Source: an uncultured delta proteobacterium | GTDB lineage: Bacteria > Desulfobacterota > Binatia > Binatales > Binataceae | DNA length: 64,000 nucleotides | NCBI GenBank assembly: GCA_963806485.1 | Contig: CAWDXY010000004.1 | Location: 893,349 to 957,348 of the forward strand | Direction of reading: 5' to 3' | Program-made: the position numbers and the translations under genes | Notes under the pieces: model-generated | What the model saw: only the letters and a program-made list of their open reading frames with translations | The model's database searches: none | What the model was told of the DNA's origin: nothing | In this document: positions 1 through 64,000 of the stretch, one piece after another | How the letters are laid out: every line of letters starts with the position of its first letter | Position numbering within the stretch: the first letter of the stretch is position 1

Positions 1-12
1 AAACGGGAGAAA

Positions 13-834
13 TTGGCAGCGGTATTGTTTGCCGCCGTGATGGTGCTCGCGCTGGCCGCGTCGGCGGGCGCGGTGGACGGCACAATCGAGATCAACCAGG
101 CGAAGGTACTCGCGGCAGGCGGGTTTCCTTTCTCCGTATCTACGGGCGGAAGCTACCGCCTCACCAGCAACCTCACAGTTTCGAGTGAGAGTTGTACCGG
201 CGGACTTACGACCGGGAACGACATCACCATCGATTTGAACGGATTCTCGATGATCGGGCCAGGCTGCGGCGCCGGAATTAGTGTGGGAAACGGCGTTACG
301 GTGGAAAACGGGACGGTCACCGGATTCTCCATCGGAGTTGAGGTGCAAAACAACGGCATCGTCAGAAACGTACATGCCGATGCGAACGGACAAGGCATCT
401 CTGTCGGGAACAACTCCGTGGTCGAAGGGTGCACGGTAAACAACTCCACCAACCATATCACCGACAGTGTGGGATTGGAGGGCGGCACCGGGAGTACGAT
501 CTCAGGCAATACTGTAAACGGCAACCCGCAATTCGGAATTGAGTGCGCGTCCTGCACCATTTCCGGCAATACTGTGGGCGGCAACGGTATATTCGGCATC
601 ATAGCGACCGGAAGTCAGATCTTCGGCAATGCACTTGTCGGCAATTCCGGCACGGCCATCAATTGCTCGAGCGGATGTCTGATTTCCGGCAATGCCGTTT
701 CCGGCAGCTCTATTGGCATCTCCGCAGAGGGTGATGCAACCACTGGCTACGGGGGGAATGTTCTGAACAATACCACGAACCACTCCGGCGGCACCTCGCT
801 CGGCAACAATCTATGCAGCGGAACCGTTTGTTGA
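13..834 (+). CDS. secreted right-handed parallel beta-helix repeat protein (signal peptide; repeated ISGN/VGGN-type beta-helix rungs); TTG start with GGGAGA RBS, true start may lie upstream of window
   Basis: Hydrophobic N-terminus MAAVLFAAVMVLALAASAGA; periodic G-N-x-V/I motifs (ISGNTVNGN, ISGNTVGGN, ISGNAVSGS) typical of pectate-lyase-like beta-helix. Confidence 0.6.
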   Translation: MAAVLFAAVMVLALAASAGAVDGTIEINQAKVLAAGGFPFSVSTGGSYRLTSNLTVSSESCTGGLTTGNDITIDLNGFSMIGPGCGAGISVGNGVTVENGTVTGFSIGVEVQNNGIVRNVHADANGQGISVGNNSVVEGCTVNNSTNHITDSVGLEGGTGSTISGNTVNGNPQFGIECASCTISGNTVGGNGIFGIIATGSQIFGNALVGNSGTAINCSSGCLISGNAVSGSSIGISAEGDATTGYGGNVLNNTTNHSGGTSLGNNLCSGTVC

Positions 835-852
835 GGATCGCGGAGGTACGAA

Positions 853-2949
853 ATGCGCTCTAACGGAAAAACTCGACAGTTGGCATCCGCGCGCCGCAAG
901 CTCGGCCGGTTTGCCGCAAGTATCCTCGTGATCCTGGTGGCGGCCTTCGGGATAAGCATCGCGCACCACGGGATGCTCTCCGGTCCGGCGTCGGCCATCG
1001 CGTCGGGTCCAACCGCATTGAGCATGATTTGCGTCTCGCCCGACATCACCGTGGCGCTGACCAGCGGAACCGTCACGCCGCAGCAGGCGCAATGCTACTC
1101 GTTTCCATCCGGTAGCGCGGCGACCAGCTTCGCCGGAATCCCGGCGGGGGTGAACGTGACCGGATTTTTGCCTGTGAGTCCGACGCAGATCCTGCTGACG
1201 ATCGACATCACGGCGGCGCTGCCCATCAACGGCACAGGCGGGACCGTAACCGTAACTCCGCACGATGTCGCGTCGTACAACCCGGCCAGCGGCTTTTTCT
1301 CGCCGACGCTCTTCTTCGCGGGCATCAGCAACGGAGTTCCCGACGGGACTAGAATCGATGCGATCGGGAAGGACGGCTCGGGAAATCTACTGCTGTCCTT
1401 CGACGTTACCATCAGCGTGCCCAAGTCCGGAGGCGGAACACTAACCGTCAAGCCGGCCGATTTGGTCTCGTTCAATGGCGCGGCATATACGCTGGTGTTC
1501 GACAGCGCCGCGGCCGGCATCCCGGACGGGATGAACCTCGACGGGGCGACGATGCTGCCCAATGGCGATCTGCTGATGGCATTCGACCTGTTCGGCTCGA
1601 TCGACGGCGTTGATTTCACGCCGGCGGACGTTCTGGAGTTCAATCCTGGGGAGAGCAGTTGGGTGCTGTCATTGAGTGGCGCAGCCGTGGACGATTGGCC
1701 CGATGGCAGCATCTTTCATGGCGTGTACGCACAGGCGGCGGCATCCCCGACCCCGACCGCTACTGCAACGGCGACTGCGACCGCGACGAACACTCCGACT
1801 GCCACCGTGACTCAGACGGCGACCTCAACCGCGACCGCGACCAATACGGCGACCGCAACTGCGACGAACACGGCTACTGCCACAGCGACAGTTACAGCCA
1901 CGCCGACCGCCACCGCATCCGCGACGGCAACAACAACCACGACGGCCACCGCAACGGCCACTGAAACGGCCACGCCGACGGCGACGTCGACTACTTCGAT
2001 GACCGTGACCGCATCGCTTGCGTTCGGCAATGTTGCTGTTGGGCAGACGGTTACGAAGACTCTGACGGTCCATAACACCGGGACGACTCATTCGCTAGTT
2101 ATTTCGGCCGCTACGGTGTCCGACTCTGAATACGTCCTAAGCGGCAGCGGGACATGCGGCGCGATCCCAGTGACGCTCACGCACGGCACATCGTGTACAC
2201 TAGGAGTGGCATTCAGCCCCAACGCAACTGGCGCGCATGGCGCATCGCTTGCGGTCTTCGACAACGCCACCACCGGCCCGCAGCATGTGGCGCTCAGCGG
2301 CACCGGAATCGCGGGCCTGACCACGACGAAAAGCAGCTTGGTGTTTGGTGACGTAAAGTTCGGCCTGAAGGGACTCGAGTCCTTCAGTGTGAGGAATCAT
2401 CAAACCCAGCAAGTCAGCCTCAGCGAAAGCTTCAGCGGGACGAATGCTGCCGACTTCTCCGTTACTGGCGGTACGTGCACCACGACTCTGGCAGCCAGCT
2501 CGTCGTGCTCGATAATCGTGTCGTTCTCGCCGAGCGTGTTGGGAACGGAATCAGCGGCGCTGTCGGTCTCCGACAGTCCCGACCCGCTGCGTCCTTACCC
2601 GGTTTCGCTCACCACTGGGCCGACGATCCCGGTGACCGTAACGCCGACCACGCTGGCGTACGGCACGCTGACCTCCAGAACATCGCCGAAGACCAAGGAC
2701 GTAACGGTAGCGAATCTGTCGGGATCCTCGTTATCGGTGAGCGAGAGTTTCAGCGGGACGAACGCAAGCGACTTCGCGGTGACGGGCGGGACCTGCGGGG
2801 CTTCCGCGCTACCACATTCAGCGTGCACGATAACGGTGACGTTCACACCCACGGTCGGACCAACGCCAGAGAGCGCGAGCATGACGGTGACTATCGGCAG
2901 CGATCCAACCAGCCCACATAACATCAGCCTGACGGGGACTGGGCCGTGA
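853..2949 (+). CDS. secreted/membrane-anchored repeat protein: N-terminal domain, Thr/Ala/Pro-rich linker, tandem choice-of-anchor-D (ASH-like) domains at C-terminus
   Basis: N-terminal TM/signal segment FAASILVILVAAFGISIA; linker TATATATATNTPTAT...; C-terminal units FGNVAVGQTVTKTLTVHNTGTTHSLVIS...SGSGTCG...SCTLGVAFSPNATG repeated 3x, the pattern of choice-of-anchor D domains. Confidence 0.75.
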   Translation: MRSNGKTRQLASARRKLGRFAASILVILVAAFGISIAHHGMLSGPASAIASGPTALSMICVSPDITVALTSGTVTPQQAQCYSFPSGSAATSFAGIPAGVNVTGFLPVSPTQILLTIDITAALPINGTGGTVTVTPHDVASYNPASGFFSPTLFFAGISNGVPDGTRIDAIGKDGSGNLLLSFDVTISVPKSGGGTLTVKPADLVSFNGAAYTLVFDSAAAGIPDGMNLDGATMLPNGDLLMAFDLFGSIDGVDFTPADVLEFNPGESSWVLSLSGAAVDDWPDGSIFHGVYAQAAASPTPTATATATATATNTPTATVTQTATSTATATNTATATATNTATATATVTATPTATASATATTTTTATATATETATPTATSTTSMTVTASLAFGNVAVGQTVTKTLTVHNTGTTHSLVISAATVSDSEYVLSGSGTCGAIPVTLTHGTSCTLGVAFSPNATGAHGASLAVFDNATTGPQHVALSGTGIAGLTTTKSSLVFGDVKFGLKGLESFSVRNHQTQQVSLSESFSGTNAADFSVTGGTCTTTLAASSSCSIIVSFSPSVLGTESAALSVSDSPDPLRPYPVSLTTGPTIPVTVTPTTLAYGTLTSRTSPKTKDVTVANLSGSSLSVSESFSGTNASDFAVTGGTCGASALPHSACTITVTFTPTVGPTPESASMTVTIGSDPTSPHNISLTGTGP
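1741..2002 (+). repeat. low-complexity (ACN/GCN)n tract encoding Thr/Ala/Pro linker
   Basis: acggcgaccgcgacc-type codon repeats visible directly; produces spurious antisense AVAV ORFs. Confidence 0.8.
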
Positions 2950-2982
2950 GCTGGTAGCTAGCGGACAATCTCGATGACGAAA

Positions 2983-3025
2983 CCGCCGGAGCGAATCGAT
3001 CGCTCCGGCGGTTCAATTTCATTTC
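2983..3025 (+). terminator. rho-independent terminator downstream of the 853..2949 gene
   Basis: Perfect 11-bp stem ccgccggagcg / cgctccggcgg with 7-nt loop aatcgat followed by TTCAATTTCATTTC. Confidence 0.6.
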
Positions 3026-3039
3026 GCGACAAAGCCGCA

Positions 3040-3150
3040 TCTGAATCAACAGCCGCGGATCCGATCGCTTTTTGAGTTCTCGTCGCTGAAACGGAGTTCA
3101 ACAAAGCGTCGGCGAGATTGCCAAGGTCCCGATGTTCGCCAATTGTCGGA
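3040..3150 (-). pseudogene. tyrosine integrase C-terminal fragment (remnant), homologous to the 3' end of the integrase at 7047..8285
   Basis: Minus-strand translation ...EHRDLGNLADALLNSVSATRTQKAIGSAAVDSDAAL aligns with integrase C-terminus ...SESDVADRLADHVLNFPSATRTQKPIESVSSAIAS; shared DNA core TGAGTTCTCGTCGC(T/C)GAA at 3073-3092 and 7086-7105. Confidence 0.5.
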
Positions 3151-3362
3151 AATCAAAGCTCAAATCGATAAGGCATCCGACGAACGTTTCGAAATGAACC
3201 GTCGTGTCGGCGGCACCGTCGCTGATTGAGGCTTCAAAACTGTGTGCTCGCCAAGCAAGGTCATCGCGACGAGGGGAGCGTGATGCTCGCCGCCGGGATA
3301 GCTATCGTGCGCCTTCGTGCGCTATCAGAGGGGCAGGGCTATACTTCGCCAGCTGAAACGGT

Positions 3363-6300
3363 TTGGGGGAACGATCCATGCTTTGCGCGAGCTGTGGCTC
3401 CGATAATCCGCAGGCAAACAGATTCTGCCTCGAATGCGGGGCCGCGTTACTGGTCCGCTGTGCCAAGTGCGGCGGCGAAATCCCGCCCCGCGCCAAGTTC
3501 TGTGGAGCATGCGGAGAACCGCTCGAGGCTAAGGTCAAGTCGGCGGGTGCGGCCGAGCCCCCGCATATCGAGGCCAGCGAGCTGATCGAGGGCGAGAGTA
3601 AGATCGTCACGGCGGTCTTCGCCGATATCAGAGGCTCTACCGAACTCTCGGAACACCTCGATCCCGAAGAGGCCGCACGCTGATCGATCCCGCCTTAAAG
3701 CTTATGATCGAGGCCGTCCACCGATACGAGGGCTACGTGGTGCAATCAGCCGGTGACGGCATATTTGCTCTTTTCGGTGCGCCCACCGCCGCCGAAGACT
3801 ATCCCCAGCGCGCACTGTAGGCCGCGCTGGCCATGCAAAATTCCATCAAGGCGTATGCAGCGCGCCTCCGCGCAGAGGGAAGGGTTCCAATAGAACTCCG
3901 CGTTGGAGCACATGCAGGCGAGGTGGTCATGCGGGCGGTAAAGACCGATGAGAATCGCACTGAATACACCGCCATCGGCCATGCGGCGAACCTCGCCGCG
4001 AGAATGCAGCCGCTCGCTCCAATCGGATCGATCGCGGTAACCGAGCATCTGCGTCGCCTCGGTGAAGGCTATTTTCAATTCCGCGCGATGGGAGAGGCAC
4101 ACGTCAAAGGTGTCACCGATCCCGTCAACGTTTACGAGGTTAGCGGCCTCGGTCAGTTACGAACGCGATTGCAAATCGCCGCAGAGCGCGGATTGACGAA
4201 GTTCACCGGCCGACAGGGCGAGATCGAGCAGATTCGCCGGCTCCTGGACCTGGTCAAGTCGGGACGTGGTCAGATCCTCGCCGCGGTCGGCGAACCCGGC
4301 ATCGGCAAATCACGCTTGTTCTTCGAGTTCAAAGCCATCGTGCCGAAAGACGCGATGGTACTTGAGACTGTCGCCGTCTCACATGGCAAGGTATCGGCCT
4401 ATCTGCCGGTGATCGAATTGCTGCGTTCATACTTCGGCATTTCCGACGAAGACGACCGGCACATGCGGAGCGAGAAGATCAACGATAAGATCCTCACGCT
4501 GGACCGCACGCTCGAAGGCACCATACCTTCCCTTCTCAGCCTTCTCGGCCTCGGCGGCGACGAACCACTTGAGCAGACACAAGGAGGGAGCGGTTTGCTC
4601 GATCCTGCAGAACCAGAGACTCGCAAACGGCGGATCGTCGATGCGATCAAACGGATCATACTGCGCGAAAGTCTCAACCAGCCGATGGTCATAATTTTCG
4701 AGGACTTGCACTGGATCGACGGCGAGACACAGAGGTTTCTTGACCTGTTAACCGATTCGATTGGCTCGGCGAAAGTTCTGCTGCTGGTAAATTGTCGCCC
4801 CCAGTACACGCACGGCTGGAGTAACAGAAGCTACTACACGCAGTTGAGGCTCGATCAGTTAGGCGCAGCGACCGCGGACGCGATTCTCTCAACGATGCTG
4901 GGTGAGGGGAGGGACTTGCCACCTCTCAAAGAGCTGATCATCGAGAAGACCGAGGGCAACCCGTTCTTCATAGAAGAGATTGTGCAGAACCTGTTCGCGG
5001 AGGGTGCGCTGGTCAGGAACGGAGTGGTAAAGCTCGCCCGCTCGATGAGCACGATTCAAATTCCTGAAACGGTTCAGGGACTTCTCGCCTCGCGAATCGA
5101 TCGGCTTCCCGCCACCGAGAAAGACCTTCTTCAGACTATGGCGGTCGTTGGCAGACAGTCGCCGCTCGAGCTGCTGAGAAAGGTGACTGGAAAATCCGAC
5201 CCCGAGCTCGAGCAATCGCTCCATGCTTTGCAAATAGCTGAGTTCGTTTACGAGCAGCCCGCCCTGCCGGAGGCGGAGTACATATTCAAACATGCACTGA
5301 CGCAGGAGGTAGCGTACAACTCGGTACTGATCGAACGACGCAAACTGCTTCACGAACGGATCGGGGCAATCATCGAGACGCTCTACGAAAAACAATTGGC
5401 GGACCACGCGGATGAACTTGCGTACCATTATGAGCGAAGCGCGAATAAGGAGAAGGAGATCGACTCCCAGTTTTACGCTGGAACGGTGGCCCTGGAGCGG
5501 TCCGGGTATGCGCAAGCGGTTGCCTACTTGACGAACGCACTGCGACTTCTGGAGAACTCGTCGAGAGACCCCATGGCAAAAGAAGACTGTCGATTTGAGA
5601 TTCTGTGCAATCTCGGGGTTTCGCAATCGCTCAACGGTGACCCAAAGTCAGCGAACCGATCGTATTATGCCGCTGCCGAAATCGCAAAGAAACGTGGTGA
5701 CCCGAAGCGGCTTGTAAAGGCTGCGGTGGCGTTGCAGCATTATCCGATCAGCGGAGAGACGGACGTAGAGGCAGAGGCGACGATCGCTCTCCAGGAGGAG
5801 GCTCTGAACCGAATCGGGAGCGAGGACAGCGTGGACAAAGCGCATGCGATGGGGGCGCTCGCCTTGTCTCTCACGTTGGCGCAAGAACGCGGCCGCGCTC
5901 GAACTCTAGCGAGGGAATCAATAGCGATAGCCCGTCGCGTTGGCGACCGAGACGGTTTGCTGAAGATCCTTCCCTACCCTATCGTTGCATTTAACAACCT
6001 GCGCGATCCTGGTCCAGAAGCCATTCAGGAAAGGATTGCGCTCACGCTGGAGGCGCAGCACTTGGCTGACGACCTCAAAGATGAAGGTGGAGCCCTTGGC
6101 TCAACCCTGGACCTGTTTGACGTGTTTCAGGAACAGGGCGATATGCAGTCAGCGAGTGCGCAGCTCGCGCGCCTTGTGCGACTTGTCGAGTCGTCTGCCA
6201 CTCCGCGAGTAAAATATCCCTTGACTAGAGCGAAGGCGCAGCTGGCATTGATGAGCGGCCGCTTCAACGAAGGCCAGCAGCTGGCTCTCGAAGCCCAAGC

Positions 6301-6997
6301 GCTCGGCCAGCAAGCGCATCTTCTGGGCGCATCTGAGGTGCTGGCGGTTCAAGTTGCAATCACTTACCTGGAAAAGGGGACCTCGGAGATACCTGGAACC
6401 TCGGAGATGCTGGAGAGCGGGTTCAAGGTCTACGTCCAGGCGCACCCGGAGGTAACATTTGCCCGCTGCGTTTTGGCCAATTTGTACGCGGAGTAGGGTC
6501 GCAGAGAGCAAGCGGAGAGCGAGTTCGAATCACTCGCCCGGAACGATTTTCGTGATCTTCCTAGATTGAGAGAATGGCTCCTAGGAATTGCGCTGCTCGC
6601 GCGGGTTTGCGACTTCCTGGGAGATTCAAAGTGCGCTTCGATTTTGTACGAGCTGATAGAGCCCTATAAACGACGTAATGTAGTCGCCTCGTACTTGGGG
6701 GTGAGTCTTGGCTCGGTTGACCTGTATCTCGGTTCGCTCGCGGCTACGATGTCGCGGTTCGAAGAAGCGCGCGCACACTTCGACGCTGCACTGGAATTCA
6801 ACTCAAAAATCGGCGCGTTACCGGCAGTGGCGCGAACTCAGTACGAGTATGCTCGAATGCTGCTGAAGTGTGCGCGCGAGGGCGATCGCGATCACGCTCA
6901 CCAGCTCCTCGCCGCTGCCCACGAGATCGCTGAGCGGCTCGGTATGAAGAAAATCAGCGAGAATGCGCAGGCGTTGCTGTCAGAAGCGCAGAATTGA
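3363..6997 (+). pseudogene. large signalling protein (zinc-ribbon / class III adenylate-guanylate cyclase / AAA+ ATPase / TPR) disrupted by one frameshift (~3660-3683) and two in-frame TAG codons (3827-3829, 6494-6496)
   Basis: 3363 ORF has CxxC..CxxC ribbon then cyclase start TAVFADIRGSTELSE; frame shifts to ...IEAVHRYEGYVVQSAGDGIFALFGAPTAAEDYPQRAL*AALAMQ (cyclase core) continuing into the 3833..6496 AAA-TPR ORF (GEPGIGKS Walker A). After TAG at 6494 the same frame continues GRREQAESEFESLARNDFRDLPRLREWLLGIALL into the 6566..6997 ORF. Confidence 0.55.
3833..6496 (+). CDS. longest intact segment of the above: AAA+ ATPase - TPR signalling protein (may be expressed alone from internal Met)
   Basis: Walker A GEPGIGKSRL, long alpha-helical TPR-like C-terminal region; in frame with upstream cyclase fragment and downstream 6566..6997. 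Confidence 0.5.
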   Translation: MQNSIKAYAARLRAEGRVPIELRVGAHAGEVVMRAVKTDENRTEYTAIGHAANLAARMQPLAPIGSIAVTEHLRRLGEGYFQFRAMGEAHVKGVTDPVNVYEVSGLGQLRTRLQIAAERGLTKFTGRQGEIEQIRRLLDLVKSGRGQILAAVGEPGIGKSRLFFEFKAIVPKDAMVLETVAVSHGKVSAYLPVIELLRSYFGISDEDDRHMRSEKINDKILTLDRTLEGTIPSLLSLLGLGGDEPLEQTQGGSGLLDPAEPETRKRRIVDAIKRIILRESLNQPMVIIFEDLHWIDGETQRFLDLLTDSIGSAKVLLLVNCRPQYTHGWSNRSYYTQLRLDQLGAATADAILSTMLGEGRDLPPLKELIIEKTEGNPFFIEEIVQNLFAEGALVRNGVVKLARSMSTIQIPETVQGLLASRIDRLPATEKDLLQTMAVVGRQSPLELLRKVTGKSDPELEQSLHALQIAEFVYEQPALPEAEYIFKHALTQEVAYNSVLIERRKLLHERIGAIIETLYEKQLADHADELAYHYERSANKEKEIDSQFYAGTVALERSGYAQAVAYLTNALRLLENSSRDPMAKEDCRFEILCNLGVSQSLNGDPKSANRSYYAAAEIAKKRGDPKRLVKAAVALQHYPISGETDVEAEATIALQEEALNRIGSEDSVDKAHAMGALALSLTLAQERGRARTLARESIAIARRVGDRDGLLKILPYPIVAFNNLRDPGPEAIQERIALTLEAQHLADDLKDEGGALGSTLDLFDVFQEQGDMQSASAQLARLVRLVESSATPRVKYPLTRAKAQLALMSGRFNEGQQLALEAQALGQQAHLLGASEVLAVQVAITYLEKGTSEIPGTSEMLESGFKVYVQAHPEVTFARCVLANLYAE

Positions 6998-7046
6998 TTC
7001 TGTGGAGCCGGTGTACAGCAGCAGCCGTCGAACAGCCTGACTCGAA

Positions 7047-8285
7047 CTATGACGCAATTGCGCTAGATACGGACTCGATCGGCTTCTGAGTTCTCGTCGC
7101 CGAAGGAAAATTCAATACATGATCGGCGAGCCTATCTGCGACATCGCTCTCTGAATGCTTCAGGAAATGCGAGTACACAAGAAGCGTGATTGCCGGATTG
7201 GCGTGACCGAGCCGATGCTGCACCTCGGTGATAGGAGCACCACTAGCAATCATGGCCGAAGCGCAACTATGACGAAGGGTATGGAAGGTTACACGGCGTA
7301 ACTTCGCTCGCGAAAGGGCAGGGTAAAATTGGGTCTGGAGCATCTTAGCGCGGGGCATGGGCCTCCCGTCCGCTCCCGGAAATACCAATCCATCCTGCGA
7401 GATCGGACACTGAAGTTTCCAACGCTTGAGCTCCGCGACCAGCAGAGCAGGAATTGAGATCGTTCGGCGGCCTGCTTTGGTTTTCGGTGGAAAGTAGCGC
7501 GGGCGAATTTCCTCGCCCTGCGGCCGCGCCCAGGACAGACTGCGGCGGATCACCATTTTGCCGGAGCCCTCCTTGGGCAGCTCGAGGTCGGTCCAGCGCA
7601 ACGCAAGCAATTCCCCTTCTCTAGCTCCGGTTAAATACGCGGTCTCGAAAAGGGTCCGCTCGAAACCCGGCTTCGCCTCCTGCAACAGAGCTTGAATCTC
7701 TTTCGGGCTCAAGACGCTGTCGGGATCGACGGCGTCTGTACCGGTTCCAAACGTCACATCGTCCGTTTTCAGTTCTCTCGCCGGCTGCACCGCGCGCTCG
7801 ACGCTGTCGACCGGATTCTTGAAGTACTGGCCGCGTTTGATTGCGAGCCGAAACACAGCGCTGACGATCCAGAGAATCCGGTTGATCGTCCGATGCGCGT
7901 ATTGCTCATCGCGCAGCTTGTCTCGAAGCTTCTCCACCGCCTCAACCGTGATCCGATCGAGCTTTTCCTTCCCGAAGACAGGCAGGATCTGTTTGTTAAG
8001 GCGGGTTCGGAAATCGAAGATGTGCGAAGGTCTGCGATCCAGTTTGCTCCTGAACCAATCCTCGGCAACGTCGCCGAAGGTCGGCACTTTTGCGGGCTCG
8101 ACGTAGTCGCCGCGCGAAGCTTTTTGGACGGTCTCGATCTGGAACTGCTCGGGTTGTTTGCGCGTTTTGAAACGGACGCGCCTGCGCGGTCCGAACAGGC
8201 CAAGAGGGCGATAGTCGAGCACCCAGAGGCAGCTACAATCCTTGCCCGAGCAGCTGGCGACGTGGAATTTCCTAATGCTTGCCAT
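7047..8285 (-). CDS. int: tyrosine-type site-specific recombinase / phage integrase
   Basis: C-terminal catalytic region HTLRHSCASAMIASGAPITEVQHRLGHANPAITLLVYSHF (R-H-R-Y family box II signature); N-terminal SAM-like domain. Confidence 0.9.
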   Translation of the reverse strand: MASIRKFHVASCSGKDCSCLWVLDYRPLGLFGPRRRVRFKTRKQPEQFQIETVQKASRGDYVEPAKVPTFGDVAEDWFRSKLDRRPSHIFDFRTRLNKQILPVFGKEKLDRITVEAVEKLRDKLRDEQYAHRTINRILWIVSAVFRLAIKRGQYFKNPVDSVERAVQPARELKTDDVTFGTGTDAVDPDSVLSPKEIQALLQEAKPGFERTLFETAYLTGAREGELLALRWTDLELPKEGSGKMVIRRSLSWARPQGEEIRPRYFPPKTKAGRRTISIPALLVAELKRWKLQCPISQDGLVFPGADGRPMPRAKMLQTQFYPALSRAKLRRVTFHTLRHSCASAMIASGAPITEVQHRLGHANPAITLLVYSHFLKHSESDVADRLADHVLNFPSATRTQKPIESVSSAIAS

Positions 8286-8412
8286 CGCGCATCTTCAGGC
8301 CGACACGACTAGCGTGATGTCGCGACCGACATCCACTCTCCCGGAATGGCAAGAAAATGGCTCATTTACCTTCGCCGGCGTGGGCCTTGAGCAAGCGCAC
8401 GTTCGACGTCGC

Positions 8413-8712
8413 TCAATCTGAAGCGGACGTATTTACCGACCTGACGCTTGGTATTCGACCCAGCCGCTCTTCGGTGCGTACCCAGGACTCGGGCAGATTG
8501 AGATGCCTGGCAAGCTCACCGGCGTTCACGAGGTTCTGCGCGAGATCGGGTTTAGTGGCTTGTTCGTTTGCCTTCGCCGTGGTCTCGGCTAGCCAGCGTG
8601 AAGCCAGGAGAAGTAGAAGACCCGGAATCTGATCGAGCGAGATACGAGCGGCCCATTCAATGAGCACCGGATCGTTCTGCGGAATTGTGTTGCCCTCCGC
8701 CACCGCTACCAA
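8413..8712 (-). CDS. putative excisionase / AlpA-type helix-turn-helix DNA-binding protein
   Basis: Small ORF immediately upstream of int on same strand; HTH-like segment NAGELARHLNLPESWVRTEERLGRIP. Confidence 0.4.
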   Translation of the reverse strand: MVAVAEGNTIPQNDPVLIEWAARISLDQIPGLLLLLASRWLAETTAKANEQATKPDLAQNLVNAGELARHLNLPESWVRTEERLGRIPSVRSVNTSASD

Positions 8713-8736
8713 CCTTCACCGCCAAGAAAAACTTGT

Positions 8737-10005
8737 TCAGCCCGATTCTTCCTCACCCTTCTCCGCAATCACTTCAGCCTTCTTTCCGGTCAGTCTCTCC
8801 CCTCGCGAGATCGCCACGTCGACAAAGCGCGGCTCCAGCTCGATCGCAAAGCAGCGGCGCCCGAGCTGCTCGGCAGCGATGAGTTGCGATCCGCTGCCGC
8901 TGAAAGGTTCGTAACAGAGATCGTCGGGACGGGTGTGCAACTCCATCGGAATCGTAAAGAGCCGGTTCGGCTTCGAGGTAGGATGCTCGCTGCTCTCCAC
9001 CTCGGCGTTCGTGACCTGCCAGACCGTGCCGGGATTGCCATATTTGCGGTCGACCCCGGGCTTCTGACCTTTGATCCAACCGAAGAGGCAGGGCTCGTGC
9101 GCCCACATATAGACTGAGTAAGTTAAAACGGGTCGGCTTTTGAACCAGACGATCTGCTGATGATTGAAAGCCCCGACTTCGTTCCAGACGCCCTCAAGCA
9201 TCGCCTGCCGGGCCGACGCGTGCCAACAATACCAGGCCGCGTTGGGTGCGATCTCGCGTTCGATCGCAACTTTGTAAAAAGCGAGATAGAACGAGCGGCC
9301 GCCATCGCTGCCGCCGTCCTCGTTGTCGAAAGTTGTTTGGCCAGCTTCGTGGTAGACCTTCGACCAGTCCTTGTCGCGGTTGGCTTTGGCCCGGTTCGGG
9401 CGGGTCGCTGGATGCGAGCCGCCAGCGTAGCCGACCGCATACGGCGGATCAGTCGCGAACAGGACCGCCCGCTCATCGCCCATCAAGCGTGAAACGCATT
9501 CCGGTCGCGTGGAATCGCCACACGTGAGCCGATGCTTGCCCAATTGCCAGGTCTGGCCTAAACGCGCCACAGGGCTTGCCGGTGTCGCGGGAATGGCGTC
9601 CTGTGGGGCGTCCTCGCCCAAGGCGAGGCATCTGAGTTCCTTGGGATCGAACGCGGTCAGCTCAGCGAGCGCGCCCAATTCGCTTATCTCCAGCTTGAAT
9701 AATTCATCGTCCCAGCGGGCTTCTTCGCCTGCGCGGTTGTCGGCGATGCGATACGTGCGGCATTGGGCCTCATTTAAATCGGCAGCGACGTGCACCGGGA
9801 CCTCGAGCAAGCCGAGCTTACGTGCTGCGAGCAGTCGGCGATGACCCACCACGATAACGCCGGCGGCATCGACGACGATGGGCTGGCGCCAGCCAAATTC
9901 CTTGATGCTCGCCGCGACCTTGTCGATCGCTGACTGCGGAATCTTGCGCGGGTTCTTCGCGTACGGAAGCGGCCGGTCGATCGGCCAAAGCTCGACTTCC
10001 ATCAT
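8737..10005 (-). CDS. ParB-like nuclease domain fused to DNA N4/N6-methyltransferase (phage-type orphan methylase)
   Basis: N-terminal ParB motif VVGHRRLLAARKLG; methyltransferase motif IV LFATDPPYAVGY and C-terminal SAM motif EPFSGSGSQLIAAEQLGRRCFAIE. Confidence 0.8.
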   Translation of the reverse strand: MMEVELWPIDRPLPYAKNPRKIPQSAIDKVAASIKEFGWRQPIVVDAAGVIVVGHRRLLAARKLGLLEVPVHVAADLNEAQCRTYRIADNRAGEEARWDDELFKLEISELGALAELTAFDPKELRCLALGEDAPQDAIPATPASPVARLGQTWQLGKHRLTCGDSTRPECVSRLMGDERAVLFATDPPYAVGYAGGSHPATRPNRAKANRDKDWSKVYHEAGQTTFDNEDGGSDGGRSFYLAFYKVAIEREIAPNAAWYCWHASARQAMLEGVWNEVGAFNHQQIVWFKSRPVLTYSVYMWAHEPCLFGWIKGQKPGVDRKYGNPGTVWQVTNAEVESSEHPTSKPNRLFTIPMELHTRPDDLCYEPFSGSGSQLIAAEQLGRRCFAIELEPRFVDVAISRGERLTGKKAEVIAEKGEEESG

Positions 10006-10493
10006 GATGCCGTATCCTCCTCCTCTTCATCGTCGAGCAGGTCCGAAAAGAGACTGCCTTGCGCGGGGTTGAGCGACTTCACTTTGCTGCGAGAGGCCGG
10101 CGAGCAGCCGAATTCCACCTCGATCTGGTGCATCGCTTTCGAGCACATCGACATCGCGCTTAGATACGGATTGATGTACGGATTGCCGACGCCGTTGGCT
10201 TTCACTACCAGGCCGCTCTGCTTGATCGCGCGCGCGGCCTCGGCGCGCGTCGAGTACCAGAAACACCAAGTTCCGAACATGGTCAGGTCGAGCCGGGTCA
10301 AAAGGCCCGCCTCGATAAATCGCCTACCCTCGAGAGACCACGCGTGCTTACCGGTGTCGTCGAGAAAATCGGGCGCTCGCGGCATCCGCTTCAGGAGCGG
10401 ACTTTCAGGCTCGTCTTGATTTAGTGGCCGCCGGCTGCCGCGCATGATCTTCAGCGTTGCCGGCGTCGGTCTGCGCCCCCTCATCTGCCCCAC
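10002..10493 (-). CDS. phage terminase small subunit, P27 family
   Basis: N-terminus MGQMRGRRPTPATLKIMRGSRRPLNQDEP matches the P27 terS signature (G-R-P-xP-xxLK-xxG...RPLN); stop overlaps the methylase start. Confidence 0.75.
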   Translation of the reverse strand: MGQMRGRRPTPATLKIMRGSRRPLNQDEPESPLLKRMPRAPDFLDDTGKHAWSLEGRRFIEAGLLTRLDLTMFGTWCFWYSTRAEAARAIKQSGLVVKANGVGNPYINPYLSAMSMCSKAMHQIEVEFGCSPASRSKVKSLNPAQGSLFSDLLDDEEEEDTAS

Positions 10494-10950
10494 CTCGATC
10501 CCATCACCACTTCAGACCCCCCCACCTCTATGAATTTCGTGCACGCGTGCGTGTGGCTGCCATGCGGTCAACGCTCGGCCGATCGTAGAGATTTGATCCC
10601 CTATCCGGTCCACGCGCGATCGCTCAACCATCACAGCGAATCTAGATCGTTCAGAGCCTTTCCCATCGAAACAAGGCCGATAGGATCCCCACAAAACTGA
10701 AATGCGATCGACTCGGCCGGACGAGTTCAACGTTCGTAGCTTCACGATTGCCGCCCGTCCTCACGACAACTTCCTGCTCATAGCTCTCCGGTCCTCCAAG
10801 GTCCGCTGTGCTTTCATAGTCTCCGCGTCGGGCGATTGACCCTCTCGCGCAACGACCTGCAGCGCACCCTTTCTCGCCCCAGTTCGGTTCTCCCTGGTGA
10901 CTCCCTCTCCGTTTGTGTGTCCATTTCCATTTTGATTTTCAGTATTTCTT

Positions 10951-11526
10951 TCAGGTCTCCAGATCTCCATTCTCAGTCTCTATGCTTCGAAGGGGCTCCG
11001 AAGTCACATCTGACTTAAAGTACTCGGCGACTTGGTAGCGCTCGCCGTACATCTCAAGCAGTCGGTCGAAGAACGGCAAAGGGCGCAACTTCTCCATCTC
11101 CCGCCAAACCCAGGTTATGTTCTTGTCCTTCCGATCGAGCCGCTCCCCGATCTGAAACCGAGCCATGTTCAACACGAGGACAACTTCGCTCTCGTGCTCG
11201 TAATCACAAAATTCAATCGCGGAGAGGTTCGCGATGCCGCTTCGGACTTGTTCGATCGTCAAGCCGGTTTCGTGAGCAACGGTCGGCAGTGGTAAGTAGT
11301 ACAGCCCCAGCGGGTGAGCGCCCGGGCCTGATATCAGGTATAGCGCGAGCACTTGGCACTCCAATCCGAGCCGACGGATCTGCCTGCCGGTAGTTCCGTA
11401 CGAGAAGCCGGGCCTCAACTTGGCAAATTTCCTCATACGATCACCCTTCCCGACGATCGCGCGTCGAGACGAGGCGGAAATTCGCTTTCGACAATGGAGT
11501 CTTGCTCGGGGGGCGACCCCTGTCAT
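10951..11526 (-). CDS. hypothetical protein in integrative element (true start probably internal Met near 11436)
   Basis: ORF in lower-GC island DNA, no recognisable motifs. Confidence 0.35.
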   Translation of the reverse strand: MTGVAPRARLHCRKRISASSRRAIVGKGDRMRKFAKLRPGFSYGTTGRQIRRLGLECQVLALYLISGPGAHPLGLYYLPLPTVAHETGLTIEQVRSGIANLSAIEFCDYEHESEVVLVLNMARFQIGERLDRKDKNITWVWREMEKLRPLPFFDRLLEMYGERYQVAEYFKSDVTSEPLRSIETENGDLET

Positions 11527-11653
11527 TCCGCATTGAAACTACGAGTTCCATGTAGATCAGGTATAAGCAACGATCGTCTTTGGGTCATCGGGTGCAGCAC
11601 AACTTTGCACCCGCCCCAACCGTCCAAGTCTCTGAAAAGACTAGACTAAATGT

Positions 11654-12505
11654 TCAGTCGTGTTTGTAGTTGTTGAGCTCGATTAGATCGGCTTTTGTGA
11701 TCCAGATGGGTCGAAAAGTGACATCGACGTCTTTCAAATCGATACTTGCGGGGACGGTCCACATTTTGGTCTCATCCAAGGTTGGCTCCAATGAGCCGGG
11801 GCTTCGATGATTCTGCCCACGGCGCCTATACCATTCAGCAATCGCCAGCAGTCTGCGCATTGTCTGTCGGCTCAATTCACCTGACCTCGAGTCGCGGCCG
11901 TGGTCGTCTCTCAATACGGTGAATGCGGCATACAAGTGACAGACCGGCTTGAACTTGGCCCACGCGTCCTCAATCGATCGAAGAGACAACGGTACATCGA
12001 CCTTTGGTTCTCCGTTCGGCGCCAACACATGCCTTCGTAGTTTTGCGATCGCTAAGTGTCGACCTTTCTTCAACGTCGCAAGTGCCGGAACCATATCGGC
12101 GAGCCGGATTAGAAGCGCGAGGATCTGGCCCGCTATAAGCCCTTTGCCAAAATTCGTCAGTCCCTCGTCGGCCAAGCTCTCCGCCGTGAGTTGAGAAGGA
12201 AGTGAGACATAGAGAAGTCGGTCTAACTCCGAGAGGGACATTCCGGACTCGCTGAATCGCGACATCTGTAGGTCCCACTTTTCAAGGGCAATCTCATCGT
12301 GAGGCGGCTGCTTTCGGATTGCTTCAACAAGCTGAAGCACGAGGTGGCGACGCTTCTTCGAATCAGACGGGAACATCATCGTTCCGAGAAGTTCTGAGTA
12401 ATCGACGAGTTCCGCGATCCGGCCGTTGTGTATTAATCCAATGCAGGGCATTCTCGGCAGACCAAAGGCATTCGGTGCGTTGGTAGCGATATCAGTACTG
12501 CCCAA
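11654..12505 (-). CDS. hypothetical protein, cargo gene at distal end of integrative element
   Basis: 283-aa ORF in locally AT-richer DNA, no recognisable motifs. Confidence 0.4.
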   Translation of the reverse strand: MGSTDIATNAPNAFGLPRMPCIGLIHNGRIAELVDYSELLGTMMFPSDSKKRRHLVLQLVEAIRKQPPHDEIALEKWDLQMSRFSESGMSLSELDRLLYVSLPSQLTAESLADEGLTNFGKGLIAGQILALLIRLADMVPALATLKKGRHLAIAKLRRHVLAPNGEPKVDVPLSLRSIEDAWAKFKPVCHLYAAFTVLRDDHGRDSRSGELSRQTMRRLLAIAEWYRRRGQNHRSPGSLEPTLDETKMWTVPASIDLKDVDVTFRPIWITKADLIELNNYKHD

Positions 12506-12753
12506 GTTGTCTGCTTACAAGCTGGAGCAGCCAACGGAGATTTTCCTTCGCGCTTGGTCCTCCGACACTTCGTAGACACAACAGCCGAGGAATCCGCACA
12601 CTATGGTCGACGATTCAGAGGCCACCAGTTCGGCTATCTGGTGCAGGGCAAAGACTCGGACGAGTGTCGGCAATCACGGCGAGGTTGCGCGCGATAAGGC
12701 GCGCTGGGGGGTGCGCAGTGTTTGCGGCGCTCGCTCGGCGCTGTCCTATTCGC

Positions 12754-15486
12754 TCAAGGCCCTGTCCCCGTGAGGCTGATGCTATACGGGCTGCTGGGAT
12801 CGCTGCCTATCGTCACCGCCATGGTGGCGCTTTCGGGCGTGCCGCCGGCCGTCGGTGTGAAGGTCACCGCTATCGTGCACGACGAGTTAGGCAATACCGT
12901 ACCTCCGCACGTGCCGCCGGTCGCCGCGAAGTCGGTCGCGTTCGGTCCGCTGGTGCTGCTCTCACCCACCGATAGCGCGAATCCCGACTTGTTGGTGACA
13001 GTCACGTCCCTGGTCTTCGGCGACGTCCTAGCGGTCAGGGTGCCATACGCCAGCGTGAGCGGCGCGACCGTCGCTGGAATCGTCGCCCCGGTGCTGAGCG
13101 CCACGGTGTACGGACTCAGCGGATCGGGACTGTCTGCGACCGTCAGCGTCGCTGATTCTGAGCCCAGGGCACCCGGCATGAAGGTCACGTAGATCGAGCA
13201 TTCGGTTTTGGCGGCCAGCGTTCCAGTGCAGGTACCGCCGGTGATCGAGAAGTCAGACGCGTTGGTCCCGCTGAAGCTCTCGCTCAGCGTTACCGGCTGG
13301 GTTTGATGATTGACCACGCCGAAGGCCTCGACCTCCTTAAGGCCGAACTGGACCTCGCCGAACGCCAGGCTGCTCTTCGTGGTTGTCAGATCCGCGATGC
13401 CGGTGCCGCTGAGCGCCACGTGTTGCGGGCTGGTAGCGGCGTTGTCGCTAATCGCAAGCGATGCACCATGCGCACCGACCGCGTTGGGCGTGAATGCGAT
13501 TCCCAGCCCGCAATTTGTCCTGGGCGCGACCGTTACGGGAATCGCACCGCATGTCCCTCCTCCCGTAAGGGAATATTCAGAGTCGGACGGTGTCCCGCTC
13601 GAGATGACCAGCGAATGGGTCCTGCCGGTGTTGTAGACCGTCACATTCTTCGCGACCGTCTGACCGACTGCAACGTTGCCGAACGCGCGCGATGCAGTCA
13701 CGGACATCGAGGTAGTCGGCGTCGCGGTCGGGGTTGCAGTTACCGTAGCTGAGACAGTCGCCGTCGCAGTCTGAGTGACCGTGACCGTTGCGGTCGGAGT
13801 TGCTGTTGCAGTCGCAGTCGCCGTAGACGTATCGGTCGCGGTCGCCGTGTTCGTCGCGGTCGCGGTTGCCGTATCGGTCGCCGTGGACGTGTCGGTCGCG
13901 GTGGCCGTGGCAGTCGAGGTTGCTGTTGCGGTCGCAGTTGCAGTTGCGGTGGCCGTTGAAGTTGCCGTCGCCGTAGCTGTCGCAGTCGGTGTTGCCGTTG
14001 CGGTAGTGGTCAAAGTCGGGGTTGCTGTCGCCGTCGCCAGAACGCCGCCATATTCGAACGCGCCGATGTCGCAGGCGTTGTATCCGGGCGCCGGGCGCGC
14101 TGCGCCGCGTTGGTCGGTGGCCGGACAATCGGCAGTCGGGATCGCCGCTATCGCATAGCTGCCCAACTCAAGGGCGATCGTCTGGGTCGGCCCGCCGTTA
14201 TACGCCGGCCCGCCGACGAGCCCCACATCGCTGTAGCTGACGTTATCGCCGATTGTATCGCCGTTGGCGCCCGTGCTGTTTCCAAAGCCGCACCCGGCAT
14301 CGTCGGAAATGTTGTACCCCCCGTTGCTGATGGTGCCACCATTTTCCGTGCTGCAGTTTCCCTCGCCGTTGCCGGCGACCATCGAGTTGGCGACCGTTAG
14401 CGTCCCGAGGCTGCTGGTGCTCGTGATTGCCCCGCTGGCGAAGAGCCCATTGCTACTGTTGCCGACGATGGTGCAGTTGGTAACGGTCACTGCGCCGGAA
14501 CCGTTTTCGAGGATGGCACCGCCGACGCCTCCTTGGGTCGCGCCGTTGCCTACCAAGGTGCTGTTGGTGACTGTGACCGTCCCGCCGCTGTCAAAGATTC
14601 CGCCGCCCCCGTCGCTCTCCTCCGCGCCGTTGCCGTAGAGAGTGCTGCTGGTGACGATCAGAGTGCCGCCGTTAGCGATGGCGCCACCGACGCCTCCGGA
14701 AGTGCTGTTGCCGGAGAGAGTGCTGTTGGTAATGGTCAGCATGCCGCCGTTGCCAATGGCTCCGCCGCCTCCTTGATCCGCCCTGTTGTTGGTGAGAGTG
14801 CTGTTGGTGACGGTCAGCGTGCCGCCGTTAACAATGGCTCCGCCGCCACCGGCGCCGCTGCCGTTGGATGTGCCGTTGCCGGAGAGAGTGCTGTTGGTGA
14901 CGGTCAGCGTTCCGAGGTTATAAATGGCTCCGCCGTTGGACGAGCCCAAGGCGTTGTTGTCGGAGATAGTGCTGTTGGTAAGGGTCAGCGTGCCTTGGTT
15001 AAAGATGCCGCCGCCCTCGTCGGCGACGCTGCAAAGTCCGCCCCCACTGCCGTGGGCGATAGTCAGGTTATTGAGGTTGAGCGTTGCGCTCGAGTTCTCC
15101 ACCACCAGCACCTGAAAAGACTCTCCGCAGGGCAATTGAAACTCCGCCCCGTTCCCACTAATTGTTACGGTCTGGCCGCTCCCATCAATCGTCAGATTGT
15201 TCTGGATCGCGGGAAGTGTGCTGCCCAGCGTAATCGTGCCGTTGACGCTGAACATGATGGTATCGGTGCCGGTGCCCGCGGCGCATCCGTTCACGGCGGC
15301 CTTAGTGTTGGCTGCGGTGATCGCGTCGCGCAGGGCGCAAACTCCCGCCGAGCCTGGGTCAGCCGTCGTGTTGACGATTATAGGTCCGCTCTGCGCTTGC
15401 GAGACCGCCAAAGCCGCGAGCAAACCAGTAGCCAGCAGCGCCAGAGCAACGAACGCAGCGCGCAGTGGTTTTGTTTGTGAATTCAC
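12754..15486 (-). CDS. secreted beta-helix repeat protein with Thr/Ala/Pro linker and C-terminal tandem choice-of-anchor-D domains (paralog of 853..2949 C-terminus)
   Basis: Signal peptide MNSQTKPLRAAFVALALLATGLLAALAVSQA; beta-helix rungs GTLTVTNSTLSGN repeated; C-terminal ~330 aa ~75 percent identical to C-terminus of the 853 protein. Confidence 0.8.
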   Translation of the reverse strand: MNSQTKPLRAAFVALALLATGLLAALAVSQAQSGPIIVNTTADPGSAGVCALRDAITAANTKAAVNGCAAGTGTDTIMFSVNGTITLGSTLPAIQNNLTIDGSGQTVTISGNGAEFQLPCGESFQVLVVENSSATLNLNNLTIAHGSGGGLCSVADEGGGIFNQGTLTLTNSTISDNNALGSSNGGAIYNLGTLTVTNSTLSGNGTSNGSGAGGGGAIVNGGTLTVTNSTLTNNRADQGGGGAIGNGGMLTITNSTLSGNSTSGGVGGAIANGGTLIVTSSTLYGNGAEESDGGGGIFDSGGTVTVTNSTLVGNGATQGGVGGAILENGSGAVTVTNCTIVGNSSNGLFASGAITSTSSLGTLTVANSMVAGNGEGNCSTENGGTISNGGYNISDDAGCGFGNSTGANGDTIGDNVSYSDVGLVGGPAYNGGPTQTIALELGSYAIAAIPTADCPATDQRGAARPAPGYNACDIGAFEYGGVLATATATPTLTTTATATPTATATATATSTATATATATATATSTATATATDTSTATDTATATATNTATATDTSTATATATATPTATVTVTQTATATVSATVTATPTATPTTSMSVTASRAFGNVAVGQTVAKNVTVYNTGRTHSLVISSGTPSDSEYSLTGGGTCGAIPVTVAPRTNCGLGIAFTPNAVGAHGASLAISDNAATSPQHVALSGTGIADLTTTKSSLAFGEVQFGLKEVEAFGVVNHQTQPVTLSESFSGTNASDFSITGGTCTGTLAAKTECSIYVTFMPGALGSESATLTVADSPDPLSPYTVALSTGATIPATVAPLTLAYGTLTARTSPKTRDVTVTNKSGFALSVGESSTSGPNATDFAATGGTCGGTVLPNSSCTIAVTFTPTAGGTPESATMAVTIGSDPSSPYSISLTGTGP
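13746..14064 (-). repeat. low-complexity Thr/Ala codon repeat tract (linker)
   Basis: gtcgcggtcgcc-type repeats; antisense AVAV ORF 13775..14158 is an artefact. Confidence 0.8.
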
Positions 15487-16608
15487 CCCGACTCCCGGTT
15501 AGGGTATCCGCGCGTCGGGAAAGTTGGGCGCGATGTGCTCGAAGTCGGCCTGTGCAAGGACGCAATCGGCGATCGTAGCGCCCTGCATCGCGATCGAAGG
15601 AATCGCCAACCCTACGGCGACGATCACTCGGCACGGCGATGCGAGTTTCCAGAATCCAGATTTGAGCATCTCGATTCCTCCCCCTCGGAAACTGGCCGTC
15701 GCTCGGGCGCTCGGAATGGCTCCGGCCAACGAAACGCGACTCTTATTTCCCGGTCGCAGCGTTCTGAAGCGACCCGAGGATGAGATCAGTCGCAGATTTT
15801 CAACTCTTACGTACTCTTTCGCCAAGCTTCAGTCAATTGAAATAACTTAAGGTATTAAATTATAGCTGAAAGTATTTTCAAGCGATTCGCCCCCAGATAT
15901 GACACTTCCGCGCCTGCGATGGAGCGAAAACGCACCGAAACGCCTCGGTCATTCGAAAAAGTTTTTCTAGTGTGTCTGATCCGAGCAAACCCGAAACGGA
16001 TGCGAGGGCTTCCCGATTTAAGAAACCCTCGCTTTTTCCTATCCGATACGATGCGAGCCGATACCGTTCGACGCCCGCGACCACCTTAGCAATCTGGTGC
16101 CTTCGACCACTCGGCCGGCCGAGTCTCAGAACCGCAGGCGCAATCGGCTCGGACATGGACACCTGGTGGGCAGCGGATGTTAATCTGCGCGCATCAGCGT
16201 GGTTCGCGTGACTCAAACCGGTTTGCCCAACCGGTTGGTATTACCTTTATGGCGGAGCTTGTCGCACCTGGTTTTGACTTTCGCAATCTTGTTCGATGGG
16301 TGCAGTCTCAACTGCTTCGAGTACGAGAGCGTAAACCAATCAGTGCCTTTTGCCATCGAAGTCCGTAGCATTTCGAAGTGCAGCCCCGAGTTCAAATTAC
16401 CGTCAACTAATCTTGACTGGGCGGAACAGGTCGAATTTTGGAATTTACGAATTCCTGACCCGCTAGTGAGCTTTTTGAGGTCCGAATCTCAATCCTGTCT
16501 TTTCTCGATAACGATGGTAGCGATCAGCGACATCTCTGTACCAGCCTGCGACCAACACATTGATAAGCTTCCTACCGTCTGCCCGACTTTGTAATCTCTC
16601 AGGAGTTA

Positions 16609-17943
16609 TCACTCTATATGGTATCGCTTCCGTTTACGCCAGAGCGTGGGGATGCTTATGCCAAGGGTGGCGGCCGCGTCCTCAAGAGTTGGAGCGACCG
16701 CCAACACCCGCTTGATGTGCTCTTCCTCAAGTTCCTCGAGGCTTGAATCCGCTGATACCTGGATCGGCCGTTGTGTGCTCGGCGCAAAGAGCACGTCAGA
16801 GAGATCTTCCTTGCGTATGACCGTGCCACGACTTAGAACGACCGCGCGCTCCACCACGTTGCGGAGCTCTCTGATGTTCCCTGGCCACGAATATGGGATC
16901 AGGGCCTTCCTGGCCTCTTCTGAGAAATGGAGATCAGAACGGCGATTTCGCGCAGCCGCCTCGGACAATAGCTTCTCGGCTAACGGCAAGATGTCTTCGG
17001 GGTGCTCGCGTAACGCGGGCACCCGGAGGCTAATCACGTTGAGCCGGTAATACAGGTCAGCTCGGAAGCGACCGGCGGCGATTTCCTGTTGCAGATCGCG
17101 ATTAGTGGCAGCGATGACGCGTGTGTCAACTGAAATCGTCTCTTGCCCTCCGATCCTCTCGAAACATCCGTCCTGTAAGAAACGAAGGAATTTTGTCTGA
17201 AGAGATAGCGACAGTTCCGCGAGCTCGTCAAGAAAAAGCGTGCCCTTATTCGCCGCTTCGAGCCGACCGGGCTTGTCCTTGATCGCGCCCGTGAAAGACC
17301 CTTTCATGTGGCCGAACAGTTCGCTTTCCAGCAGATGTTCCGAAAGCGTGGTGCAATTCACAGTGACAAAAGGGTGCTGGTGTCGAGGGCTCCATCCATG
17401 TATCTGACGAGCGAGTACATTCTTGCCAGTACCGCTCTCGCCCGTGAGCAGAATACTCGCTTCGCTGGCAGCCGCTGTGAACGTGACTTCGATCAGCTCA
17501 CGAAATCGAGAGCTGGCGGAAGCCAGCAACGGAACGCCATCGATTGAGTCGCGCAGCGCACGATTTTGAGCGCGCAACTCCTTGACCTCGAGAGCGCGCT
17601 CAACTGCGTGCTGCACCTGATCGAGGGAAAAAGGTTTGGTGAAATAGTCGTGTGCGCCCGCCTTCATCGCCGCGACAGCGTTATCGATGGTGCCGTAGGC
17701 GGTCATGAGAATCACAACCGTGTCGGGAAACTTCTGTTTGATGGTCTTGAGCAGCTCGAGGCCATTCATCTCGGCCATTCGCCAATCGCTCAATACCAAA
17801 TCGAAGTCACCGCACTTCGACATTAGATCCAGCGCCTGACGACCGCTGTCCGCCGTGGCCACCTTGTAGTTGCATGACTCAAGGAATCTGGCGACCCCCT
17901 GCCTGATGTTCTTTTCGTCGTCGACGATGAGCAGCTTAGCCAT
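16609..17943 (-). CDS. sigma-54-dependent response regulator (NtrC family: receiver + AAA+ sigma-54 activator + Fis-type HTH)
   Basis: Receiver motifs VDDE, LVLSDWRM, ILMTAYG, FTKPF; Walker A GESGTGKN; GSFTGA (GAFTGA variant); C-terminal HTH. Confidence 0.9.
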   Translation of the reverse strand: MAKLLIVDDEKNIRQGVARFLESCNYKVATADSGRQALDLMSKCGDFDLVLSDWRMAEMNGLELLKTIKQKFPDTVVILMTAYGTIDNAVAAMKAGAHDYFTKPFSLDQVQHAVERALEVKELRAQNRALRDSIDGVPLLASASSRFRELIEVTFTAAASEASILLTGESGTGKNVLARQIHGWSPRHQHPFVTVNCTTLSEHLLESELFGHMKGSFTGAIKDKPGRLEAANKGTLFLDELAELSLSLQTKFLRFLQDGCFERIGGQETISVDTRVIAATNRDLQQEIAAGRFRADLYYRLNVISLRVPALREHPEDILPLAEKLLSEAAARNRRSDLHFSEEARKALIPYSWPGNIRELRNVVERAVVLSRGTVIRKEDLSDVLFAPSTQRPIQVSADSSLEELEEEHIKRVLAVAPTLEDAAATLGISIPTLWRKRKRYHIE

Positions 17944-19088
17944 CAGACGTCCCTTGAAGTGGGCAGCGTTAACGTAACCTTGCAGCCGCTTTCCAGTGTT
18001 TCCGCGAACAGTCTCCCTCCATGCGCCTCGATGATTTCCTTCGCGATGGCGAGGCTGATTCCGGTCCCAAGGCTTTGCAAATCGCTATTGGCCTCGGTCG
18101 GACTATCAAAGACCAGTTCCAGTACCTGCGGTGGAATTTCAGACCCGCTGTCCCAAACAGATATTCTGATCTGGTCGTCTTCCTCCTCTGCGGTCAAAGC
18201 GATGTTTCCCATTTCAGGCGTGTAGCGCACCGCATTGCCGACGAGAGTGGCTATCACCCACAACAGCTTCAGCGGGTCACCTGAGACTCTGAGGTTCCTT
18301 TCGGCGTGCACATCAAATTTGATTTTCCGACGTTCGATCCGATTTCTAAACTTTCTGGAAACGACCTTGAAGATAGTCCAAAGGTCAAATCCTACCTGAC
18401 GAAACGCTACTGACCTGGGTTGCTCACGTATGAAGTTCAGAAAATCAGCAGATAGGCGATTTAGCCGATCGACATCTTCCACAATTTCGCGAATCAACTC
18501 GGTCTGCCGCTCTCCGGTGCGTTGCAAGAGTCCCACCGCCAGGGACACGGAGGTCAAAGGCGTGTTGAGCTCCTGAGCTACTGACACTACCGTGTCGTTT
18601 CGGAACCTGCTTTTATCGAAAAGCTTTGAAAGATGGCGAAGTACGACGAAGGTTCCGAAGGTACTGCGGTCGCTCCTTCGCAGACGAGCCGTCTTCAAAA
18701 CATAGCTGCGCTCGCAACCCTCTACGTTCAGACCAAGTTCAATCTGCCACTCGTCTCGGGGACAACCCCTTACCCCTGTGAGGGCGGCTCGGATGCGCGC
18801 ACAACTCATGCTGTGACGGTCAAGGTCGTCGTTAAACGGTTGACCGACGATCTGATCGCGTTCGACAGCCAGGATTTCGGCCGCCGGCTGATTCAGGTGA
18901 ATTACAGTTTCAGTCTCGTCGAGGACAAACGCGGCTTCATCGAGACAATCGACTATCGCCGCGACACGATCATCACTATCGCTAAAGGCCCTTTCGGTTC
19001 CCACAGCGAACACCCCGTCGGCGCTTTGCGCCGCCTGACACTTTCTGACTCTAAGCCGGCGGCGCTCCGAAGTGCTTGCGCAGCTCAA
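17943..19088 (-). CDS. PAS-domain sensor histidine kinase homolog whose H-box His is replaced by Gln; true start probably downstream of 19051
   Basis: H-box reads VSVAQELNTPLTSV (CAG at 18573-18575) where HisKA consensus is S-H-E-L-R-T-P-L; intact N box GNAVRYT, G1 DSGSEIP, G2 GTGISLAIAKEIIEAHGG; stop overlaps RR start. Confidence 0.8.
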   Translation of the reverse strand: MSCASTSERRRLRVRKCQAAQSADGVFAVGTERAFSDSDDRVAAIVDCLDEAAFVLDETETVIHLNQPAAEILAVERDQIVGQPFNDDLDRHSMSCARIRAALTGVRGCPRDEWQIELGLNVEGCERSYVLKTARLRRSDRSTFGTFVVLRHLSKLFDKSRFRNDTVVSVAQELNTPLTSVSLAVGLLQRTGERQTELIREIVEDVDRLNRLSADFLNFIREQPRSVAFRQVGFDLWTIFKVVSRKFRNRIERRKIKFDVHAERNLRVSGDPLKLLWVIATLVGNAVRYTPEMGNIALTAEEEDDQIRISVWDSGSEIPPQVLELVFDSPTEANSDLQSLGTGISLAIAKEIIEAHGGRLFAETLESGCKVTLTLPTSRDV

Positions 19089-20070
19089 GGTTGACCTGGA
19101 GCACGTTCACCATGTTTTCGCCCACTAGTCCGTAGAGAGGGGCGGATGTGTCAGCCTGCAATATCTGTTCGATCTCCGTCCGCACCTGACCTTCGTCGCG
19201 CTTGGTGTCCTTCGCCCATGCAGAAGACACTCGATCAAGCTGATACTCTGCGTTTTGTAGCGTGATGTTGGGATCCAGGCCTGACGCCGAGGTTGTTACC
19301 ATATCTCCGGGCACGTCCTGGAGATTCGCGTCAGGATTTTCCTGCCGCCACATATCAAAGAAGTTCGACTGAATGTCAGAGCCGCTGGCAACTGGGTGAA
19401 TCACTGTCTGAGTCTTTCCACCCGGGAGCTGATTTGTAACAGCTGAGGGGAACTTACCGGGAGTGTCCTTCGAGAAGTTTTCAAAAAAGACGACCGCTAG
19501 ATCCGAAGCCTGGGGCTGGGGCGTTCCCGGATTCTGCTTGATCCAATCCTTTACCACCGCGTCATGGTCCTTGGCCCAATCGGTCACATATTGCGCGTGT
19601 GTCGGATCCGCACTCACCCACGCCTGCGCGAGTTCATTATGATTGTCGGCCCACTGTGCGACTATATGAGGCTGCCCCCCGAACTTATCCTGCTGAAACC
19701 ATGCTTCGATATCCGGCGCAACCAATTGTCCTTTCTTCGGCTCCTCGCCGTACTTGACGATCGGACCAAGCATATTTGCGACCCGATTTCGAAGCGCATA
19801 GTTCGATGCTGCCAGGGCGGACGACGCTGATGCGGAACCATCATAAGACGCGGCAGAAGGTCGGGGCTGAAAGTATTCGTCCTTGGTGAACGGTTGTGCG
19901 ATCAACAGCGAGCCCACCGGTTTGCCGTCTGGCCCGTCTACCATGCTGCCGTTGGCGGTAAACGGGAAAAACGTTTGCCCGATTGCCAATACTGCTAGAG
20001 GGTAAATCAGACAGCAGATCACAACCGAGACGCCCAGGAGAAATAAGCTCTTTGAAATGTAGCTACGCAT
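19051..20070 (-). CDS. kdpC: potassium-transporting ATPase subunit C, long form with internal insertion
   Basis: N-terminal IYPLAVLAIGQTFFPFTANGSMVDGPDGKPVGSLLIAQPFT...FQPRPSAA and C-terminal VPGDMVTTSASGLDPNITLQNAEYQLDRV...VNVLQVNLEL match KdpC ends; 339 aa vs typical ~190. Confidence 0.85.
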   Translation of the reverse strand: MRSYISKSLFLLGVSVVICCLIYPLAVLAIGQTFFPFTANGSMVDGPDGKPVGSLLIAQPFTKDEYFQPRPSAASYDGSASASSALAASNYALRNRVANMLGPIVKYGEEPKKGQLVAPDIEAWFQQDKFGGQPHIVAQWADNHNELAQAWVSADPTHAQYVTDWAKDHDAVVKDWIKQNPGTPQPQASDLAVVFFENFSKDTPGKFPSAVTNQLPGGKTQTVIHPVASGSDIQSNFFDMWRQENPDANLQDVPGDMVTTSASGLDPNITLQNAEYQLDRVSSAWAKDTKRDEGQVRTEIEQILQADTSAPLYGLVGENMVNVLQVNLELRKHFGAPPA

Positions 20071-20090
20071 GGCTTCCTCGCAAGAGATCT

Positions 20091-22247
20091 TTACGCGATC
20101 AAGTGCATCGAGCTCAGCACGACATCGATCAGTTTGATGCCGATAAAGGGTAGAATGACGCCACCTAAGCCCCAGATTACGAGATTTCTGCGCAGCAGAG
20201 CGTCAGCGCCAAGAGGCCTGTATTTGACGCCTTTCAGTGCTATGGGAATCAGGGCAGGAATAATGACAGCATTGAAGATGACCGCCGACAGGATCGCAGA
20301 CGTAGGCGAATGCAAGTGCATGACGTCCATAGCCTTGAGCCACGGCAGAGTGCCGGCGAAGAGGGCCGGCACGATCGCGAAATATTTTGCTACGTCGTTC
20401 GCCACTGAAAAGGTCGTCAGGGCGCCGCGCGTCATCAGCAACTGCTTGCCTATCTCGACGACTTCAATCAGCTTGGTCGGGTCCGAATCGAGGTCGACCA
20501 TGTTGCCCGCTTCCTTGGCCGCCTGAGTTCCGGAATTCATCGCCACGCCGACGTCTGCCTGGGCGAGTGCCGGGGCATCATTGGTGCCATCGCCCATCAT
20601 CGCGACCAGTTTGCCATCGGCCTGTTCTTTGCGAATGTACGCGAGCTTGGATTCCGGTGTGGCCTGAGCCACGAAGTCGTCTACCCCCGCACGCTTTGCG
20701 ATGGTCGCCGCGGTTAGAGGATTGTCGCCAGTGATCATCACCGTTCTGAGACCCATGGTGCGCAGACGCTCGAAACGTTCACGCATCCCAGTCTTCAGAA
20801 TGTCTTCGAGCACCACCACACCAACGATGTTGGAATTCTCGGCTACCGCCAGCGGTGTCGCGCCGCTGGAAGCGATCTCGTTAACGATTTGATCCAGCCC
20901 GTTGGGAATTGTGCCACCGTTCCGCCGCGCGAACGCCACGACTGCGTCTGCAGCGCCCTTGCGGATATTGCGGCCGTCCGCCAGGTCAACTCCGCTCATC
21001 CTGGTCTGTGCACTGAAATCAATAAACTTCGCGCCTGCTGGCGGGTTCAGTTCGCCGAGAGTGACGCCATCAGCCACCGCTTGCGTAACGATGCTTTTAC
21101 CTTCGGGAGTCTGATCAGCCGTCGAGGCAAGCGCGGCGAGAAGAGCTACCTTCGCTTTGGAATAGGCGCCCACCGGCCGGAAGTCGGTCGCGCGGCGATT
21201 GCCGACCGTGATCGTTCCGGTCTTGTCGAGCATCACGGTATCGATGTCGCCGGCCGTCTCTACTGCCTTGCCGCTCTTGGCGAGAATGTTCGCTTGCAGA
21301 GCGCGGTCCATTCCCGCGATCCCAATCGCGGCAAGCAATGCTCCGATCGTTGTCGGGATCAAACAGACCAAGAGCGCGACCAGGGTTGGTACATCAGTTC
21401 CGAGACTCTTAACGGGGGCTGGAAGGCCCAGGTATCCCATCATGTATTGCTCAGCGTTCCACGCGAGCGGCCACAGGGGAACAACGACGATAAAGAACGC
21501 GACTGTAAGTCCCGAGAGCACGAGCGTCAGCGCAATTTCGTTAGGTGTCTTCTGGCGAACGGCACCTTCGACCAGAGCGATCATGCGGTCGAGAAAGGCC
21601 TGTCCAGGCAGCGCGGTGACTTTCACTACGATTCGATCCGAGATAACTCGCGTCCCTCCGGTAACTCCGGACCGATCACCGCCGGCCTCGCGAATGACCG
21701 GAGCAGATTCGCCGGTGATAGCTGCTTCATCAACTGAGGCGATTCCTTCGACTACGTCTCCGTCACTAGGAATGACCTGGCCGGCTGTGACCACTACGCG
21801 GTCGCCTGGTTTCAAATCGGTCGATCGGACTTCTTCGAGACTGTTGCGAGTCGTTAGCCGGTACGCGGGTGTCTCGCTGCGGGTCTTGCGCAAGGAGTCG
21901 GCCTGGGCTTTGCCACGCGCCTCTGCGAGTGCAGTAGCAAAGTTGGCAAAGAGTACGGTTAGCCAAAGCCAGAAGTCGAGCCCGATGAAATAGCTGATTG
22001 GAACCTGGCTCGCAGAGGCGCCCATTGCCGCTTGTATGATAAACAGCAGCGTAAGAACCGCGCCGATCTCGACCACAAACATGACCGGATTGGCCCACTG
22101 GATGTCCGGGCGGAGCATCACGAAGGATTGCTTCAACGCTTGGCGCACCAGCTCAGGCTCGAACAACGCGCGGCTTCTTATTCGCCGCGGAGGCGGCAAC
22201 GGTGTCGGCGCTTCACTCCTCTGTATTGATTGAACTGCTGCTCCCAT
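20091..22247 (-). CDS. kdpB: potassium-transporting P-type ATPase subunit B
   Basis: P-type ATPase motifs [23 protein letters not shown]; KdpB-specific N-terminal region. Confidence 0.95.
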
Positions 22248-22318
22248 TTTTGTTCTCCAAATTTCCTCGATCTATGAGCTTATGGGCTCCTTCGAACTTT
22301 CCTCTCCGTCGCAATGAC

Positions 22319-24136
22319 CTATCCGCCGAATGGAATAGGACCTAAGTGTTCTGCGAGAGGACCGAGCGCAGCCACAGGAAGGAACAACAGCGCGCCGACG
22401 ATGACGATCGTTCCAAAGAGCAGGCAGCCGAACGTAAAAGTGTCGTCACGAAGGGTTCCCAGCCCGAACGGAGTACTTTTCTTCAATCCAAGGAACGCTG
22501 CCATCGCGATCGGAGCGACGATCGGCAGATAGCGACCGAACAGGATCACCAGACCGCCTCCGATGTCCCACGGGACCGCCTCGGGTGCCGGACTTGTGTT
22601 GTTATTCAGTCCATAGCTCACGCCCAAGCCATCGAAGGCTGAGCCGTTGTTCGCCGATGATGACGAGAACTGATAAACGATTTGCGAAAGACCGTGGGCG
22701 CCCGGATTGCTCTCCGCCTTGATGCCCCAATTCGTTGCCGCGTAGAGTCCCGATGGTCCCAGAATCAGGAAGGGATGGACCAGCAGGGCGATCATCGCGA
22801 GCTTCACCTCGCGAGCGCCGATCTTCTTGCCCAGGTACTCCGGCGTTCGTCCAACCATCTGTCCGGCCAAAAAGACGCCGATGATGAGGAACAGCAGCAA
22901 GTTGATCATGCCGACGCCTTTGCCGCCATAAATGCAGTTGAGCCACATGCCCCAGAATGGCGAGAGCGCTGCGATAGGATTCAGGCTGTCATGCTCGCAG
23001 TTCACCGCACCGCAAGTCACATCGACCGTAGCAGCAGCAAAGGTAGCACCAGCCGAGGTCCCGAAACGCAGCTCCTTGCCCTCGAGATTGCCAAGGTGCT
23101 GATCGACCGGTAGTCCGGCCACGGCGGGAAGAGTAATGACCTGCTTTCCACCCGGCGCACCGGCGTTCGCGATCGTAAATGTCCGGCTCACGGGATGGGC
23201 AGTCAGACCCGGGTTGGGTTGCATGGTGTCGAAGTAGATCGCCCAGACAACTGTGCCGACGAATAACGTCAGCATGACCCCAAAAATCACAATCGAGTGA
23301 CGCAGCCTCCCCAGCATGCGTCCGTACATGAGCACGAGCGCCATCGGGAACAGCATCATGCAGAAGGTCTCGAAGAAATTTGTGCCTGCGCCCGGATTCT
23401 CGAAAGGATGAGCCGAATTCATGCCGAAAAATCCGCCGCCGTTGGTTCCCATCATTTTCATCGGGACGAAAGCAGCTAGTGGCCCCATTACGATGTTCTG
23501 CTGTTTGGGCTGATTGTTGTTGTCCAGCCCCATCGCAGCGGGTTCAAGCGTCGTGACCGTTTGGACGTTCTGATAGGTCATCGGCATCCCCTGTACGAGG
23601 AAGACCATCGAGATCACGAACGCCGCGGGTAGAAAGAAATAAACCACCACTCGCCACATATCGAGGAAGTAGTTGCCGAGATGAGAATCGCCGCGCAGCG
23701 CGCGGATTATGGCAGTAAGAGCGCATAAGCCGACCGCGGCAGAAAGAAAGAAGTTCGCTATACAAAAGAAGATCTGGCTGAAAATCGAGAAGGCTACGTC
23801 TCCCGAATAGTGCTGCATGTTCGTGTTCGTGATGAACGAGATCACACTATGGAAGATTGTGGTCGGCGCCAGCATTCCGAGTCCGCGCGGGTTAAGCGGC
23901 ATCCACGGCTGCAGCGAAAGCACCATATAGCCGTAAACGAACAGAGCTACGTTGAAAACTAAGAGAGCGAGCGTGTACTGTGTCCAACTCATCGGGCCAG
24001 AATCCAGGCGCTTCTCAAACCACTGCAAAACGCCCGGGGCGCGGTACTTGCCGTCCATGATCTTTGCCATATAGCTGCTGAGCGGAATGGCTATGGCGAT
24101 AGTGAAGACGATTATAGAAATGGGCAGAAGCCACAT
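22319..24136 (-). CDS. kdpA: potassium-transporting ATPase subunit A
   Basis: 605-aa polytopic membrane protein with KdpA selectivity-filter-like segments (MGTNGGGFFGMNSAHPFENP). Confidence 0.95.
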   Translation of the reverse strand: MWLLPISIIVFTIAIAIPLSSYMAKIMDGKYRAPGVLQWFEKRLDSGPMSWTQYTLALLVFNVALFVYGYMVLSLQPWMPLNPRGLGMLAPTTIFHSVISFITNTNMQHYSGDVAFSIFSQIFFCIANFFLSAAVGLCALTAIIRALRGDSHLGNYFLDMWRVVVYFFLPAAFVISMVFLVQGMPMTYQNVQTVTTLEPAAMGLDNNNQPKQQNIVMGPLAAFVPMKMMGTNGGGFFGMNSAHPFENPGAGTNFFETFCMMLFPMALVLMYGRMLGRLRHSIVIFGVMLTLFVGTVVWAIYFDTMQPNPGLTAHPVSRTFTIANAGAPGGKQVITLPAVAGLPVDQHLGNLEGKELRFGTSAGATFAAATVDVTCGAVNCEHDSLNPIAALSPFWGMWLNCIYGGKGVGMINLLLFLIIGVFLAGQMVGRTPEYLGKKIGAREVKLAMIALLVHPFLILGPSGLYAATNWGIKAESNPGAHGLSQIVYQFSSSSANNGSAFDGLGVSYGLNNNTSPAPEAVPWDIGGGLVILFGRYLPIVAPIAMAAFLGLKKSTPFGLGTLRDDTFTFGCLLFGTIVIVGALLFLPVAALGPLAEHLGPIPFGG

Positions 24137-24173
24137 GGCTTTGTCTCCTCTGTGGTGATCCTGTTGTAACTGT

Positions 24174-24254
24174 CTAGAACCACTCGGGCCGGATCATCGC
24201 GGCCAACAGGTAAATAAATACCAACGCGGCCACTATCGCTGTCATGATTATCAT
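24174..24254 (-). CDS. kdpF: potassium-transporting ATPase subunit F (26 aa)
   Basis: Minus-strand ORF MIIMTAIVAALVFIYLLAAMIRPEWF directly upstream of kdpA; single-TM peptide resembling KdpF; not in ORF track (too short); coordinates +/- 2 nt. Confidence 0.75.
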   Translation of the reverse strand: MIIMTAIVAALVFIYLLAAMIRPEWF

Positions 24255-24263
24255 CGCTGCCTC

Positions 24264-24359
24264 CTAGATCTTCTCGCACGCGACCAAAAACGCGAAACAG
24301 AGGCCGAGGCTGATGAGCCCCAAGAGGAACGTCCCAGGCAACCAGATGGCCACATCCAT
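24264..24359 (-). CDS. conserved 31-aa hydrophobic mini-protein upstream of kdpF (copy 1)
   Basis: ORF MDVAIWLPGTFLLGLISLGLCFAFLVACEKI; stop 9 nt before kdpF start with GGAGG in between; paralogous ORF before second kdp operon keeps frame and hydrophobicity. Confidence 0.55.
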   Translation of the reverse strand: MDVAIWLPGTFLLGLISLGLCFAFLVACEKI

Positions 24360-24533
24360 AGATTCATCCTACCTTTCCGCAAGCGATGAGCTGGCGGCAT
24401 GCTTCTCGAGATTCAGTTCAGCTGCCCTCAAAGCCTTTCGGATAGCCGAACGTAGACAACTCCGATTAAGAAAATTGCTACCGTTATGCCGACGAAAAGC
24501 ATGTCGAGCATGGTTCTCAAGCCTCAGGAGCAA

Positions 24534-24552
24534 GGCAGCACAAACCATGCCT
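24534..24552 (-). promoter_or_regulatory. candidate sigma-54 (-24/-12) promoter for kdp operon 1
   Basis: Minus strand reads AGGCATGgtttGTGCTG vs consensus TGGCACGnnnnTTGCW with conserved GG and GC at correct spacing, ~170 nt upstream of the mini-ORF. Confidence 0.25.
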
Positions 24553-24782
24553 CGGTATTTTCTATACGAATGCTATTTTTTTCGTCAGGGACGACTGGCG
24601 AGGGTTTCAAAATGATAAGTGACAGTGCGAATCGAAGGCCGGCAGGCTCTAGAGCCAAGTCGATATGTGGTAGTTCGATCAGGGTCAGGGCTGCAAGGGA
24701 TGTAGCTAACGGATACAGAAGTTGCGGGGCCGTTATCTATCGACCCCGCAACCCTTGACCTTGAAGCCAAGAAGGCCGCTAG

Positions 24783-25796
24783 TTATTGAGGCTGTCCGAA
24801 ACGGCTTGCTAATTGCAAATTGACTTGAAGAACATTGACAAATTTTTCCCCAAACAAGCCTCCTAGAGGAGCCGATGCGTTCGCCTCGAGTATTTGCTCG
24901 ATTTGATCGTGCACCTGTTTCGGGTCCAGTTTTTTATCGGCAGCCCATTTCTGAGAGACGCGATCCAGCTGATATTCCGCATTATCTAGAGTGATATGCG
25001 GGTCGAGGCCTGAGGCCGACGAGGTAACCATGTCACCGGGGACATCCTGGAGCGCTGCGTCTGGATGGTCTTGTCTCCACATGTCGAAGAAGATCGATTG
25101 CACATCCGATCCACTTGCGACCGGCTCGATGTCGGTCTGCGATTTGCCATTAGGCAGCTGCTTGGTCACTGGCGATGGGAACTTGCCGGGATTGTCCTTG
25201 GAGAAATTCTCGAAAAACAGTACAGCCAGGTCCGAGGGCTGTGGCTGTGGTGTGCCCGGATTCTGCTTGATCCACTCGTCCACCGCGCTCTTATGACTTT
25301 TGGACCAGTCAGTTACGTACTGAGCGTGAGTAAGATCGGCGCTTATCCATCCTTGCGCCAGCTCGTTGTGATCGTCAGCCCATTGTGCAACGAGATGCGG
25401 CTGACCCTGGAATTGATCTTTCTGAAACCACGCCTCGACATCCGGCGCAACCAACTGGCCAGCTTCGGGGCCGACCTTATATTTCACGATAGGTCCCAAT
25501 TGCCGGGCCACTCTGTCTCGTAGCGCGTAGTTAGATGCAGCGAGCGCCGATGAAGTACTGGCTGAGGCATCGTACGATGCCGCTGAGGGCCGTGGCCAGA
25601 AGTACTCGTCCTTTGTGAACGGCTGTGCGATCAACAGTGAGCCGACCGACTTGCCATCCGGTCCTGTGACCATGCTGCTATTGGCGGTAAAGGGAAAGAA
25701 GGTCTGGCCGATCGCCCACACTGCAAGCGGATAGGCTATCGCGCAAACTACGACTGTCGCAGTTAGGAGTATCAGGCTTTTGACTATGTTTCGCAT
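24783..25796 (-). CDS. kdpC: potassium-transporting ATPase subunit C, second copy (long form)
   Basis: ~75 percent identical to 19051..20070 product incl. the internal insertion. Confidence 0.85.
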   Translation of the reverse strand: MRNIVKSLILLTATVVVCAIAYPLAVWAIGQTFFPFTANSSMVTGPDGKSVGSLLIAQPFTKDEYFWPRPSAASYDASASTSSALAASNYALRDRVARQLGPIVKYKVGPEAGQLVAPDVEAWFQKDQFQGQPHLVAQWADDHNELAQGWISADLTHAQYVTDWSKSHKSAVDEWIKQNPGTPQPQPSDLAVLFFENFSKDNPGKFPSPVTKQLPNGKSQTDIEPVASGSDVQSIFFDMWRQDHPDAALQDVPGDMVTSSASGLDPHITLDNAEYQLDRVSQKWAADKKLDPKQVHDQIEQILEANASAPLGGLFGEKFVNVLQVNLQLASRFGQPQ

Positions 25797-25826
25797 CGCT
25801 TTTCTTATCCTCGAATGGAACCGTCC

Positions 25827-27992
25827 CTAGGCCACCACGTGCATTGTGGTGAGTATTATGTCGATAAGCTTTATGCCGATGAACGGTAAAATTACGCCGC
25901 CGACTCCCCAGACCATCAGATTTTTGCGCAACAAAGCATCGGCGCCGAGTGGCTGATACTTGACACCTTTCAGCGCCACTGGAATCAGGATTGGAATGAT
26001 GACGGCGTTGAAGATGACCGCCGACAGGATCGCTGACGTGGTCGAGTGAAGATTCATGATGTCCATGGCCTTGAGCCACGGCAGCGTACCGGCAAATAGC
26101 GCAGGGATGATCGCGAAATACTTGGCAACGTCGTTGGCGACCGAAAATGTCGTTAGCGCGCCGCGTGTCATCAGCAATTGCTTGCCAATCTCCACGACCT
26201 CGATCAGCTTGGTAGGATCGGAATCGAGGTCGACCATGTTGCCGGCTTCCTTAGCAGCCTGCGTTCCGGAGTTCATCGCCAGCCCGACGTCTGCCTGCGC
26301 CAGCGCGGGAGCGTCGTTGGTGCCGTCGCCAACCATCGCAACCAGCTTGCCTTCGCCCTGTTCTTTGCGGATGTAAGCCAGCTTCGATTCAGGAGTGCAT
26401 TGAGCGACGAAATCATCGACGCCGGCATGCCTCGCAATCGTCGCAGCAGTGAGCGGATTATCGCCTGTGATCATCACGCTGCGTACACCCATCGCGCGTA
26501 GACGTTGCAGACGCTCGCTGATGCCAGTTTTGAGGACGTCGGACAGTACGATGACGCCGACAATGTTTGCGCCCTCGGCCACCACGAGCGGCGTCGCTCC
26601 CTGCGAGCCGATAGCGTCGACTACAGAATCAAGATCCGATGGCATCGTGCCTGATTGGCGCTGGACAAACTTAGCCACCGCGTCCGGCGCTCCCTTGCGG
26701 ATCTGTTTGCCGTCGGGAAGATCGACACCGCTCATGCGGGTCTGCGCTGAAAAGGTAACAAAGCTCGTACCATTAGGAGCAGTCACATCGGCCGGAGTTC
26801 CGCCGCGATCAAAATGTAGTTTGACGATGGTCTTGCCCTCAGGGGTCTCATCGGCGATCGAAGCAAGTGCCGCCAAGCGTCCGACTTGCTGTGCGGTGTA
26901 TCGGCCTACCGGCAGGAAATCAGTCGCGTGCCGGTTACCCATGGTGATCGTGCCCGTCTTGTCGAGTAGGACCGTATCGATGTCGCCTGCGGTTTCGACG
27001 GCCTTACCGCTCTTGGCCATGATGTTCGCTTGCAGTGCGCGATCCATTCCGGCGATGCCAATGGCTGCCAGCAGCGCGCCGATCGTCGTCGGGATCAGAC
27101 ACACGAGCAACGCAACAAGCGTCGGTACATCCGTGCCCAGACTCTTTAGCGGTTCGGTGAGTCCGAGATATCCCGACATGTAGATCTCGGCATTCAGCGC
27201 CATCGGCCACAGCGGAATCACTACGATCAAAAACGCAAGGCTCAATCCGGCCAAAGCTAGTGTCAGCGCGATCTCGTTGGGTGTCTTCTGGCGTACAGCT
27301 CCCTCGACCAGAGCGATCATGCGATCGAGAAATGATTCGCCGGTTGCCGCTGTAATCTTCGCGACGATGCGATCCGAGACCACGCGAGTTCCGCCAGTAA
27401 CGCCAGAACGATCGCCGCCGGCCTCGCGGATCACAGGAGCTGATTCGCCGGTGATCGCTGATTCATCAACCGAAGCGATTCCTTCGATGATTTCGCCATC
27501 GCCCGGAATGATTTGCCCGGCCTCAACCACGACTCGGTCACCGGGTCGCAGGTCAGCGGACGACACCTCCTCGATCATATCCTTGCCCTTGAGCCGATAC
27601 GCCGGCGTATCCTTGCGGGCTTTTCGCAAGGATTCCGCCTGGGCGCGCCCGCGCGCCTCGGCCAGGGCCGTCGCGAAGTTCGCGAATAGGACAGTCAGCC
27701 ACAGCCAGAAGTCGAGAGCCACAAAGTAGCTGATAGGAACCTGGCTCACAGATTGACTGACCGCCGCTTGTATAATGAACATCAGCGTCAGTACGGAGCC
27801 GATTTCGACGACGAACATGACCGGGTTGCGCCACTGTACGTCCGGCCGCAGCATCAGGAATGCTTCCTTGATAGCTGGCCAGATCAGCTCGGGAGCGAAC
27901 AACGCCTGTGCGCGTGATCGCCGGGGCGGAATGGGCATCTCTGGCGTGATGTGAATCTCAGGTGGTGCAGGGTACTTTTTTAAAGCTTCCAT
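25827..27992 (-). CDS. kdpB: potassium-transporting P-type ATPase subunit B, second copy
   Basis: [17 protein letters not shown]; ~85 percent identical to first KdpB. Confidence 0.95.
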
Positions 27993-28053
27993 TATCGAGT
28001 CCTTAATGAGTCAATCGCGGATAAACGTGTCAGGCTCTAAGAGCTGGATCTAG

Positions 28054-29871
28054 CTAACCCCCGAAGGGTAGTGGCCCAAGATGTTCTGCGACCGGCCCGA
28101 GCGCGGCTACCGGCAGGAACAGCAAGGCGCCGACGATAGCGATCGTTCCGACCAGCAAGCATCCGAAGGTGAAAGTATCGTCGCGCAGAGTGCCCAAGCC
28201 GAATGGAGTGGTCTTTTTCATTCCAAGGAAACCCGCCATGGCGATCGGCGCCAAAATCGGCAAAAACCGGCCGAGAAGGATTACGAATCCCGCCGCTATA
28301 TCCCATGGAACAGCTTCGGGCGCGGCGTTCGGATTGTTATTCAGGCCGTAGGTGACTCCCAGGCCATCGAATGCGGAGCCGTTGTTAGCTGAGTCCGACG
28401 AGAATTGGTAAACGATTTGTGAGAATCCGTGGGATCCTGGATTGCTCTCGGCCTTTATTCCCCAGTTTGTTGCAGAGAACAATCCCGCCGGGAAAAGGAT
28501 GACCAACGGATGTACGAGCAGAGCAATTAGCGCCAGTTTCACTTCGCGCGCGCCGATCTTCTTTCCAAGGTACTCGGGCGTCCTGCCGACCATCTGCCCA
28601 ACTACGAAAATGCCGATGATGAGAAAGAGCAGCATGTTGATCATGCCGACACCTTTGCCGCCGTAGATGCAGTTCACCCACATTCCAAAGAAAGGCGACA
28701 ACGCCGCCATCGGGTTAAGGCTGTCGTGCTCGCAAATGATTGCGCCGCAAGTGAAATCCACCGTGGCGGCCGCAAACGTCGAGCCCGCGGAAGTCCCGAA
28801 GCGCAGCTCCTTGCCCTCCAAGTTGCCGAGATGCTGATCGACGGGCAGGCCTGCCACGGCAGGCAGAGTAATGTCGCGCTTGCCCCCGGGCGCAGTGGCG
28901 CTTGCAATCGTGAACGTTCTACTTTGCGAATGAGCTGTAAGCCCTGGGTTAGGCTTTAGAGTATCGAAGTAGATTGTCCACAGAATTGTACCCGCGAGCA
29001 GAACAAACATCACCGAGAATATGACCAATGAATGGCGCGGGCGTCGTAACATCGCGCCGTACATCCACACCAGCGCCATCGGAAACCACATCATCGATGA
29101 GGTAGTGATGAAGTTCGACGCGGCATCCGGGTTTTCAAACGGGTGCGCCGAATTCATCCCGAAGAATCCGCCGCCATTCGTTCCCAACATCTTCATTGGA
29201 ACGAAGGCAGCCAGAGGACCAGTTACAATCGTTTGCTGTTTGGGTTGATTGTTGTTGTCCGTGCCCATCGCGGCAGGCTCGAGCGTGTTTACCTGATAGT
29301 CGCTCTGATAGGTCATCGGCATGCCTTGAACCAAAAAGACCATGCTCAGGATGAAGACCGCAGGCAGGAACGTGTAGAACACAACGCGCCACATATCCTG
29401 AAAGAAGTTGCCTACGTGCTCATCGCTGCGAAAGGCTCGAATGATCGCTGTCAGGGCGCAAAACCCTATCGCCGCCGAAAGAAAAAACATCGGAAGGCAA
29501 AAGAATATCTGGCTGAAATTCGAGAACGACTGGTCGCCGGAATAGTGTTGGATGTCGGTGTTGGTACTGAAAGATATGACGGTATTAAAAATGGTACTCG
29601 GCGCAAGTGCTCCGAGGCCGCGTGGGTTTAGCGGCGCCCACGGCTGAAGCACCAATACCAGGTATCCGAAAGCATAAAGAACCGTATTGAATACAAGCAG
29701 AGAGACCGCATACTGCTTCCAGTTCTGCGGTCCGCTGCTAACCCGGTCCTCACACCACTTGAATAGCAGTGGAGGACGGTAATGTCCGTCCATGATCCAG
29801 GCCAGATACCTGCCTAGAGGATAGGAGACAGCAACGCTGAAAATGAGAACCGTGATAGGCAAAGACCACAT
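28054..29871 (-). CDS. kdpA: potassium-transporting ATPase subunit A, second copy
   Basis: 605 aa, ~80 percent identical to first KdpA. Confidence 0.95.
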   Translation of the reverse strand: MWSLPITVLIFSVAVSYPLGRYLAWIMDGHYRPPLLFKWCEDRVSSGPQNWKQYAVSLLVFNTVLYAFGYLVLVLQPWAPLNPRGLGALAPSTIFNTVISFSTNTDIQHYSGDQSFSNFSQIFFCLPMFFLSAAIGFCALTAIIRAFRSDEHVGNFFQDMWRVVFYTFLPAVFILSMVFLVQGMPMTYQSDYQVNTLEPAAMGTDNNNQPKQQTIVTGPLAAFVPMKMLGTNGGGFFGMNSAHPFENPDAASNFITTSSMMWFPMALVWMYGAMLRRPRHSLVIFSVMFVLLAGTILWTIYFDTLKPNPGLTAHSQSRTFTIASATAPGGKRDITLPAVAGLPVDQHLGNLEGKELRFGTSAGSTFAAATVDFTCGAIICEHDSLNPMAALSPFFGMWVNCIYGGKGVGMINMLLFLIIGIFVVGQMVGRTPEYLGKKIGAREVKLALIALLVHPLVILFPAGLFSATNWGIKAESNPGSHGFSQIVYQFSSDSANNGSAFDGLGVTYGLNNNPNAAPEAVPWDIAAGFVILLGRFLPILAPIAMAGFLGMKKTTPFGLGTLRDDTFTFGCLLVGTIAIVGALLFLPVAALGPVAEHLGPLPFGG

Positions 29872-29912
29872 TCGCTTTCCGTCCTATTATGTGATTTGAG
29901 AGATGAAGGTCG

Positions 29913-29993
29913 CTAAAACCATTCGGGCCGAACCATCGCGGCGACCAGGTACCCGAACACGAGAACTGCAACGATTGCTGTGACGTAAATCAT
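29913..29993 (-). CDS. kdpF: potassium-transporting ATPase subunit F, second copy (26 aa)
   Basis: ORF MIYVTAIVAVLVFGYLVAAMVRPEWF upstream of kdpA2; ends ...RPEWF like copy 1. Confidence 0.75.
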   Translation of the reverse strand: MIYVTAIVAVLVFGYLVAAMVRPEWF

Positions 29994-30008
29994 GATTAAC
30001 CACGCGCC

Positions 30009-30104
30009 CTAGATCTTTTCGCAACCGATCAAGAACAGATAGCAGAGACCTAGGCCGGCAAGCCCGAGCAGAAAAGTCCCTGGCAACCAAGTCCAAAGAT
30101 CCAT
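30009..30104 (-). CDS. conserved 31-aa hydrophobic mini-protein upstream of kdpF (copy 2)
   Basis: ORF MDLWTWLPGTFLLGLAGLGLCYLFLIGCEKI; LPGTFLLGL and CEKI-stop conserved with copy 1. Confidence 0.55.
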   Translation of the reverse strand: MDLWTWLPGTFLLGLAGLGLCYLFLIGCEKI

Positions 30105-30514
30105 AACGCCCTCCAATCGAGAAATCGGCAACTCGCTGTCTGTTGCCCGAATGACAACCGACGAAGCGACGCAGCCTGAACAGAGGGCGGAAATAGCAAG
30201 TTCGGTGCTGACTGAAACATCGAGGAACGACGCCGACCTTTAAAATGTGAAAAGTCGTGGGTGCTCAGCGCGCGTCGAGCAGGTGCTGAAGTAAGGATCA
30301 CTCTAAGAGGTCGTCGGATTTCAAAATGAAACTTTTACCCGAGCTGATCTTGAAGAAGGTCGAGTTGGTCGGGGCCGACGACCGCCTATTTTGTTATGTT
30401 GAACCCTGTACTGATGAGTCCGGGTGCGGAAGGAATCGATAAGACTTAGGCGCTCGAGACTACTAGTACCCATTCGAGAATGTCAGCGAGGACGAATCGC
30501 ATCTTCATTTTATT

Positions 30515-30829
30515 TCATCGGACACTGCTGGGTTGCCGCACGGATGAGTCAGAATCCTCATCGAACTTGAAGATTCCGATGCTTTCTGGTTGGACTTTCT
30601 CGAGAACAGCGTGAACGGTGGGTTTGGTTTGCTCGTCAAGGACCGCGAATTCCACTTTGATCGTCGATCCCGTGACCGATTTGTGCTCTCCACTTATAGA
30701 GAGTCGTTGGTGATCGCAGAGTCTGGTCTTTGGCACAGACAAATCAAATCCAAAGATTCCGAGGTTCTTTGCGCATCGGTGGAAGTCGTCGAGAGCCGAG
30801 CGCGCGATAATCGCTTCTATTCTCTTCAT
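30515..30829 (-). CDS. PII-like (GlnB-fold) signal-transduction protein, divergent family
   Basis: MKRIEAIIARSALDDF... N-terminus and overall ~105 aa matching the P-II double beta-alpha-beta pattern, T-loop divergent. Confidence 0.55.
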   Translation of the reverse strand: MKRIEAIIARSALDDFHRCAKNLGIFGFDLSVPKTRLCDHQRLSISGEHKSVTGSTIKVEFAVLDEQTKPTVHAVLEKVQPESIGIFKFDEDSDSSVRQPSSVR

Positions 30830-31276
30830 ACAGGTCGATTGGTTGCCGAGATCCTTTATCGTGAGAGGAGCAGGAACTATGCCTTAGACCGAAGTCAGCC
30901 AATATCAAGTGCTTTTCTCTGCTAAGCCGTTGTCCCACCTCGAGCGTGAAACCCAGGCATTTCAGCGTGAAATCAAATCGGGGTCTTTGCGAGGCGAGTT
31001 CGGCTGATCGCAAATTGACTGCGAACCTATCACCAGGACCGCACCTCTGAGGTTGCGGCCCCACGAGCACCGACCTTCAAGAACTGTCGCGTTACCTGGT
31101 ATATGCGACCGCCATTTCAAAATGAACGATGGACGCTATTCAAAAAGAAATCGCGTGTGCGCAGAGTAAACCACAACTCAAGCAAATCGCAGCTTTTTTC
31201 GAACGGCACACGCTATGCAGATGAATTACAGACGCCGATGCCGCTTCCGAGGATGCGGCAGAGGCCGGGAGAAGTG

Positions 31277-31633
31277 ATGAAGCGAATTGAATTAGTAATT
31301 GAACCATCGGCGCTCGACCGTTTCATAGAGGCCGCGCAAGTGATGAATTTGTCTGACTTTGACGTCACTGAAGTTCGCCGCTCGCCGTCGCACGATCGGC
31401 GAGAACGCCAGCGACTATACCGAGGTCAAACGTTCATCATCGATCTCGAAGAGCGGATCAAAGTCGACATCAACGTAGCTGACGAAGCAGCGAGCAGAAC
31501 CGCGCATGTATTAGTCGCGAGGGTCAATCCTGAAAGCGTCTCGATTCTTAGGCTCGACCAGGTGACTTTGTTCGAAGGTTCCGAGCCGATCAGAGTTACA
31601 GCTTCGTCCCGCGGGGCCGACGTTGCAGCATAG
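31277..31633 (+). CDS. PII-like (GlnB-fold) signal-transduction protein, second paralog (start at internal Met of ORF 31103..31633)
   Basis: MKRIELVIEPSALDRFIEAAQ...LYRGQTFIIDLEERIKVDINVAD parallels GlnB LYRGAEYMVDFLPKVKIEIVV. Confidence 0.55.
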   Translation: MKRIELVIEPSALDRFIEAAQVMNLSDFDVTEVRRSPSHDRRERQRLYRGQTFIIDLEERIKVDINVADEAASRTAHVLVARVNPESVSILRLDQVTLFEGSEPIRVTASSRGADVAA

Positions 31634-31906
31634 CGTCCGGAGGAACGAAGCCTATCTCTCCGAGAGATCAGCGGGTTTCTCAACACGCCCGTTCAACGCT
31701 TCCTGTTGAGCCAAGCTTTTGCTCGGTCACGACGGCTTATTAAGATGCCAGCGGTTCTCATAATATTGGCGGTTTTGATCGTAGTCGCCCTCTACTTTGA
31801 TCGAGGAGAGAAGCACGGCGATACGCAAGACGACGCTAAGGAGACGAATCCCTCAAACATATTGGATCCGCCGCGCTGATGCTGCTTTCGTAACGCTGCC
31901 GTTGAG

Positions 31907-32545
31907 ATGCATTCTGGTTACGACGGACCAAGGTTTACTATGAAGCCAAACCCTATGGTTCAGTACCCTTTCCTGGGCGGCTTTCTCGGCGCCAAGCTGG
32001 ATGGGATCTCGCTCATCCAAGTGCATCCGCTTGACCCATATACTCTTGTCAATCTGCAGCCGTCTGATCCGCCTGCCGCCGAGCCGAAGCACGCAAGGGT
32101 TCCTTCATCCGCAACCCGACAAAATTCGAGCCGCACCAGGGAAAGACCGGCCTTCACAGCCGAGGAAACGCGGCACCATTTCGCGATTGAAGCATTGGAC
32201 AAGTCCGGACCATTTCGGCCGCAGCCATATATGTACACCTGCGTCCGATGCAAATGGATCTTTCGCATCAACGATTCGCGCGGTTCCGTCATAGCTCTGG
32301 ACGGGTTGGGCAGGCGTCTGCTCGAGCCTGAAAACGCAAAGCGGGTCGTGACCTTTCACCGAGGACCGTGTCCTGCCTTTCCAGTCCGCGAGTACCTCCT
32401 ACCCGAGGTTGAGCGCGAAAATCGATTTCGTCGATATATTTCAAGAATTGTCGAAGTACTACGCGGCGTCACCGTCAGACATCGAAGCCGCACTAGCGAG
32501 CAGGAAACGACCCGGCTTGAGAACCAGGAACGCCTCAAGGTCTGA
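31907..32545 (+). CDS. hypothetical protein
   Basis: 212-aa ORF, no recognised motif (one CxxC pair). Confidence 0.3.
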   Translation: MHSGYDGPRFTMKPNPMVQYPFLGGFLGAKLDGISLIQVHPLDPYTLVNLQPSDPPAAEPKHARVPSSATRQNSSRTRERPAFTAEETRHHFAIEALDKSGPFRPQPYMYTCVRCKWIFRINDSRGSVIALDGLGRRLLEPENAKRVVTFHRGPCPAFPVREYLLPEVERENRFRRYISRIVEVLRGVTVRHRSRTSEQETTRLENQERLKV

Positions 32546-32555
32546 AAACGTAGCC

Positions 32556-33026
32556 TTAGGCAGCGCGGCCTGCCTTTTCGTGATCAGCATTACCGGCACG
32601 CAGTCGGCTCGCCAGTTCTAGCGCGATTCTTCGCCACAGTCGGGGGTATTCGTCGGCAACCGCCGAAAAGTCAGGTTCAGCGATCCTGGCTACTACAGAA
32701 TCAGAAGTAGCGGTGACCGAAGCCGATCGGGGCGTAAATGGATCGACAACGGCCATCTCGCCGACGTGCTCACCGCCTTTTTTCCAAGCCACGATGCGTC
32801 CGTCGATCGTAATCGAAAACCTGCCACACAGGATCAGGAAAAGATCTGTATCGGATGCACCCTGCTCTACTAGATTCGTTCCGGCGCGTACCTCTTCCAA
32901 TTTTAAGTGCCGTTCGACGACGACGGCTAGTTCCTTGTCGCGGATCAGCGGCTGGGAGATCAACGCGTCAATGAGACGCAATTTTCCGTCCGCGCCCTGG
33001 AACGATTTCAACAGGGATTCTTTCAT
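32556..33026 (-). CDS. cyclic nucleotide-binding (CAP effector-type) domain protein
   Basis: FLILCGRFSI...GEMAVVD...RSASVTATSDSVVARI fits the cNMP-binding beta-roll pattern (G-E-x-A-L ... R-S-A-T-V). Confidence 0.6.
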   Translation of the reverse strand: MKESLLKSFQGADGKLRLIDALISQPLIRDKELAVVVERHLKLEEVRAGTNLVEQGASDTDLFLILCGRFSITIDGRIVAWKKGGEHVGEMAVVDPFTPRSASVTATSDSVVARIAEPDFSAVADEYPRLWRRIALELASRLRAGNADHEKAGRAA

Positions 33027-33353
33027 GATTCCCTCATCTTCTCCCGTGGATGTTTTTGTTCTCCAGTGGATGTTTTGTTTGTTGACGATTGAAGGAGAAC
33101 CTGCAGTTTCTTATACCGCGTTGAGGTCTATCGCTGTTTCGTTGGAAGCGACCTCGCCATCTAACTCCGCATTAATCGTGCCGAACGGGGAGCCAGAGGA
33201 AGGACGAGCTTTTCGCTAGCCAAAAGCTCGACACATTTCAAATTGAACGGCGCTGACGATTTGATTTTGAAATGCCGCTCTTCTTGCCGCTCGAAAAAAT
33301 CGTTGACTGTCATGATAGTTGGTGACGGCACAGTTAATGCTGAATAGCAGCGC

Positions 33354-33824
33354 ATGGCCAGCATCGTTATATCCAGGTCGCGTTCACGCGCTGACTCGGT
33401 TGGCCAGAGAGATTTGAGGCTGGTCTCGAGTGGTGGTCTAAACGACCTCGTTGTCACTCGAGCTTCAGAGCAATCCGCAAAGACTGCTGTGATCGCCTGT
33501 TTGATAGGCCGCGATCCTGACAACAGCGAACTGCTCCATAAAGCCTCGGCCGCTGCTCGCGAACGTGACGGCGAATTCTACATCGTTCTGGCAGATTCGC
33601 CGCGCACCCGATTTGGAAAGGCACAGGTTCGCGCTCTAATCGAAGTCGCGCTCCTTGCGAGCACCCTTGGCGCGAAAGTCGTGTGGCTCGAATCGTCCGA
33701 CAGAGTCCGCGATCTAGTCAAGTTAACGCGTCAAATTGCACATCGACCGGATCTTCGTTCATCGAAGTCGGCCGGCTCTGTTCTCTCGGCTATTCCGGGT
33801 GCACAGTTTATTCCGGTCTGCTGA
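33354..33824 (+). CDS. stand-alone universal-stress-protein-like domain protein resembling the Usp region of KdpD
   Basis: AVIACLIGRDPDNSELLHKASAAARERDGEFYIVLADSPRTRFGKAQVRALIEVALLASTLGAKVVWLESSDRVRDLVKLTRQ parallels E. coli KdpD ILLCIGHNTGSEKLVRTAARLASRLGSVWHAVYVETPALHRLPEKKRRAILSALRLAQELGAETATLSDPAEEKAVVRYARE (from memory). Confidence 0.45.
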   Translation: MASIVISRSRSRADSVGQRDLRLVSSGGLNDLVVTRASEQSAKTAVIACLIGRDPDNSELLHKASAAARERDGEFYIVLADSPRTRFGKAQVRALIEVALLASTLGAKVVWLESSDRVRDLVKLTRQIAHRPDLRSSKSAGSVLSAIPGAQFIPVC

Positions 33825-33899
33825 GCCGCGTACAAGGGATCCGTATCGACGTTGTTGGGTTTTGAACGCGGGCGATGATTTCAGGAAAAGAGGAGGACG

Positions 33900-34904
33900 G
33901 TGGACGAAGAACGCATAGCCCTGGATCGTCCGATGCCTCGTCTCATTGACGATTTTGCTCCGCTGCTCGAATCGAACGTACCGCTGATGCAGCGCTTGCT
34001 GGAGAAGGCGAAGCGCGCAGCGGCCAGCGACGAGACGATCCTTCTCACCGGCGAGAGCGGTACCGGCAAAGGCGTCCTCGCACAGCAGATCCATAAATGG
34101 AGTCGACACGCCGTAGGTCCTTTCGTTACTGTTAACTGCACGCGTCACTCCGAACATCTTCTCGAAAGCGAGTTGTTCGGTCACATGCGGGGCGCGTTCA
34201 GCGGTGCCGTGAAGGACAAGCGCGGAGGGCTCGAAGCCGCGCACGGCGGCTCGGTCCTGCTCGACGAAATCTCAGATCTGACCCTTCCCCTTCAGCGCAA
34301 GCTCCTGCACTTCATCAAGGAACAGAGCTTCGAGCGGATGGGGAGCGAAGCCACGATTAACGTCGATGCTCGGATGATTGCTGCGTCCAGCCGCGATCTG
34401 GCAGCGGAAGCCGCGGCACGGCGATTCCGTGACGATCTTTACTATCGACTGAGTGTAATCACTTTGCGGGTTCCGACGTTGCGTCAACGTCAGGACGACA
34501 TCTTGCCTCTGGCAACGCGAATGCTCGCCAGCTCCGCTTTCCATCACGCTCGTCCAAGTCTGCGCCTTTCTTTCGAGGCGTCTACGGTGCTGCTCCGCTA
34601 TCGATGGCCGGGAAATATCCGCGAGTTGCGCAACGTCATCGACCGCGCTGTCGTTTTGTGCACGGGCGAGGTGGTAACGCTTGATCATCTTGCGGACGTT
34701 CTCAGTAATAGCCCTCGACCGCTCGCGACGACCACGCCGCCTTCGAGCCTCGACGACATCGAGCGTGAACATATCATCCGTGTTATGGCGGAAAGTCCGA
34801 CGCTAGAAACCGCAGCACACAGGCTGGGCATAAATATCACCACGCTATGGCGCAGGCGCAAACGCTACGGACTTGATTCGAGCCCCAACGTCCCGAGAAG
34901 TTAG
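33900..34904 (+). CDS. sigma-54 interaction domain transcriptional activator lacking a receiver domain (AAA+ + Fis HTH only); GTG start with GAGGAGG RBS
   Basis: GESGTGKG Walker A, GAFSGA loop, C-terminal HTH; ~60 percent identical to central/C-terminal part of RR 16609..17943. Confidence 0.85.
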   Translation: MDEERIALDRPMPRLIDDFAPLLESNVPLMQRLLEKAKRAAASDETILLTGESGTGKGVLAQQIHKWSRHAVGPFVTVNCTRHSEHLLESELFGHMRGAFSGAVKDKRGGLEAAHGGSVLLDEISDLTLPLQRKLLHFIKEQSFERMGSEATINVDARMIAASSRDLAAEAAARRFRDDLYYRLSVITLRVPTLRQRQDDILPLATRMLASSAFHHARPSLRLSFEASTVLLRYRWPGNIRELRNVIDRAVVLCTGEVVTLDHLADVLSNSPRPLATTTPPSSLDDIEREHIIRVMAESPTLETAAHRLGINITTLWRRRKRYGLDSSPNVPRS

Positions 34905-35008
34905 GGACCCCGGCGTTTAACTCCAGTCCAGAACTGTTGCACTGAAAAAAGTTAATTCCCCGTCGAGAGTCGGCCGCGGTGAGGCAGCCTCTCCGGCGAT
35001 TGAAATGA

Positions 35009-35250
35009 GTGCCCACTGAATGCCCACTCCACGCTCCTGGTGCGTAACACTAGGTGGCGTCGGGAACCAAAAAAACCCCGTTCTCATTAGCCGGCCGACG
35101 CTAGGGCTCTTGTTATACTGTGCAGAAGGGGATTTGAAGACCGGTGGGGCCACCGGGCCCCTTCCTCCTCCAGCCCCTTATTTATTAAGTACTTACGGCG
35201 ATGCGCACAACACTAGGGATCGCCTAAAGTGCCCACTTACTGCCCACAAT
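35009..35250. repeat. structured intergenic repeat element, copy A (8-mer direct-repeat pair TGCCCACTgaaTGCCCACT, ~100-nt variable spacer, conserved 59-nt hairpin/polypyrimidine module, second 8-mer pair)
   Basis: Module gatttgaagaccggtggggccaccgggccccttcctcctccagccccttatttattaag also at 58451-58509; TGCCCACTGARTGCCCACTCC also at 58328-58349 with the same ~100-nt spacing. Confidence 0.7.
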
Positions 35251-36065
35251 TTTCGGATTCGGATCCCTTATAAGCAGCAAGCCTGCCGCAGTTCGCCAAT
35301 TTCGAGCCACTCTACTCCATCCGACGCGCGATGGCAGTTCGGCTAGTTTTGATCCTTTCTCAGCCGCAAGAGCTGTTTGATATTTCTTCAGATGGAGTCA
35401 GCGACACGTCACGCGGTTCGAGCATTTGGCCCACATTCCTAAGCCCGACAACACATTCGAAGCAGGAACTGTTCGACGCAGCAGTGCAGGCTAGGATGAG
35501 CGATCTCGTCTGCCGCGAGTACAACTGTCACCGAGCCACTCGGTAGAAATCCTCGACCACCGCAACGCCGACAGCAGATAGTTCTTATCCCTACTATTTT
35601 CCCGAGCCTCTGAGCGTGCCGATCCGCGAATTGGCATTGTCGGTAATCGTGAGCGCTCTGTTTCGTGGTCACGCTTGGAGTAAAAGTCACCCAGATCGAA
35701 CAACCCATTGTGGCTGCGCAAAACTCCATCCCGTGTGAGATTCCGGGTTGCGGCATTTACTGTACGCTGAAGAGCATGAGTCGACCGATCGCGCTGGATA
35801 GTGCGGGTAGCTGGTATTCGCCATGTAGATTTTTGCGGGTGATGGCAACTACGCCAAAAACGCGTTTTTCCGAATCGCCGATAGCGAACATCAACTGCCC
35901 AGATTGACGAGCACGAGCGGGAGTCGTGGCGTCTGAATCAACTCGTCTATTTCATCACACCCTACTCGAAGTGGCCCAAAATCTTACGCGAAATTGAATT
36001 TTGAGTAGGCACAGGCGCACGCGAATCACTTTCGATATCTCAGAAATAGCCGATGTTGCCCCGCC

Positions 36066-37774
36066 CTAGGCAACGCGATGACTAGTCCGACGATTTACAG
36101 AGCCTGCGAGCAGCCCGCGCACGCAAATCGCGCCACGCCAAAAGGCATTGTTGTCCCGACAGGCCGACCGAGTCGCTACGGCACCGAAATCGGCGAAAGG
36201 ACAACACCACTGGTCGGGAAGGCGACTACGATTGGCTTTCCGGTCGTCGTGCTGGCCGCCGAAATTATTCGACGGCGGATTGAAATTCAGGTTTCCGGGA
36301 ACTGGGGTCGCGGTCGGAGTGGGGGTCGGTGTCTTTCTGGGCTTTGGCGTCTTTGTGGTTATCGCGGTCGCCGTGGGCGTAGCCGACACGGTCGGGGTTG
36401 GCGTTGTCGAAGTCGCGGTCGCTGTGGCAGTTGCGGTCGGGGTTAGCGTTGTCGAAGTTGCGGTCGCTGTGGCAGTTGCGGTCGGGGTTCGCGTTGTCGA
36501 AGTCGCCGTAGCCGTCGCGGTCGGCGTAGCCGACCCGGTCGACGTTGTCTTCGCGGTGGCGGTCGCGGTAGCTGTCGGCGTGGCCGTCGCGGTCGCTGTG
36601 GGAGTGGCCGACCCGGTCGCGGTTGCGGTCGGCGTGGAAGTGGGTGACGCAGTCGAACTGGATGTTGAGGTTGGTGTCGCGGTCGCTGTGGCAGTCGCGG
36701 TCGCCGTTGCCGTCGAGGTGGCAGTTGCGGTTTGAGTCGCGGTCGCGGTCGGCGTCGCAGTTGGCGTGGCGGTCGGCGTGGCAGTAGGCGTCGGGGTCGG
36801 CGTAGGCCCGGGAACCACGCCGTCGAACTCGAACGCGCCGATGTCGCAGGCGCTGTCGAGCGCGGGTCGCGGCGCGCCGCGCTGGTCGGTGGCCGGGCAA
36901 TTGGCAGCTGGGATCGCCTCGATCGCAAAACTGGGTGAATCAAGCGCGATGGTCTCGGTTGGTCCCAGGTTATTTGCGAGGCCGGCGGCGAGGTTCAGAT
37001 TAGCGTCAGCGACGCTATCGCCGATCGCATCGCCGTTGGCGGCCGTGCTGCTCCCGAAGCCGCAGGAAGCGTCATCCGAGATATTGTCGCCGCCATTGGT
37101 GACAGTCGGCGTCGCCGACCCTGAGCAGTTACCGCCCGAAGTGCTCTTCGCCAATATGCTGTTGGTGATAGTTGTCGTGCCTTCATTGTAGATGCCGCCA
37201 CCAAGTCCGCTCGCCGAGTTGCCGGAGAAGGTGCTGCTGTTGAGAGTCAGCGTGCCGCCGAGAGACTATTGTAGATGCCGCCACCGAAAAGGATCGCCGT
37301 CGAATTGCTGGAGAAGGTGCTGTTGGTGACCGTCCGCGCGCCTCCCTCACTGGCGATGCCGCCGCCATCATCGCCCGACGAATTGCCCGAGAAGGTGCTG
37401 TTGGCGACTGTCTGCGTGCCTCCAACAGTGAAGATGCCGCCGCCAAGCTGGCCCGCCGAGTTGCTGTAGAAGGAGCTGTTGGTGACCGTCAGCGTGCCGT
37501 CATTAAGGATGCCGCCGCCCGGGCCAGCCGCCGAGTTGCCGGAGAAGGTGCTGTTGGAGACCGTCAGCGTGCCGCTGCTTGAGCTGCTTGAGATGCCACC
37601 GCCGAATCCTGATGTATTATTGCCGTGAGCAATCGTCAGCAGGTTTACAGTCAGAGTGGCGCCCGTATTCACCACCAAAACACCGAGCAACGCCGGTCCG
37701 GCAGTCGGCCCCTGAAGTAGAATGTAGGCCACGACCGTTCGAACATCGCCCCCTCGGATCGTGCCCGGACGCAA
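36066..37774 (-). pseudogene. degraded paralog of the beta-helix / TP-linker adhesin-like family (frame break ~37155-37260, no signal peptide, aberrant C-terminus)
   Basis: ORF 37247..37774 encodes beta-helix rungs (TLTVSNSTFSGN, TLTVTNSSFYSN) and ORF 36066..37154 the TPTATPTAT linker, in different frames; C-terminus lacks choice-of-anchor-D domains. Confidence 0.6.
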
Positions 37775-37865
37775 TCAACTCGCCGACCGCCATCCCGACC
37801 GCGCCCGCCACGCGTGCGCGATAGCCCTCGATATCGAGCCCCGATTTCCCCCACTCGATGCGCTC

Positions 37866-38486
37866 CTATCGTTCATACCTGCAGCCTTCCGGTAAACACT
37901 TCAAATGTGTGCATCGTCGGCCGGTTCCGCTCCGAGTTGAGGTTGATTTATCAAGCGGCTGGGAGGATTCATTGATTGATCCATTTGATTCGGCTGCAAC
38001 AGCTATTGCAGGGGGTTGCGACGCTCGGTTGCCGGGGGATGCGCCTCCGCCTTGCAGAGGGGCGGAAAATTTTGCAGGGGAGCGGCAATTCTTGCCGGAC
38101 CGCCCCGAGTTGTCTGGCACGAGGGTGACCCGATATAGGTTCGTTCCTTTGACGCCCTCGCCGATGAAAACGTCGAGCTCGCCGAGCACTTCGCTCTTGC
38201 GAATCAAATACCGGACGTTCCGCTGCGAGAGCCGGGTTTCAGCCGCCAGTCGGCGCACACTGTACCAGCTATAGCCGTTACCATCGGCATGATTCGCCAG
38301 GAGCAACATCAGCGTGTAGCCCGAGCCTTTTTGCTTGGACCTTTGGACCACCGCATTAGTCGCCTCCCAGCTCATCCGCACCCCATTGCATCCGTCCGTG
38401 CCACACCATGAGCCGGCCCGGCGTGTCTCGCCCCGTTCGCGGCGACCCGCCGTCGCGGCCCGCAGTTCAAAACGGCATCGCGCCAA
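37866..38486 (-). CDS. helix-turn-helix domain protein of mobile-element type (probable start at internal Met MSWEATNAVV)
   Basis: GYTLMLLLANHADGNGYSWYSVRRLAAETRLSQRNVRYLIRKSEVLGEL winged-HTH-like segment common in phage/plasmid replication/regulatory proteins. Confidence 0.4.
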   Translation of the reverse strand: MARCRFELRAATAGRRERGETRRAGSWCGTDGCNGVRMSWEATNAVVQRSKQKGSGYTLMLLLANHADGNGYSWYSVRRLAAETRLSQRNVRYLIRKSEVLGELDVFIGEGVKGTNLYRVTLVPDNSGRSGKNCRSPAKFSAPLQGGGASPGNRASQPPAIAVAAESNGSINESSQPLDKSTSTRSGTGRRCTHLKCLPEGCRYER

Positions 38487-38863
38487 GGCGTTGCCCCCAG
38501 AGAATTGAGCGTCGCAACCTCACGCATTTTCTTCGAGCGCCCGGCGCGGCGCGAGAATCCGTCTGCCGATGCGAACCTTGGGCAAATCGCCCCGCCGCGC
38601 CGCGCGGCGTATGCGCTTACCTTCGAGATTCCCAGAACCTCCGCGCATTCCTCGACGGAAATAATCAAGACATTTGGTTTCGAGATAGGGAAGGGCGCGG
38701 AGCGTTTCCCTGACGACGCGGTCTCGGGGTCCAACTTTCCCGGTGAGCTCCTTTCTTCCTGGCGTCAGGCTATCGCCTCGATGCGCAGCGCCACCGCGCT
38801 CTGGCAAACGATCGCGGAGGCCCGCAACTATGGGGATGAGAGCGCCTTAAGCCGCTATGTGAA

Positions 38864-39517
38864 ATGGGACCTTGCACGGGGGGCAGCGTCAGTGTCTCCA
38901 ATCGCGACCCAACTCTCTGGCGCGGAGGCGCCTCTGCGAGGTCTTGGCTGGGCCGAGTCGACGCGCGTCGCGCCTTCGGAGCCTTCAGACGCGGGGAGTT
39001 GATTCGCCCAGCACAGGAGTTCCTGCGCGAGGAGCTGCTGGGACGTTTGGCCGGCTCGCTTTCGGCCCGAGTTGATTGGGCCGATTGGAACACGGCAAAC
39101 TCGAAACTCGTCCGCTCGCTCAGGCCAAATAGTCTTCTCGCTTTGCTGTGGCTTCAGTTCGCCGACGCTCTCACGGGTGCAACCGAGTTTCGCCTCTGCA
39201 AGCGCAAAGGCTGCGGAAAGCTGATCCGGATTTCCCGCGAAACTGGCGGATCGCGGACGAATAGGCAGACCTGCTCGGATAGCTGCAAGGTTCGGCTCTA
39301 CCAGGAACGCGTCCGGACCGTCATCAAATTTTTCGACCAGGGGAAAGCTCCGGAGGAGATAGCGAAGAGCCTTAAGACGGAACTATCAACTGTCCGCGGA
39401 TGGATCGCGCGCGAGTTGCGCACGCGCGGGGAAACGATCGCCGTCGTTTCGGACCGCCTCTTCGTGAAGCCCGGCGAGGTCCGCGGGCTTCTGCAGGCGA
39501 AGGCAACCCGACAGTAG
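38864..39517 (+). CDS. hypothetical protein with C-terminal zinc-ribbon-like CxxC...CxxC (possibly frameshifted with ORF 38505..39002)
   Basis: CKRKGCGKLIRISRETGGSRTNRQTCSDSCK. Confidence 0.3.
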   Translation: MGPCTGGSVSVSNRDPTLWRGGASARSWLGRVDARRAFGAFRRGELIRPAQEFLREELLGRLAGSLSARVDWADWNTANSKLVRSLRPNSLLALLWLQFADALTGATEFRLCKRKGCGKLIRISRETGGSRTNRQTCSDSCKVRLYQERVRTVIKFFDQGKAPEEIAKSLKTELSTVRGWIARELRTRGETIAVVSDRLFVKPGEVRGLLQAKATRQ

Positions 39518-40021
39518 ACCCGCCGCCGGCCGCCGTCGTTTGTTTTGGGGACGGAATGCAAATTCACTCGCTACTCATCGCATGAAATCAGCCGTCGGAT
39601 CCGTTTCGAAGCGGCCGGGTGTCCCAAAGCGCTCGGAGCCGTCGCTCAGGATGTAACGTGCTTTGCGCGGCTGGACATCCGCGAGAATGCGCGCCTCGTC
39701 CACGCCGAGCGCTGGCCCCCAGCGGGCAGTGGACGCTAAGCCCTCACGTGTAGTTCGGTCTCGATGACCTCACCGGTTTGCCCAACCTGATTGACTCGAC
39801 CACCAGCGGGCGACTTGACTGACTGTGGAATTTCAGGTGGGCGGAGTTCAAAAGCGCGCTCCTCGATTCGAATGAAACAGGCACGGCCTATTGCAGGAAA
39901 TCTGATCTGAAACGGGCAGCCGGTTCGACCAAAATCGATCGGGGATGGACATGATCTCGAATTGAACTACCACGCGCACAATTGGACTATAAAGGGCCAT
40001 GATTAGGAGGTTGGCCGTTGC

Positions 40022-42307
40022 TTACTTTACATAGATTTCGGTGGTGGAAGTTGTCACGGGCGATGAGTTTACGAAGCCACCAATTACAAGGACGTTGCCG
40101 TTCGGCAACGGCGCTGCCGCGTCGACCGAGCGATTTACTATCATTAAACCGGCCAGCGAGAACTTGTTTAGCGTCGGATCGTATAGTTCGGCATTCGTCG
40201 ATCCTCCGCTGGTTATGAGGACGTTCCCGCTTGCGAGAAGGGTTGCTGTAGGTCCGAAGAGGATATCCAACATAGGACCTGTCGCGACAAACTGGCCCTC
40301 GCTTGGGTCGTAGAACTCCGCGCTGGTATTTCCCGACCCCCCTGCGGCGAGTACGATTGTTTGCGAATTCATCTGCAAGGCGGTTAGGGTGAAACTCTGA
40401 CGCGCCGACTTCATATCCGGAATTTTCGTGAACTTCTGAGTATTCGGATCATATATCTCAGCCGATGCCAGGGGTTCACCTGAGGATCCGCAACCACCCG
40501 CGATGAGAACAGTTCCATCGCTGAGTAAGGCCGCTGCGTGCGACTGCCTTGCGGCCTGCATCGGGTTTGGAACAGGGGACCATATATCGTTCGTCGGATC
40601 ATAGATCTCGGCGACATTTAGAACATTGCCGCCTTCGTCAATTCCTCCAGTGACCAGAACCGTTCCGTTTAATTGGGGGTCGGTTTCGTTCATAAGGAGT
40701 GTCGCAGTGTGCATGTATCGGGGTGTGCTCAACACGTGAGTCACCGTGTATCCGGGGTTTATTCCCTGGTTCATAGGATTGTAAATCCATTCGTTTGAAT
40801 AGGGGGTAACCGCCTGAGACTGACAGGTGACTTGCGACATAGTGTTCAAAGGGCCCACCGAGCCGCCAGCAATCAAGACACTGCCGGCGTCCGGACCGGT
40901 CGTGAACAAAGTGGCGGTATGTCCGACCAGTCCGAGTCCCTGCTGAATGTTTGATGATGTATTGTTTGCCGAGTCGTAGAGTTCGTCGAAAGTCGGTTGT
41001 GCCTGGACGTCTTCGCCACCAACCACAAGCAGCGTTCCATCGGGTAGACCGGTCGCAGTATGGCCGGTTCGGGCTTGCTCCATAAAACCCACCTGGACGA
41101 GACCAGAGCCGTCGGAAATGAAGAGATTGGCAGACGAATCCGAACTGGTGTAGCCAAAGACCTTGTCGACAGGCTTACTGCCGCCAGTCACGAGCACATC
41201 TCCATTAGCTATTGTCGCCGCCGCGTTGGCTGCGCCGGCCGTGAAGTTACTCGTATCTAATTCGGTAAAATTCCCGTTAGAGTAGACCTCGGCACTTTCG
41301 TTAGCGTCCCCACCCGCGACTAAGACTCTTCCTCCAGCTAAAAGCGACGACGAGAGGTAGGCGCGCGCTTCGTTCATCGGCGGTCCCTCAGAAAAGCCTG
41401 AAGAGTTATAAATCTCCGTAGTGTTGACAGGATTCTGTTGCGCGTCCCATCCACCGGCAATCAACACGTTCCCGTTAGGCATCAGGATTGCGGTATGGTC
41501 ACGGCGCGGATGTATCATCGGCCCGATCAAGGTGAACGAACGGGTCATCGGATCATAAATCTCAGCGCTGCTAAGGGTTGTCCCCTTATCGTCAAATCCT
41601 CCCGCGATCAGCACGGTGCCGTTCGCCAGCAGTGTCGCAGTGTGTTCGCTTCGCGGAGAGGTCATGGACCCAACTGTTTGGAAGCTTTCTGAGGCCGGGG
41701 TATAGAGTTCCGCGCTGCTCAGAGCCCCAGAGTTCGTTAGAGAACTAGTGAGGCTAGGACTGCCACCGGTGATGAGAACGGTGCCGTCCGGCAAGAGTGT
41801 TGCCGTATGACCACTACGAGAGGCATTCATATCTCCAACTGGGACGAAAGAGCTCGTACCAAACTTATACAATTCAGCCGTATTTGATGTCGTATTTGAT
41901 ACGGTCTCGTGACGCCCGCCTGCGATAAGGACATCGCCAGTTTGAAGAGAGGTTGCGGTATGCCCCACTCGCGGCTCATTCAAAGAAGCGCCAAACGAAA
42001 ATGAGCCAGTCAAAGGATCGTAGATCTCCGAGGAGTTGAGAACAAAATTACCTCTTCCACCCACAATCAGGACTTGACTCTCACCGACCAGCAGCGTCGC
42101 TGTATGCCCAGCCCGAGAGTAGTTCAGCGTTCCACCCGCCATGAACGTTGGACTCGGCGACGGCGATGCCGAGCAACTACCGCATGGGTCAAGACATCCT
42201 GCATTGTTCAGCACGAGCGCGAACGCCAATGCCAGCAATGCGGCACTGCCCAGGCGGCGCATCCAGAGAGACACTAGACGAATTCCGGATAGGTTGGTCG
42301 CGATCAC
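40022..42307 (-). CDS. Kelch-repeat beta-propeller protein, secreted/lipoprotein
   Basis: Signal peptide + Cys (LLALAFALVLNNAGC); >10 repeats of RSGHTATLLxDGTVLIxGG (Kelch motif). Confidence 0.85.
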   Translation of the reverse strand: MIATNLSGIRLVSLWMRRLGSAALLALAFALVLNNAGCLDPCGSCSASPSPSPTFMAGGTLNYSRAGHTATLLVGESQVLIVGGRGNFVLNSSEIYDPLTGSFSFGASLNEPRVGHTATSLQTGDVLIAGGRHETVSNTTSNTAELYKFGTSSFVPVGDMNASRSGHTATLLPDGTVLITGGSPSLTSSLTNSGALSSAELYTPASESFQTVGSMTSPRSEHTATLLANGTVLIAGGFDDKGTTLSSAEIYDPMTRSFTLIGPMIHPRRDHTAILMPNGNVLIAGGWDAQQNPVNTTEIYNSSGFSEGPPMNEARAYLSSSLLAGGRVLVAGGDANESAEVYSNGNFTELDTSNFTAGAANAAATIANGDVLVTGGSKPVDKVFGYTSSDSSANLFISDGSGLVQVGFMEQARTGHTATGLPDGTLLVVGGEDVQAQPTFDELYDSANNTSSNIQQGLGLVGHTATLFTTGPDAGSVLIAGGSVGPLNTMSQVTCQSQAVTPYSNEWIYNPMNQGINPGYTVTHVLSTPRYMHTATLLMNETDPQLNGTVLVTGGIDEGGNVLNVAEIYDPTNDIWSPVPNPMQAARQSHAAALLSDGTVLIAGGCGSSGEPLASAEIYDPNTQKFTKIPDMKSARQSFTLTALQMNSQTIVLAAGGSGNTSAEFYDPSEGQFVATGPMLDILFGPTATLLASGNVLITSGGSTNAELYDPTLNKFSLAGLMIVNRSVDAAAPLPNGNVLVIGGFVNSSPVTTSTTEIYVK

Positions 42308-45300
42308 TCGGTGCTCCCCGTGAGTACAACCGTGCTCCTTGGATGCGAAGGGTCATCGGTCGTGATGGTGAGGCTATCTCTAAAGTTGCTCTTCTTGCGT
42401 GGAGAGGCAAAAGTGACTGACAAGTACAAGCTTTCGCGGTATCCGACGCTGAACGCCCCTCCACCGTTAACAAAGAAAGGTGCTGCTGCCGGACCGACGC
42501 TGCCGTGTAAAACGCCCCTGCCCGAGTTCGAGATAAGCAGGGACTCGATTACTGCCACACCAGGCTCGGCTACGGGAAAGCTGAGGGTCGCCGGCACTGC
42601 GAGAATTCCAGGGACACCTCGACCGGACAAGGAGATCCGCCTGGTTGAAGATTTGGGACCGTTGGTTATGATGTGCAAAGCATCTTTTGTAGTGGACGTT
42701 GTACTAGGGGAGAACTCCACGGCCACTTGCATAGATTGTCCAGGCGACAACGAGAACGGTCCCCCGCCGGTTGTAACAGAGTAAGCAGAGTTCTGCTGAC
42801 TCTCCACCTCGCCAGTGATAGTACCTGTGAGGCTGCTATTTGTAACGACGATCGATTTTGTGAGGGTAGTTTGTAGCCCTACAGAACCAAATGCAATCGC
42901 GCGGCTACTAACCTCCAGCTCCTTACCAGCAGAGCTGGCGACGGATTTTATAGCTGGAGCGGGTTTGAACGAGGCGGCGGCTAAATCGTACCGCAATACC
43001 CGATTGTTCCCTCCGTCGGCAATGAATAGGTTTCCATTTTGATCAACCGAAACACCTTTCGGGCCGCAGAGTGTCTCAGGACCCGGGCCGTTTGTGGGGC
43101 AGCCTTGGCCGCTGTTCTGGAAATCTCCATTCTGCCCGAACACCAGGTCGGCGGTCGTGTCACCTGCGTTGTACTCGAGTACGCGGTCGTTGCCGAAATC
43201 GCTAACATACAAATTTTCGTCACCGTCCAGCGCCAGCGCCACCGGAGCGCACAACGTGCCAGGTCCCGTTATGGTAGGGTCGCCGCTAGCAGTGCCTGGC
43301 ATGCATCCTTGAGCGGTCACAAAGCTTCCGCTCTGACCGAAGACCTTGTCCGGGACATCGTCGCCTGCGCCTATTTCTCCACTGTTCGCGTTCAGGGGCG
43401 TATTGTATTCCAGTACGCGATTATTGCCGGAGTCGGCCACGTATAGATTACCGATCGCATCTACTGCTACGTCACCGCTGGGCCCGGGCAGGTTGCCCTC
43501 CGTCTGAAAGCACAGACCGTCGGGACCGCCTCCGCACAAGGCCGTTACAAAGCTTCCGTTCTGACCGAAAACCACATCGGCACTTATGCTGCTCGCTCCA
43601 CCGTGAAGGTCCTGGTTCAGCGGAGTATTGTACTCAAGCACGCGATTATTACCTACGTCTGCCACGTACAGGTTCCCAAGCGAGTCCCCGGCGATGCCTA
43701 CCGGGTCACAGAGACTGCCGCTACCGATGCTTTTCGCTCCTTTTCCGAGGTTGCAGCCGGAAGCCGTGAAGTCGCCGTTCTGACCCAACACGTGATTTGC
43801 CGTGGCGCCAATGCAAGGGTACGATTGGCACGCTGCAAAGGGTGTATCGTACTCCAAAATACGGTTGTTGCCGGAGTCTGCGACGAATAGATTTCCGAGA
43901 GCATCGGTTGTAAGTCCCGATGGTTCGCACAGAGAGCTTGCTCCCACCTCCGTGCAGACGTGACTATCAATGGGATGGAGATCTGCCAGGAAATCAGCGG
44001 CACTCGTGCGAAAGTCGTTTTGACCAATGACGAGATCCGCGGCTGCCCCGTTTGCAAAGGCGGCGGCGCTGCGCCACGCGAGTATCCTATTGTTTGAAGT
44101 GTCCGAAACGTAAAGCCTATCTTGCGTATCGACCGCGATGAAATCGGGGTTGTTCAAGCCCGTGCCATCGAGTGCATTGATGACATCGTGCTCGAAATCC
44201 ACTTGTCCGAGCACTCGATCTGCGGTCGGACTATCAGAGGAGATTGGTGCATCGAAACTGAGAACGCGATTATTTCCGGAGTCCGCGATGAAGAGTGTGC
44301 CTTGGTTGTCGAGACCGAGCCCACCGGGAAGACAGAGACTATCGGGACCAATTCCGTACACGTCACCAAGATCAGAACCATTGTTGCACCCGCTTATCCC
44401 GTTCGTGAAGGTTCCGTCCTCACCAAATACCAGTTCAGCAATCGGGGATCCGGATTCTGGACCGGTGCCACTTATATCAATGGCGTATTCAAGCACTCTA
44501 TTGTTGTGGTAATCTGACAAGTAGACGTGTCCCGTGGCGTCTACAGCCACGCCTCCGACTGTTCCATCACCCAAACAGAGGCTGTCGGGACCGATTATTT
44601 CGGCGTTGCCCTGTAAGTCGAAAAATTCAATGTCGCCAGGTGCAGTGCCTTCGTCGCACTCACCATGTGCGAAGCTATCTTGGCCGAATACTATATCAGC
44701 AGTCGTATCGCCCGCTCCTGCTTCACCGCTACCTGCATTCAGGGGTGTGTTATACCGGAGGACCCGATTGTCAGCACTGTCGACGACGTATAGGTTGCCG
44801 ACGAGATCGACCGCCAAACCTGTGGGTCGGCATAGGCTGTCCGCGCTAATTCCGCCGGCTTCCCCCTGCTTTCCGTTGTAGCACGCCCTCGAGACGAAGG
44901 ACCCGTTCTGACCAAAGACAAGAGCTGCAGTTGTGTTACCGCCCGAATTCAGAGGCGTGTTGTATTCGAGCACCCGTGAGTTCCCCATGTCGGCCACAAA
45001 GACATTCCCTGATGTATCGACGGCGACTGCCGCCGGATTACAAAGAGAGTCCTTGTTGGGGGGATCATTACACATGTTCGATGTAAACTTGCCGCCCTGC
45101 CCGAAAACAAGCGCCGCCGAAAGTCCGGAACAGGGAAATGCCTGGCATGCTGTGAACGGCGCATCATATTCCAGAACACGATTGTTGCTTGTATCCGCTA
45201 CGTATAGATTTCCGGCGGTATCGATGGCGATTCCACCCGGCAAGTTGAGACTGTCGCCTCCAACAACTCCGCCCACGGTGTCAACGTTTGGGCTGCACGC

Positions 45301-45762
45301 GAATCCATGGTTACCATCAACCGACTGAAAATCCGGTTGTCCAATTACCAGATCAGCGGGTTCCCCGTTTTGGAGTGAAACGACGTCCTGCCAGCCCAGA
45401 ACACGATTGTTGCCCGTGTCCGTGATATATAAGTGTCCTTGCGAGTCTACAGCGACCGCGCTGGGCTCATTGAATCCCGAGGGCCCAGGATTGTTGACGC
45501 CACAATGATTGTAATCCGGATGACCCAGTACAGCCGTCGCCACGGTTGTCTCGTTGGCCACTACCTTGTTCACCGCGACGAACAATACCACGCAGACTAA
45601 GATCGCAATCCTTCCGAACCCGAATGCACTCTGCTTCAAGGGACGCCGACTCCGGGATGCGGCGACGCGTATTGCGCCGACTTCATTCGCGCGATCCGGC
45701 TGGGATGGCCGTCGCCGGAATGCATGAAGCTCGGCAACGCCGCAGCAGCGATGGTGGCGCAA
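42304..45762 (-). CDS. NHL-repeat beta-propeller protein with C-terminal choice-of-anchor-D domains, secreted
   Basis: ~14 repeats of LxxPxGxAVDxxGNLYVADxGNNRVLEY (NHL motif); C-terminal FGSVGLQTTLTKSIVVTNSS... ASH-like units; stop overlaps Kelch gene start by 4 nt (operon). Confidence 0.85.
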   Translation of the reverse strand: MRHHRCCGVAELHAFRRRPSQPDRANEVGAIRVAASRSRRPLKQSAFGFGRIAILVCVVLFVAVNKVVANETTVATAVLGHPDYNHCGVNNPGPSGFNEPSAVAVDSQGHLYITDTGNNRVLGWQDVVSLQNGEPADLVIGQPDFQSVDGNHGFACSPNVDTVGGVVGGDSLNLPGGIAIDTAGNLYVADTSNNRVLEYDAPFTACQAFPCSGLSAALVFGQGGKFTSNMCNDPPNKDSLCNPAAVAVDTSGNVFVADMGNSRVLEYNTPLNSGGNTTAALVFGQNGSFVSRACYNGKQGEAGGISADSLCRPTGLAVDLVGNLYVVDSADNRVLRYNTPLNAGSGEAGAGDTTADIVFGQDSFAHGECDEGTAPGDIEFFDLQGNAEIIGPDSLCLGDGTVGGVAVDATGHVYLSDYHNNRVLEYAIDISGTGPESGSPIAELVFGEDGTFTNGISGCNNGSDLGDVYGIGPDSLCLPGGLGLDNQGTLFIADSGNNRVLSFDAPISSDSPTADRVLGQVDFEHDVINALDGTGLNNPDFIAVDTQDRLYVSDTSNNRILAWRSAAAFANGAAADLVIGQNDFRTSAADFLADLHPIDSHVCTEVGASSLCEPSGLTTDALGNLFVADSGNNRILEYDTPFAACQSYPCIGATANHVLGQNGDFTASGCNLGKGAKSIGSGSLCDPVGIAGDSLGNLYVADVGNNRVLEYNTPLNQDLHGGASSISADVVFGQNGSFVTALCGGGPDGLCFQTEGNLPGPSGDVAVDAIGNLYVADSGNNRVLEYNTPLNANSGEIGAGDDVPDKVFGQSGSFVTAQGCMPGTASGDPTITGPGTLCAPVALALDGDENLYVSDFGNDRVLEYNAGDTTADLVFGQNGDFQNSGQGCPTNGPGPETLCGPKGVSVDQNGNLFIADGGNNRVLRYDLAAASFKPAPAIKSVASSAGKELEVSSRAIAFGSVGLQTTLTKSIVVTNSSLTGTITGEVESQQNSAYSVTTGGGPFSLSPGQSMQVAVEFSPSTTSTTKDALHIITNGPKSSTRRISLSGRGVPGILAVPATLSFPVAEPGVAVIESLLISNSGRGVLHGSVGPAAAPFFVNGGGAFSVGYRESLYLSVTFASPRKKSNFRDSLTITTDDPSHPRSTVVLTGSTE

Positions 45763-45891
45763 GGCTTGGGCTCGGACGCGGGCATCCGCGACCTGGACGA
45801 TACAATCCGCTTCATGCGCGAAACTCCCCCGCGTTCCAGCTAACGGTCTCCAAAAATTCGCGTGACGGTCATCCTGAAGTCCATACTGCGC

Positions 45892-48585
45892 TTACTTTCC
45901 TGTGCCACTCACAGAAATCGTCTGGTTGGCGTTCGCCGCGTTGTCATAGATGGTTACCTGGGCGGACTGAAAACCGGACGCGTCCGCAGAAAAATAGACG
46001 GTGAGCTTGCACTTCTCCTTGGGGTACAACTGCTGACCGCAGGACCAAGAGACCGAGAATTCCGGGTTGGTTACCGATACCGGCGGGTTCCCAAATGTGA
46101 TCGGGAATCCAGACTTGCTCGTGCTGAGCGTGAACGTCTCGTGTTTGGACTTGCCAAATTTCACATTGCCAAAATTCTTCGACGACGGTTTGACCTCGAG
46201 GGAGTTTGGAACCGGAGTCTGGCTGCTCGTCGGTGTCGGAGTTGGTGTGAGGGTTGCAGTCGCCGTCGGAGTTGCGCTCGCGGTCGCCGAAGCCGTAGGC
46301 GTTTCGGTCCTCGTTGCAGTTGCAGTGGCGGTAGGAGTTGCGGAACTGGTTGTTGTCATTGTCGCCGTCGCCGTTGGAGTTGCAGTTGTGGTCGGCGTCG
46401 CGGTGGCCGTATCGATCGCGGTGTTCGTTGCGGTTGGCGTCGCCGTGTTCGTCGCAGTCGCGGTCGCAGTATTCGTCGCCGTAGGCGTTGCCGTCGGTGT
46501 GCCGCCGGTCGGCGTCGCGGTCGGCGTGGGGGTCGCCGTAATGGTGCCAGCTCCGCTCAAAGCGACTTGGAAGGTGGTCTGAATGCAGTCTGGGCAGTTT
46601 ACATCCACTTGACCCGGGGGGGACTGTGTCGCAGATGTCGGTGTGAATTGAACGGTTTCCTGCTGAGAGTTACTGGGCTGCAAGTTGGTGAAGGACAGGC
46701 TTCCGACCAGGAAAAATGGCGGTGAAGGCGGGCTGAACGTCCCGCTCGCCGCGCTCGTTCCGTTGTTCGTCACCATGAACGTGCCGGTCGTGCTAGTCCC
46801 AATTGGCACCGATCCAAAGGGGATACTCGTGGGGCTCACCGTAATCGAAATCCCCTGAATCGGAGTCGCAGTCGCAGTCGGAGTCGCAGTGCCGGTCGGC
46901 GTGCCGCTCGGGGTCGCCGTGGCGGTCGCGGTCAGGGTCGGAGTGGGGGTCGCCGTAATGGTGCCAGCTCCGCTCAAGGCGACTTGGAAGGTGGTCTGAA
47001 TGCAGTCTGGGCAGTTTACATTCACTTGACCCGGGGGGGACTGTGTCGCAGATGTCGGCGTGAATTGAACGGTTTCCTGCTGAGAGTTACTGGGCTGTAA
47101 GTCGAATGACTGGCTTCCTTGTAGAACAAATGGCGCTGACGGCGGGCTAAACGTCCCGATCGCCTCGCTCGTTCCGTCGTTCGACACAGTGAACATACCG
47201 GTCGTGCTTGTCCCGATTGGTACCGATCCAAACGGGATACTCAGGGGGCTCACCGAAATCGAAATCCCCTGAACCGGCGTCGCGGTGGGGCTCGGCGTCG
47301 GCATCGGCGTCGCAGTGGCAGTCGGCGTGGCGGTCAGGGTTGCGGTCGCGGTGGCAGTCGGGGTCGCCGTAGGCACCGCATCGGCTTCGTATGCACCGAT
47401 ACAACAGTCGGTTTGCCCGGGCGCCGGACGCCCATACCCGCGCTGGTCGGTCGTCAGCGGATTATCGTTTGCGTCGGTGCAGGCGGCTGGAGGGATCTGG
47501 GCAATCGCGGCACTGCCCATCTCCAGTGCGATGGTCTCGGTTGGGCCGCCGTTGTTGGCGAGTCCGTTCGCGAGGTCTATGTCGCTGACGATATTATGGC
47601 TGCCGGTGGCGGTGAACCCGCACGAGCCGTCGTCCGAAAGGTTGTAGCCGTCGTCGGTCAATGACGTGTAGTAGCAGTTGTTGGGAGTGCTGTCCGCCAA
47701 AATGGTCCCTTTGAGGTTGATGGTGCCTCCGCCGTTGTTGAACGCACCGCCCACGCCCCCAATCGCCTGGTTGTCTGAAAACGTGCTGTTGATGAGGGTC
47801 AGCGTGCTGCTGCTGAAGTTATAGATCGCGCCGCCCTCGCCGATGCCGCCGCTGCTGCCTCCGGTGGCCTGGTTGTCCGAGAACGTGCTGTTGGTGACGG
47901 TCAGCGTGCCGCTGCTGTAGTTATAGATTGCGCCGCCCTCACCTACGCCGCCCACGCTGCTGCTGCCGGTAGCGCTGCCGCCGGTGGCCTGGTTGGCCGA
48001 AAATGTGCTGTTCGTCACGGTCAGCGTGCCGCTGTTATAGATAGCGCCGCCCTCGCCTAAGCCGCCCTCGCTGCTGCTGCCGCTAGCGCTGCCGCCGGTG
48101 GCCTGGTTGGCCGAGAACGTGATGTTCGTGACGTTCAGCGTGCCATTGTTGACGATGGCGCCGCCCTCGGCCGCGCTGCCGCTGGTACCGATCACGCTTC
48201 CGTTAGTCAGCGTCAGAAATTGCAGGTTGAGCGTGGCGCCCGAGATCACGCTGAAAATTTCATTCGCGTTGTTGCCATCCACCGTGATGGCTTGTCCGCT
48301 CCCATCGATCGTCACGCCCGCGACGTTTGTGATTGAGGGAAGTTCGCTGCCCAGAGTGATCGTGCCGCTGACGCTGAAATTGATGGTGTAGGCAGTACTG
48401 GGGTTGGCGTCCGCGGTGGTGATGGCTGCGCCCAGACTTCCGGCGCCGCTGTCATTGGTGTTGGTGACGGTAATAGTCGCTGCGCGCGCCAGCCCCGACA
48501 TCGCTAGCAGCAAAAACGGCAGCGCAATTGCGGCGAGCGCGGAGCGCCAATTTCGATCTGCCACGGATCCTCCGCCACGGCGCAT
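45892..48585 (-). CDS. secreted beta-helix repeat protein with TP-rich linkers, two tandem ~137-aa Ig-like domains and C-terminal domain
   Basis: Signal peptide; beta-helix rungs GTLTVTNSTFSANQATGGS; duplicated domain ...IPFGSVPIGTSTTG...QPSNSQQETVQFTPTSATQSPPGQV(N/D)VNCPDCIQTTFQVALSGAGTIT. Confidence 0.85.
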   Translation of the reverse strand: MRRGGGSVADRNWRSALAAIALPFLLLAMSGLARAATITVTNTNDSGAGSLGAAITTADANPSTAYTINFSVSGTITLGSELPSITNVAGVTIDGSGQAITVDGNNANEIFSVISGATLNLQFLTLTNGSVIGTSGSAAEGGAIVNNGTLNVTNITFSANQATGGSASGSSSEGGLGEGGAIYNSGTLTVTNSTFSANQATGGSATGSSSVGGVGEGGAIYNYSSGTLTVTNSTFSDNQATGGSSGGIGEGGAIYNFSSSTLTLINSTFSDNQAIGGVGGAFNNGGGTINLKGTILADSTPNNCYYTSLTDDGYNLSDDGSCGFTATGSHNIVSDIDLANGLANNGGPTETIALEMGSAAIAQIPPAACTDANDNPLTTDQRGYGRPAPGQTDCCIGAYEADAVPTATPTATATATLTATPTATATPMPTPSPTATPVQGISISVSPLSIPFGSVPIGTSTTGMFTVSNDGTSEAIGTFSPPSAPFVLQGSQSFDLQPSNSQQETVQFTPTSATQSPPGQVNVNCPDCIQTTFQVALSGAGTITATPTPTLTATATATPSGTPTGTATPTATATPIQGISITVSPTSIPFGSVPIGTSTTGTFMVTNNGTSAASGTFSPPSPPFFLVGSLSFTNLQPSNSQQETVQFTPTSATQSPPGQVDVNCPDCIQTTFQVALSGAGTITATPTPTATPTGGTPTATPTATNTATATATNTATPTATNTAIDTATATPTTTATPTATATMTTTSSATPTATATATRTETPTASATASATPTATATLTPTPTPTSSQTPVPNSLEVKPSSKNFGNVKFGKSKHETFTLSTSKSGFPITFGNPPVSVTNPEFSVSWSCGQQLYPKEKCKLTVYFSADASGFQSAQVTIYDNAANANQTISVSGTGK
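46540..47100 (-). repeat. intragenic tandem duplication (~412-bp period) with ~160-nt segments ~98 percent identical, each containing a C7/G7 homopolymer
   Basis: gtgccagctccgctcaa(a/g)gcgacttggaaggtggtctgaatgcagtctgggcagtttacat(c/t)cacttgacccgggggggactgtgtcgcagatgtcgg... at ~46543 and ~46955. Confidence 0.8.
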
Positions 48586-49652
48586 TCGGCCGCATCGGCA
48601 AATTTCACCCGGTCAACTCACTCAAACAAGTCCGTCAGAGCTTCCTAGCGAGCTTAACTGCAGTAAAGATCGGGGAGCAGAGGAGAATGATCAAAACGCT
48701 GCAACCGCCGCCTTCGCGCCGTTCAACGCCGCCGAAGCAGCCTCGCACCTCGGCATTGACACGGCCCGGCTACTCGCCAGTATTGGAAGCGATGCAGCTT
48801 TCGATGTCAGCGACGAACCTGGAAAGAAGAATCCTGCTCGCGATTTCATTCAGCGTTCCCCCAACGCCCATCAGCGCTTGCTCCCGCGCTCTGTTTACAG
48901 ACGCAAAAGCACGTCGGAACTAATACACTTTATGTCGGCTTAGCACAACACCACGTGATGTTTTCTCACCCTGCATAGCGCGGTTTAAACCGTCCTCGCA
49001 CCCACGATAGGGCGATACATCTCCAACTTTCGAATGGATTTCACGAGCTTTTTCCTCTTGCGGTGTGTCTATGACACCGAGGACGGGCAATTGGGGGGGA
49101 ATTAGACTACGAAAACCGTTGGCATGTCCGCATGATCTTTTCCGTCATTCCAACCGGAGTCTCATTACTCCTCGTCATCGCGAGGCGCTCAAAGCGGCAA
49201 CCGCGGGGAGGCTCGGTGCTTGTCACCGCTCGAGGAGCGCGCCGCCTGTTTTTAGTTACCAAGTTGTCAGGCGGCGACCTTGTTCCGGGTAGACCCGCAG
49301 TAATGCACGCTGCGCTAGTTCGAGACGAAAGTCATCGTCGGCGCGGTTAAACCAAACACCCGCGACCACGACAGTCGATGTCTCATCAGCTCAGGATTCT
49401 GTGGCCACAGAGAAAGTCCGAGTCAACGCGAAGACGCAGGCACGACGAGCAGAAGCATTGATTGACCACCAGGTTTGAATTGCACCCGCTCGTTCCGCCA
49501 GAAAGATGATCCGAGGACCCAATCGGTCCGGTTCGATCGCTTCTTCGAGTTCACGATTCTGTTGCTTCCGTTTGTTACTCAAGGACGAAAAGAACGCGCG
49601 AACCGAAGAGAGAGTCGCACTATCTTCGTTAAGGGTCGAGCACTCCGCACTT

Positions 49653-50450
49653 TTACTCATTGAAACTGAACAGTTTGAAACAGGTTACTTGGACATATCC
49701 TCCTGAGGTGCCATATCCAGCCTGAACATCGAGGCCAATCTTCAACTTGGTCAGGTAAGCACCGACATCAGGTCCACCCTCGCCGGCCAGACCACCTTCT
49801 ATAAATCCGCCGTTCCAGATGGCGCCGCCCCCGCCTGCGAAAACCATGTAACTACCACGTGAAAACAAAACCATTCGCAGATCTATGGCGCTGCTTGTTA
49901 CGTTATTTTGTCCGTCATATCCAGTTTCGAACGAGAAGTTGACCGGATGGGGGCTGTAACTGAACAGCCAGCTTGAGAAATCCGCCTCAAGATCATATGC
50001 GTGGCTGTCTGCGACGTCCTTACCCCCTAAGAGATAAATGTAGGTGCCGGGGTATGGGCTCAGGTCCAGGCCGCCCTGAAACCGGCCAAAGTTCAGCCGG
50101 GCTTGATGGGCTGAATCTGATGGACTCAGTGGATTTTGGAACCCTGCTCCTTCGAACAGTTGATACCCGGTAGCTCGTGCGACCAAGCCGATATAGGGGG
50201 TGACGGTTTGTTCAAACTGGAAACCTTCCTGGATCGTGGCATATTGATCGCTCCGATAGGCACCCGCGAATGCAACGACATCGAACCGTGGTTGCGCAAG
50301 TTCGAAGAAATCAGAATAGGCGGGGCGTACCGGGGCGGCGACGTTTTGCGCCTGTTGCGCGTGGCTTACAGCGGGTGACAGCAGAACGGAAACGCCAAAG
50401 GCAATATAGCCGCAGACGTGAAGAACAATTCGGCTTTGGCGTGTATGCAT
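49653..50450 (-). CDS. secreted hypothetical protein (possible outer-membrane beta-barrel); start at internal Met MHTRQSRIVLHV of ORF 49653..50822
   Basis: Signal peptide ...AFGVSVLLSPAVSHAQQ; alternating aromatic/Gly-rich beta-strand-like composition. Confidence 0.4.
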   Translation of the reverse strand: MHTRQSRIVLHVCGYIAFGVSVLLSPAVSHAQQAQNVAAPVRPAYSDFFELAQPRFDVVAFAGAYRSDQYATIQEGFQFEQTVTPYIGLVARATGYQLFEGAGFQNPLSPSDSAHQARLNFGRFQGGLDLSPYPGTYIYLLGGKDVADSHAYDLEADFSSWLFSYSPHPVNFSFETGYDGQNNVTSSAIDLRMVLFSRGSYMVFAGGGGAIWNGGFIEGGLAGEGGPDVGAYLTKLKIGLDVQAGYGTSGGYVQVTCFKLFSFNE

Positions 50451-50460
50451 TGACAGTTGC

Positions 50461-51228
50461 CTAATGCAATCGAGCTCCCACAGCCATGCAGGGTGGACAT
50501 GCAGGTGGTGGAGGAGATGTAGCAGGAGCACCTGTGACTCCGATTGCCGCGAGTCCGACTGGCCCCGGTGTAAGTGGCGCGTGCAAACAGGGAACCGTCG
50601 TTGCGTAACCCTGATTAACCTTCGCCGTCGTCGTGCGATTTTGAGAATTGGCGACTTCGACAACTCCCGAAAACACTTCGACATCCGTATATGTACCACA
50701 GCCACCAAATCCAGGGCGGGCAAAACCCTGGCTGAATCGAACGTTAAAATCTGTGCCGCGGACCCCGCACACTGCGTTTGCCGTCCGCACACCGAAGCCG
50801 GTCCCGCCCGCGCCAATGGCATGTACGATCGAGCGCAGCCTGCCAGTGACTAGTCCGATCATAGTGCCGGCGGCCGGCGCTGGACCGATCTCAACCTGAT
50901 CGATTGTTATCGAGCTGGAGGGTCCAACTTCCAGTTGGTTGCCGCCGATGAGCGCTATACTGGCGGAAGAAGACAGCCCGGTCGTGAACTGGTCGTTCAA
51001 GTACACGTCCGACGACTCGGTCGGCACGGTCTTTCGTCCACTCCTCGTTAGCTCAACGGTGCCTCTGATCTCCTTGACCGAACCGACAGGACCAGAGGCT
51101 GCCGCGTTAACTGGAATCGCGCGCTCGAGGAACGTGGCTAAGAACAAAATGCCAACTGCTATTATGTTGACCGCTGGTCGCGTTTTCGATGGGTTGGATA
51201 CCCTGTGCGCCTGAGAACCCCAGACCAC
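50461..51228 (-). CDS. FecR-domain protein, secreted
   Basis: Signal/TM N-terminus; LNDQFTTGLSSSASIALIGGNQLEVGPSSSITI and GVRGTDFNV match FecR-domain hallmarks. Confidence 0.55.
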   Translation of the reverse strand: MVWGSQAHRVSNPSKTRPAVNIIAVGILFLATFLERAIPVNAAASGPVGSVKEIRGTVELTRSGRKTVPTESSDVYLNDQFTTGLSSSASIALIGGNQLEVGPSSSITIDQVEIGPAPAAGTMIGLVTGRLRSIVHAIGAGGTGFGVRTANAVCGVRGTDFNVRFSQGFARPGFGGCGTYTDVEVFSGVVEVANSQNRTTTAKVNQGYATTVPCLHAPLTPGPVGLAAIGVTGAPATSPPPPACPPCMAVGARLH

Positions 51229-51456
51229 TACTCGCCCCTTTCCGTGAGGACCATGTCAACTCGGGGGAAGAAAGCCGCTGGCGGATTGCGTGGAGCGGTA
51301 ATTCGACGCGGCCAGCAATTGACTCCCCGGTGCAAGGCGCCTTATATGCTGAAAATCGATGCGTAGTCAAGGCAAAGAAGAAGCGTCCAGACACGCGGTA
51401 ATTGCAAGAGCAAATCTGCTCCTTAAACCTGTGTTTCCAGCATTGACGAGCTAACA

Positions 51457-53700
51457 ATGGCTACTAGTCGGCCAAGTCCTCGAAGTCGGGCAGCTGTTAC
51501 TATTTCGATCGGGCTGGCCGTCGTCATCGCCGTATCAGTCTGGGCGGTCTATTTCCCGTCGACAATGCGGCGCCTGGACCTGATGGCTTTCGACGCTCTG
51601 CTGTATCGTCGAGGCGCGATCGCGCCAACGGGCACTGTTGTGATTGCGAGTATTGATGACCGTAGTATCGCTAAACTGGGGCGCTGGGCGTGGCCGCGCG
51701 CGACTGATGCCCGCCTTCTGGACGCTCTACGAGACTACGGGGTCGCAGTAGTCGGGTTTGATCTGGTGTTTAGTGACCCCGAGCCGGCTGATCTCGAGCG
51801 TCACAGAATTGCTCCACTTCTAGGTCATCTTCGTATCAATCAAGCCGCTGTCAACGAGATCTTGGGCCCGGAAAATGACGCCGCTTTCGCCCGCTCGATC
51901 ACGAATCAGGGTTCGACGTACATCGGCTATTTCTTTGATAGTCCAGAACTCGCGACAAAGACCCAAATCCCGCCGTCCGCAGTCAAGAAAACCGTTCTCC
52001 TCGATCCTCCTCCGATCTCCTACGGCATCGTACGCAAGAGAACGTCCGCTCCTCTGGACCCACTCACTGTGAACGCCTACTTGCCCCCTATTCCTGAATT
52101 AAACGAAGCGGCTCGGGGAACCGGCTACATCAACGTCAAAGAAGACATCGAAGGTGAGGCCCGCTCCTTTCCGACCGTGATTCGATTTAAAGACCACTAC
52201 TGCGTACCGCTCTTTCTGGCGCTCGTGGACGCTTATTTGAAAAATCCCCCGCTCGGTCTTGATTTTAACGAATTCGGTGTGGCTTCCGTTCGTATGGGGA
52301 ACAAACCAATTCCTGTCGACGATACGGGTGGGATGATTATCCGGTTCCGTGGTCCAGCAGGAACGATGCCGCAGTACTCGGCGGTTGATATCATTGAGCA
52401 TCGGGTCCCCGCGCAGGCGCTGAAAGGCAAGATTGTCATCGTGGGAGTTACGGCCACTGCCCTCGGCGACCGTTTTGCCACGGCGGTTGGCAATAATTTT
52501 CCCGGGGTCGAGGTTCAGGCCACAGCTGCCGATAACGTACTCAAGGGCGACTTTGTTCATCACTCTTACGAAGCAGAAGCCGAAGAGCGTTTCGCCGGGG
52601 GAATACTGGGCATCACGATTACGCTCGCAGCAGCTTACCTGGCTCCTGTCTATAGCCTTGCAATGATGGTGGTCCTCGCCGCGGGTTACGTAATGTACTC
52701 GATTAGGCGACTCGATTCCGACGGTGCATTGGTTGGAATCGCATTCCCGTCAGTAACTCTGTCGATCACTTACCTGGTCGTCGTCAGTTATCGCTACGTC
52801 ACGGAGGGGCTTGATAAACGCCGCCTACGGCGGGCTTTCGTCCGCTATCTGGCTCCCGCCCTGGTAGACAAGCTTGCCCAGAACCCGTCTGAGTTGAAAC
52901 TTGGAGGCGAGAATAGAGAGATAACTGTTATGTTCGCCGACCTCACGGGTTTCACGGCAGCGTCGACGCGAATGACGCCCGAGGGGCTGACCAACAAGGT
53001 CAACCGATACTTCGAGTACGTCGTCAAGCCTATAGATGACACGGGCGGGTACGCAGATGCATTCGTCGGCGATGCCGTTATGGGGATGTGGGGCGCTCCT
53101 CTTACGGACGAGAAGCATGCCACCAACGCGCTCCGTGCCGCGCTCATGATCATAAGCGGCGTTCGGGTTGCGAGGGAACAGGATCAAGCGCGAGGCGAGC
53201 TTGGTTTCACTATCAAAATTGGAGTCAACAGTGGGCGTACGGTCGTTGGCAATGTCGGCACCAAAAACAGGTATTCGTATACTGCGATGGGCGAGGAGGT
53301 CAATTTAGCCTCGCGACTTGAGGGCGTTCCACCGCTGTATGGATGCGTGATCGTTGCCGGGGAGCACACCCGTAAATTGGCTCAAAGTGATTTCCTGCTC
53401 AGGGAACTGGATTGGCTACTGGTCAAAGGGGCAGCCAAGCCGATGGCGATCTATGAGCCAATAGCTGAACTCGATCGTGCTACTGAAGACCAGAGAAATC
53501 TCGTCGCGCGATTCGCGCAAGCGCTCCAACACTACCGTGCCAAGCGTTTCGTTCAAGCAGCCACGATGTGGGATGACCTGGTCGCAAGCTACGAACCCTC
53601 TCCAAGCCCGTCGTCGGTGATGGCGGCACGAGCACGCGAGCTGATCGCGAATCCTCCGCACGAGAGGTGGGACGGCGTGCACGTCCTAACGAGCAAATGA
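51457..53700 (+). CDS. CHASE2 sensor domain - class III adenylate/guanylate cyclase
   Basis: N-terminal TM + periplasmic CHASE2-like region, three TM helices, then cyclase core ITVMFADLTGFTAAS...DAFVGDAVMGMWGAP...GVNSGRTVVGNVG. Confidence 0.8.
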   Translation: MATSRPSPRSRAAVTISIGLAVVIAVSVWAVYFPSTMRRLDLMAFDALLYRRGAIAPTGTVVIASIDDRSIAKLGRWAWPRATDARLLDALRDYGVAVVGFDLVFSDPEPADLERHRIAPLLGHLRINQAAVNEILGPENDAAFARSITNQGSTYIGYFFDSPELATKTQIPPSAVKKTVLLDPPPISYGIVRKRTSAPLDPLTVNAYLPPIPELNEAARGTGYINVKEDIEGEARSFPTVIRFKDHYCVPLFLALVDAYLKNPPLGLDFNEFGVASVRMGNKPIPVDDTGGMIIRFRGPAGTMPQYSAVDIIEHRVPAQALKGKIVIVGVTATALGDRFATAVGNNFPGVEVQATAADNVLKGDFVHHSYEAEAEERFAGGILGITITLAAAYLAPVYSLAMMVVLAAGYVMYSIRRLDSDGALVGIAFPSVTLSITYLVVVSYRYVTEGLDKRRLRRAFVRYLAPALVDKLAQNPSELKLGGENREITVMFADLTGFTAASTRMTPEGLTNKVNRYFEYVVKPIDDTGGYADAFVGDAVMGMWGAPLTDEKHATNALRAALMIISGVRVAREQDQARGELGFTIKIGVNSGRTVVGNVGTKNRYSYTAMGEEVNLASRLEGVPPLYGCVIVAGEHTRKLAQSDFLLRELDWLLVKGAAKPMAIYEPIAELDRATEDQRNLVARFAQALQHYRAKRFVQAATMWDDLVASYEPSPSPSSVMAARARELIANPPHERWDGVHVLTSK

Positions 53701-53951
53701 TTTTGGTTGACCAAACCGGGAAGTGTTTCGCACACGCGGGTATTGTCATTTGTCCTGGTCGTTGAGACCGCGCTTCGAGAGAAAACCGTCGGACTATCAA
53801 CGAAGCGATCTAGCGTACAACGACGACCAACAGTGGCCGATAGACCGGTCCGAGCCCGCTCCTGGGTACGGTCGCCGACGCTTAGCGAGTCGGCTATGAT
53901 CGCGCCGCGTGCGATCTGAGAGCCCTGAACCCCGCTATCTACAGGGTCCCG

Positions 53952-55094
53952 TTGATAGGAAATTTGGAAATTGAACCTGCACGGCATCGCGTCGCTGTAA
54001 CGACTATCTTCTTTGTAAACGGCTTCGTGCTGGCAAGCTGGGTACCGCACATCCCCGCGATTAAGGCGTACCACGGTATCGGCGATGGTGAACTCGGCCT
54101 GGTTCTCGTCGCGATGCCCCTCGGATCGCTGCTCGCGCTATCAGCCGCCGGAGTACTAATCGGCAAATTCGGAAGCCGCGCGATGACCGCGATGGCTGCG
54201 ATCGCACTTTGCCTCGTACTTCCGCTCCCGATCCTTGCGCCAACACTGGTTTTCTTAGCCGCCGCGCTAGCGGTTCTTGGAGCGTGTGGTGGTTTTCTGG
54301 ACGTCTCGATGAATTCGCAAGCAATCTCGGTCGAAGCCGCTTACGGACGTCCGATCATGTCGTCCTTTCATGCCAGCTACAGTTTGGGCGGCCTGACGGG
54401 CGCCGCTGCAACTGCTGTTGCGCTCAAATTGGGAATCGGTCCGAAACCACATGTGATAACTACCGCTCTCATGACTGTCGCCCTCGCTGCTCTCAGTATC
54501 GGATCACTGGCGCCCTCAGCTGCGCCGACTCGCGATGTCGACCAGCGGAAATCAAACCGCGCTCGCGCGCTGATCGTTCTTGGAACGCTCGCGTTTTTGG
54601 GGCTGCTTGCCGAAGGCTCGATGGCCGACTGGAGCGCGGTCTACCTTCACGATGTCCTGTCCAGTGACGATGCGGTCGCAGCCGCTGGATTCGCTATCTT
54701 CTCGATGATGATGGCGATTGGACGTCTTACGGGCGACTCGATCGTCGCGAGACTCGGTCACGCAAGTTCGCTGCGCTTGTCGGGGCTGCTCGCTGCGTTA
54801 GGCCTCGGTGTGGCCCTATTGATCGACAACCCGCTGGTCGCGATCGTTGGCATTGGAATCATGGGCTTCGGCATAGCAAACGTAATTCCGATCATTTTCG
54901 ACGCCGCGGGAACCAAAGGCGGTGGGCCAACTGGTACCGCCATCGCCACCGTCGCTTCGATAGGCTACTTCGGTTTGCTCGCAGGACCGCCGCTGATCGG
55001 CCTCACCGCCGAGCTGGTCGGCCTTCGCATAGCACTGGCCTATGTATGCGCCGCATGCATCGTCATCGGAGTATTTGCTCGAAAGGTTGCGTAG
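53952..55094 (+). CDS. MFS transporter
   Basis: 12 predicted hydrophobic spans, 380 aa, MFS-like loop motifs. Confidence 0.7.
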   Translation: MIGNLEIEPARHRVAVTTIFFVNGFVLASWVPHIPAIKAYHGIGDGELGLVLVAMPLGSLLALSAAGVLIGKFGSRAMTAMAAIALCLVLPLPILAPTLVFLAAALAVLGACGGFLDVSMNSQAISVEAAYGRPIMSSFHASYSLGGLTGAAATAVALKLGIGPKPHVITTALMTVALAALSIGSLAPSAAPTRDVDQRKSNRARALIVLGTLAFLGLLAEGSMADWSAVYLHDVLSSDDAVAAAGFAIFSMMMAIGRLTGDSIVARLGHASSLRLSGLLAALGLGVALLIDNPLVAIVGIGIMGFGIANVIPIIFDAAGTKGGGPTGTAIATVASIGYFGLLAGPPLIGLTAELVGLRIALAYVCAACIVIGVFARKVA

Positions 55095-55208
55095 TTCCCG
55101 GCAGCCGTACAGTGTGCGATGTGTTCGGCCGGCGTGCGCGCGGGTTCATTTCGAATTGCGCCGAGTCCACTTAGACCTGGGCCGCCCATGCTGCGCGACA
55201 AACCCCTA

Positions 55209-57707
55209 TCACTTCGGTGCGTTGCCGGTCCCGGACAGCGTCACTGTCTGCCTACTACCGTTCGCGTTATCGGTAATCGTCAGCGTTCCGGTCTGCTCGG
55301 CGGCCTCGCTCGGCGTAAACGTCACCGAGATTGTACAGGACTCCCCGAAGGCCAGAGGTCCAAGACAGTGGTTGGTCTCGCTGAATACTCCCGGGTCGGA
55401 AATCATCTCGATCAACACCGTATGCCCTTGACGCTTCTTGGTGCTTTTTGGATTGGACACCTTCACCGTTTTCGGTTTGCTCGACGTTCCGATCGTAGTC
55501 TTCGGAAACTTGAGAGTTGTAGGCTTGATCTTGAGCGTCACCGGCACTGACGTAGGCGTGGCGGTCGGCGTGGCAGTAGCAGTTGCCGTCGGGATTCCCG
55601 ACCCGGTTGCGGTCGCAGTTGGTGTCGGGTTTGCCGTCGCTGTCGCGGTCGGAGTCGCCGTCGGTGTGCCGTCGGTTCCGGTCGCAGTGGCAGTCGGCGT
55701 CGCAGTCTCGCTTGCTGCTGCAGTCGCGGTCGAAGACGCTGTTGGCGTTGCAGTTGCTGTCACAGTAGCTGTAGCGGTCGGACTCGCAGTAGGTGTGGGG
55801 GTTGCCGCGATAGTGCCAGCTCCGCTCAAAGCGACCTGGAACAAGTTCTGAGCGCAACCCGGGCAGTTTACATTCACTTGGTCGTTGTAGGTTTTCGCAA
55901 ATGTCGGTGCGAATTGAACGGTTGCCGTATAAGAGCCACTGGGCTGCAAATCGAATGACTGATTTCCTTGTAGGACAAACGGCGCTGATGGCGGGCTGAA
56001 CGTCCCGATCGCCTCGCTAGCTCCGGTGTTCGACACCATGAACATAGCGGTGGTGCTGGTCCCGATTGGCACCGATCCAAACGGGATACTCAGGGGGCTC
56101 ACTGAAATCACCGGGGTCGCAGTCGGCGTGGGGGTCGGCGCAATAGTCCCGGCTCCGCTCACGCCGACCTGGAAGTTGCTCTGCGCGCACGCTGGGCAGT
56201 TCACAGTCACTTGAGCGCTGGCCGGTGTCGTAGATGTGGGCGAAAACTGAACCATATCCTGCTGAGAGTTACCGGGCTGCAAGTCGAACATCGTGCTTCC
56301 AACCAGGGAAAACGGCGCTGAGGGCGGACTGATCGTCCCGCTCGCCGCAATGGTTCCTGTGTTGGACACCGAGAATGGCAAAGCGGTGCTCGTCCCAATT
56401 GGCACGGATCCAAAGGGCAAACTCAGAGGGCTCACCGAAATCATCGGAGCCGCAGTCGCGGTAGGCGTTGCCGTTGGGGTCGGGGTCGCCGTGATGGTCA
56501 CAGTCGGCGTGGGTGTTGGAACGGGCACCACGCCTCCAAACTCGAACGCGCCGACGTCACAGGCGCAGTATCCGGGCGCGGGTCGCGCCGCGCCGCGCTG
56601 GTCGGTGGCCGGGCATTGATGGGTCAGCGGGACTGCGCCGATCGCATAGCTGCCCGACTCAAGCGCAAGAGTCTCGGTCGGCCCGCCGTTGTTCGCCAGC
56701 CCTGGAGCAAGCGCCAGATTACTGTCTGTGACGCCATCGCCGATCGTATCACCGTTGGCGCCCTTGCCAGTAAAACCACAGCTGGAGTCGTCCGAGATAT
56801 TGTAGCCGCCGTCGGTGACACCGCCCGAACAGTTACCGCCCGAGGTGCTTTCAGCCAATATGCTGTTAGTGACCGTCAGCGTGCCACCATTGTTGTAGAT
56901 GCTTCCGCCGCCGTCCGCCGAGTTGTTGAAGTAGGTACTGTTGCTGACCGTCGTGCTGGCGTAGTTGTAGATGCCGCCGCCGTCCGCCGCTGAGTTGCCC
57001 GAGAAGGTGCTGTTCGTGACCGTCACCAGGCCGTAATCACGATTATTATTTAGGATGCCCCCGCCCACGAACGCCGAGTTGTTGGAGAAGGTGCTGTTGG
57101 TGACTGTTAGAAAGCCTGTGCCATAGATGGCGCCGCCCAAGCCGCCGAAACCTCCTTCTCCCGACGAGTTGCCGGAGAAGGTGCAGTTGGTGACCGTCAG
57201 CGTGTCACCATCATCAAAGATGGTGGCGCCATCGCCCCCGTTGCCGTCAGCAATCTTCAGAAGGTTTAAATTCAGAGTGGCACCCACGTACACAGTCAGC
57301 ACCTGGTAGGAGTTGGCCCCGTCCACAGTGATGGTCTGCCCGGTCTCATCAATCGTCAGACTGCCCGGCGAAGTGTTCGCAATAGCCGGGAGCGTGCTGC
57401 TTAACGTGATCGTGCCGCTGACGCTGAAGTTGATCGTGTCGTTGCCAGTGCTCGCCGCGCATCCGTTTACGGCGGCCTTGGTGTTGGCTGCAGTGATCGC
57501 GTCGCGCAGAGCGCAAACTCCCGGCGAGCCTGGGTCAGCCGTTGTGTTGACTGTTATCGTATTACCGCTGGCGTGCAGCCCGGATTGGGTCAGGACGAGA
57601 CAAACAGGCGCAAGCACGACCAGCAGAGCAACCAGCAATCCCGGCCGCACGATCGCTCTGGAAGCGCGAAAGCTCCAAGCAACCGCATGCGACAAAGCCT
57701 GCGTCAA
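55209..57707 (-). CDS. secreted beta-helix repeat protein with TP-rich linkers and tandem Ig-like domains (paralog of 45892..48585)
   Basis: Signal peptide; GTLTVTNSTFSGNSA rungs; ISVSPLS(L/I)PFGSVPIGTST domains x2; PT linkers. Confidence 0.85.
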   Translation of the reverse strand: MTQALSHAVAWSFRASRAIVRPGLLVALLVVLAPVCLVLTQSGLHASGNTITVNTTADPGSPGVCALRDAITAANTKAAVNGCAASTGNDTINFSVSGTITLSSTLPAIANTSPGSLTIDETGQTITVDGANSYQVLTVYVGATLNLNLLKIADGNGGDGATIFDDGDTLTVTNCTFSGNSSGEGGFGGLGGAIYGTGFLTVTNSTFSNNSAFVGGGILNNNRDYGLVTVTNSTFSGNSAADGGGIYNYASTTVSNSTYFNNSADGGGSIYNNGGTLTVTNSILAESTSGGNCSGGVTDGGYNISDDSSCGFTGKGANGDTIGDGVTDSNLALAPGLANNGGPTETLALESGSYAIGAVPLTHQCPATDQRGAARPAPGYCACDVGAFEFGGVVPVPTPTPTVTITATPTPTATPTATAAPMISVSPLSLPFGSVPIGTSTALPFSVSNTGTIAASGTISPPSAPFSLVGSTMFDLQPGNSQQDMVQFSPTSTTPASAQVTVNCPACAQSNFQVGVSGAGTIAPTPTPTATPVISVSPLSIPFGSVPIGTSTTAMFMVSNTGASEAIGTFSPPSAPFVLQGNQSFDLQPSGSYTATVQFAPTFAKTYNDQVNVNCPGCAQNLFQVALSGAGTIAATPTPTASPTATATVTATATPTASSTATAAASETATPTATATGTDGTPTATPTATATANPTPTATATGSGIPTATATATPTATPTSVPVTLKIKPTTLKFPKTTIGTSSKPKTVKVSNPKSTKKRQGHTVLIEMISDPGVFSETNHCLGPLAFGESCTISVTFTPSEAAEQTGTLTITDNANGSRQTVTLSGTGNAPK

Positions 57708-58327
57708 GTGTCTAGAAGCTGTGCCGAGACCCTCCGTCGAGAATGGTCAAACGTTCTGCCAACTGCTTCGCGCAGGACTGCCACGATCGATCCCCCTTGC
57801 AAGCGTTCAGAAGCGATCCGAGCCTAAGTCGTCTCAGATAATCGTGACGTTAGGTACCGTTGCGCCAGCGCTAAGTCAACCAGTTGTTTGAAGGAGGAGA
57901 ATGGTACAAATTTTGTCTGAAAGTATGTTCAGGGGATTTGCAGCCGAACAGAACCTTTCGCGAATATTATTAACCAAAATCTTTTTAAGTCACGCCAGTC
58001 GCAGGAGCGGCAGCTGTTGGCTTCTCGGCAGTCTTCCCGTCACTCAGGACCACAGAAGCCGCGCTAACTGCATCGTCTTGTCGAAGCGGCATCTCTCTTC
58101 GGGCGCCGCCGGCGCATTGGCCACAGAAATCAAATCCCGGCGGATGTTCGAAGGAGCAAGTTGGGGATCAAGCCGAGCGCAGTTCGGCGCTTCCCGCAGA
58201 ACTTCATGCCGGCCGGATTCTCAAAATTCGCGCTTTGTGCAGCGCATCGGCGGCCTCCGAATCCCGCATGCCAAAGCACAAGTATCGCTGGAACACAGGC
58301 CAAAAAGAAAACAACCAACGTCGCTGA

Positions 58328-58510
58328 CTGCCCACTGAGTGCCCACTCCCAGCTTCCACGGCGTGGTCTGGCGTACCGGCCTTTTTGAGAAGCTCGCGAC
58401 TTTCCTACCTCGCGTCGCCTAAGGTGACGCTTGGTAACCTGGGGCATACGATTTGAAGACCGGTGGGGCCACCGGGCCCCTTCCTCCTCCAGCCCCTTAT
58501 TTACTAAGGA
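58328..58510. repeat. structured intergenic repeat element, copy B
   Basis: See copy A; ~150 nt upstream of sulfotransferase start. Confidence 0.7.
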
Positions 58511-58663
58511 CTCATGGCGGTTTGTACAACCTGCGGATCGGCGAGAGCGATCACCTAATTTTGATTGGCGCAGGGCCAGGCGTCGATGGAGAATCTGATT
58601 CGGGTCGACATTTCAGCACCGTATGTTGTAAGTGTCGTGAACGTCAGCAAGGGAGTCCTGAAA

Positions 58664-59314
58664 ATGGCATTGAAAGTCGTCGGCGCCGGATTCGGACGAA
58701 CCGGCACGCTATCACTCAAGAACGCGCTCGAAAAACTCGGCTTCGGTCCCTGCTATCACATGGCGGAAGTTTTTCCTCGACCCGAGCATGTCGCGAGGTG
58801 GCATCGGCTCGCGTTCGGGCATCCGATGGACTGGGATGAGATCTTCGATGGCTTCCGCGCGACGGTTGATTGGCCGGCGGCGCGATGGTGGCGCGAAATT
58901 GCGGCTCACTACCCTGATGCGAAAGTGCTGCTCTCGGTGCGCGACCCCGAGGCCTGGTACAAGAGCATGCTCGATACGATTTACCAGCCGATGAAATCGC
59001 CAGCGCCCGATGGCGCGCCGGAACTCGTCAGACTCCAGACCGAGATGGGCCGAAAGGCGATCCTGGCCGAAACGTTCGACAATCGCTTCGAGGACAAGGC
59101 TCACACCATCGAAGTCTTCGAGCGGCACAATCAGGAAGTCCGCGACGCGATCGATCCTGTGCGCCTGCTGGTGTTCGACGTGCGGGAAGGTTGGGGGCCG
59201 TTGTGCAGCTTCCTCGAGGTGCCAGTTCCCGAAGAACCGTTCCCGCGGCTCAACGATACGGCTACGACACAGTCGATGATCCGGATGATGCGTGAAGCAA
59301 TTCGCAAAGGTTGA
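58664..59314 (+). CDS. sulfotransferase family protein (start at internal Met MALKVVGAGFGRTGT; GGGAG RBS upstream)
   Basis: PAPS-binding-like N-terminus VVGAGFGRTGTLSLKNALEKLG. Confidence 0.6.
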   Translation: MALKVVGAGFGRTGTLSLKNALEKLGFGPCYHMAEVFPRPEHVARWHRLAFGHPMDWDEIFDGFRATVDWPAARWWREIAAHYPDAKVLLSVRDPEAWYKSMLDTIYQPMKSPAPDGAPELVRLQTEMGRKAILAETFDNRFEDKAHTIEVFERHNQEVRDAIDPVRLLVFDVREGWGPLCSFLEVPVPEEPFPRLNDTATTQSMIRMMREAIRKG

Positions 59315-60136
59315 TTAGGGACGGCGAAGGTCTGCAGCCGGTTGCCTCGCTGAATCAATTTTTTTCAGGTACGGCTCCACGTCGGGAGCGAACGCAGCGT
59401 GCTTGCACAGCTTGGAGAAGTGAGCAAAGGCTCGCGGAAATTCCGCATCCACGCGAGCATGCAGAATCGGCTCGAGACCCTTCTTCTGTAGCTCTGTGGG
59501 TCTCGCCCTTTCGTTGAAGAACAGACTCACTTCGGCAACGAAGCAGATATCCGCGATCGATATGCTATCACCCACCAGGAACTCACGGTCTGGCGACAAC
59601 CCCTGGTCGATTCCCGACGCATAGGTATTAAAGGCTTCGCGCGTTCTCGCGTGAATCTCAGCCGAAACAGTTCCATTGATCAGAGACAGCAGATAGGTCT
59701 GTGAATCGCGGGCAAACACAAGACTCGCGTCAAGAAAGCTGTCGATGCGCGAGGCTTCGTACGCATCGCGGCCATACAATGGAAATCGGCTTTGACCCAG
59801 CCGGGCAACGGCTCGCATGATACTGTTGGATTCGAAAATCCCAGTCTTGCCATCCGGACTGAACGCGGCAGGAACGGTGCCGAACGGATGCGCCTTCATG
59901 AAATCATCAGTCTTATGAAGGGTACCTGTAAAGCCGACCTTACCCGTCTTAGTGTCCGCCGACGTCGCCAGTTCGCCATCCGAAAGAGGACGCGCGTCAA
60001 AGTCCCATAGCCATGATTGCAGCTCCTTGGGCGAGCTTCCTCTTACTTCAATCTCAACCCCACATAGACGCGCTGCTATCGTAGCTTTCCAGATCCGTGG
60101 GTTGGGCAAATATGAAAAAATTCGCACATCACTCAT
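59315..60136 (-). CDS. glutathione S-transferase-like protein (start trimmed to avoid overlap with downstream SDR)
   Basis: Thioredoxin-like N-terminal domain pattern RIFSYLPNPRIWKATIAARLCGVEIEV followed by helical domain. Confidence 0.4.
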   Translation of the reverse strand: MSDVRIFSYLPNPRIWKATIAARLCGVEIEVRGSSPKELQSWLWDFDARPLSDGELATSADTKTGKVGFTGTLHKTDDFMKAHPFGTVPAAFSPDGKTGIFESNSIMRAVARLGQSRFPLYGRDAYEASRIDSFLDASLVFARDSQTYLLSLINGTVSAEIHARTREAFNTYASGIDQGLSPDREFLVGDSISIADICFVAEVSLFFNERARPTELQKKGLEPILHARVDAEFPRAFAHFSKLCKHAAFAPDVEPYLKKIDSARQPAADLRRP

Positions 60137-60165
60137 AAGTCGTCCCTCATAGTCCGGCCTATTTC

Positions 60166-60984
60166 CTACCAGGTCTCGCGAAAGGGCCTGACTTCGACGT
60201 TGAATGACCACGCGCAGCGCTCCTGATGCGCAACATGCCAGATTTCGTCGGCGATTGCGGCGGGCGTGATAAAGAATTCGTTGGGAGCGTCGGGAAAGCG
60301 CTTGCGCGTCCACTCCAGGTCGATAACGGCGTCGATCAGCACGTAGGCGACGTGCACACCTTTAGGTCCCAGCTCGCGAGCAATAGATTCCGCGAGAATC
60401 CGTTGCGCGGCCTTTGTCGGGGCGAAGCCTGCAAAGCTGGCCTTGCCGCGAAGAGCGGAAGTGTTACCGCTGGCTATGATGGCGCCTTGTCCGGCCGCGA
60501 CCATCGCAGGAGCGAGTCGCCGGGCCAGATACAACAGAGCCATGGTATTTACCTGGAAGTTCTGGTTGAGGACCTTTGGATCGATTTCCATAAAGTTTCC
60601 GAAAGCGCCGCCGACCGCGTTGTGGACCAGCACCTTGGGCGCCCCCAGTTCTGCGTGTATCGCATCGATGGTAGCGTCAAGCTTCGCTTCGTCGGTGACA
60701 TCGCATGGATATGCGTGCGAGTTGTCGATTTCCCGTTCGAGCGAAGTGAGGCGCTCGCGATTTCGCGCCAGCATCGCAACCGCGTATCCTCCGCGCGCGA
60801 AGCGCCGCGCGATCGCCGCACCAGTTCCTGGACCTACCCCGGTCACGACTGCAACTGGTTTCTTTTCAGCCACCGGCGGATTCCTTTTTTGATTGGCTTT
60901 GCACGACCCGGTTACTTTCGAGTCGCGCAACGTGGTCTGCGTCGTAGCCCAGTTCCGCGAGGATGGCGGCGTTGTCCGCGCCAA
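60166..60984 (-). CDS. SDR-family oxidoreductase (true start probably internal, near VAVVTGVGPGTG)
   Basis: TGxxxGxG Rossmann motif VAVVTGVGPGTGAAIARRF; active-site region. Confidence 0.7.
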   Translation of the reverse strand: MARTTPPSSRNWATTQTTLRDSKVTGSCKANQKRNPPVAEKKPVAVVTGVGPGTGAAIARRFARGGYAVAMLARNRERLTSLEREIDNSHAYPCDVTDEAKLDATIDAIHAELGAPKVLVHNAVGGAFGNFMEIDPKVLNQNFQVNTMALLYLARRLAPAMVAAGQGAIIASGNTSALRGKASFAGFAPTKAAQRILAESIARELGPKGVHVAYVLIDAVIDLEWTRKRFPDAPNEFFITPAAIADEIWHVAHQERCAWSFNVEVRPFRETW

Positions 60985-62092
60985 GCATCGGCGCTAGGTT
61001 ACGGATTGTAGCCGGGGTGCGATCGAAGCGAGCCGCCGCCCGCGGCATCCGCACTCTCCCGAATGCCTTACTGTCAAACTCTTCGAGAATGCGATTCTCG
61101 CGGACTTGATCGTCCTGCAGCAGCTCAAAACGGCTTAGGACCGGTGCGGATGGGACATCGTTGGCGAGCAGCCGCGGCAGGATTTCAGTCGCGCGCCACT
61201 TCTCGAGCTCCGTCGATGTTATACCGCGGCGCTCGACGGCGTTTATCGATCGGTCGCGTGCCGTCTTGAAGCGAGGATCGTCGATGAGATCTTCCCGATT
61301 GAGCGCCCGGCAAATGCCGGCCCATTCGTCGTCCGACAGCGCGGCCGCCGTGATGTAGCGGTCCTGCGTCGCGAACACGAGATCAGGGCCTACCTCGCCG
61401 TCCGAAGGATCTGTCTCATCACCTACAAAGGTCAAGCTAGGCATCGCCTCAGGCCACAAATAGGAGATCATTGCGTCCAGCATCGATAGCTGTACGTGCT
61501 GGCCTTCTCCTGATCGCTCGCGCGCGAAAAGCGCCGCGGTTATAGCCTGCGCTGCAGTCAAGGCGGTGGTGTAGTCGGCAATTATCGTTCGCACCATCCT
61601 GGGGCGTCCTGTATCTCTGTCACGCTGGATGTCCGCCAGGCCCGACATAGCTTGAATCACGGGATCGTAGGCGCGCTGGTTGGCATAGGGACCCTTCGTG
61701 CCATATCCAGTGATCGATACGTAGACAATATCGCGCCTAACAGCTCTGACCGCCTGCTCGCCAAGACCCATCCGCTCGGCGATTCCGGGACGGAAGTTAT
61801 GAACGAACACCTGCGCGGTAGTTATCAGCTTCTTGATAATCTCGAGACCGTCATCCGATTTGAGATCGACGGCCAACGAGCGCTTATTCCGATTACAGCT
61901 TAAGAACCCGGCGTTCATGCCGTTGCGCCCGCGGCTGAAATGGCGCATCAGGTCGCCATGCGGCGATTCGACCTTGATGACGTCGGCACCCTGGTCAGCG
62001 AGCATCATAGTCGCCACTGGGCCCGCGACCATCGTCGTCAGATCGAGGACTCGCACTCCATCAAGCGCACCCGGCATTTCCCTACTCCTCAT
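60866..62092 (-). CDS. CoA-transferase family III (CaiB/BaiF-like) protein
   Basis: N-terminal ALDGVRVLDLTTMVAGPVATMMLADQGADVIKVE characteristic of family III CoA transferases. Confidence 0.8.
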   Translation of the reverse strand: MRSREMPGALDGVRVLDLTTMVAGPVATMMLADQGADVIKVESPHGDLMRHFSRGRNGMNAGFLSCNRNKRSLAVDLKSDDGLEIIKKLITTAQVFVHNFRPGIAERMGLGEQAVRAVRRDIVYVSITGYGTKGPYANQRAYDPVIQAMSGLADIQRDRDTGRPRMVRTIIADYTTALTAAQAITAALFARERSGEGQHVQLSMLDAMISYLWPEAMPSLTFVGDETDPSDGEVGPDLVFATQDRYITAAALSDDEWAGICRALNREDLIDDPRFKTARDRSINAVERRGITSTELEKWRATEILPRLLANDVPSAPVLSRFELLQDDQVRENRILEEFDSKAFGRVRMPRAAARFDRTPATIRNLAPMLGADNAAILAELGYDADHVARLESNRVVQSQSKKESAGG

Positions 62093-62114
62093 ATCCGATC
62101 GCGTTCATCGCGAG

Positions 62115-62756
62115 TTACACCCTGGCAGGAAAATTCCTTTCCAAAGCTTTCTGATAAGCCGGCCGGATAGCCACGCGCGAGCGATACTCATGTAACCGAT
62201 CGGATAAGGGGATTCGGTCCGTGACAGCCCAATCCAGACAAGTCATCAGAAGTATATCGGCGATACTGAACTGGTCGCCCATCAGATATCGCCCCGACTT
62301 CGCTATCCTCGGAGCCATCGCTTCGGCATTCTCCATGAAATAGTTCCTGGCAGCTTCTACGGCCTTTGGAGCTTCTCCATAGACGTGTTCCAGCCCCACA
62401 TGGCGCCGCATTACGTAAAGGGAACCCGCATCAAGTTCCGTCGCGATAAAATAGCACCACTCGTTGAGGGCCGCCCGGTTCTCAGCATCGCGAGGCACCG
62501 CCATCAATTGGGGATTGGTAAAGGTCTCACTTAGGTACTGGATGATCGCCGCGCTCTCGGTCAGTATAAAAGATCTATGACGAAGGACAGGAATCTTATG
62601 CCTGGGATTGAGCCGCATGAACTCGTCAGTCTTAGTCTCGCCGGTGCGCGATCCTATCGCATGAAACTCGTACTCCAAACCCAGTTCGAGCAGCATCCAA
62701 TGAGGCCGCATCGTTCGGCTGGTCCCGACTCCCCACAGGGTTAGATCATTCGTCAT
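62115..62756 (-). CDS. glutathione S-transferase (start at internal Met MTNDLTLWG)
   Basis: GST N-terminal thioredoxin fold RPHWMLLELGLEYEFHAIG...KIPVL and C-terminal helical domain. Confidence 0.7.
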   Translation of the reverse strand: MTNDLTLWGVGTSRTMRPHWMLLELGLEYEFHAIGSRTGETKTDEFMRLNPRHKIPVLRHRSFILTESAAIIQYLSETFTNPQLMAVPRDAENRAALNEWCYFIATELDAGSLYVMRRHVGLEHVYGEAPKAVEAARNYFMENAEAMAPRIAKSGRYLMGDQFSIADILLMTCLDWAVTDRIPLSDRLHEYRSRVAIRPAYQKALERNFPARV

Positions 62757-62779
62757 TAAAATAGCTCGCGGCAGGCGGC

Positions 62780-63523
62780 CTAGAACTTTTCCTTGAAGGG
62801 CCTGATATCGAGTTGGTGACTCCACACACTCCGATCCTGATGTGCGAGGTACCAGAACGCGTCGGCGATCGCCGACGGCTTGAGGAAGTCTTCATCCTTT
62901 GAGTCGGGGCGGAACTTCCTGAGCAAAGGCATATCGATGCCGCCGTCCACGTTCACGTACGCGACGTGGATGCCTTGTGGATGAAGGTCGCGCGACATTA
63001 CCTCGGCAAGACCTCGCACCGCAAACTTGGCCGGCGCGAATGCCGCCGAGGTCGGCCACGGCCGGACGCCCGCGGTCGCGCCTGTGACTAGTATCGAGCC
63101 GCTGCCGCGCGAGAGCATTTCTGGCACCACCTGGCGCGCCCACAAAAAGGCCCCGAGCGTATGCAAACGCCACGTTTCCTCGAAGACCTGCGGAGTTGTA
63201 TCCATCAGGCGCCCCATCGGACGCCGGCCACCGTTGTAGATGAGAATTTCTACCGGACCGAGCTCGCGCTTGATTCTTTCGTGCGCGGCCGCGATCTCCG
63301 CCTCGACAGTAGCGTCGCTCTGAACTGGAAGCGCGACGCCCCCGGCCGACTTGATCTCGCTAGCGGTCTTCCCGATAACCTCGGAACTCCTGGCGATAAG
63401 CGCGACCTTGTAGCCCGCGGCAAATCTCCGCGCCAGTGCCATGCCAAGGCCCTCGCCTACGCCGACCACCACACATACGTTTTCTGATTTAACCGAAGAA
63501 GAATCGCTCATGGTCATTACCAC
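62780..63523 (-). CDS. SDR-family oxidoreductase
   Basis: VCVVVGVGEGLGMALARRF Rossmann motif; paralog of 60166..60984. Confidence 0.75.
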   Translation of the reverse strand: MVMTMSDSSSVKSENVCVVVGVGEGLGMALARRFAAGYKVALIARSSEVIGKTASEIKSAGGVALPVQSDATVEAEIAAAHERIKRELGPVEILIYNGGRRPMGRLMDTTPQVFEETWRLHTLGAFLWARQVVPEMLSRGSGSILVTGATAGVRPWPTSAAFAPAKFAVRGLAEVMSRDLHPQGIHVAYVNVDGGIDMPLLRKFRPDSKDEDFLKPSAIADAFWYLAHQDRSVWSHQLDIRPFKEKF

Positions 63524-63615
63524 CGGCCCTATTGATGGCGGTCGTCATGTTTGGCATATTAATGACGCTCGTAATCATATGTGTCAAGAACCGATCGACA
63601 ACTTCGGGGAGCTCG

Positions 63616-64000
63616 ATGCGAGTTTCTAAAGAAAAAGCTGCGCAGAACCGCGAGCGAATCCTGACTTCTGCCGCGCGCCTGTTCCGCGAGCACGGCATCG
63701 CCGCCACCGGCGTTGACTCGATCACCAAAGACGCGGGTCTCACGCACGGCGGGCTGTACAGCCAGTTCGGATCCAAAGAGGCTATCGCAGCCGAGGCGAT
63801 TCGCTTCGCACTGGCGCGAGGCAAGCGCGTCTGGAAGCGGGCGGCGGAACGCAACCCGGGCAAGCGCGCGCTCCCCGCGATTGTGGACGGTTATCTGTCG
63901 CGCGCCCATCGCGATGCGCCCGGTACCGGCTGCGTGGTAGCGGCCCTTGGCAGCGACATCGCCAGGCAGCCGCGTCACGTTCGTGAGGCTTTCACCAGGC
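63616..64000 (+). CDS. TetR-family transcriptional regulator (3' partial, runs off window)
   Basis: MRVSKEKAAQNRERILTSAARLFREHGIAATGVDSITKDAGLTHGGLYSQFGSKE = canonical TetR N-terminal HTH; divergent from SDR gene. Confidence 0.8.
   Translation, partial: MRVSKEKAAQNRERILTSAARLFREHGIAATGVDSITKDAGLTHGGLYSQFGSKEAIAAEAIRFALARGKRVWKRAAERNPGKRALPAIVDGYLSRAHRDAPGTGCVVAALGSDIARQPRHVREAFTR

Follow-up and report, generated by a model that had tools for sequence, protein, structure and literature searches.

Here, we describe a segment of a 64-kb stretch of DNA (the window) from an uncultured Binatia-type MAG that is probably the scar of integrating elements, which inserted and then decayed. We favor a history of integration, decay, and re-integration, with a tandem array as the candidate form of the outcome. 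The analysis provides a first sketch of one integrase family in uncultured Binatia. Its genes lie tail-to-tail with host gene 3' ends or terminators, its junctions fall a few tens of bases past the stop codon, its sites are reused, and its members decay to 3' stubs.

A truncated and an intact integrase gene

The intact gene, int2 (7047 to 8285, minus strand), encodes a tyrosine integrase of 412 aa with matches to the Pfam families Phage_integrase, Phage_int_M, and SAM_3 (PF00589 at E=6e-21, PF22022, and PF14659) and to PHROG 1 (integrase, E=2e-67). int2 thus has the features of a tyrosine recombinase/phage integrase, a group to which the truncated copy belongs by descent. Its 424 homologs, the closest of which is 90% identical, come from Binataceae-type MAGs. 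int2 lies at one end of a 5.5-kb phage-like mini-element, E2 (7028 to 12578, minus strand), which according to Pfam and PHROGs also contains a small ORF (8413 to 8712; a candidate Xis gene), a ParB_N/N6_N4 DNA methylase gene, a P27-family small terminase gene, a DnaD-like loader gene, and an orphan ORF of 283 aa. This intact unit has no conjugation or mobilization genes and looks phage-like or satellite-like. The DNA of E2 is 82% identical to that of locus L004 across 7044 to 10612. The GC content of the island is 0.53 to 0.62 vs. 0.60 to 0.64 in the flanks, a weak compositional signal. Just outside the predicted far end, 12570 to 12708 is matched twice, at 74%, by sequence upstream of the L004 element, and E2 could accordingly extend further.

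The truncated copy, dInt1 (3040 to 3135, minus strand), was delimited by tblastn, DNA repeats, and alignment and comprises approximately 28 codons from the 3' end of another tyrosine integrase gene in this family. In tblastn, the peptide encoded by 3051 to 3119 on the minus strand (…LADALLNSVSATRTQKAIGSAAV…) corresponds to residues 385 to 407 of the int2 product, i.e., the stub consists only of the tail beyond the catalytic domain and on its own lacks catalytic residues. A previous reading of the sequence alone (hereafter, the sequence-only reading) had assigned 3040 to 3150 to the last ∼35 residues of the integrase; the homology is real. At the DNA level, a repeat search (family D2) aligned 3056 to 3116 with 7070 to 7130 at 74% identity over 61 nt. 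However, the 3' ends of foreign integrase genes match dInt1 better than its neighbor does, at 80 to 88% identity and up to 88.5% over 61 nt (E=1e-14). The longest exact runs, of 23 nt, are shared with the integrases of L002 and L051 and exceed the run shared with int2 (14 nt). The better match to integrase 3' ends of other genomes shows that dInt1 is a genuine integrase leftover rather than a chance match. As the alignment also reveals, dInt1 has an internal deletion of ∼48 nt, through which the last codons were lost together with the stop codon and the start of the sequence that follows it. The strain variant L072 carries an identical dInt1. For annotation, we suggest labeling the stub as an integrase pseudogene fragment marking an old integration site.

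Between the two integrase copies lies a pseudogene with double-zinc-ribbon, adenylate/guanylate cyclase, AAA_16, and TPR domains (3363 to 6997, plus strand; Pfam), which is convergent with int2. A frame map against the intact homolog in L002 placed one frameshift close to 3674 and in-frame stop codons close to 3818 and 6494, bearing out the previous suggestion that the 4-kb segment between the copies holds a disrupted cyclase-AAA-TPR gene. The same disruptions are found in the independent assemblies L067 and L072.

The 18-nt block shared by the integrase tails

In the sequence-only reading, a short block shared by dInt1 and int2 was taken to be an att core, with attP overlapping the 3' end of the integrase gene and recombination leaving the two copies as attL/attR-type products, in which case the joints would fall at TGAGTTCTCGTCGC. 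The first copy, TGAGTTCTCGTCGCTGAA (3073 to 3090, plus strand), encodes SATRTQ(K) on its coding strand, and the second, TGAGTTCTCGTCGCCGAA (7087 to 7104, plus strand), lies within the intact integrase ORF, 40 to 57 nt from its 3' end. A match at 19 of 20 positions had been reported, with the second copy at 7086 to 7105; in fact, the strings are 18 nt long and match at 17 positions, including an exact run of 14 nt. The 18-mer, which codes for SATRTQK, is the longest exact match shared by the two loci, and by per-column entropy over ∼45 family members from other genomes it is, at each of the three codon positions, the best-conserved part of the integrase C-terminal tail. Moreover, att repeats in integrase gene ends are known, e.g., in the ssrA islands of Dehalococcoides (PMC3146451). 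While these properties are compatible with an att core, several lines of evidence speak against it.

First, the block had been described as a short near-perfect core in diverged arms. However, similarity continues on both sides of it (61 nt at 74%), as is the case for homologous gene fragments and not for a switch between P and B arms. Second, in integrases with unrelated flanks, homology runs on from the block for 40 nt to the stop codon, up to 7044 in the window; in an alignment of the tails of 45 unique integrases, conservation collapses just past the stop codon. Third, a search of the 64-kb window with ≤3 mismatches returned two copies only; a third copy, which the sequence-only reading had suggested looking for near 12.5 kb, is absent there and at the far end of the element. 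Thus, the 18-mer neither occurs at each end of an element nor coincides with an arm switch. Fourth, the block in dInt1 is closer to that of foreign integrases than to that of int2. Fifth, in L003 and L005, the best repeats between integrase and remnant are located at or past the stop codon rather than at the 18-mer block; in L003, the block is only ∼75% identical between the two, and a 17-nt exact match is found at the stop codon instead. Finally, a search of related sequences found the block at other loci only inside integrase tails. Altogether, the att-core model is already largely refuted, and we regard it as very improbable.

The 14-nt exact run between the stub and int2 is unremarkable because 34% of 316 comparable pairs, i.e., family integrase tails from different loci with 65 to 80% identity, have an exact run of ≥14 nt in common, and the 18-mer block accounts for 75% of these runs. 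The 18-mer is a conserved sequence that all members of this integrase family inherited by descent and not a recombination core. Its use as an att core to delimit the island should, therefore, be avoided.

The rest of the integrase tail drifts almost neutrally, while the tail block (CGAGAACTCA…GATCG) is kept at all three codon positions. An unlikely idea is that this block might be a cis-acting DNA site, e.g., an arm-type integrase-binding site overlapping the ORF. Stubs together with CGGCTGY could then act as landing pads that recruit new family members and allow stub-flanked cargo to be mobilized in cis. In that case, 3' stubs, widespread as they are, would be more than inert remains, and cargo such as a STAND-type cyclase gene would be mobilizable.

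Junctions and repeated use of one site

For the integrase subtype represented here ("type-A"), element and flank meet at CGGCTGY, ∼37 nt beyond the stop codon. int2, L001, and L041/L047 have the type-A post-stop sequence in common and diverge directly after CGGCTGC.

On the chromosomal side, the landmark is a perfect, terminator-like hairpin with a 14-bp stem (2981 to 3013), identified in the repeat search downstream of an Ig-like ("choice-of-anchor D") gene (853 to 2949). The hairpin is unique in the window and is conserved beside an integrase or remnant in L001 and L003 and also in the integrase-free relative L065, in which homology to the window ends at 3030. L001 has an intact family integrase at the exact junction at which the window has the stub, and the remnant–flank junction is identical in both apart from the ∼48-nt deletion. 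L003 has a different, longer remnant (aa 278 to 412) beside the hairpin together with an intact integrase upstream. The same flank can be occupied by an intact integrase, occupied by a remnant, or free of integrase, which confirms the previous suggestion that the remnant marks an earlier integration at a hotspot: the site has been used repeatedly by related mobile elements. Intact and remnant integrases also share a flank in L002/L053 and in L015/L009/L033. In L008 (intact) and L011 (remnant), the flanks are 90 to 92% identical while the integrase parts are only 82% identical and, therefore, the two represent independent insertions.

More than 15 independent family remnants keep the 3' end of the gene, and no genuine 5' fragments were found. 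Because the integrase sits at the edge of the element with its 3' end facing outward, internal deletions leave 3' stubs.

Three ideas on targets and junctions were rejected. ARAGORN identified no tRNA or tmRNA gene in the 64 kb, and Rfam nothing credible in 2900 to 13000. A single target gene, the 3' end of the cyclase-AAA-TPR gene, does not fit the diversity of the flanks, which include an Ig-like gene terminator and TPR/cyclase, DUF924, MFS_3, carbamoyltransferase, and VOC-like genes. An integrase tail does not precede every junction, as 1697 to 1999 in L003 is an internal piece of a different integrase. For the island as a whole, no circular form, attP, or clean empty site was found, and the evidence for an empty site is partial, from L065 for the left flank and from L068 for the sequence past the cyclase stop codon; among viral contigs, the relatives in IMG/VR were only 24 to 29% identical.

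A candidate tandem array and comparison with known systems

CARCAGCCG, the reverse complement of the junction motif, occurs exactly three times in the 64 kb, each time on the plus strand. Copy (a), CAACAGCCG (3047 to 3055), the reverse complement of CGGCTGTTG, lies where dInt1 meets the chromosomal flank, and homology to the L001 flank starts directly after it. Copy (b), CAGCAGCCG (7019 to 7027), follows the stop codon of int2 at ∼20 to 28 nt and is 22 nt away from that of the cyclase gene. Copy (c), also CAACAGCCG (12579 to 12587), is intergenic at the far end of the phage-like element. In support of CGGCTGY(TG) as an att core, the breakpoint follows CGGCTGC in three type-A copies, and the three motif copies are on the same strand; a triple-zone test gave p = 0.002 to 0.006, with zones set after the data had been seen and a motif of only 9 nt. 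CGGCTGY is a candidate crossover site, and the three same-strand copies suggest a two-unit tandem array. The region of copy (c) matches 3047 to 3063 at 17/18 positions, which was equaled by 1/100 shuffles. Copies (a) and (c) share eight additional nucleotides, which the tandem-array model does not predict. CARCAGCCG aside, local alignments in search of a repeat of the int2 flank or of the int2–cyclase spacer at the far end were no better than shuffles, and a search for a far-end att in L001, L002, and L004 by 10-mers and local alignment gave marginal matches only, with that in L002 equaled by 8/100 shuffles.

We infer the following order of events. A type-A integrase element would first have inserted just beyond the hairpin of the Ig-like gene, with the 3' end of its integrase gene toward the hairpin. 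Later deletions inside this element would have left only the ∼28 last integrase codons. A second relative, int2 with its 5.5-kb element, is still intact and lies 4 kb from the stub, directly next to where the cyclase pseudogene ends. The copies at 3047, 7019, and 12579 would then delimit a two-unit array of a decayed, att-like flanked E1, made up of the cyclase pseudogene and the stub, followed by intact E2. The strain L072, which is 97% identical, has the stub and diverges before int2; therefore, the stub is older than the E2 region. L005 has the same architecture with a clear 140-nt repeat beginning at the stop codon. The tandem model makes specific predictions. An empty site joining the gene at 853 to 2949 to the gene at 12754 to 15486 would read …TTCAGATGCGGC(rc)…CAACAGCCG…AGGAATCCGC…, and attP would consist of the int stop codon, TTCGAGT…TTCGACGGCTGY, and then the far-end arm (TGTGTCTACGAAG… for E2). 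The positions 3047, 7019, and 12579 are concrete points for a study of excision.

Alternatively, the segment may record two unrelated events. The stub would be an old scar at the Ig-like gene terminator, a separate insertion would have brought int2 and E2 to the 3' end of a cyclase gene belonging to the chromosome, and the three CARCAGCCG copies would be partly coincidental and form no array. Indeed, the cyclase gene might be chromosomal and not cargo of a decayed element: family members often lie directly next to the 3' end of a cyclase or TPR gene (L002, L053, L005, L009), and in L065, too, the Ig-like ortholog is followed by a STAND-type AAA_16-TPR gene. In L068, a 78% identical ortholog of the cyclase gene covers 3306 to 6998 only, without an integrase past the cyclase stop codon; homology thus stops near copy (b). 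However, in L068 this unit has other neighbors than in the window and, therefore, the cyclase unit is not fixed in the chromosome. Moreover, the pattern of integrase, cargo, and remnant recurs in L003 and L005, and the motif, for all the modest p value and short length, is present at exactly the three predicted junctions. Overall, we consider two unrelated events unlikely and favor integration, decay, and re-integration.

Old integrations are commonly recognized by a short integrase gene fragment bordering a degraded prophage or island. dInt1 does not differ essentially from such fragments, and only the excess of 3' stubs (>15) over 5' stubs (0) is added here.

Tandem accretion with decayed, att-flanked units (CIMEs) has been described, e.g., for the ICESt1/ICESt3-related islands of Streptococcus thermophilus (reviewed in PMC5704250). 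In both systems, an element would first integrate site-specifically; this resident would then decay and lose its integrase, and a related element would enter an att copy, giving collinear units in one orientation at one hotspot. In the window, the integrase is cut to ∼28 codons, and an intact related unit is adjacent in the same orientation, while the flanking att copies are 9-nt candidates at best. In contrast to CIMEs, a 3' integrase stub is retained in the decayed unit, the island belongs to an uncultured Binatia-type MAG, and the intact unit looks phage- or satellite-like, with no conjugation or mobilization genes present.

The tandem islands at ssrA in Dehalococcoides have a direct repeat embedded in the integrase gene end (PMC3146451). 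As in the arrangement proposed here, several islands follow one another in tandem at a single site and have the integration module on the side nearest the target; the att repeat is near the end of the recombinase gene or overlaps it, and the integration module includes a ParB-like gene. However, the Dehalococcoides islands depend on a serine recombinase, a 20-bp tmRNA-derived repeat, and a single essential target gene, whereas the integrase described here is a tyrosine integrase, the flanks are diverse 3' ends of protein-coding genes or terminators, and the junction lies past the stop codon. Altogether, the structure is an ordinary one of a known kind and would be no surprise to a specialist in mobile elements.

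The integrase remnant and its conserved block

The window carries an intact tyrosine integrase, int2 (412 aa; 7047-8285, minus strand; Pfam Phage_integrase, Phage_int_M and SAM_3; PHROG 1), and, ~4 kb to its left, a stub resembling an integrase 3' end. First, the minus-strand translation of 3051-3119 (…LADALLNSVSATRTQKAIGSAAV…) matches integrase residues 385-407. Second, 3056-3116 is 74% identical to 7070-7130 at the DNA level. Third, the stub is 80-88.5% identical over ~61-65 nt to integrase 3' ends of other genomes (E down to 1e-14). By these peptide and DNA matches the stub is a genuine integrase remnant, as the sequence-only reading had recognized. That reading also described a near-perfect core shared at 19/20 positions, with its second copy at 7086-7105; the actual match, TGAGTTCTCGTCGC[T/C]GAA at 3073-3090 and 7087-7104, is 17/18 with an exact run of 14 nt, and the second coordinate was off by one.

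Binataceae-type MAGs and soil metagenomes are rich in this integrase family, for which there are 424 homologues, the nearest at 90%. From 64 collected loci, 45 unique integrase 3' ends were aligned. In this alignment the usual codon periodicity is seen upstream of residue ~375; past the catalytic Tyr the C-terminal tail drifts near-neutrally, with one exception, a block at positions −51 to −34 relative to the stop codon, which is the proposed core. Conservation is at background within ~5 nt past the stop codon. Exact runs of ≥14 nt occur in 34% of 316 tail pairs (65-80% identity, the two tails coming from different loci), and the block accounts for 75% of such runs. The stub shares 23-nt exact runs with the L002 and L051 integrases, as against only 14 nt with int2. 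The search of related genomes proposed in the sequence-only reading found the 14-mer, in the other loci, inside integrase tails only. By the tail alignment, the pair statistics and the 14-mer distribution, the 18-mer is a part of the gene that is conserved throughout the family, and not a footprint of recombination between stub and int2. Within the block, conservation extends to every codon position, so that it might double as a putative integrase-binding site, an idea that we regard as improbable.

The junction and reuse of the hairpin site

The suggestion that the 18-mer is an att core does not hold, since the block is family-wide and integrases beside unrelated genes (including an Ig-like gene, TPR/cyclase genes, an AAA gene, a carbamoyltransferase and MFS_3) remain homologous through the block up to the stop codon (window 7044-7046). 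A crossover in the block would make the last 13 codons target-derived and therefore site-specific; no difference between sites was observed. In the int2 subtype, TTCGAGTnAGGnnGTTCGACG(ACG)GCTGC comes after the stop codon; window int2, L001 and L041/L047 have this sequence in common and diverge directly past CGGCTGC. The stub reads …GATCGGATCCG/CGGCTGT/TGATTCAGATGCGGC… and, past CGGCTGT, is homologous to the L001 flank (CGGCTGC/TACTGGTCAGGACGCGGCC…), which runs on into a hairpin; relative to L001, ~48 nt are missing from the stub, among them the stop codon and the last codons before it. On this sequence comparison, the stub therefore lies at exactly the same junction as the intact L001 integrase.

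The hairpin (2981-3013) lies downstream of an Ig-like gene (853-2949). Beside it, L001 has an intact integrase, L003 has a 135-codon remnant together with an intact integrase upstream and an AAA gene, and L065 has no integrase, its homology to the window stopping at 3030. These three states substantiate the earlier proposal of an integration hotspot with a previous integration at this locus. Foreign integrases are nearer to the stub tail (76% identity for L051) than the L003 remnant is (63%); different family members have therefore used the site. The 64 kb contain no tRNA target, and no credible match to a known RNA was found in 2900-13000. Elsewhere, one flank is common to L002 (intact) and L053 (remnant), and another to L015 (intact) and L009/L033 (remnants with different truncation points); L008 (intact) and L011 (remnant) have flanks that are 90-92% identical, as against only 82% for the integrase parts. 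In L003, the AAA ATPase gene between the intact integrase and the remnant (11270-12397; phrog_33861, E=2e-54) could be cargo or a defence-type gene at an integrase-att hotspot.

Across all loci fetched (L001-L064), we found >15 independent truncated integrase copies, none cut by contig ends and all keeping the 3' end; they begin at residues 37, 81, 106, 159, 238, 242, 278, 299, 305, 326, 334, 346, 357, 365 and 385. No true 5' integrase fragment occurred among these loci, and several stubs occupy the same flank as an intact gene in another genome. That only 3' stubs persist is expected if the integrase lies at the very edge of an element, its 3' end facing outward, and if deletions are limited to dispensable element DNA.

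A candidate tandem array

The motif CA[AG]CAGCCG (reverse complement of CGGCTGYTG) has exactly three copies in the 64 kb, all of them on the plus strand: at the stub/flank junction (site a, 3047); between int2 and the cyclase gene, ~20-28 nt beyond the stop codon of the former and 22 nt from that of the latter (site b, 7019); and in the intergenic region that bounds the phage-like genes at their far end (site c, 12579). A three-site fixed-zone test, for which the zones were picked post hoc, gave p = 0.002 (Markov model) and p = 0.006 (random real zones). The three copies fit a tandem array with a short candidate core, the 9-mer. In the direction of int2, the array would read chromosome, core, E2 (12578-7028), core, E1 (7018-3056), core and hairpin, where E1 would be a decayed unit comprising the cyclase pseudogene and the stub. 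E2, a phage-like mini-element of 5.5 kb (7028-12578), carries int2, a small ORF (8413-8712), a ParB_N/N6_N4 DNA methylase fusion, a P27-family small terminase (TerS), a DnaD-like helicase loader (phrog_1701) and a 283-aa orphan; because structural genes are absent from it, E2 would be either satellite-like or a degraded prophage. Sites (a) and (c) have eight further bases in common that the tandem-array model does not predict, and no significant repeat of the int2 flank was found at the far end beyond the 9-mer. Neither an attP nor a circular relative was found, the relatives in IMG/VR being 24-29% only, and the base composition of the island was uninformative. Two 74% matches to the segment 12570-12708 lie upstream of the related L004 element (L004 238-314 and 4086-4173); a short conserved stretch within this segment, …CCAGATAGCCGAACTGGTGGCC…, lies just beyond the predicted far end of E2 and occurs twice in L004.

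The double-zinc-ribbon/cyclase/AAA_16/TPR pseudogene between stub and int2 (3363-6997) has one frameshift and two in-frame stops, confirming the disrupted gene noticed previously; two other assemblies, from the same or a 97%-identical strain, have the same disruptions. A 78% orthologue of the cyclase unit (3306-6998) in L068/L069 has different neighbours and no integrase, which is compatible with the gene being cargo, without amounting to proof. L072 (ENA ERZ25039605 contig_121734) is 97.2% identical to window 1-6789 with an identical stub; past 6789, inside the cyclase 3' end, it diverges into pyruvate kinase, Usp and PAS-histidine kinase genes, and int2 is absent from the 3.7 kb past this point. 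Because L072 has the identical stub and then diverges without int2, the stub would be older than the E2-side event. The difference between L072 and the window represents a strain-level rearrangement or large deletion.

The window also holds other repeats. A multi-copy 'choice-of-anchor D'/ASH-Ig family (853-2949, 12754-15486, ~36.3-37.6 kb, ~46.2-48.5 kb and ~55.6-57.2 kb) has Thr/Ala-rich 12-18-nt coding repeats and beta-helix repeats, and two members converge on the island, one per side. A ~3.4-kb repeat (19214-22618 and 24943-28353; 5.7-kb spacing, 71-76% identity) is a tandem paralogous gene cluster, and eleven copies of a ~225-nt coding repeat (42993-45438) probably encode a beta-propeller-type repeat protein.

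Similar arrangements and known systems

L005 has the same architecture in clearer form: an intact integrase, 6.4 kb of metabolic genes and a ~100-nt stub, with a 140-nt direct repeat (~90% identical; 11236-11379 and 17616-17759), each copy of which begins at an integrase stop codon. The metabolic genes between the repeats are transglutaminase-like, DUF2064, GT2 and radical SAM/SPASM genes, and a cyclase-AAA_16 gene is the neighbour. In L010, a 48-nt direct repeat (90%; 9773-9820 and 18055-18102) surrounds an integrase stub and 8 kb with a cyclase-AAA-TPR gene, and a 63-nt inverted repeat (97%; 9880-9942 and 10310-10249) surrounds the stub, a geometry unlike that of the other loci.

The structure proposed for the window would match a published scheme in which an element integrates, decays until an att-flanked remnant (CIME) is left, and is joined by another element that accretes at one of the att copies (PMC5704250). 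The tandem ssrA islands of Dehalococcoides are similar as well; in these, the repeat even lies within the end of the recombinase gene (PMC3146451). The window differs from these systems in its host lineage, its short candidate core, its diverse flanks and its cargo, which is phage-like rather than conjugative.

Follow-up and report, generated by a model that had tools for sequence, protein, structure and literature searches.

A likely sigma-54-dependent circuit for the Kdp potassium pump in a Candidatus Binatus-like genome, with a kinase-like partner that lacks the phospho-acceptor histidine

In the stretch of DNA analysed here (the window; 64 kb of a 1.57-Mb contig) the minus strand carries two kdpFABC operons in tandem and, behind them, two regulatory genes: one for a protein with PAS, HisKA and HATPase domains, the next for a sigma-54 activator of the REC-AAA+-HTH type. 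Pfam searches of the window agree with the first-pass annotation on this gene content and order. Operon 1 (24783-30104) comprises a small ORF (30009-30104), kdpF (29913-29993), kdpA (28054-29871), kdpB (25827-27992) and a long kdpC of 337 aa (24783-25796); the structural genes of operon 2 (19051-24254) are kdpF (24174-24254), kdpA (22319-24136), kdpB (20091-22247) and another long kdpC, of 339 aa (19051-20070). Identity between the two operons is 76-78%, and the structural genes of operon 2 are 79-93% identical to their orthologues in the related locus L004. Two conserved small membrane-peptide ORFs lie 5' of the second kdpF (24264-24511, minus strand), namely MLDMLFVGITVAIFLIGVVYVRLSERL (24428-24511) and MDVAIWLPGTFLLGLISLGLCFAFLVACEKI (24264-24359). 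Neither has a match in Pfam; homologous peptides are found in L001, L002, L004 and L005-L007. When the two kdp leaders of the window were aligned directly, conservation was seen in the small ORFs only. Between the first kdpC and the promoter of operon 2 there is a hairpin terminator (24712-24752, minus strand; -28.2 kcal/mol, z = -4.6), which is kept in L001 and L004 in a three-locus alignment, and an Rfam scan of the whole window gave no riboswitch, of the c-di-AMP class or any other, for the kdp leaders.

The gene that follows kdpC in operon 2 encodes a soluble PAS-HisKA-HATPase_c protein (17943-19013, minus strand; Pfam), 355 aa long when read from the GTG at 19013. It had been annotated as overlapping the kdpC stop, which we trace to an artefact of ORF extension: the longest ORF begins at a TTG at 19088, whereas every homologue is 351-355 aa long, with its start at the position corresponding to GTG 19013, which we therefore take as the true start; a gap of 37 nt thus separates the gene from kdpC. 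Its stop is overlapped by the ATG of the regulator gene, and the order kdpABC-HK-RR is found in 8/8 relatives examined (L001, L002, L004, L005, L006, L007, L089, L092).

The regulator (16609-17943, minus strand; 444 aa) is an NtrC-family response regulator and sigma-54 enhancer-binding protein, with Pfam matches to Response_reg (4e-31), Sigma54_activat (2.5e-66) and HTH_8 (7e-08). The REC domain is intact (DD, D53 in LSDWRM, T, and K in TKP), the AAA+ domain carries a GSFTGA loop, and all of these are invariant in the orthologues. The C-terminal Fis-type HTH ends in TLWRKRKRY, and all members of the family keep its recognition helix. All the features of an NtrC-type enhancer-binding protein are present: REC with the acidic pocket, Thr and Lys, an AAA+ domain with Walker A/B and a loop of the GAFTGA type, and a Fis-type HTH. 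Compared with its orthologues the protein is 91-95% identical, with a dN/dS of 0.05-0.06. In JGI/KEGG the partner and regulator proteins are named KinB/AlgB; NCBIfam gave no equivalog above cut-off for either of them, for the PII-like proteins and the Usp-like ORF described below, or for a 212-aa ORF. Among the ORFs of the 64-kb window Pfam detected no rpoN; because the window encodes two sigma-54 activators, we expect the gene to exist in the genome.

Upstream of operon 2 we find a sigma-54-type -24/-12 promoter, AGGCATGGTTTGTGCT (24537-24552, minus strand), with GG at 24551-24550, GC at 24539-24538 and hence the GG-N10-GC spacing of this promoter class. Its -12 element is GTGC, not TTGC, and A, not T, precedes the -24 GG. 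Scoring with a sigma-54 matrix, which the first-pass annotation had proposed as a check, gives 11.4 bits and ranks the element in the top nine of all sites over 128 kb (both strands); since the matrix only approximates the published consensus, its absolute scores should be read as rough values. The candidate nevertheless emerges as a real element, given this score, its conserved orthologous position and its fixed pairing with an upstream palindrome. Its placement has to be amended: it had been put some 170 nt ahead of the leader ORF of the first operon, and about 177 nt do separate it from a small ORF, but it belongs to the promoter-distal operon 2, joined to the two-component genes, and the nearest small ORF, of 27 aa, is 27 nt away (kdpA follows at about 415 nt). 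Equivalent sites occupy the orthologous position in six related loci (L001, L002, L004, L005, L006, L007), and those of L001 and L004 fall in identical columns of the three-locus alignment. A loose search of the window for GGCAC-N5-TTGC returned 266 matches against 233 expected, which by itself is no enrichment; the -24/-12 signal emerges only when matrix scoring is combined with orthologous position and activator-site pairing.

The palindrome, an upstream activator site of consensus TTTCA-N3-TGAAA, is TATCATTTTGAAA (24605-24617, minus strand), whose centre lies 60 bp ahead of the -24 GG. It agrees with the published motif of the D. vulgaris kdp activator DVU3334 and its orthologues, whose listed sequences include CGTTACATTTTGTAACGG, GATTACAAAATGAAATAT and, from S. 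fumaroxidans, CGTTTCATTTTGAAATGT. TCATTTTGAAA occurs 6 times against 0.74 expected. Palindrome and promoter are paired 7 times in the window, at five promoters, as opposed to 0.02 times in shuffles. Within pairs the spacing falls into two classes, 60-61 and 83-85 bp, both in this window and in L001, L002, L004, L005 and L007. Between enhancer and promoter lies a conserved A-tract, CGAAAAAAAT (24575-24584, minus strand), probably a DNA-bending element, of which a copy, CGAAAAAA, is likewise found between an activator site and a promoter at 33290-33300. Activator site, A-tract and -24/-12 element are conserved non-coding blocks in the three-locus alignment. A scan of 18.5 kb for the sigma-70 consensus yielded one weak sigma-70-like site, outside the kdp leaders, and a KdpE-like direct repeat (TTTATA-N5-TTTATA-like) is absent from these leaders.

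Further activator sites and promoters of this type lie upstream of the kdp operons. A perfect palindromic site, TTTCATTTTGAAA (30319-30331, minus strand), is located 5' of the small ORFs of operon 1, where we found no convincing -24/-12 element at canonical spacing: the sole candidate is AGCACcgaacTTGC at 30209-30196, and in the leader alignment nothing ahead of operon 1 clearly resembles the operon 2 promoter. A conserved-looking CAGCAC/TCGAACTTGCT (30210-30194; 2443 in L005) was rejected as the operon 1 promoter, having AG, not GG, at -24. Directly upstream of operon 1 lies a gene for a divergent PII-like protein of 104 aa (30515-30829, minus strand), preceded at 40 nt by the sigma-54-type promoter AGGCATAGTTCCTGCT (30869-30884, minus strand; matrix 11.4), which is paired at 83 bp with the activator site TTTCACGCTGAAA (30960-30972, minus strand) and probably also feeds kdp operon 1. 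On the plus strand, activator sites centred at 31121 and 31144 and a sigma-54-type promoter, CGGCACACGCTATGCA (31204-31219; the whole at 31115-31219), precede a second, divergent PII-like gene (31277-31633). The next two activator sites, centred at 33242 and 33266, are shared by a pair of divergent sigma-54-type promoters (33168-33341, both strands). The first of these, CGGCACGATTAATGCG (33183-33168, minus strand), belongs to a gene with a cNMP-binding domain (32556-33026, minus strand), and the second, CGGCACAGTTAATGCT (33326-33341, plus strand), to a Usp-like ORF (33354-33824, plus strand) and a REC-less sigma-54 activator with a GAFSGA loop (33900-34904, plus strand; Pfam). The Usp-like ORF is homologous to the Usp part of split KdpD-N proteins, and matches the KdpD_N-Usp genes of L006 and L007 in tblastn.

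The two PII-like proteins score 18.2 and 17.8 bits against Pfam P-II, under the 25-bit cut-off. We collected 297 homologues, and in the contexts examined (3/3) the gene adjoins kdp. An AF2 model of the PII-like protein has the right topology but is weak (pLDDT 54.5), and each of its top 50 Foldseek matches in the PDB is a PII-type protein, at a TM-score of 0.5-0.6; because the model is of low confidence, the fold assignment is indicative only.

The kinase-like partner retains a HATPase_c domain (4e-21), but its H-box reads VAQELNTPLTS (Q-E-L-N-T), and the glutamine (Q172, numbered from the 19088 start) aligns with the phospho-His of ThkA, VicK and 8u4x. The phospho-acceptor histidine that characterizes HisKA-family kinases is thus missing. 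This is a property of the soluble members of the family, in which the position is occupied by Q (38), N (4) or E (3); the long membrane-type members with a detectable H-box have H in all 62, apart from two outliers. Generic back-translated H-box and G-box patterns, scanned against genome contigs, gave, among the matches listed, unrelated kinases of at most 31% identity; taxonomy was taken from the names of sequence clusters. Because glutamine replaces the phospho-His, the protein is presumably unable to autophosphorylate, and with a "histidine kinase" of this kind the pair is not a canonical two-component system. By contrast with the variable Glu at H+1, the HisKA Thr at H+4 (T176) is conserved in the whole family. 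Thr or Asn at H+4 is needed for phosphatase activity, so that a retained Thr and a variable Glu form the pattern expected of a kinase-dead, phosphatase-competent HisKA domain (Willett & Kirby 2012). From this residue conservation we infer that the partner may act as a phosphatase only.

From these observations, we consider that kdp is very probably activated by a sigma-54 enhancer-binding response regulator and not by a KdpD/KdpE pair. Control by the adjacent NtrC-type regulator, as the first-pass annotation had suggested, is supported because the synteny holds in all eight relatives, the GG-N10-GC element recurs ahead of the kdp operon in each locus, pairings with the palindrome number 7 against 0.02, and the palindrome matches the DVU3334 motif. 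The further claim that the pair stands in for KdpD/KdpE holds for the 64-kb window, where Pfam found no kdpD or kdpE, neither a KdpD-N (PF02702) sensor kinase nor the OmpR-type KdpE architecture, and the KdpD-N domain occurs nowhere in the window. That the adjacent genes are unrelated to kdp, with KdpD/KdpE acting from elsewhere at a sigma-70 promoter and the -24/-12 match being fortuitous, is highly improbable and already disfavoured. Our view of the genes spans 64 kb and the loose motif count is near expectation, which would suit such a reading; yet synteny is kept in eight loci, the -24/-12 element and the palindrome recur immediately in front of kdp with a conserved, fixed spacing, the palindrome matches the motif of the DVU3334 family of kdp activators, and the kdp leaders contain neither a sigma-70-like promoter nor a KdpE-like repeat. 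Somewhat less doubtful is the idea that the main occupant of TTTCA-N3-TGAAA is the REC-less paralogue, controlled by the Usp-like protein, with the operon regulator secondary or competing. The HTH recognition helices of the two proteins are nearly identical, the paralogue is 61% identical to the kdp regulator of L007 (tblastn), and it has its own activator site and sigma-54 promoter beside a homologue of the KdpD Usp domain. The pair of paralogue and Usp-like gene is, however, missing from the orthologous region of L090, whereas the REC-containing regulator is always kdp-linked, and the two proteins need not be mutually exclusive.

The partner could also be read in other ways. We judge it unlikely that it is still the phosphodonor, either through a non-canonical acceptor or as a heterodimer that trans-phosphorylates the histidine of another kinase, which then hands its phosphate on to the regulator. 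In its favour, most Gln-type members keep the N-box and the G1 box, the phosphorylation residues of the receiver are invariant, and L002 has an extra long, His-containing kinase behind an activator site and sigma-54 promoter. Nevertheless, the DHp helix has no conserved His or Asp as a substitute, the catalytic Glu at H+1 is replaced by Q, R, K or H in many members, and the window copy, although its N-box is present, has a damaged G1 box (DSGSEI, against DSGPGI in most relatives). No second kinase is found in the window, L001 or L004. Less probable again, in our estimation, is that the gene is a functionless relic and that the regulator is run by other inputs only, such as acetyl phosphate, the REC-less paralogue, or the Usp-like or PII-like proteins. 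It is indeed the fastest-evolving gene of the locus (58-62% identity, against 79-96% for its neighbours), and its dN/dS of 0.26-0.34 is about five times that of the regulator. The His is gone, the Glu is missing in some members, and the window copy has lost part of its G1 box, a loss consistent with decay. A dN/dS clearly below 1 nonetheless means that the gene is still under purifying selection; the ORF keeps its full length (351-355 aa) in over 40 sequence clusters, there are invariant residues in the PAS and ATP-binding domains, and the stop of the gene still overlaps the start of the regulator gene.

We propose as likely that the Kdp K+ pump is governed by a sigma-54/enhancer-binding-protein circuit of the DVU3334 type. 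The regulator encoded with kdp would bind TTTCA-N3-TGAAA palindromes whose centres lie 60 and/or 84 bp ahead of the -24/-12 promoters, a specificity suggested by the published DVU3334-family motif, and its AAA+ domain, through the GSFTGA loop, would remodel the sigma-54 holoenzyme, with the A-tract between enhancer and promoter aiding DNA looping. The promoter at 24552-24537 is predicted to drive the two small ORFs, kdpFABC of operon 2, the kinase-like gene and the regulator; because the regulator gene is among its targets, the circuit would be autoregulated. The promoter at 30884-30869 would drive the PII-like gene and probably kdp operon 1, and three further promoters would serve the second PII-like gene, the cNMP-binding protein, and the Usp-like protein with the REC-less paralogue. 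K+ is the presumed signal. The partner, which keeps the HisKA Thr and most ATP-binding boxes, may be a PAS-signal-regulated phosphatase or anti-activator of the regulator, whose intact receiver domain would be phosphorylated by another donor. More tentatively, we hypothesize that the Kdp sensor of Binatia has been rebuilt, with a His-less PAS-gated phosphatase or anti-activator, an unlinked phosphodonor and co-regulated, kdp-adjacent PII-like proteins constituting a new signalling or post-translational layer. Because cNMP-binding and KdpD-type Usp proteins belong to the same regulon, the ligands sensed by the PII-like proteins might be adenine nucleotides or cyclic nucleotides.

In the textbook view of Kdp regulation, KdpD/KdpE act at a sigma-70 promoter, KdpE being an OmpR-type winged-helix regulator. 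As in E. coli, the regulatory pair lies directly downstream of kdpC and would control kdpFABC, and the partner is homologous to the C-terminal kinase-like half of KdpD (chain 6lgq is among its PDB matches). E. coli KdpD, however, has KdpD-N, Usp, four membrane helices, GAF and a working kinase/phosphatase, and its sensor parts are all absent from the partner. DivL and RetS, both among the PDB sequence matches, are also HisKA/HATPase_c proteins that signal without their own autophosphorylation, DivL having Tyr at the His position; they are distant relatives with different partners and outputs, and the likeness is one of analogy, not of family membership. With the PII signal proteins that gate transporters (GlnK-AmtB, SbtB-SbtA, PII-NrtBCD) the PII-like genes share a position beside a transporter operon, and their products the beta-alpha-beta, T-loop, beta-alpha-beta pattern, but the canonical nucleotide-binding B-loop motif of PII proteins (TGxxGDGKIF) is unrecognisable and the Pfam score is below threshold.

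Sigma-54 control of kdp, well supported here, is already known from Desulfovibrio vulgaris Hildenborough. There, DVU3334 targets its own kdpFABC operon in DAP-chip experiments, and the histidine kinase is split into DVU3336 (K+ sensor plus Usp) and the PAS kinase DVU3335 (Rajeev 2011); DVU3334 is also listed as the sigma-54 regulator of DVU3339.1-3337 (Kazakov 2015). The likeness to DVU3334-DVU3339.1 consists in gene order (kdpFABC, then kinase and NtrC-type regulator in one co-oriented cluster), a GAFTGA-type loop and the palindrome TTACA/TTTCA-TTT-TGTAA/TGAAA, and both marks of the DVU3334 type, a sigma-54 regulator encoded with kdpFABC and a palindrome upstream of kdpF, are found here. The split sensor is not: the window operon lacks the KdpD-N/Usp gene, a stand-alone Usp-like ORF lying 14 kb away, while the more distant relatives L006 and L007 share the three-gene split module of D. 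vulgaris, including the KdpD-N plus Usp protein. The partner here is short and soluble, without HAMP, membrane part or phospho-His; moreover kdp is present as two tandem operons, whose enhancer motif also precedes the genes for the PII-like proteins, the cNMP-binding protein and the REC-less activator. What is new is the absence of the KdpD-N/Usp sensor from the operon, Gln in place of the phospho-His in a protein that retains the phosphatase Thr and evolves under purifying selection, and the linkage of PII-like genes to the regulon. The division of labour proposed for the partner has a counterpart in P. aeruginosa, where KinB acts as a phosphatase for AlgB and a different kinase, BphP, supplies the phosphate (PMC6932827). 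AlgB is likewise an NtrC-family regulator with an operon-encoded phosphatase partner, but KinB retains its His and is membrane-bound, and the genes controlled are those of biofilm formation, virulence and alginate rather than kdp.

In the literature searched we found no text linking Binatota to kdp regulation and no sigma-54-dependent kdp system besides that of D. vulgaris, for which orthologues had been reported in just two other species. The present locus and its relatives extend an alternative documented essentially only in that organism, with the same DNA motif, to the uncultured, soil-abundant Binatia; no concept is overturned, and an under-appreciated variant is refined. In the partner, nature provides a clear example of a two-component kinase whose histidine was lost while selection on the gene persisted, which helps to separate the kinase and phosphatase roles of HisKA domains. 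Finally, the recurrence of PII-like genes beside kdp points to an unstudied layer of control over K+ uptake and, if true, such a layer on the Kdp pump would be analogous to GlnK-AmtB or SbtB-SbtA.

From 30.1 kb to 16.6 kb, the minus strand carries two kdp operons in tandem followed by two regulatory genes. Both operons (operon 1, 24783-30104; operon 2, 19051-24254) encode KdpA, KdpB (E1-E2 ATPase and HAD domains), KdpC and KdpF according to Pfam. Downstream lie a kinase-like gene (17943-19088 as the longest ORF, minus strand; PAS, HisKA and HATPase_c domains) and a regulator gene (16609-17943, minus strand; Response_reg, Sigma54_activat, AAA_lid_14 and HTH_8), whose ATG is overlapped by the stop of the kinase-like gene. 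The gene order and the Pfam domains bear out the first-pass annotation in its proposal that the kdp genes are followed by co-oriented genes for a histidine kinase-like protein and a sigma-54 response regulator. That observation stands with two small corrections, one being that the overlap reported between the kinase-like gene and the kdpC stop results from taking the longest possible ORF: 40-odd close homologues, all of 351-355 aa, begin at the position equivalent to GTG 19013, which implies a 37-nt spacer between the two genes. No kdpD, kdpE or rpoN was found within the 64-kb window. Members of the same sequence clusters, at 90% identity or above, bear the annotation Candidatus Binatus sp.

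Both KdpC proteins are long (337-339 aa versus the usual ~190; 19051-20070 and 24783-25796, minus strand), with an insertion of ~150 residues that splits the Pfam KdpC model into two halves, and they accompany a 605-aa KdpA and a KdpB of ~720 aa. The related locus L001 also has tandem operons, one of the long type and one of the normal type. We also observed conserved single-helix peptides of 27-31 aa encoded just 5' of kdpF (24264-24359, 24428-24511 and 30009-30104, minus strand; also in the leaders of related loci L001, L002 and L004-L007). These end in ...C-E-K/R-I/L, overlap kdpF through ATGA in some cases and are not recognised by Pfam; they are candidates for additional small Kdp subunits or for leader peptides.

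For promoter prediction, a sigma-54 matrix approximated from the published consensus was run over both strands. The -24/-12 candidate of the first-pass annotation, AGGCATGGTTTGTGCT at 24552-24537 (minus), was upheld: it scores 11.4 bits, absolute scores being approximate, ranks within the nine best sites of the window and has counterparts in the leaders of relatives. The top-scoring matrix site of each relative's kdp leader is of like kind, namely GGGCACGCTTTATGCT (L001), GGGCACACTTTATGCT (L004), AGGCATGGGACTTGCT (L005), CGGCATAGCTCTTGCG (L002), CGGCACGCGAGGTGCT (L007) and CGGCACGCGGATTGCC (L006). In an alignment of three non-coding leaders, the element falls in the same columns, ~25 nt 5' of a conserved small ORF (ATGCTCGACAT...), and is one of few conserved blocks. 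A sigma-70 consensus scan of 18.5 kb returned one weak site, outside the leaders, versus 9.1 expected; a KdpE-like direct-repeat pattern gave nothing relevant, and Rfam detected no riboswitch.

The second conserved block is a palindrome, TTTCA-N3-TGAAA; its core TCATTTTGAAA has six copies in the window versus 0.74 expected. Pairings were counted when a palindrome, one mismatch being allowed, lay 50-95 bp upstream of a matrix match of at least 9 bits; there were seven in the window versus 0.02 in 100 shuffles. Palindrome centres lie at one of two distances from the -24 GG, 60-61 or 83-85 bp, in the window and in L001, L002, L004, L005 and L007. For DVU3334, a sigma-54 regulator of Desulfovibrio vulgaris, the published ortholog-based motif sequences are CGTTACATTTTGTAACGG (kdpF, D. 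vulgaris Hildenborough), GATTACAAAATGAAATAT (kdpF, D. vulgaris Miyazaki) and CGTTTCATTTTGAAATGT (Syntrophobacter fumaroxidans) (Rajeev et al., Table S9), and GTTTCATTTTGAAAT of the window is identical to the last of these at every base. The recognition helix of the regulator (...TLWRKRKRY) is kept from the window through L006 and L007. Because of the conserved promoter, the palindrome pairings, the DVU3334 motif match and the conserved recognition helix, we consider a sigma-54/enhancer model for kdp, as read from sequence, to be well supported and the system to belong to a known family; the proposed sigma-54 control of kdp is thereby strengthened.

Five promoters in the window share this predicted palindrome and sigma-54 architecture. 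P-kdp2 (24552-24537, minus) precedes two small ORFs, kdpFABC, the kinase-like gene and the regulator gene, with no intervening terminator predicted; between it and the kdpC of operon 1 lies a strong, conserved hairpin (-28.2 kcal/mol, z = -4.6). P-PII1 (30884-30869, minus) stands 40 nt upstream of a gene for a 104-aa PII-like protein, directly ahead of operon 1, and P-PII2 (31204-31219, plus) serves a second, divergent PII-like gene. P-cNMP (33183-33168, minus) and P-usp (33326-33341, plus) are divergent and have two palindromes in common. The former precedes a protein consisting only of a cNMP-binding domain (32556-33026, minus); two proteins with adenylate/guanylate cyclase domains, of AAA_16-TPR and CHASE2 types, are also encoded in the window (3833-6496 and 51457-53700, plus), which hints at a cyclic-nucleotide input. 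P-usp precedes a stand-alone Usp-like ORF, homologous to the Usp portion of the KdpD-N proteins of L006 and L007, and next to it a REC-less sigma-54 activator with a GAFSGA loop (together 33354-34904, plus). This activator has 56% identity with the kdp regulator and 61% with that of L007, and shares their recognition helix. Together, the Usp-like ORF and the activator may constitute an additional activator/anti-activator system directed at the sites of the kdp regulator; the pair is not kept in the corresponding region of the related locus L090.

Ahead of the small ORFs of operon 1 is a perfect palindrome, TTTCATTTTGAAA (30319-30331, minus), with no convincing -24/-12 partner. An element CAGCA(C/T)CGAACTTGCT, -24/-12-like with AG for GG, follows 112-115 bp after it (30194-30210, minus), an arrangement repeated in L005 (2327-2337 and 2443-2458). 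The AG-type element may be a non-canonical or decayed promoter of operon 1. Transcription of operon 1 would start at P-PII1 and read through, or else at a promoter not recognised here.

A divergent PII-like family recurs beside the kdp operons of Binatia-like contigs. The 104-aa protein has 297 homologues and no Pfam assignment, scores against the Pfam P-II model being sub-threshold. Its AF2 model is weak (pLDDT 54.5), with a beta-alpha-beta, loop, beta-alpha-beta topology, and the Foldseek PDB matches of this weak model are exclusively PII, GlnZ, GlnK, SbtB and CPII proteins. The gene adjoins kdp operons in all three contexts examined, one of which also has true P-II genes, a PTS-HPr gene and a cNMP-binding gene. 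The window copies (30515-30829, minus; 31277-31633, plus) each lie behind their own predicted enhancer and sigma-54 promoter. Family members also occur in L002 (2038-2358), L005 (431-712 and 1657-1968), L090, L091 and L092, and L002 and L005 have copies behind predicted palindrome/sigma-54 promoters. A putative gating or signalling role for Kdp is an attractive idea.

The H-box of the kinase-like partner reads VAQELNTPLTS, and phmmer aligns its Gln to the phospho-acceptor His of ThkA (3a0r), VicK (4i5s) and 8u4x. Among the best 120 homologues, an H-box was detectable in 64 long membrane-type proteins, 62 of which have His; the soluble 350-aa type has Gln (38), Asn (4) or Glu (3), genuine full-length members with His numbering only five. 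Position H+1 varies (E, Q, R, K or H) and the Thr at H+4 is invariant in this survey; an acidic H+1 residue is needed for kinase activity, and the H+4 Thr for phosphatase activity only (Willett & Kirby 2012). The N-box and G1 box are mostly retained, although the G1 box of the window copy reads DSGSEI. The partner gene is the fastest-evolving of the locus (58-62% identity versus 89-96% for KdpA, KdpB and the regulator), and its dN/dS of 0.26-0.34, versus 0.05-0.06 for the regulator, indicates selection that is relaxed, yet clearly present. The receiver residues of the regulator are invariant whatever residue the partner has at the His position. The most economical reading, which we offer tentatively, is that the partner would be kinase-dead and phosphatase-competent or receiver-binding, phosphorylation coming from elsewhere. 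JGI places the two proteins in the KEGG KinB/AlgB family, and in Pseudomonas aeruginosa AlgB is phosphorylated by BphP and dephosphorylated by KinB (PMC6932827), an experimental precedent for such a division of roles. In L002, whose soluble partner keeps the His, the stretch 12450-12562 has two palindromes and, as a sigma-54-type site, CGGCATGGCACTTGCG; behind it come a 207-aa ORF and an additional HAMP-PAS kinase of 599 aa (together 12593-15055), and this kinase is a candidate example of an unlinked phosphodonor.

Other genes were noted in and around these loci. Genes for a protein of unknown function, marked by a conserved C-x-R-C...G-P-C-P region, lie beside them repeatedly (window 31907-32545, plus; L005 778-1326; L006 3622-3873; L007 3006-3665); in L006 this gene separates the predicted sigma-54 promoter from the kdp genes. 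The segment 7047-12505 (minus), located downstream of the regulator gene at a distance of a few kb, holds a phage-type integrase, a ParB-N/DNA-methylase fusion and several hypothetical genes, and is likely an integrated mobile element. Many large secreted proteins combine long Thr/Ala/Pro linkers (TATATATPT...) with ASH/Cep192-type Ig domains or NHL, Kelch or NosD-like beta-helix repeats (853-2949, 12754-15486, 36066-37154, 42304-45762, 45892-48585 and 55209-57707).

Following homologues of the kinase-like protein back to their contigs, we found the gene flanked by kdpC and a 444-aa sigma-54 response regulator in six of six loci (L001, L002, L004, L005, L089 and L092; 39-70% identity). Distant homologues in L006 and L007 (~36% identity, ~600 aa, with a HAMP domain) stand in the order kdpFABC, KdpD-N+Usp protein, kinase, sigma-54 regulator. 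The L006/L007 order is the published arrangement of D. vulgaris, where the sensor is split between DVU3336 (K+-sensor and Usp domains) and DVU3335, and the kdpFABC operon is a DAP-chip target of its own regulator DVU3334 (Rajeev et al. 2011). Kazakov et al. (2015) likewise assign DVU3339.1-3337 to DVU3334 as a sigma-54 regulator, under 'potassium uptake'. The general mechanism of sigma-54 control of kdp is already known from D. vulgaris. In contrast to that system, the operon described here has no KdpD-N sensor gene and its regulon is wider; these features, together with the His-less partner, the duplicated operons and the 150-residue KdpC insertion, are what is new in this locus.

Follow-up and report, generated by a model that had tools for sequence, protein, structure and literature searches.

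A kdp-linked, predicted pseudo-histidine kinase of the Binataceae with glutamine at the phospho-acceptor site

What does a sensor histidine kinase homolog do when the histidine that should accept the phosphoryl group is missing, and is such a loss the accident of one sequence or a settled feature of a lineage? The question is raised by a minus-strand gene (17943..19004) in the window, by which we mean the whole 64-kb stretch of Binataceae DNA analysed here. Read from the GTG at 19004, a start favoured by the orthologs, whose N-termini align to MGTE, it encodes 353 residues; the mechanical minus-strand open reading frame (17943-19088) begins at a TTG at 19088 and gives 381, so that the residue called Gln144 below is its Gln172. 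The product is soluble, with no transmembrane segment (maximum Kyte-Doolittle hydropathy 1.1 in a 19-residue window), and consists of an N-terminal PAS sensor domain (18630..18971), the DHp (HisKA) helical hairpin (18405..18593), which is the predicted module for dimerisation and response-regulator docking, and a CA (HATPase_c) domain (17958..18281). Pfam recognises all three parts (PAS/PAS_4; HisKA, E 6.5e-11, 42.6 bits against a cutoff of 26.9; HATPase_c, E 4e-21), Foldseek and PDB matches include WalK, VicK, ThkA and HK853, and the CA fold aligns with that of ThkA at a TM score of 0.83-0.86. In the AF2 monomer the PAS (pLDDT about 75-83) and CA domains are confident; the DHp is modelled at a pLDDT of only about 50, as one would expect of a hairpin that dimerises, and the model is unusable for active-site geometry.

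Within this conserved fold the H-box survives as V-A-Q-E-L-N-T-P-L-T-S (18549..18581, minus strand). The translated open reading frame holds VVSVAQELNTPLTSV, with Gln144 at the phospho-acceptor position encoded by CAG (minus strand, 18575-18573). The first-pass annotation had proposed this replacement from the letters alone; both the translation and an alignment with 89 homologs confirm it, the column being His in all of the relatives of about 600 residues. No alternative phospho-acceptor His was found across the DHp, the protein's histidines lying at 36, 64, 124, 233 and 328, and the comparative data support that annotation's further view that autophosphorylation at the canonical site should be impossible. 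The neighbouring positions have fared very differently. The H+1 residue, Glu in the window copy, is hypervariable in the Gln-bearing clade (E/Q/R/K/H/Y; conservation about 0.2), whereas the Gln itself (about 0.9) and the T-P-L-T-S that follows (about 0.9-1.0) are kept. The H+4 residue, Thr148, which supplies the T of the E/D-x-x-T/N motif found in phosphatase-competent HisKA proteins, is at least 90% conserved in a 37-sequence family alignment, the sole exception being P0079.

The annotation had also raised the possibility of a sequencing or assembly error, or of a recent inactivating mutation, and had suggested an ortholog alignment as a check. That alignment disposes of both. Gln occupies the H-box column in about 40 orthologs, placed in Candidatus Binataceae/Binatus by the NCBI names of their cluster members, 50-80% identical and from independent assemblies (P0001-P0035, P0037, P0040 and P0071), and the codon is CAG in 5/5 of the clade's DNAs that were compared (the window, L165, L166, L001 and L002), with CAT/CAC at the same codon in His-type L003/L086 and AAC in Asn-type L169/L167. 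Pairwise synonymous divergence among the Gln-type genes is 0.4-1.6, and they are under purifying selection. A single base change (CAY to CAG) would suffice for an error or a fresh, strain-specific inactivation of a normal kinase, but the repetition of residue and codon across dozens of independent assemblies, at 56-80% identity of the protein, alongside a degenerate ATP lid, leaves that explanation a practically negligible probability. A search of genome contigs with the window protein alone gave only kinases of 24-33% identity, mostly from Firmicutes, and no close relative; a search of metagenome contigs with the family alignment gave at least three close loci among the matches listed, and also the operons of the long His-type kinases. 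In sister lineages of the same soluble PAS-HisKA-HATPase family of about 350 residues the His is kept, or is replaced by Asn or by Glu. On the sequence evidence, the His has been lost at least twice in this family, with only 3-4 independent substitutions at the site, so that the Q/N/E pattern is without statistical significance.

The decay extends beyond the H-box. The first-pass annotation had described the N, G1 and G2 boxes as intact, and of these only the N-box Asn (Asn257, 18234-18236) stands as canonical. G1 (18138-18152) reads DSGSEI, against a DxGxG consensus and DSGPGI in the orthologs, the corresponding change in the DNA being CCT GGA to TCT GAA; G2 (18051-18068) reads GTGISL instead of GxGLGL, that is GxGxS for GxGxG; and the F box, LFERF in the His-bearing relatives, is lost (VFDS). 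The F box and G2 are degenerate throughout the clade (conservation scores of 0.45 vs 0.81 for the F-box/lid region and 0.78 vs 0.95 for G2), and G1 is additionally degenerate in the window copy. The protein thus has the HisKA domain of a functional sensor kinase and lacks both the phospho-acceptor His and the intact set of N, G1, F and G2 boxes; with the histidine-kinase fold kept and the catalytic residues gone, it belongs, so far as sequence and fold show, among the pseudo-histidine kinases of the DivL/NifL/RocA type.

A dead kinase might, of course, be nothing more than a functionless relic that drifts towards loss and is held in place between kdpC and the regulator gene by, for example, translational coupling. 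It does evolve 4-8 times faster than its partner regulator, its catalytic boxes are decaying, with extra damage to G1 in the window copy, and its stop codon overlaps the start codon of the regulator gene, which it shares by one base at 17943, as such coupling would have it. Nevertheless, the open reading frame is intact in every full-length member examined (about 35 Gln-type sequences of more than 340 residues), and dN/dS values of 0.26 (dS 0.40) and 0.33 (dS 0.59) indicate purifying selection; all domains lie below 0.5, with the DHp core lowest at 0.09-0.26. For the same pair the regulator gives about 0.054, a constraint relaxed about fivefold in the pseudo-kinase, and the HK/RR divergence ratio is 3.9-8.2 between Gln-type pairs as against 0.9-1.6 between long His-type pairs. 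Pairwise column identity in the clade is 0.81/0.81 for the DHp, compared with 0.59 for the PAS and 0.69 for the CA domain, and T151, S152, L155, L159, L160 and R162 are invariant on the DHp, a conserved regulator-docking surface. Little or no variation is seen in the Gln, LNTPLTS, GDPxKLxW or the N box, none of which would have survived neutral drift at a dS of 1 or above. We therefore regard the relic as a very unlikely explanation, and the gene as a selectively maintained pseudo-histidine kinase, not a pseudogene.

Immediately downstream of the pseudo-kinase gene lies a sigma54-dependent response regulator (16609..17943, minus strand), to which Pfam assigns a receiver, an AAA+ domain with GSFTGA and an HTH_8 domain. 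As the first-pass annotation had recognised, it retains the acceptor Asp in LVLSDWRM (D53, codon 17785-17787); DD8-9, T81 and K103 are also kept, the same residues occur in every partner regulator, and the protein is 91-95% identical to its orthologs in the Gln-bearing clade. Upstream, on the same strand, are the K+ pump genes kdpA2 (22319-24136), kdpB2 (20091-22247) and kdpC2 (19051-20070); the K+ pump operon, with its kdp genes at 19051..24136, has the pseudo-kinase and the regulator as its last two genes. Short-form genes after kdp were counted at eight loci (L001-L003, L086, L166, L169 and L171/172), and the order kdp, short-form gene, regulator is repeated at all of them, in L166 as far as that shorter contig reaches. 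For the Gln-type genes, kdp genes lie upstream in all of the contexts examined and a sigma54-type regulator downstream wherever the contig continues.

The 5' end of this operon (all on the minus strand) holds a kdpF-like 26-residue open reading frame (24174..24254), the equivalent place in L171 being matched by Pfam Potass_KdpF, preceded by a hydrophobic one of 31 residues (24264-24359) and another of about 27 residues (within 24428-24520). Upstream of these and of kdpA2 is a candidate sigma54 promoter with a -24 GG and a -12 GC, AGGCATGGTTTGTGCT (24537..24552), with counterparts at the same position in L001 (GGGCACGCTTTATGCT) and L002 (GGGCACACTTTATGCT). Matches to the sigma54 consensus are not enriched over the window (28, with 29 expected), so that positional conservation is all that marks this site out, and the region upstream of kdpA1 yielded no GG-N10-GC site.

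This arrangement invites comparison with KdpD/KdpE: here as there, a gene pair sits at the 3' end of a kdpFABC operon and presumably controls its transcription. The resemblance does not extend to the proteins: the pseudo-kinase has none of the KdpD_N, Usp, transmembrane or GAF segments of KdpD, only a PAS domain preceding its HisKA, and scores 75.6 with the NCBIfam KdpD model against a cutoff of 1123; the operon is without a KdpD_N domain, and its regulator belongs to the sigma54 EBPs and not, like KdpE, to the OmpR type. In the related operons L094 and L170, KdpD_N+Usp is a separate protein beside a long His kinase. The 'Usp-like' open reading frame (33354-33824), which the first-pass annotation paired with a receiverless EBP upstream as a module that might buffer the loss of the kinase, gains no support from Pfam, even at E<=5. 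The data point to a mode of kdp control in the Binataceae and several metagenomic lineages that appears to be sigma54-dependent and distinct from KdpD/KdpE; our literature search turned up no work on kdp control of the sigma54/NtrC type, nor on signalling in the Binatia. The closest match in sequence among solved structures is ThkA (TM1359; E 2.6e-39), which has been determined in complex with its regulator (PDB 3a0r) and has the same soluble PAS-DHp-CA layout; unlike the window protein, ThkA has its His (VAHEIRNPIT) and intact ATP boxes.

What, then, could a kinase-dead protein do beside a fully canonical receiver? The reading that we prefer, and for which we would put the chances at about even, is that this is an anciently fixed, selectively maintained, kinase-dead pseudo-histidine kinase that docks on the response regulator, probably as a dedicated phosphatase, with the phosphodonor lying elsewhere. 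A pseudo-kinase or phosphatase, and dependence on another kinase, were among the options offered by the first-pass annotation; the comparative data favour a pseudo-kinase or phosphatase that relies on another phosphodonor. It would be a soluble PAS-DHp-CA paralog of the membrane-bound HAMP-PAS kinase which, paired with a sigma54-type regulator, makes up the regulatory module at the kdp operons of the Binataceae and of other metagenomic lineages. In the soluble copy of the Binataceae the His has been lost (CAY to CAG), the H+1 acid is unconstrained and the F and G2 boxes are gone, from which we would expect no kinase action; the DHp hairpin, the Gln itself and the H+4 Thr are still under purifying selection. 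The protein would dimerise through its DHp, dock on the receiver domain of the neighbouring sigma54 activator and set the level of the phosphorylated regulator, most probably by catalysing its dephosphorylation, with the PAS domain gating the activity. Gln and Thr might together position the water for attack, a part played by amide residues in CheZ, CheX, RapH and NarX. These proteins use amide or acid residues, and the replacements at the His site here are Gln, Asn or Glu. The phosphoryl group could come either from acetyl phosphate or from the long His-bearing paralog of the Binataceae, and the phosphorylated regulator would drive the sigma54 promoter before kdpFABC2. His-bearing paralogs of this kind occur in L003, where a short and a long His-type kinase flank the regulator in one operon (short HK(His)-RR-long HK(His)), and in L170, from the Binataceae (KdpD_N/Usp-long HK(His)-RR). 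The 64-kb window, however, was found to contain no other kinase or receiver domain, which counts against this reading.

The phosphatase reading draws on experiments with other HisKA proteins, in which only the kinase depends on the H+1 acid and only the phosphatase on the H+4 Thr/Asn, and mutants without the His or without the H+1 acid stay phosphatase-active (Willett & Kirby, PMC3510030). CrdS H371A, for example, is still largely active, the phosphorylated regulator having a half-life of 2.6 min as compared with 0.7 with wild-type CrdS and 53.5 without CrdS (PMC3510030). The systems concerned, CrdS (H371A or E372A)/CrdA and HK853, share with ours the HisKA DHp, an x-E-L-x-T-P-L H-box and T/N at H+4, and the partner of CrdS is likewise a sigma54 EBP (NtrC-type) with a receiver. 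The putative kinase-minus, phosphatase-plus genotype described here differs in occurring naturally, as the settled state of a whole clade and together with a decayed ATP lid, in having Gln instead of Ala, and in being known from sequence alone. Other points weigh against a phosphatase. PleC H610A lost phosphatase and kinase together (PMC3510030), so that phosphatase activity cannot be taken for granted in a HisKA protein without its His; HisKA phosphatases are stimulated by CA-bound ADP (PMC7005713), yet the lid is degenerate here, as is G1 in the window copy; the PAS-to-DHp linker, ordinarily the path of the signal, shows little conservation (0.48 vs 0.94); and one Asn-type lineage, P0079 (L167/168), has neither a regulator beside it nor, any longer, the H+4 Thr.

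Two rival mechanisms keep the docking and dispense with phosphatase activity. NifL is also a soluble PAS-DH-GHKL kinase homolog whose gene adjoins that of the sigma54 activator it controls; it neither phosphorylates nor dephosphorylates, and instead binds NifA and senses ADP (PMC10372690). The window protein might similarly act as a non-catalytic anti- or co-activator, binding its sigma54 EBP stoichiometrically through the DHp and CA domains, with the AAA+ activity switched by the signal at the PAS domain, by the ratio of adenine nucleotides or by both, and the phosphoryl group left untouched. That the DHp is the best-conserved region, that nucleotide contacts (N-box Asn, G1 Asp/Gly) are still conserved in the clade and that the NifL-NifA complex is among the fold matches (rank 47) would all fit. 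NifL differs from our protein in having FAD-PAS domains and in still binding nucleotide, and beyond the common fold no specific sequence relationship between the two was found. We think this mechanism unlikely: NifA has a GAF domain (GAF-AAA+-HTH), whereas the receiver here is fully canonical and very strongly conserved, which implies that phosphorylation still matters; pure binding does not require a conserved H+4 Thr or Gln; and the decayed ATP lid and the broken G1 of the window copy weaken the case for nucleotide sensing. Less probable still is that the protein modulates a true kinase, as a heterodimer or competitor of the long His-bearing paralog, tuning regulator phosphorylation indirectly in the manner of RetS-GacS, DivL-CckA or the ChrS pseudokinase, which heterodimerises with HrrS and depends on cross-phosphorylation (PMC9491836). 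Short and long paralogs are indeed near-identical at the specificity positions of DHp alpha1 (T, S, L, A/S, L after the H-box), both flank the single regulator of L003, and RetS and DivL are among the closest solved structures; but short and long forms are only about 35% identical, and no long kinase was seen in the window or less than 10 kb from the Gln-type genes of L001, L002 and L171/172. Ser/Thr-kinase activity of the RsbW/SpoIIAB kind and direct regulation of KdpB were considered as well and set aside, the ATP lid being degenerate and the regulator missing only in the P0079 lineage.

DivL, RetS, RocA, RedE and the ChrS pseudokinase are likewise homologs of kinases; none signals through autophosphorylation, each acting instead by its binding to a regulator or to a second kinase. 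They differ from the present protein in domain layout, in the partners they bind and in the pathways they serve (the cell cycle, virulence and development). We know of no kdp-linked member among them, nor of one with Gln or Asn at the His site. DivL has Tyr at that position, and RedE works as a phosphatase (PMC2755868, PMC9491836).

For the Gln-type proteins, the label 'sensor histidine kinase' is unsuitable. To our knowledge only a handful of pseudo-histidine kinases (DivL, NifL, RocA, RetS, RedE) have been studied, and the present family amounts to a natural experiment: His-bearing and His-less members share an operon context, the His has gone at least twice, and the residues that mutagenesis ties to the kinase (His, H+1 acid and ATP lid) have decayed, while those that it ties to phosphatase activity or docking (the H+4 Thr, the DHp surface) have been kept. 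If the phosphatase reading is true, it would show the evolutionary conversion of a two-component kinase into a dedicated phosphatase. Perhaps, although we put this forward only tentatively and with more doubt than belief, there is a whole natural family of dedicated phosphatases with the HisKA fold, in which the His site has repeatedly turned into an amide or acid (Gln, Asn, Glu) that helps the H+4 Thr to place the water, convergently with CheZ, CheX, RapH and NarX. The kdp circuit of the Binataceae would then lack a cognate kinase in its operon; acetyl phosphate or a paralogous kinase would supply the phosphoryl groups, and sensing proper would fall to the PAS-gated phosphatase.

The kdp-linked pseudo-kinase is encoded by a minus-strand ORF (17943-19088) in which translation and domain search reveal PAS, HisKA and HATPase_c domains, with no hydrophobic segment in the protein. 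Its H-box reads V-V-S-V-A-Q-E-L-N-T-P-L-T-S, and the Gln codon CAG lies in the translated ORF at 18575-18573 (minus strand), where the first-pass annotation had put it. Since the orthologs begin with MGTE..., matching a GTG at 19004, the product is probably a 353-aa protein that starts there, carries the substitution as Gln144 and does not overlap kdpC. The claim that the ATP boxes are intact holds only for the N-box Asn: G1 has D-S-G-S-E in place of DxGxG, G2 has G-T-G-I-S-L in place of GxGLGL, and VFDS stands at the F box where His-bearing relatives have LFERF. The protein departs from a functional HisKA kinase in the His, the F box and the G2 box, and it shows the testable features of a pseudo-histidine kinase. 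Its fold is that of an ordinary PAS histidine kinase, with DivL, RetS and NifL among the matches. The closest solved protein by sequence, ThkA (3a0r), is a soluble PAS-DHp-CA kinase (DHp, the HisKA hairpin; CA, the HATPase_c domain), but it possesses the acceptor His. A score of 75.6 on the NCBIfam KdpD model (cutoff 1123) shows that the protein is not a KdpD, and our literature search found no paper on this pseudo-kinase family or on sigma54-type kdp regulation.

A search of 5.8 billion proteins yielded about 45 relatives with a length near 350 aa. In the alignment the acceptor column holds Gln in P0001-P0035, P0037, P0040 and P0071 (50-80% identity); judging by the NCBI names of cluster members, the clade belongs to Candidatus Binataceae / Candidatus Binatus. 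The codon is CAG in all five Q-type genes with DNA (the window, L165, L166, L001 and L002), CAT or CAC in the His-type loci L003 and L086, respectively, and AAC in the Asn-type L169 and L167; the Gln and Asn codons are one base step from CAY. With the same residue recurring throughout the clade, and the same codon in all five of these genes, the earlier suggestion of a sequencing error or recent mutation can be dismissed, and the change must be old, because synonymous divergence between pairs of Q-type genes is 0.4-1.6.

In a neighbour-joining tree the ~350-aa soluble forms are monophyletic and sister to the ~600-aa HAMP-PAS kinases, all of which carry H-E. The position of one short-form branch with Asn (P0045, P0049, P0056, P0079) or Glu (P0085), separate from the Gln clade, and of the His-bearing short forms (P0038, P0041-44), paraphyletic to that clade, indicates at least two losses of the His in the family; a Glu pair, P0036 and P0039, is nested inside the Gln clade. 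An exhaustive profile search over 1.84 billion cluster representatives found, for the short form, no more than about a dozen clusters at 50% identity, the majority without His, and all the longer relatives have it among the top-ranked ones whose H-box was read individually. One short representative, P0136, keeps the His, with Gly at H+1.

Both dN/dS values and divergence ratios establish that the short protein is strongly relaxed, yet clearly not neutral. The pseudo-kinase dN/dS is 0.26 for the window against L165 (dS 0.40) and 0.33 against L166 (dS 0.59), the partner regulator giving 0.054 in the latter comparison; protein identity between the window and L001, L002 and L166 is 58-70% for the pseudo-kinase and 91-95% for the regulator. 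Divergence of the kinase relative to that of the regulator stands at 3.9-8.2 for Gln-Gln pairs; the short His pair gives 2.7, and long His-type pairs give 0.9-1.6. By mean pairwise column identity, the best-conserved region of the Gln clade is the DHp (0.81 for both alpha1 and alpha2, versus 0.77 and 0.68 in the long His forms), and dN/dS is lowest in its core (0.09-0.26). The PAS domain (0.59 versus 0.75), PAS-to-DHp linker (0.48 versus 0.94), F box/ATP lid (0.45 versus 0.81) and G2 (0.78 versus 0.95) are all more variable than in the long forms. Within the H-box, conservation is about 0.9 for the Gln and only 0.2 for H+1 (E, Q, R, K, H, Y), and L-N-T-P-L-T-S is near-invariant.

The window contains two tandem kdp operons (minus strand, 19051-29871), both with complete kdpABC: kdpA1/B1/C1 (24783-29871) and kdpA2/B2/C2 (19051-24136). 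The pseudo-kinase closes the second, its stop overlapping the regulator start by one base. Only this downstream operon is followed by the pseudo-kinase and regulator genes, and only it has a recognisable sigma54-like promoter, a candidate GG-N10-GC element upstream of kdpA2 (24537-24552, minus strand) at the same position in L001 and L002; such motifs show no overall enrichment across the window. The partner regulator (REC, sigma54 AAA+ with GSFTGA, HTH_8) does retain its acceptor Asp, D53, as first reported, along with D8/D9, T81 and K103. No further kinase or receiver domain was found in the 64-kb window.

The order kdp genes, short form, sigma54 regulator recurs in L001, L002, L166 and L171/172 (Gln), in L003 and L086 (His) and in L169 (Asn). 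Long His-type kinases also occur in kdp operons (L088-L103, among the matches listed, and the Binataceae contig L170), in the order free-standing KdpD_N+Usp protein, long His kinase, orthologous regulator (62-65% identity), and the L003 operon combines short His form, regulator and long His kinase. On this gene content, the kdp operons of these lineages carry a sigma54-type regulatory module, not KdpD/KdpE, and the short protein and the module's kinase are paralogs. In L094 (4094-5248) and L170 (1888-3066) the free-standing KdpD_N+Usp protein has about 385-392 aa, and the HAMP-PAS histidine kinase next to it and the sigma54 regulator are proteins of their own, a "split KdpD" whose output is NtrC-type instead of KdpE. 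The most degenerate member, P0079 (L167/L168, 10001-11095; H-box LSNGLREPLTS), follows kdpABC and precedes a flavodoxin-like reductase gene, without a response regulator.

The kdp genes have peculiarities of their own. Both window KdpC proteins (19051-20070 and 24783-25796, minus strand) are ~338 aa, roughly 150 aa beyond the Pfam model, the match to which falls into two stretches, so that the proteins contain an internal insertion. Long KdpC also occurs in L002, L003, L086, L167 and L169, and the usual ~198-aa KdpC in other Binataceae kdp operons, namely L170 and the second copy of L001/L171, where the two kdp copies differ in type (one has the long KdpC, the other the short KdpC and a KdpA of 36% identity). 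Extra small hydrophobic ORFs lie upstream of kdpF (24264-24359, 24428-24520 and ~30020-30100, minus strand): a 31-aa peptide, MDVAIWLPGTFLLGLISLGLCFAFLVACEKI, precedes both window kdpA copies and is present in L167/L169, and a ~27-aa ORF, MLDMLFVGITVAIFLIGVVYVRLSERL, directly 3' of the candidate promoter, is kept in L001/L002. Each L002 kdpB copy (1021-3187, 6741-8898) is broken into two ORFs, with the break at the same relative point in both, and the L001 regulator N-terminus is disrupted (11062-11150), probably assembly frameshift errors rather than biology.

Downstream of the regulator gene are a 910-aa beta-helix/Ig-like repeat protein (12754-15486, minus strand) and then what looks like a prophage or mobile-element remnant (7047-10493, minus strand; phage-type integrase, ParB-N/DNA methylase fusion, terminase small subunit). 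A nucleotide cyclase domain fused to an AAA_16 (STAND-type) ATPase (3833-6496, plus strand), a small cNMP-binding protein (32556-33026, minus strand) and an ORF with a weak P-II-like match (31103-31633; E 0.0014) also lie in the window. The receiverless sigma54 activator (33900-34904, plus strand) is preceded by a 156-aa ORF (from 33354) labelled Usp-like at first pass; we found no Usp similarity, only a faint DacZ_P match (E 0.007).

What might such a protein do? For CrdS, which is paired with the NtrC-type activator CrdA, and likewise for two other Myxococcus kinases and HK853, Willett and Kirby found that the H+1 acid is needed for kinase activity alone and the H+4 Thr/Asn for phosphatase activity alone (PMC3510030). 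CrdS H371A retained most phosphatase activity, the phosphorylated regulator having a half-life of 2.6 min, against 0.7 min with wild-type CrdS and 53.5 min without CrdS (PMC3510030). In the Binataceae clade the kinase-specific His, H+1 acid and ATP lid are lost or drifting, while the clade has kept the Thr specific to phosphatase activity and the DHp surface that docks the regulator, and the partner's receiver residues are complete. For these reasons we favour a kinase-dead protein that would dock on the regulator and lower its phosphorylation, probably as a phosphatase, the phosphoryl groups coming perhaps from acetyl phosphate or the long His-bearing paralog. The replacements Gln, Asn and Glu resemble the water-orienting residues of dedicated phosphatases (CheZ DxxxQ, CheX ExxN, RapH Q47, NarX DxxxQ), a suggestive likeness, although three or four independent events are not significant. 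Against a phosphatase stand PleC H610A, in which that activity is gone (PMC3510030), the poorly conserved linker and the P0079 lineage, which has neither the Thr nor a neighbouring regulator; ADP on the CA domain boosts HisKA phosphatases (PMC7005713), but the lid of the pseudo-kinase is degenerate.

A NifL-like anti-activator, acting by binding only, would fit the pairing of PAS-DHp-GHKL protein and sigma54 activator (PMC10372690), but accounts less readily for the conserved receiver chemistry, and we consider it a possible though distinctly minor alternative. Modulation of a true kinase in the manner of RetS, DivL or ChrS (PMC9491836) is less probable still, there being no true kinase close by in the Q-type loci, and a decaying relic, contradicted by dN/dS and motif conservation, is very improbable. 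In its pattern of lost and kept residues the Binataceae clade is a natural version of the kinase/phosphatase split seen by mutagenesis, and its kdp operons harbour a real, ancient and selectively maintained family of His-to-Gln pseudo-histidine kinases.

Follow-up and report, generated by a model that had tools for sequence, protein, structure and literature searches.

A conserved small gene next to kdpF in tandem kdp operons of a Binataceae bacterium: a candidate accessory peptide of the Kdp ATPase

The window analyzed here, a 64,000-nucleotide stretch of a contig from an uncultured Binataceae bacterium, carries two complete kdpF-kdpA-kdpB-kdpC sets in tandem on the minus strand, in agreement with the first-pass annotation. 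Operon 1 comprises kdpF1 (24174..24254, 26 aa; PF09604, E = 2e-7), kdpA1 (22319..24136, 605 aa; TIGR00680, E = 8e-144), kdpB1 (20091..22247, 718 aa; TIGR01497, E = 2e-301), and kdpC1 (19051..20070, 339 aa; PF02669 in two stretches), and is followed by genes for a histidine kinase and a response regulator (Pfam/NCBIfam). Operon 2 comprises kdpF2 (29913..29993, 26 aa; PF09604, E = 1.5e-6), kdpA2 (28054..29871, 605 aa), kdpB2 (25827..27992, 721 aa, from its ORF), and kdpC2 (24783..25796, 337 aa; PF02669). The paralogs are 75.5 to 77% identical (KdpF, 77%; KdpA, 76.9%; KdpB, 76.6%; KdpC, 75.5%), which bears out the lower end of the ~75 to 85% range given earlier and not its upper end. Aligned to 6hra_A, KdpA1 displays three insertions relative to Escherichia coli KdpA. 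KdpC1 harbors a hydrophilic insertion of ~140 residues in its periplasmic domain, also present in KdpC2; its residues 11-98 and 242-332 align to residues 11-96 and 103-184 of 5mrw_C.

Ahead of each kdpF the sequence confirms a 96-nt hydrophobic ORF on the minus strand, encoding 31 residues and a stop codon: peptide gene 1 (24264..24359, MDVAIWLPGTFLLGLISLGLCFAFLVACEKI) and peptide gene 2 (30009..30104, MDLWTWLPGTFLLGLAGLGLCYLFLIGCEKI). kdpF1 starts 9 nt past the stop codon of peptide gene 1, which its AGGAGG Shine-Dalgarno site overlaps, and kdpF2 starts 15 nt past that of peptide gene 2. A GGAGG had been placed between the small ORF and kdpF in both operons; this holds for copy 1, while copy 2 has its GGAGG upstream of the peptide gene, 5 nt ahead of the ATG, and no clear Shine-Dalgarno site is present in the 15-nt gap to kdpF2. 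The two ORFs share 70% nucleotide and 71% amino acid identity, compared with ~50% across the 200 nt upstream of each, and the substitutions between them are of the coding type (pS 0.72, pN 0.19). Orthologs of peptide gene 1 with 81 to 84% identity were found in four loci (L001, L009, L143, and L170), and orthologs of peptide gene 2 in L073, L020-L022, and L025. Neither window peptide matched a Pfam or NCBIfam profile at E ≤ 1, although the adjacent kdpF ORFs do match, and the exact sequence of peptide 1 is recorded in NCBI/JGI/ENA as a “hypothetical protein.”

Both window ORFs fit what we define here as the type-31 pre-KdpF peptide, that is, 31 codons with their own start and Shine-Dalgarno site, a stop codon 1 to 22 nt before kdpF, and the consensus M-[DN]-L-x-x-W-L-P-x-x-F-x-L-G-L-x-x-[LM]-G-L-C-[YF]-x-F-[LM]-x-[AG]-C-E-[KN]-I. 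Unbiased statistics were drawn from 75 distinct genome copies whose loci were picked through KdpA. The 31 codons, an ATG or GTG start, and the Shine-Dalgarno site are kept in all 75, a few of which have a four-codon N-terminal extension, and the gap to kdpF is usually 9 to 11 nt. All three stop codons are in use, codon-position entropies are 0.72/0.49/1.42, and pS (0.76) exceeds pN (0.22), corresponding to a dN/dS of ~0.25, with third positions free to vary; G14, F24, and C28 are invariant. The earlier proposal that a translated peptide is under purifying selection, and that the region is not a noncoding leader, is therefore upheld by frame conservation upstream of kdpF in relatives as well as by dN/dS across copies and orthologs.

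A scan of metagenome contigs by DNA pattern, made without use of kdp and biased at positions 19 to 31 by the search pattern, yielded 120 matches, with an ORF of exactly 31 aa in 114, kdpF as the next gene in 109, and KdpA detected in 100; the exceptions to kdp linkage are truncated contigs, frameshifts, and rearrangements. Genome and metagenome sets together place the peptide ORF in ~200 independent loci. At least three homologs, in L091, L121, and Caballeronia, do not adjoin kdp. The type-31 peptide goes with a long Kdp subtype, having a 605-aa KdpA, a KdpC of ~337 aa with the insertion (with full-length coverage that takes in the insertion in 85 of 103 loci, the rest being truncated or split by frameshifts), and a 26-aa KdpF ending in RPEWF. 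Peptide divergence tracks that of KdpA (r = 0.60) and proceeds at the same rate as that of KdpF (mean pairwise identity, 0.68 versus 0.73). The 96-nt ORFs are real genes: they are coding, conserved, and linked to kdp.

A second set of small genes beside kdpF, defined here as type-27 pre-KdpF peptides, encodes 26 to 27 aa with an M-x-D-[ILV]-[ILV] start and an FFAL(C).AY..[AG]C[DE][KR][LI] end, and ranges over alpha- and beta-proteobacteria, Deinococcota, and Binataceae. In Azospirillum, Rhizobium, Acetobacter, Methylocystis, Roseomonas, and Deinococcus the type-27 peptide directly precedes kdpF, in Burkholderia and Allomeiothermus it lies between kdpF and kdpA, and an ATGA overlap occurs in type-27 operons; no such peptide is found beside kdpF in E. 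coli. The two types share position, tail, and cysteine spacing (GLCYxFLxACEKI versus ALCFAYTRACDRL in Rhizobium). Against the type-27 profile the window peptides reach modest scores, 9.4 bits (shuffle p 0.002) and 2.3 bits (p 0.058); in the reverse direction, 4 of 16 type-27 sequences attain at least 11.8 bits with the type-31 profile (p ~0.001 each), 11.5 bits being reached by 0.125% of shuffles. These scores are no more than suggestive of homology between the two types. Likewise suggestive is the assignment of the type-31 peptide to a wider, essentially unannotated family of 26- to 31-aa peptides encoded beside kdpF in several phyla, with a spread over Binatia, metagenome-assembled genomes assigned to Desulfobacterota, Acidobacteriota, Planctomycetota, and Chloroflexota, and cultured alpha- and beta-proteobacteria and Deinococcota.

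The window itself contains a third small transmembrane ORF, u1 (24428..24511, minus strand, 27 aa, MLDMLFVGITVAIFLIGVVYVRLSERL), located 71 nt upstream of peptide gene 1 in the operon-1 leader. It is conserved in the same four loci as peptide gene 1 (pS 0.18 to 0.45 versus pN 0.05 to 0.09) and scores 29.9 bits against the type-27 profile, a value attained by none of 1,000 shuffles; by this measure u1 clearly looks like a diverged type-27 member. Neither the wider family nor this third ORF figured in the first-pass annotation.

Together with the Clostridium kdpZ/kdpY ORFs, KdpF is the nearest precedent for the peptide. KdpF (PF09604/TIGR02115), the 26- to 30-aa stabilizing subunit of KdpFABC, is an accessory helix of a P1A-type ATPase (PMC10654040; PMC12648545), and the peptide resembles it in size class, single transmembrane helix, operon, adjacency, and divergence rate. 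We rejected the possibility that the peptide is itself a KdpF: it matches no KdpF HMM and lacks the Y-L-x-x-A-L-x-[RH]-P-E-x-F end, and KdpF sequences give at most 6 bits against the type-31 profile and background scores against the type-27 profile. It further differs from KdpF in ending with a conserved C-E-K-I tail and in having a pair of cysteines spaced seven residues apart. We favor the interpretation, at a probability of roughly 0.65, that the product crosses the membrane once, serves the Kdp ATPase in an accessory or modulatory role, and is synthesized alongside KdpF, KdpA, KdpB, and KdpC, presumably from one mRNA. Conserved residues gather on a single helical face (permutation p ~0.03), and this face (W6, M10, L13/G14, G17, C21, F24, and C28) may be the surface that packs onto a transmembrane partner within the Kdp complex, where the peptide would stabilize the pump or tune its activity, like KdpF or the single-helix partners of other P-type ATPases. 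Both its association with the pump and an effect on the pump are proposed here from gene-level evidence.

Of the two functions offered earlier, a Kdp-associated transmembrane peptide and a regulatory leader, the comparative evidence favors the former. As a cis-acting upstream ORF, the gene would set translation or transcription of kdpF/kdpA through its own translation, or through stalling at the C-E-K-I-stop end, and the peptide would have no function of its own. The position at or near the operon 5' end in the window and in most loci, the tight coupling to kdpF across 9 to 15 nt, and the overlap of the kdpF1 Shine-Dalgarno site with the peptide stop codon are all consistent with such a role, as is the finding that the last four residues form the most conserved block; at termination, a 31-aa nascent chain is wholly inside the ribosomal exit tunnel. 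However, the third positions of these last codons also vary freely, selection on amino acids extends over the entire helix, with conservation in a one-sided stripe as is typical of packed helices, and relatives sit between kdpF and kdpA (Burkholderia and Allomeiothermus) or away from kdp. Neither the 9- to 15-nt gap nor the ATGA overlap of type-27 operons leaves room for a terminator or antiterminator; terminator-like sites occurred at chance level and not above it, and an Rfam search matched no element. We consider a regulatory leader unlikely. An attenuator-type leader in particular is disfavored by the shortness of the gap and by the relatives located between kdpF and kdpA: the alternative hairpins that a transcription-attenuation leader peptide would need before the first structural gene have no room in gaps of 9 and 15 nt here and typically 10 nt elsewhere. 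The varied position within the wider family, before or after kdpF, thus points to a protein-level role tied to the pump and not to a regulator or to the 5' position.

For a peptide of the pump, we predict that the M-D/N N-terminus faces out, probably into the periplasm, and that the conserved A/G-C-E-K-I tail lies at the cytoplasmic face. The window peptides themselves show only a weak form of the charge bias on which this topology is based; a C-terminus-in orientation is supported by the Caballeronia homolog, which is not next to kdp and carries a basic C-terminal extension (GCDKLRRTARHRE, tail RRTARHRE). The opposite orientation would be required of a lipoprotein-type precursor, in which Lgt and LspA would act on a lipobox at residues 25 to 28 (L-x-A/G-C) and leave a lipidated C-E-K-I tetrapeptide. 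The lipobox consensus is [LVI][ASTVI][GAS]C, and the peptide conforms to it with L25 (or I/M), A/G27, and the invariant C28. The basic n-region of such precursors is absent, the N-terminus being M-D or M-N and free of K and R, while basic residues are C-terminal (K30, often K26, and the Caballeronia tail) and therefore place the cysteine at the cytoplasmic face. An N-in/C-out arrangement with the cysteine toward the periplasm was rejected on these charges. Moreover, the conserved N-terminal W-L-P and glycine face would be needless in a disposable signal peptide, and the cysteine is missing in the Deinococcus, Burkholderia, Allomeiothermus, and window-u1 relatives. Processing as a lipoprotein is thus highly improbable.

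Kinases are frequent targets of small transmembrane peptides (PMC12648545; PMC3618439), and the peptide might have signaling as its target instead of the pump, binding a sensor kinase or a kdp regulator by analogy to MgrB-PhoQ or the proposed mycobacterial KdpF-KdpD pair. The histidine kinase and response regulator genes that follow operon 1 accord with this idea; however, Pfam/NCBIfam matches place a PAS domain from residue 41 of that kinase and reveal no obvious membrane segment. The constant neighbor is always kdpF/kdpA, and, regulators aside, cultured proteobacteria and Deinococcus carry related peptides in kdp operons of the canonical type and not of the Binataceae arrangement. A signaling target is accordingly rather improbable.

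Extra small hydrophobic ORFs in kdp operons have precedents. Cyanobacterial KdpG is encoded by such an ORF between kdpB and kdpC (kdpABGCD); it is set apart by position from the genes described here, the kdpB-kdpC gap in the window being 20 nt with no ORF inside. In Clostridium acetobutylicum, kdpZ and kdpY (orfZ and orfY) at the kdp operon 5' end, as well as kdpX, are reportedly small hydrophobic-peptide ORFs cotranscribed with kdpABC (Treuner-Lange et al. in 1997). The C. acetobutylicum operon and its transcript have the order kdpZYABCXDE (PMC5401905), and kdpZ/kdpY thereby offer a positional precedent. The earlier statement that no described Kdp subunit or leader has this sequence stands for Pfam, NCBIfam, and the literature searched, but has to be read alongside kdpZ/kdpY. 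In two Firmicute loci, of Bacillus (L211) and Subdoligranulum (L212), a 32- to 34-aa M-(L/M)-D-V... transmembrane ORF directly precedes kdpF; it has a longer basic tail, and its profile scores against the proteobacterial and Binataceae peptides are weak (3.5 and 1.7 bits, p 0.012 and 0.066).

As a functional model for the peptide we adopt, by analogy, sarcolipin and phospholamban (SERCA), the FXYD proteins (Na,K-ATPase), and MgtR/MgtS (Mg2+ transporters), one-helix partners of ~30 aa with a short conserved tail that bind the membrane domain of a pump and tune or stabilize it (PMC10654040; PMC12648545). These partners of P2/P3 pumps and Mg2+ transporters have no sequence relationship to the peptide. 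Among P-type ATPases, Kdp alone is coupled to a channel-like subunit, and all structural and mechanistic studies of it are based on the E. coli complex of four subunits (PMC10654040). Because KdpFABC of E. coli functions in the absence of the peptide, the peptide cannot be universally essential. More tentatively, many Kdp ATPases could be five-component complexes with an extra single-helix subunit that has a cytoplasmic [AG]-C-[DE]-[KR]-[IL] tail and is encoded beside kdpF, overlooked owing to its absence from E. coli and its omission by gene callers. Operon 1 would then encode three small helices (u1, the peptide, and KdpF), the E. coli complex would represent a reduced form with respect to kdp operons of many phyla, and a candidate stabilizer or regulator comparable to sarcolipin or the FXYD proteins would be added to the system. 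The question is directly testable, since relatives are carried by tractable bacteria, namely, Rhizobium leguminosarum, Azospirillum, Deinococcus radiodurans, and Burkholderia. The family also shows concretely how a small gene can be widespread and yet be missed by annotation pipelines or labeled “hypothetical protein.”

Upstream of u1 lies a sigma-54-like -24/-12 element (24537..24552, minus strand, AGGCATGGTTTGTGCT). The sigma-54-like pattern alone is no more frequent than expected by chance within the window; in orthologs the element is conserved as GGGCAC(A/G)CTTTATGCT, and a sigma-54 activator gene is located at 16609-17943 (Pfam/NCBIfam). We infer that the element is a putative promoter of operon 1.

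The window holds two complete kdpFABC sets, as the first-pass annotation had stated, arranged head to tail on the minus strand. In operon 2 the peptide ORF (30104..30009) precedes kdpF (29993..29913), kdpA (29871..28054), kdpB (27992..25827), and kdpC (25796..24783); operon 1 has its peptide ORF at 24359..24264, followed by kdpF (24254..24174), kdpA (24136..22319), kdpB (22247..20091), and kdpC (20070..19051). After operon 1, on the same strand, lie a PAS histidine kinase gene (19088..17943) and a gene for an NtrC-type sigma-54 activator (17943..16609). No third kdpA was found in the 64-kb window. The paralogs are 71% (peptide), 77% (KdpF, KdpA, and KdpB), and 75.5% (KdpC) identical, so that the Kdp proteins occupy the lower end of the ~75 to 85% range first proposed and none exceeds 77%; the 200 nt 5' of the two peptide ORFs are just ~50% identical. 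A GGAGG reported between peptide ORF and kdpF was found there in operon 1 only, and in operon 2 it lies 5' of the peptide ORF instead.

A KdpA-guided scan, with one genome per species, yielded 77 loci, mainly from “Candidatus Binataceae” MAGs; other taxonomy labels, possibly imprecise for MAGs, were Desulfobaccales, Syntrophobacter, Syntrophorhabdales, Terriglobia, Acidiferrales, Planctomycetota, Brocadiia, and Anaerolineaceae. In a separate protein search with KdpA, all relatives listed were at least 85% identical. The 31-codon frame upstream of kdpF is conserved in the related genomes of the scan, the type-31 ORF (encoding the 31-aa single-TM peptide) being present in nearly all loci with sufficient upstream sequence. 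Its 75 distinct nucleotide versions each have 31 codons and start with ATG (one with GTG) behind a Shine-Dalgarno site; all three stop codons occur among them, and a few additional copies carry four extra N-terminal codons. The commonest gap to kdpF is 10 nt. Entropy at the three codon positions is 0.72, 0.49, and 1.42, and pS is 0.76, with synonymous sites near saturation, versus a pN of 0.22; among closer pairs dN/dS is ~0.25. The earlier proposal of purifying selection on a translated peptide is thus borne out. No variation is seen at G14, F24, or C28, and W6 and C21 are almost invariant. The peptide diverges at the pace of KdpF (mean identity, 0.68 versus 0.73) and tracks KdpA divergence (r = 0.60). 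On this comparative evidence the type-31 ORF is a gene, and its reading as a chance ORF was rejected.

Linkage to kdp was also examined without kdp as bait. Metagenome contigs were searched for the motif G-L-C-[YF]-x-F-x-x-[AG]-C-E-[KN]-I by means of a degenerate DNA pattern made by hand, which biases conservation statistics at positions 19 to 31 of the metagenome set. At least 120 stretches matched; among the 120 listed, 114 are ORFs of exactly 31 aa, 109 are followed by kdpF, and 100 have a detectable KdpA. Exceptions among the matches listed are contig ends, frameshifts, and four individual loci. L158 (12506-12771) carries a palindromic insert of ~90 nt between the peptide gene and kdpF, and in L159 an internal deletion of the operon fuses the start of kdpA to the end of kdpC. 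Two loci have no kdp after the ORF: in L091 (7060-7155) a hemerythrin-like ORF follows, and in L121 (1849-1944) unrelated sequence.

Loci of the 31-aa type have a Kdp subtype of their own, in which KdpA has 605 aa with three insertions, KdpC has 337 to 339 aa, and KdpF has 26 aa and ends in RPEWF. The KdpC insertion, a hydrophilic, Trp/Asp-rich stretch of ~140 aa within the periplasmic domain, lies between matches to E. coli residues 96 and 103. Every locus checked for the 31-aa peptide also has the KdpA and KdpC insertions, those of the window lying within the genes at 22319-24136 and 28054-29871 (KdpA) and at 19051-20070 and 24783-25796 (KdpC), all on the minus strand. No kdpD or kdpE flanks the Binataceae kdp operons, where a PAS kinase and a sigma-54 activator are found instead. 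Sigma-54-like -24/-12 elements lie 5' of both operons (24537-24552 and 30869-30884, minus strand); taken by itself, the motif is no commoner in the window than expected by chance, and the first element is conserved in orthologs. The window Kdp appears to be under sigma-54 control. Just upstream of operon 2 are two P-II-like ORFs (30515-30829, minus strand, and 31103-31633, plus strand; Pfam P-II E values of 0.003 and 0.001, short of the gathering score). In more than 25 Binataceae loci, homologs of these ORFs occur 0.5 to 0.9 kb 5' of the peptide gene. These genes may encode a regulator of K+ uptake.

Between the conserved sigma-54-like element and peptide gene 1, a third small hydrophobic ORF, u1 (24428-24511, minus strand; 27 aa, MLDMLFVGITVAIFLIGVVYVRLSERL), leads operon 1, 71 nt 5' of the peptide gene. 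In the closest orthologs it is conserved with a coding-type pattern (pS, 0.18 to 0.45; pN, 0.05 to 0.09). Ten type-27 sequences (26- to 27-aa ORFs adjoining kdpF elsewhere) were used to build a profile, which was compared with each candidate and with 1,000 composition-preserving shuffles per sequence; u1 scored 29.9 bits, a value reached by 0 of 1,000 shuffles. By profile match and substitution pattern, u1 is a diverged copy of the type-27 peptide still under coding-type selection. Relatives of u1 from other Binataceae (such as MLDTIFFVGTAVFFLVAVTYVWGCEKL) stand directly 5' of kdpF and kdpA genes that are both canonical, the kdpF encoding 30 aa, with an ATGA overlap, in a third kdp operon located 3' of the long-type operon. 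This arrangement suggests that in the window the promoter-plus-peptide module of a canonical kdp operon has been joined to a long-type operon.

The same 27-aa ORF was found by tblastn in cultured bacteria, in every case beside kdpF: in Rhizobium leguminosarum and R. gallicum, Acetobacter, Komagataeibacter, Methylocystis, Roseomonas, Azospirillum sp. TSH58, and Azospirillum lipoferum 4B, for which PGAP gives a 42-aa version as a “hypothetical protein.” In loci L198 to L205 and L208, an ORF of 26 to 27 aa with the pattern M-x-D-..FFAL..AY..AC[DE][KR]L lies directly 5' of kdpF and is either unannotated or “hypothetical.” A single tblastn query matched 122 plasmid records (104 of them Rhizobium), compared with 468 records carrying kdpA, and the ORF was immediately 5' of kdpF in all 8 regions examined. 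The type-27 peptide goes with canonical Kdp components (the A. lipoferum kdpC, for example, has 576 nt). In Deinococcus radiodurans (MP1), MDILLPLLLVVFFALCAAYLRGMDNL overlaps the kdpF start, while in Burkholderia stagnalis (L207, 497-580) and Allomeiothermus silvanus (L213, 573-656) the peptide gene sits between kdpF and kdpA. A Caballeronia sp. SBC2 plasmid encodes a homolog of 34 aa whose tail is basic, ...GCDKLRRTARHRE (L210, 798-902); it is annotated as “potassium ABC transporter ATPase” and is located outside any kdp operon, between kup and Na+/H+ antiporter genes. Type-27 profile scores were 24.6 bits for Deinococcus, 19.6 for Burkholderia, 28.3 for Caballeronia, and 11.5 for Allomeiothermus, each reached by 0 of 1,000 shuffles; KdpF controls gave background scores. 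Nothing comparable was seen 5' of kdpF at the inspected locus of E. coli K-12.

The two peptide types likely share ancestry, because their genomic position is identical. Against the type-27 profile, the two window peptides obtain 9.4 and 2.3 bits, values reached by 2 and 58 of 1,000 shuffles, respectively, and Rhizobium and Acetobacter peptides score 11.8 to 13.0 bits against the type-31 profile, as high as 0.125% of shuffles. The similarity lies in the C-terminal half (GLCYxFLxACEKI versus ALCFAYTRACDRL in Rhizobium), both with two cysteines seven residues apart, and at position 2 to 3 both types have a residue that is acidic or an amide.

The type-31 peptide consists of an acidic or neutral N terminus (M-D/N), ~22 hydrophobic residues, and the tail C-E-K-I, with lysine at position 30 and often at 26. 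Because of the positive-inside rule and the basic extension of the Caballeronia homolog, we infer that the N terminus faces out and the tail lies at the cytoplasmic face. Conserved residues W6, M10, L13/G14, G17, C21, F24, and C28 form a one-sided helical stripe (permutation P of ~0.03), the pattern expected for helix-helix packing. The idea that the KdpC insertion contributes a TM segment for the peptide to pack against was rejected, the insertion being hydrophilic on sequence inspection. Judged from sequence, the type-31 gene is translationally coupled to kdpF, and the peptide gene occurs with different Kdp subtypes; we therefore favor, with a probability of about 0.65, a Kdp-associated accessory helix that would stabilize or tune the pump. 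All support for the gene and for this role is comparative. That the ORF is instead a cis-acting uORF is improbable given amino acid selection over the whole peptide length and the homologs located between kdpF and kdpA; an attenuator, for which there is no room before kdpF, was rejected. No RNA family matched in Rfam across 16 to 32 kb of the window, and terminator and sigma-70 promoter scans were at chance level. An action on a sensor kinase seems about equally improbable, as the constant neighbor is always kdpF/kdpA and the adjacent window kinase is without an obvious membrane segment. The lipobox-like L-x-[AG]-C would fit a lipoprotein-type precursor, but the basic n-region is missing, the inferred orientation is unfavorable, and several relatives have lost the Cys, which makes this reading very improbable.

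Functionally, the closest analogues of this putative accessory helix include single-helix partners of other P-type ATPases and KdpF itself, although the type-31 peptide did not match the KdpF models; a KdpF duplicate was rejected, KdpF controls being at background against the peptide profiles. Recent reviews describe Kdp as a four-subunit complex with KdpF as the only small peptide listed (PMC12648545, PMC10654040). The first-pass remark that no described Kdp subunit or leader peptide with such a sequence was known is borne out in Pfam and NCBIfam, which contain no model for the type-31 peptide, and in full-text literature searches, which returned no description of a peptide gene upstream of kdpF; there is no curated family. 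In a large protein collection, a query of five joined variants found the type-31 peptide mostly as the C terminus of miscalled longer “hypothetical proteins,” and joined type-27 variants gave no match in the same kind of search. Window peptide 1 has an exact match in NCBI/JGI/ENA records, under the name “hypothetical protein.” A tblastn search of plasmids with the type-31 peptide gave no match, a negative that is unreliable because the Deinococcus peptide also missed its own plasmid record; low-complexity masking is probably the cause of such misses with short hydrophobic peptides.

The closest precedent by position is kdpZ/kdpY of Clostridium acetobutylicum (kdpZYABCXDE; PMC5401905). Small hydrophobic peptides encoded in kdp operons are of an already known kind, and it is the wider distribution of the peptide, which takes in tractable model bacteria, that was previously unremarked. 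Directly 5' of kdpF in Bacillus sp. N5-665 (L211, 446-550) and Subdoligranulum variabile (L212, 401-499) is a 32- to 34-aa TM ORF (M-(L/M)-D-V...) with a basic tail, which resembles the other peptides only weakly in profile comparisons. Such Firmicute ORFs may be the counterpart of kdpZ.

Elsewhere in the window, (GTCGCG)n-like hexamer arrays lie beside 78- to 114-nt tandem repeats (~1754-1982, 13811-15015, 36389-37573, 46416-48169, and 55579-55664). These sequences probably code for (Ala-Thr)n linkers and for beta-helix repeats in several large minus-strand proteins that are related to one another.
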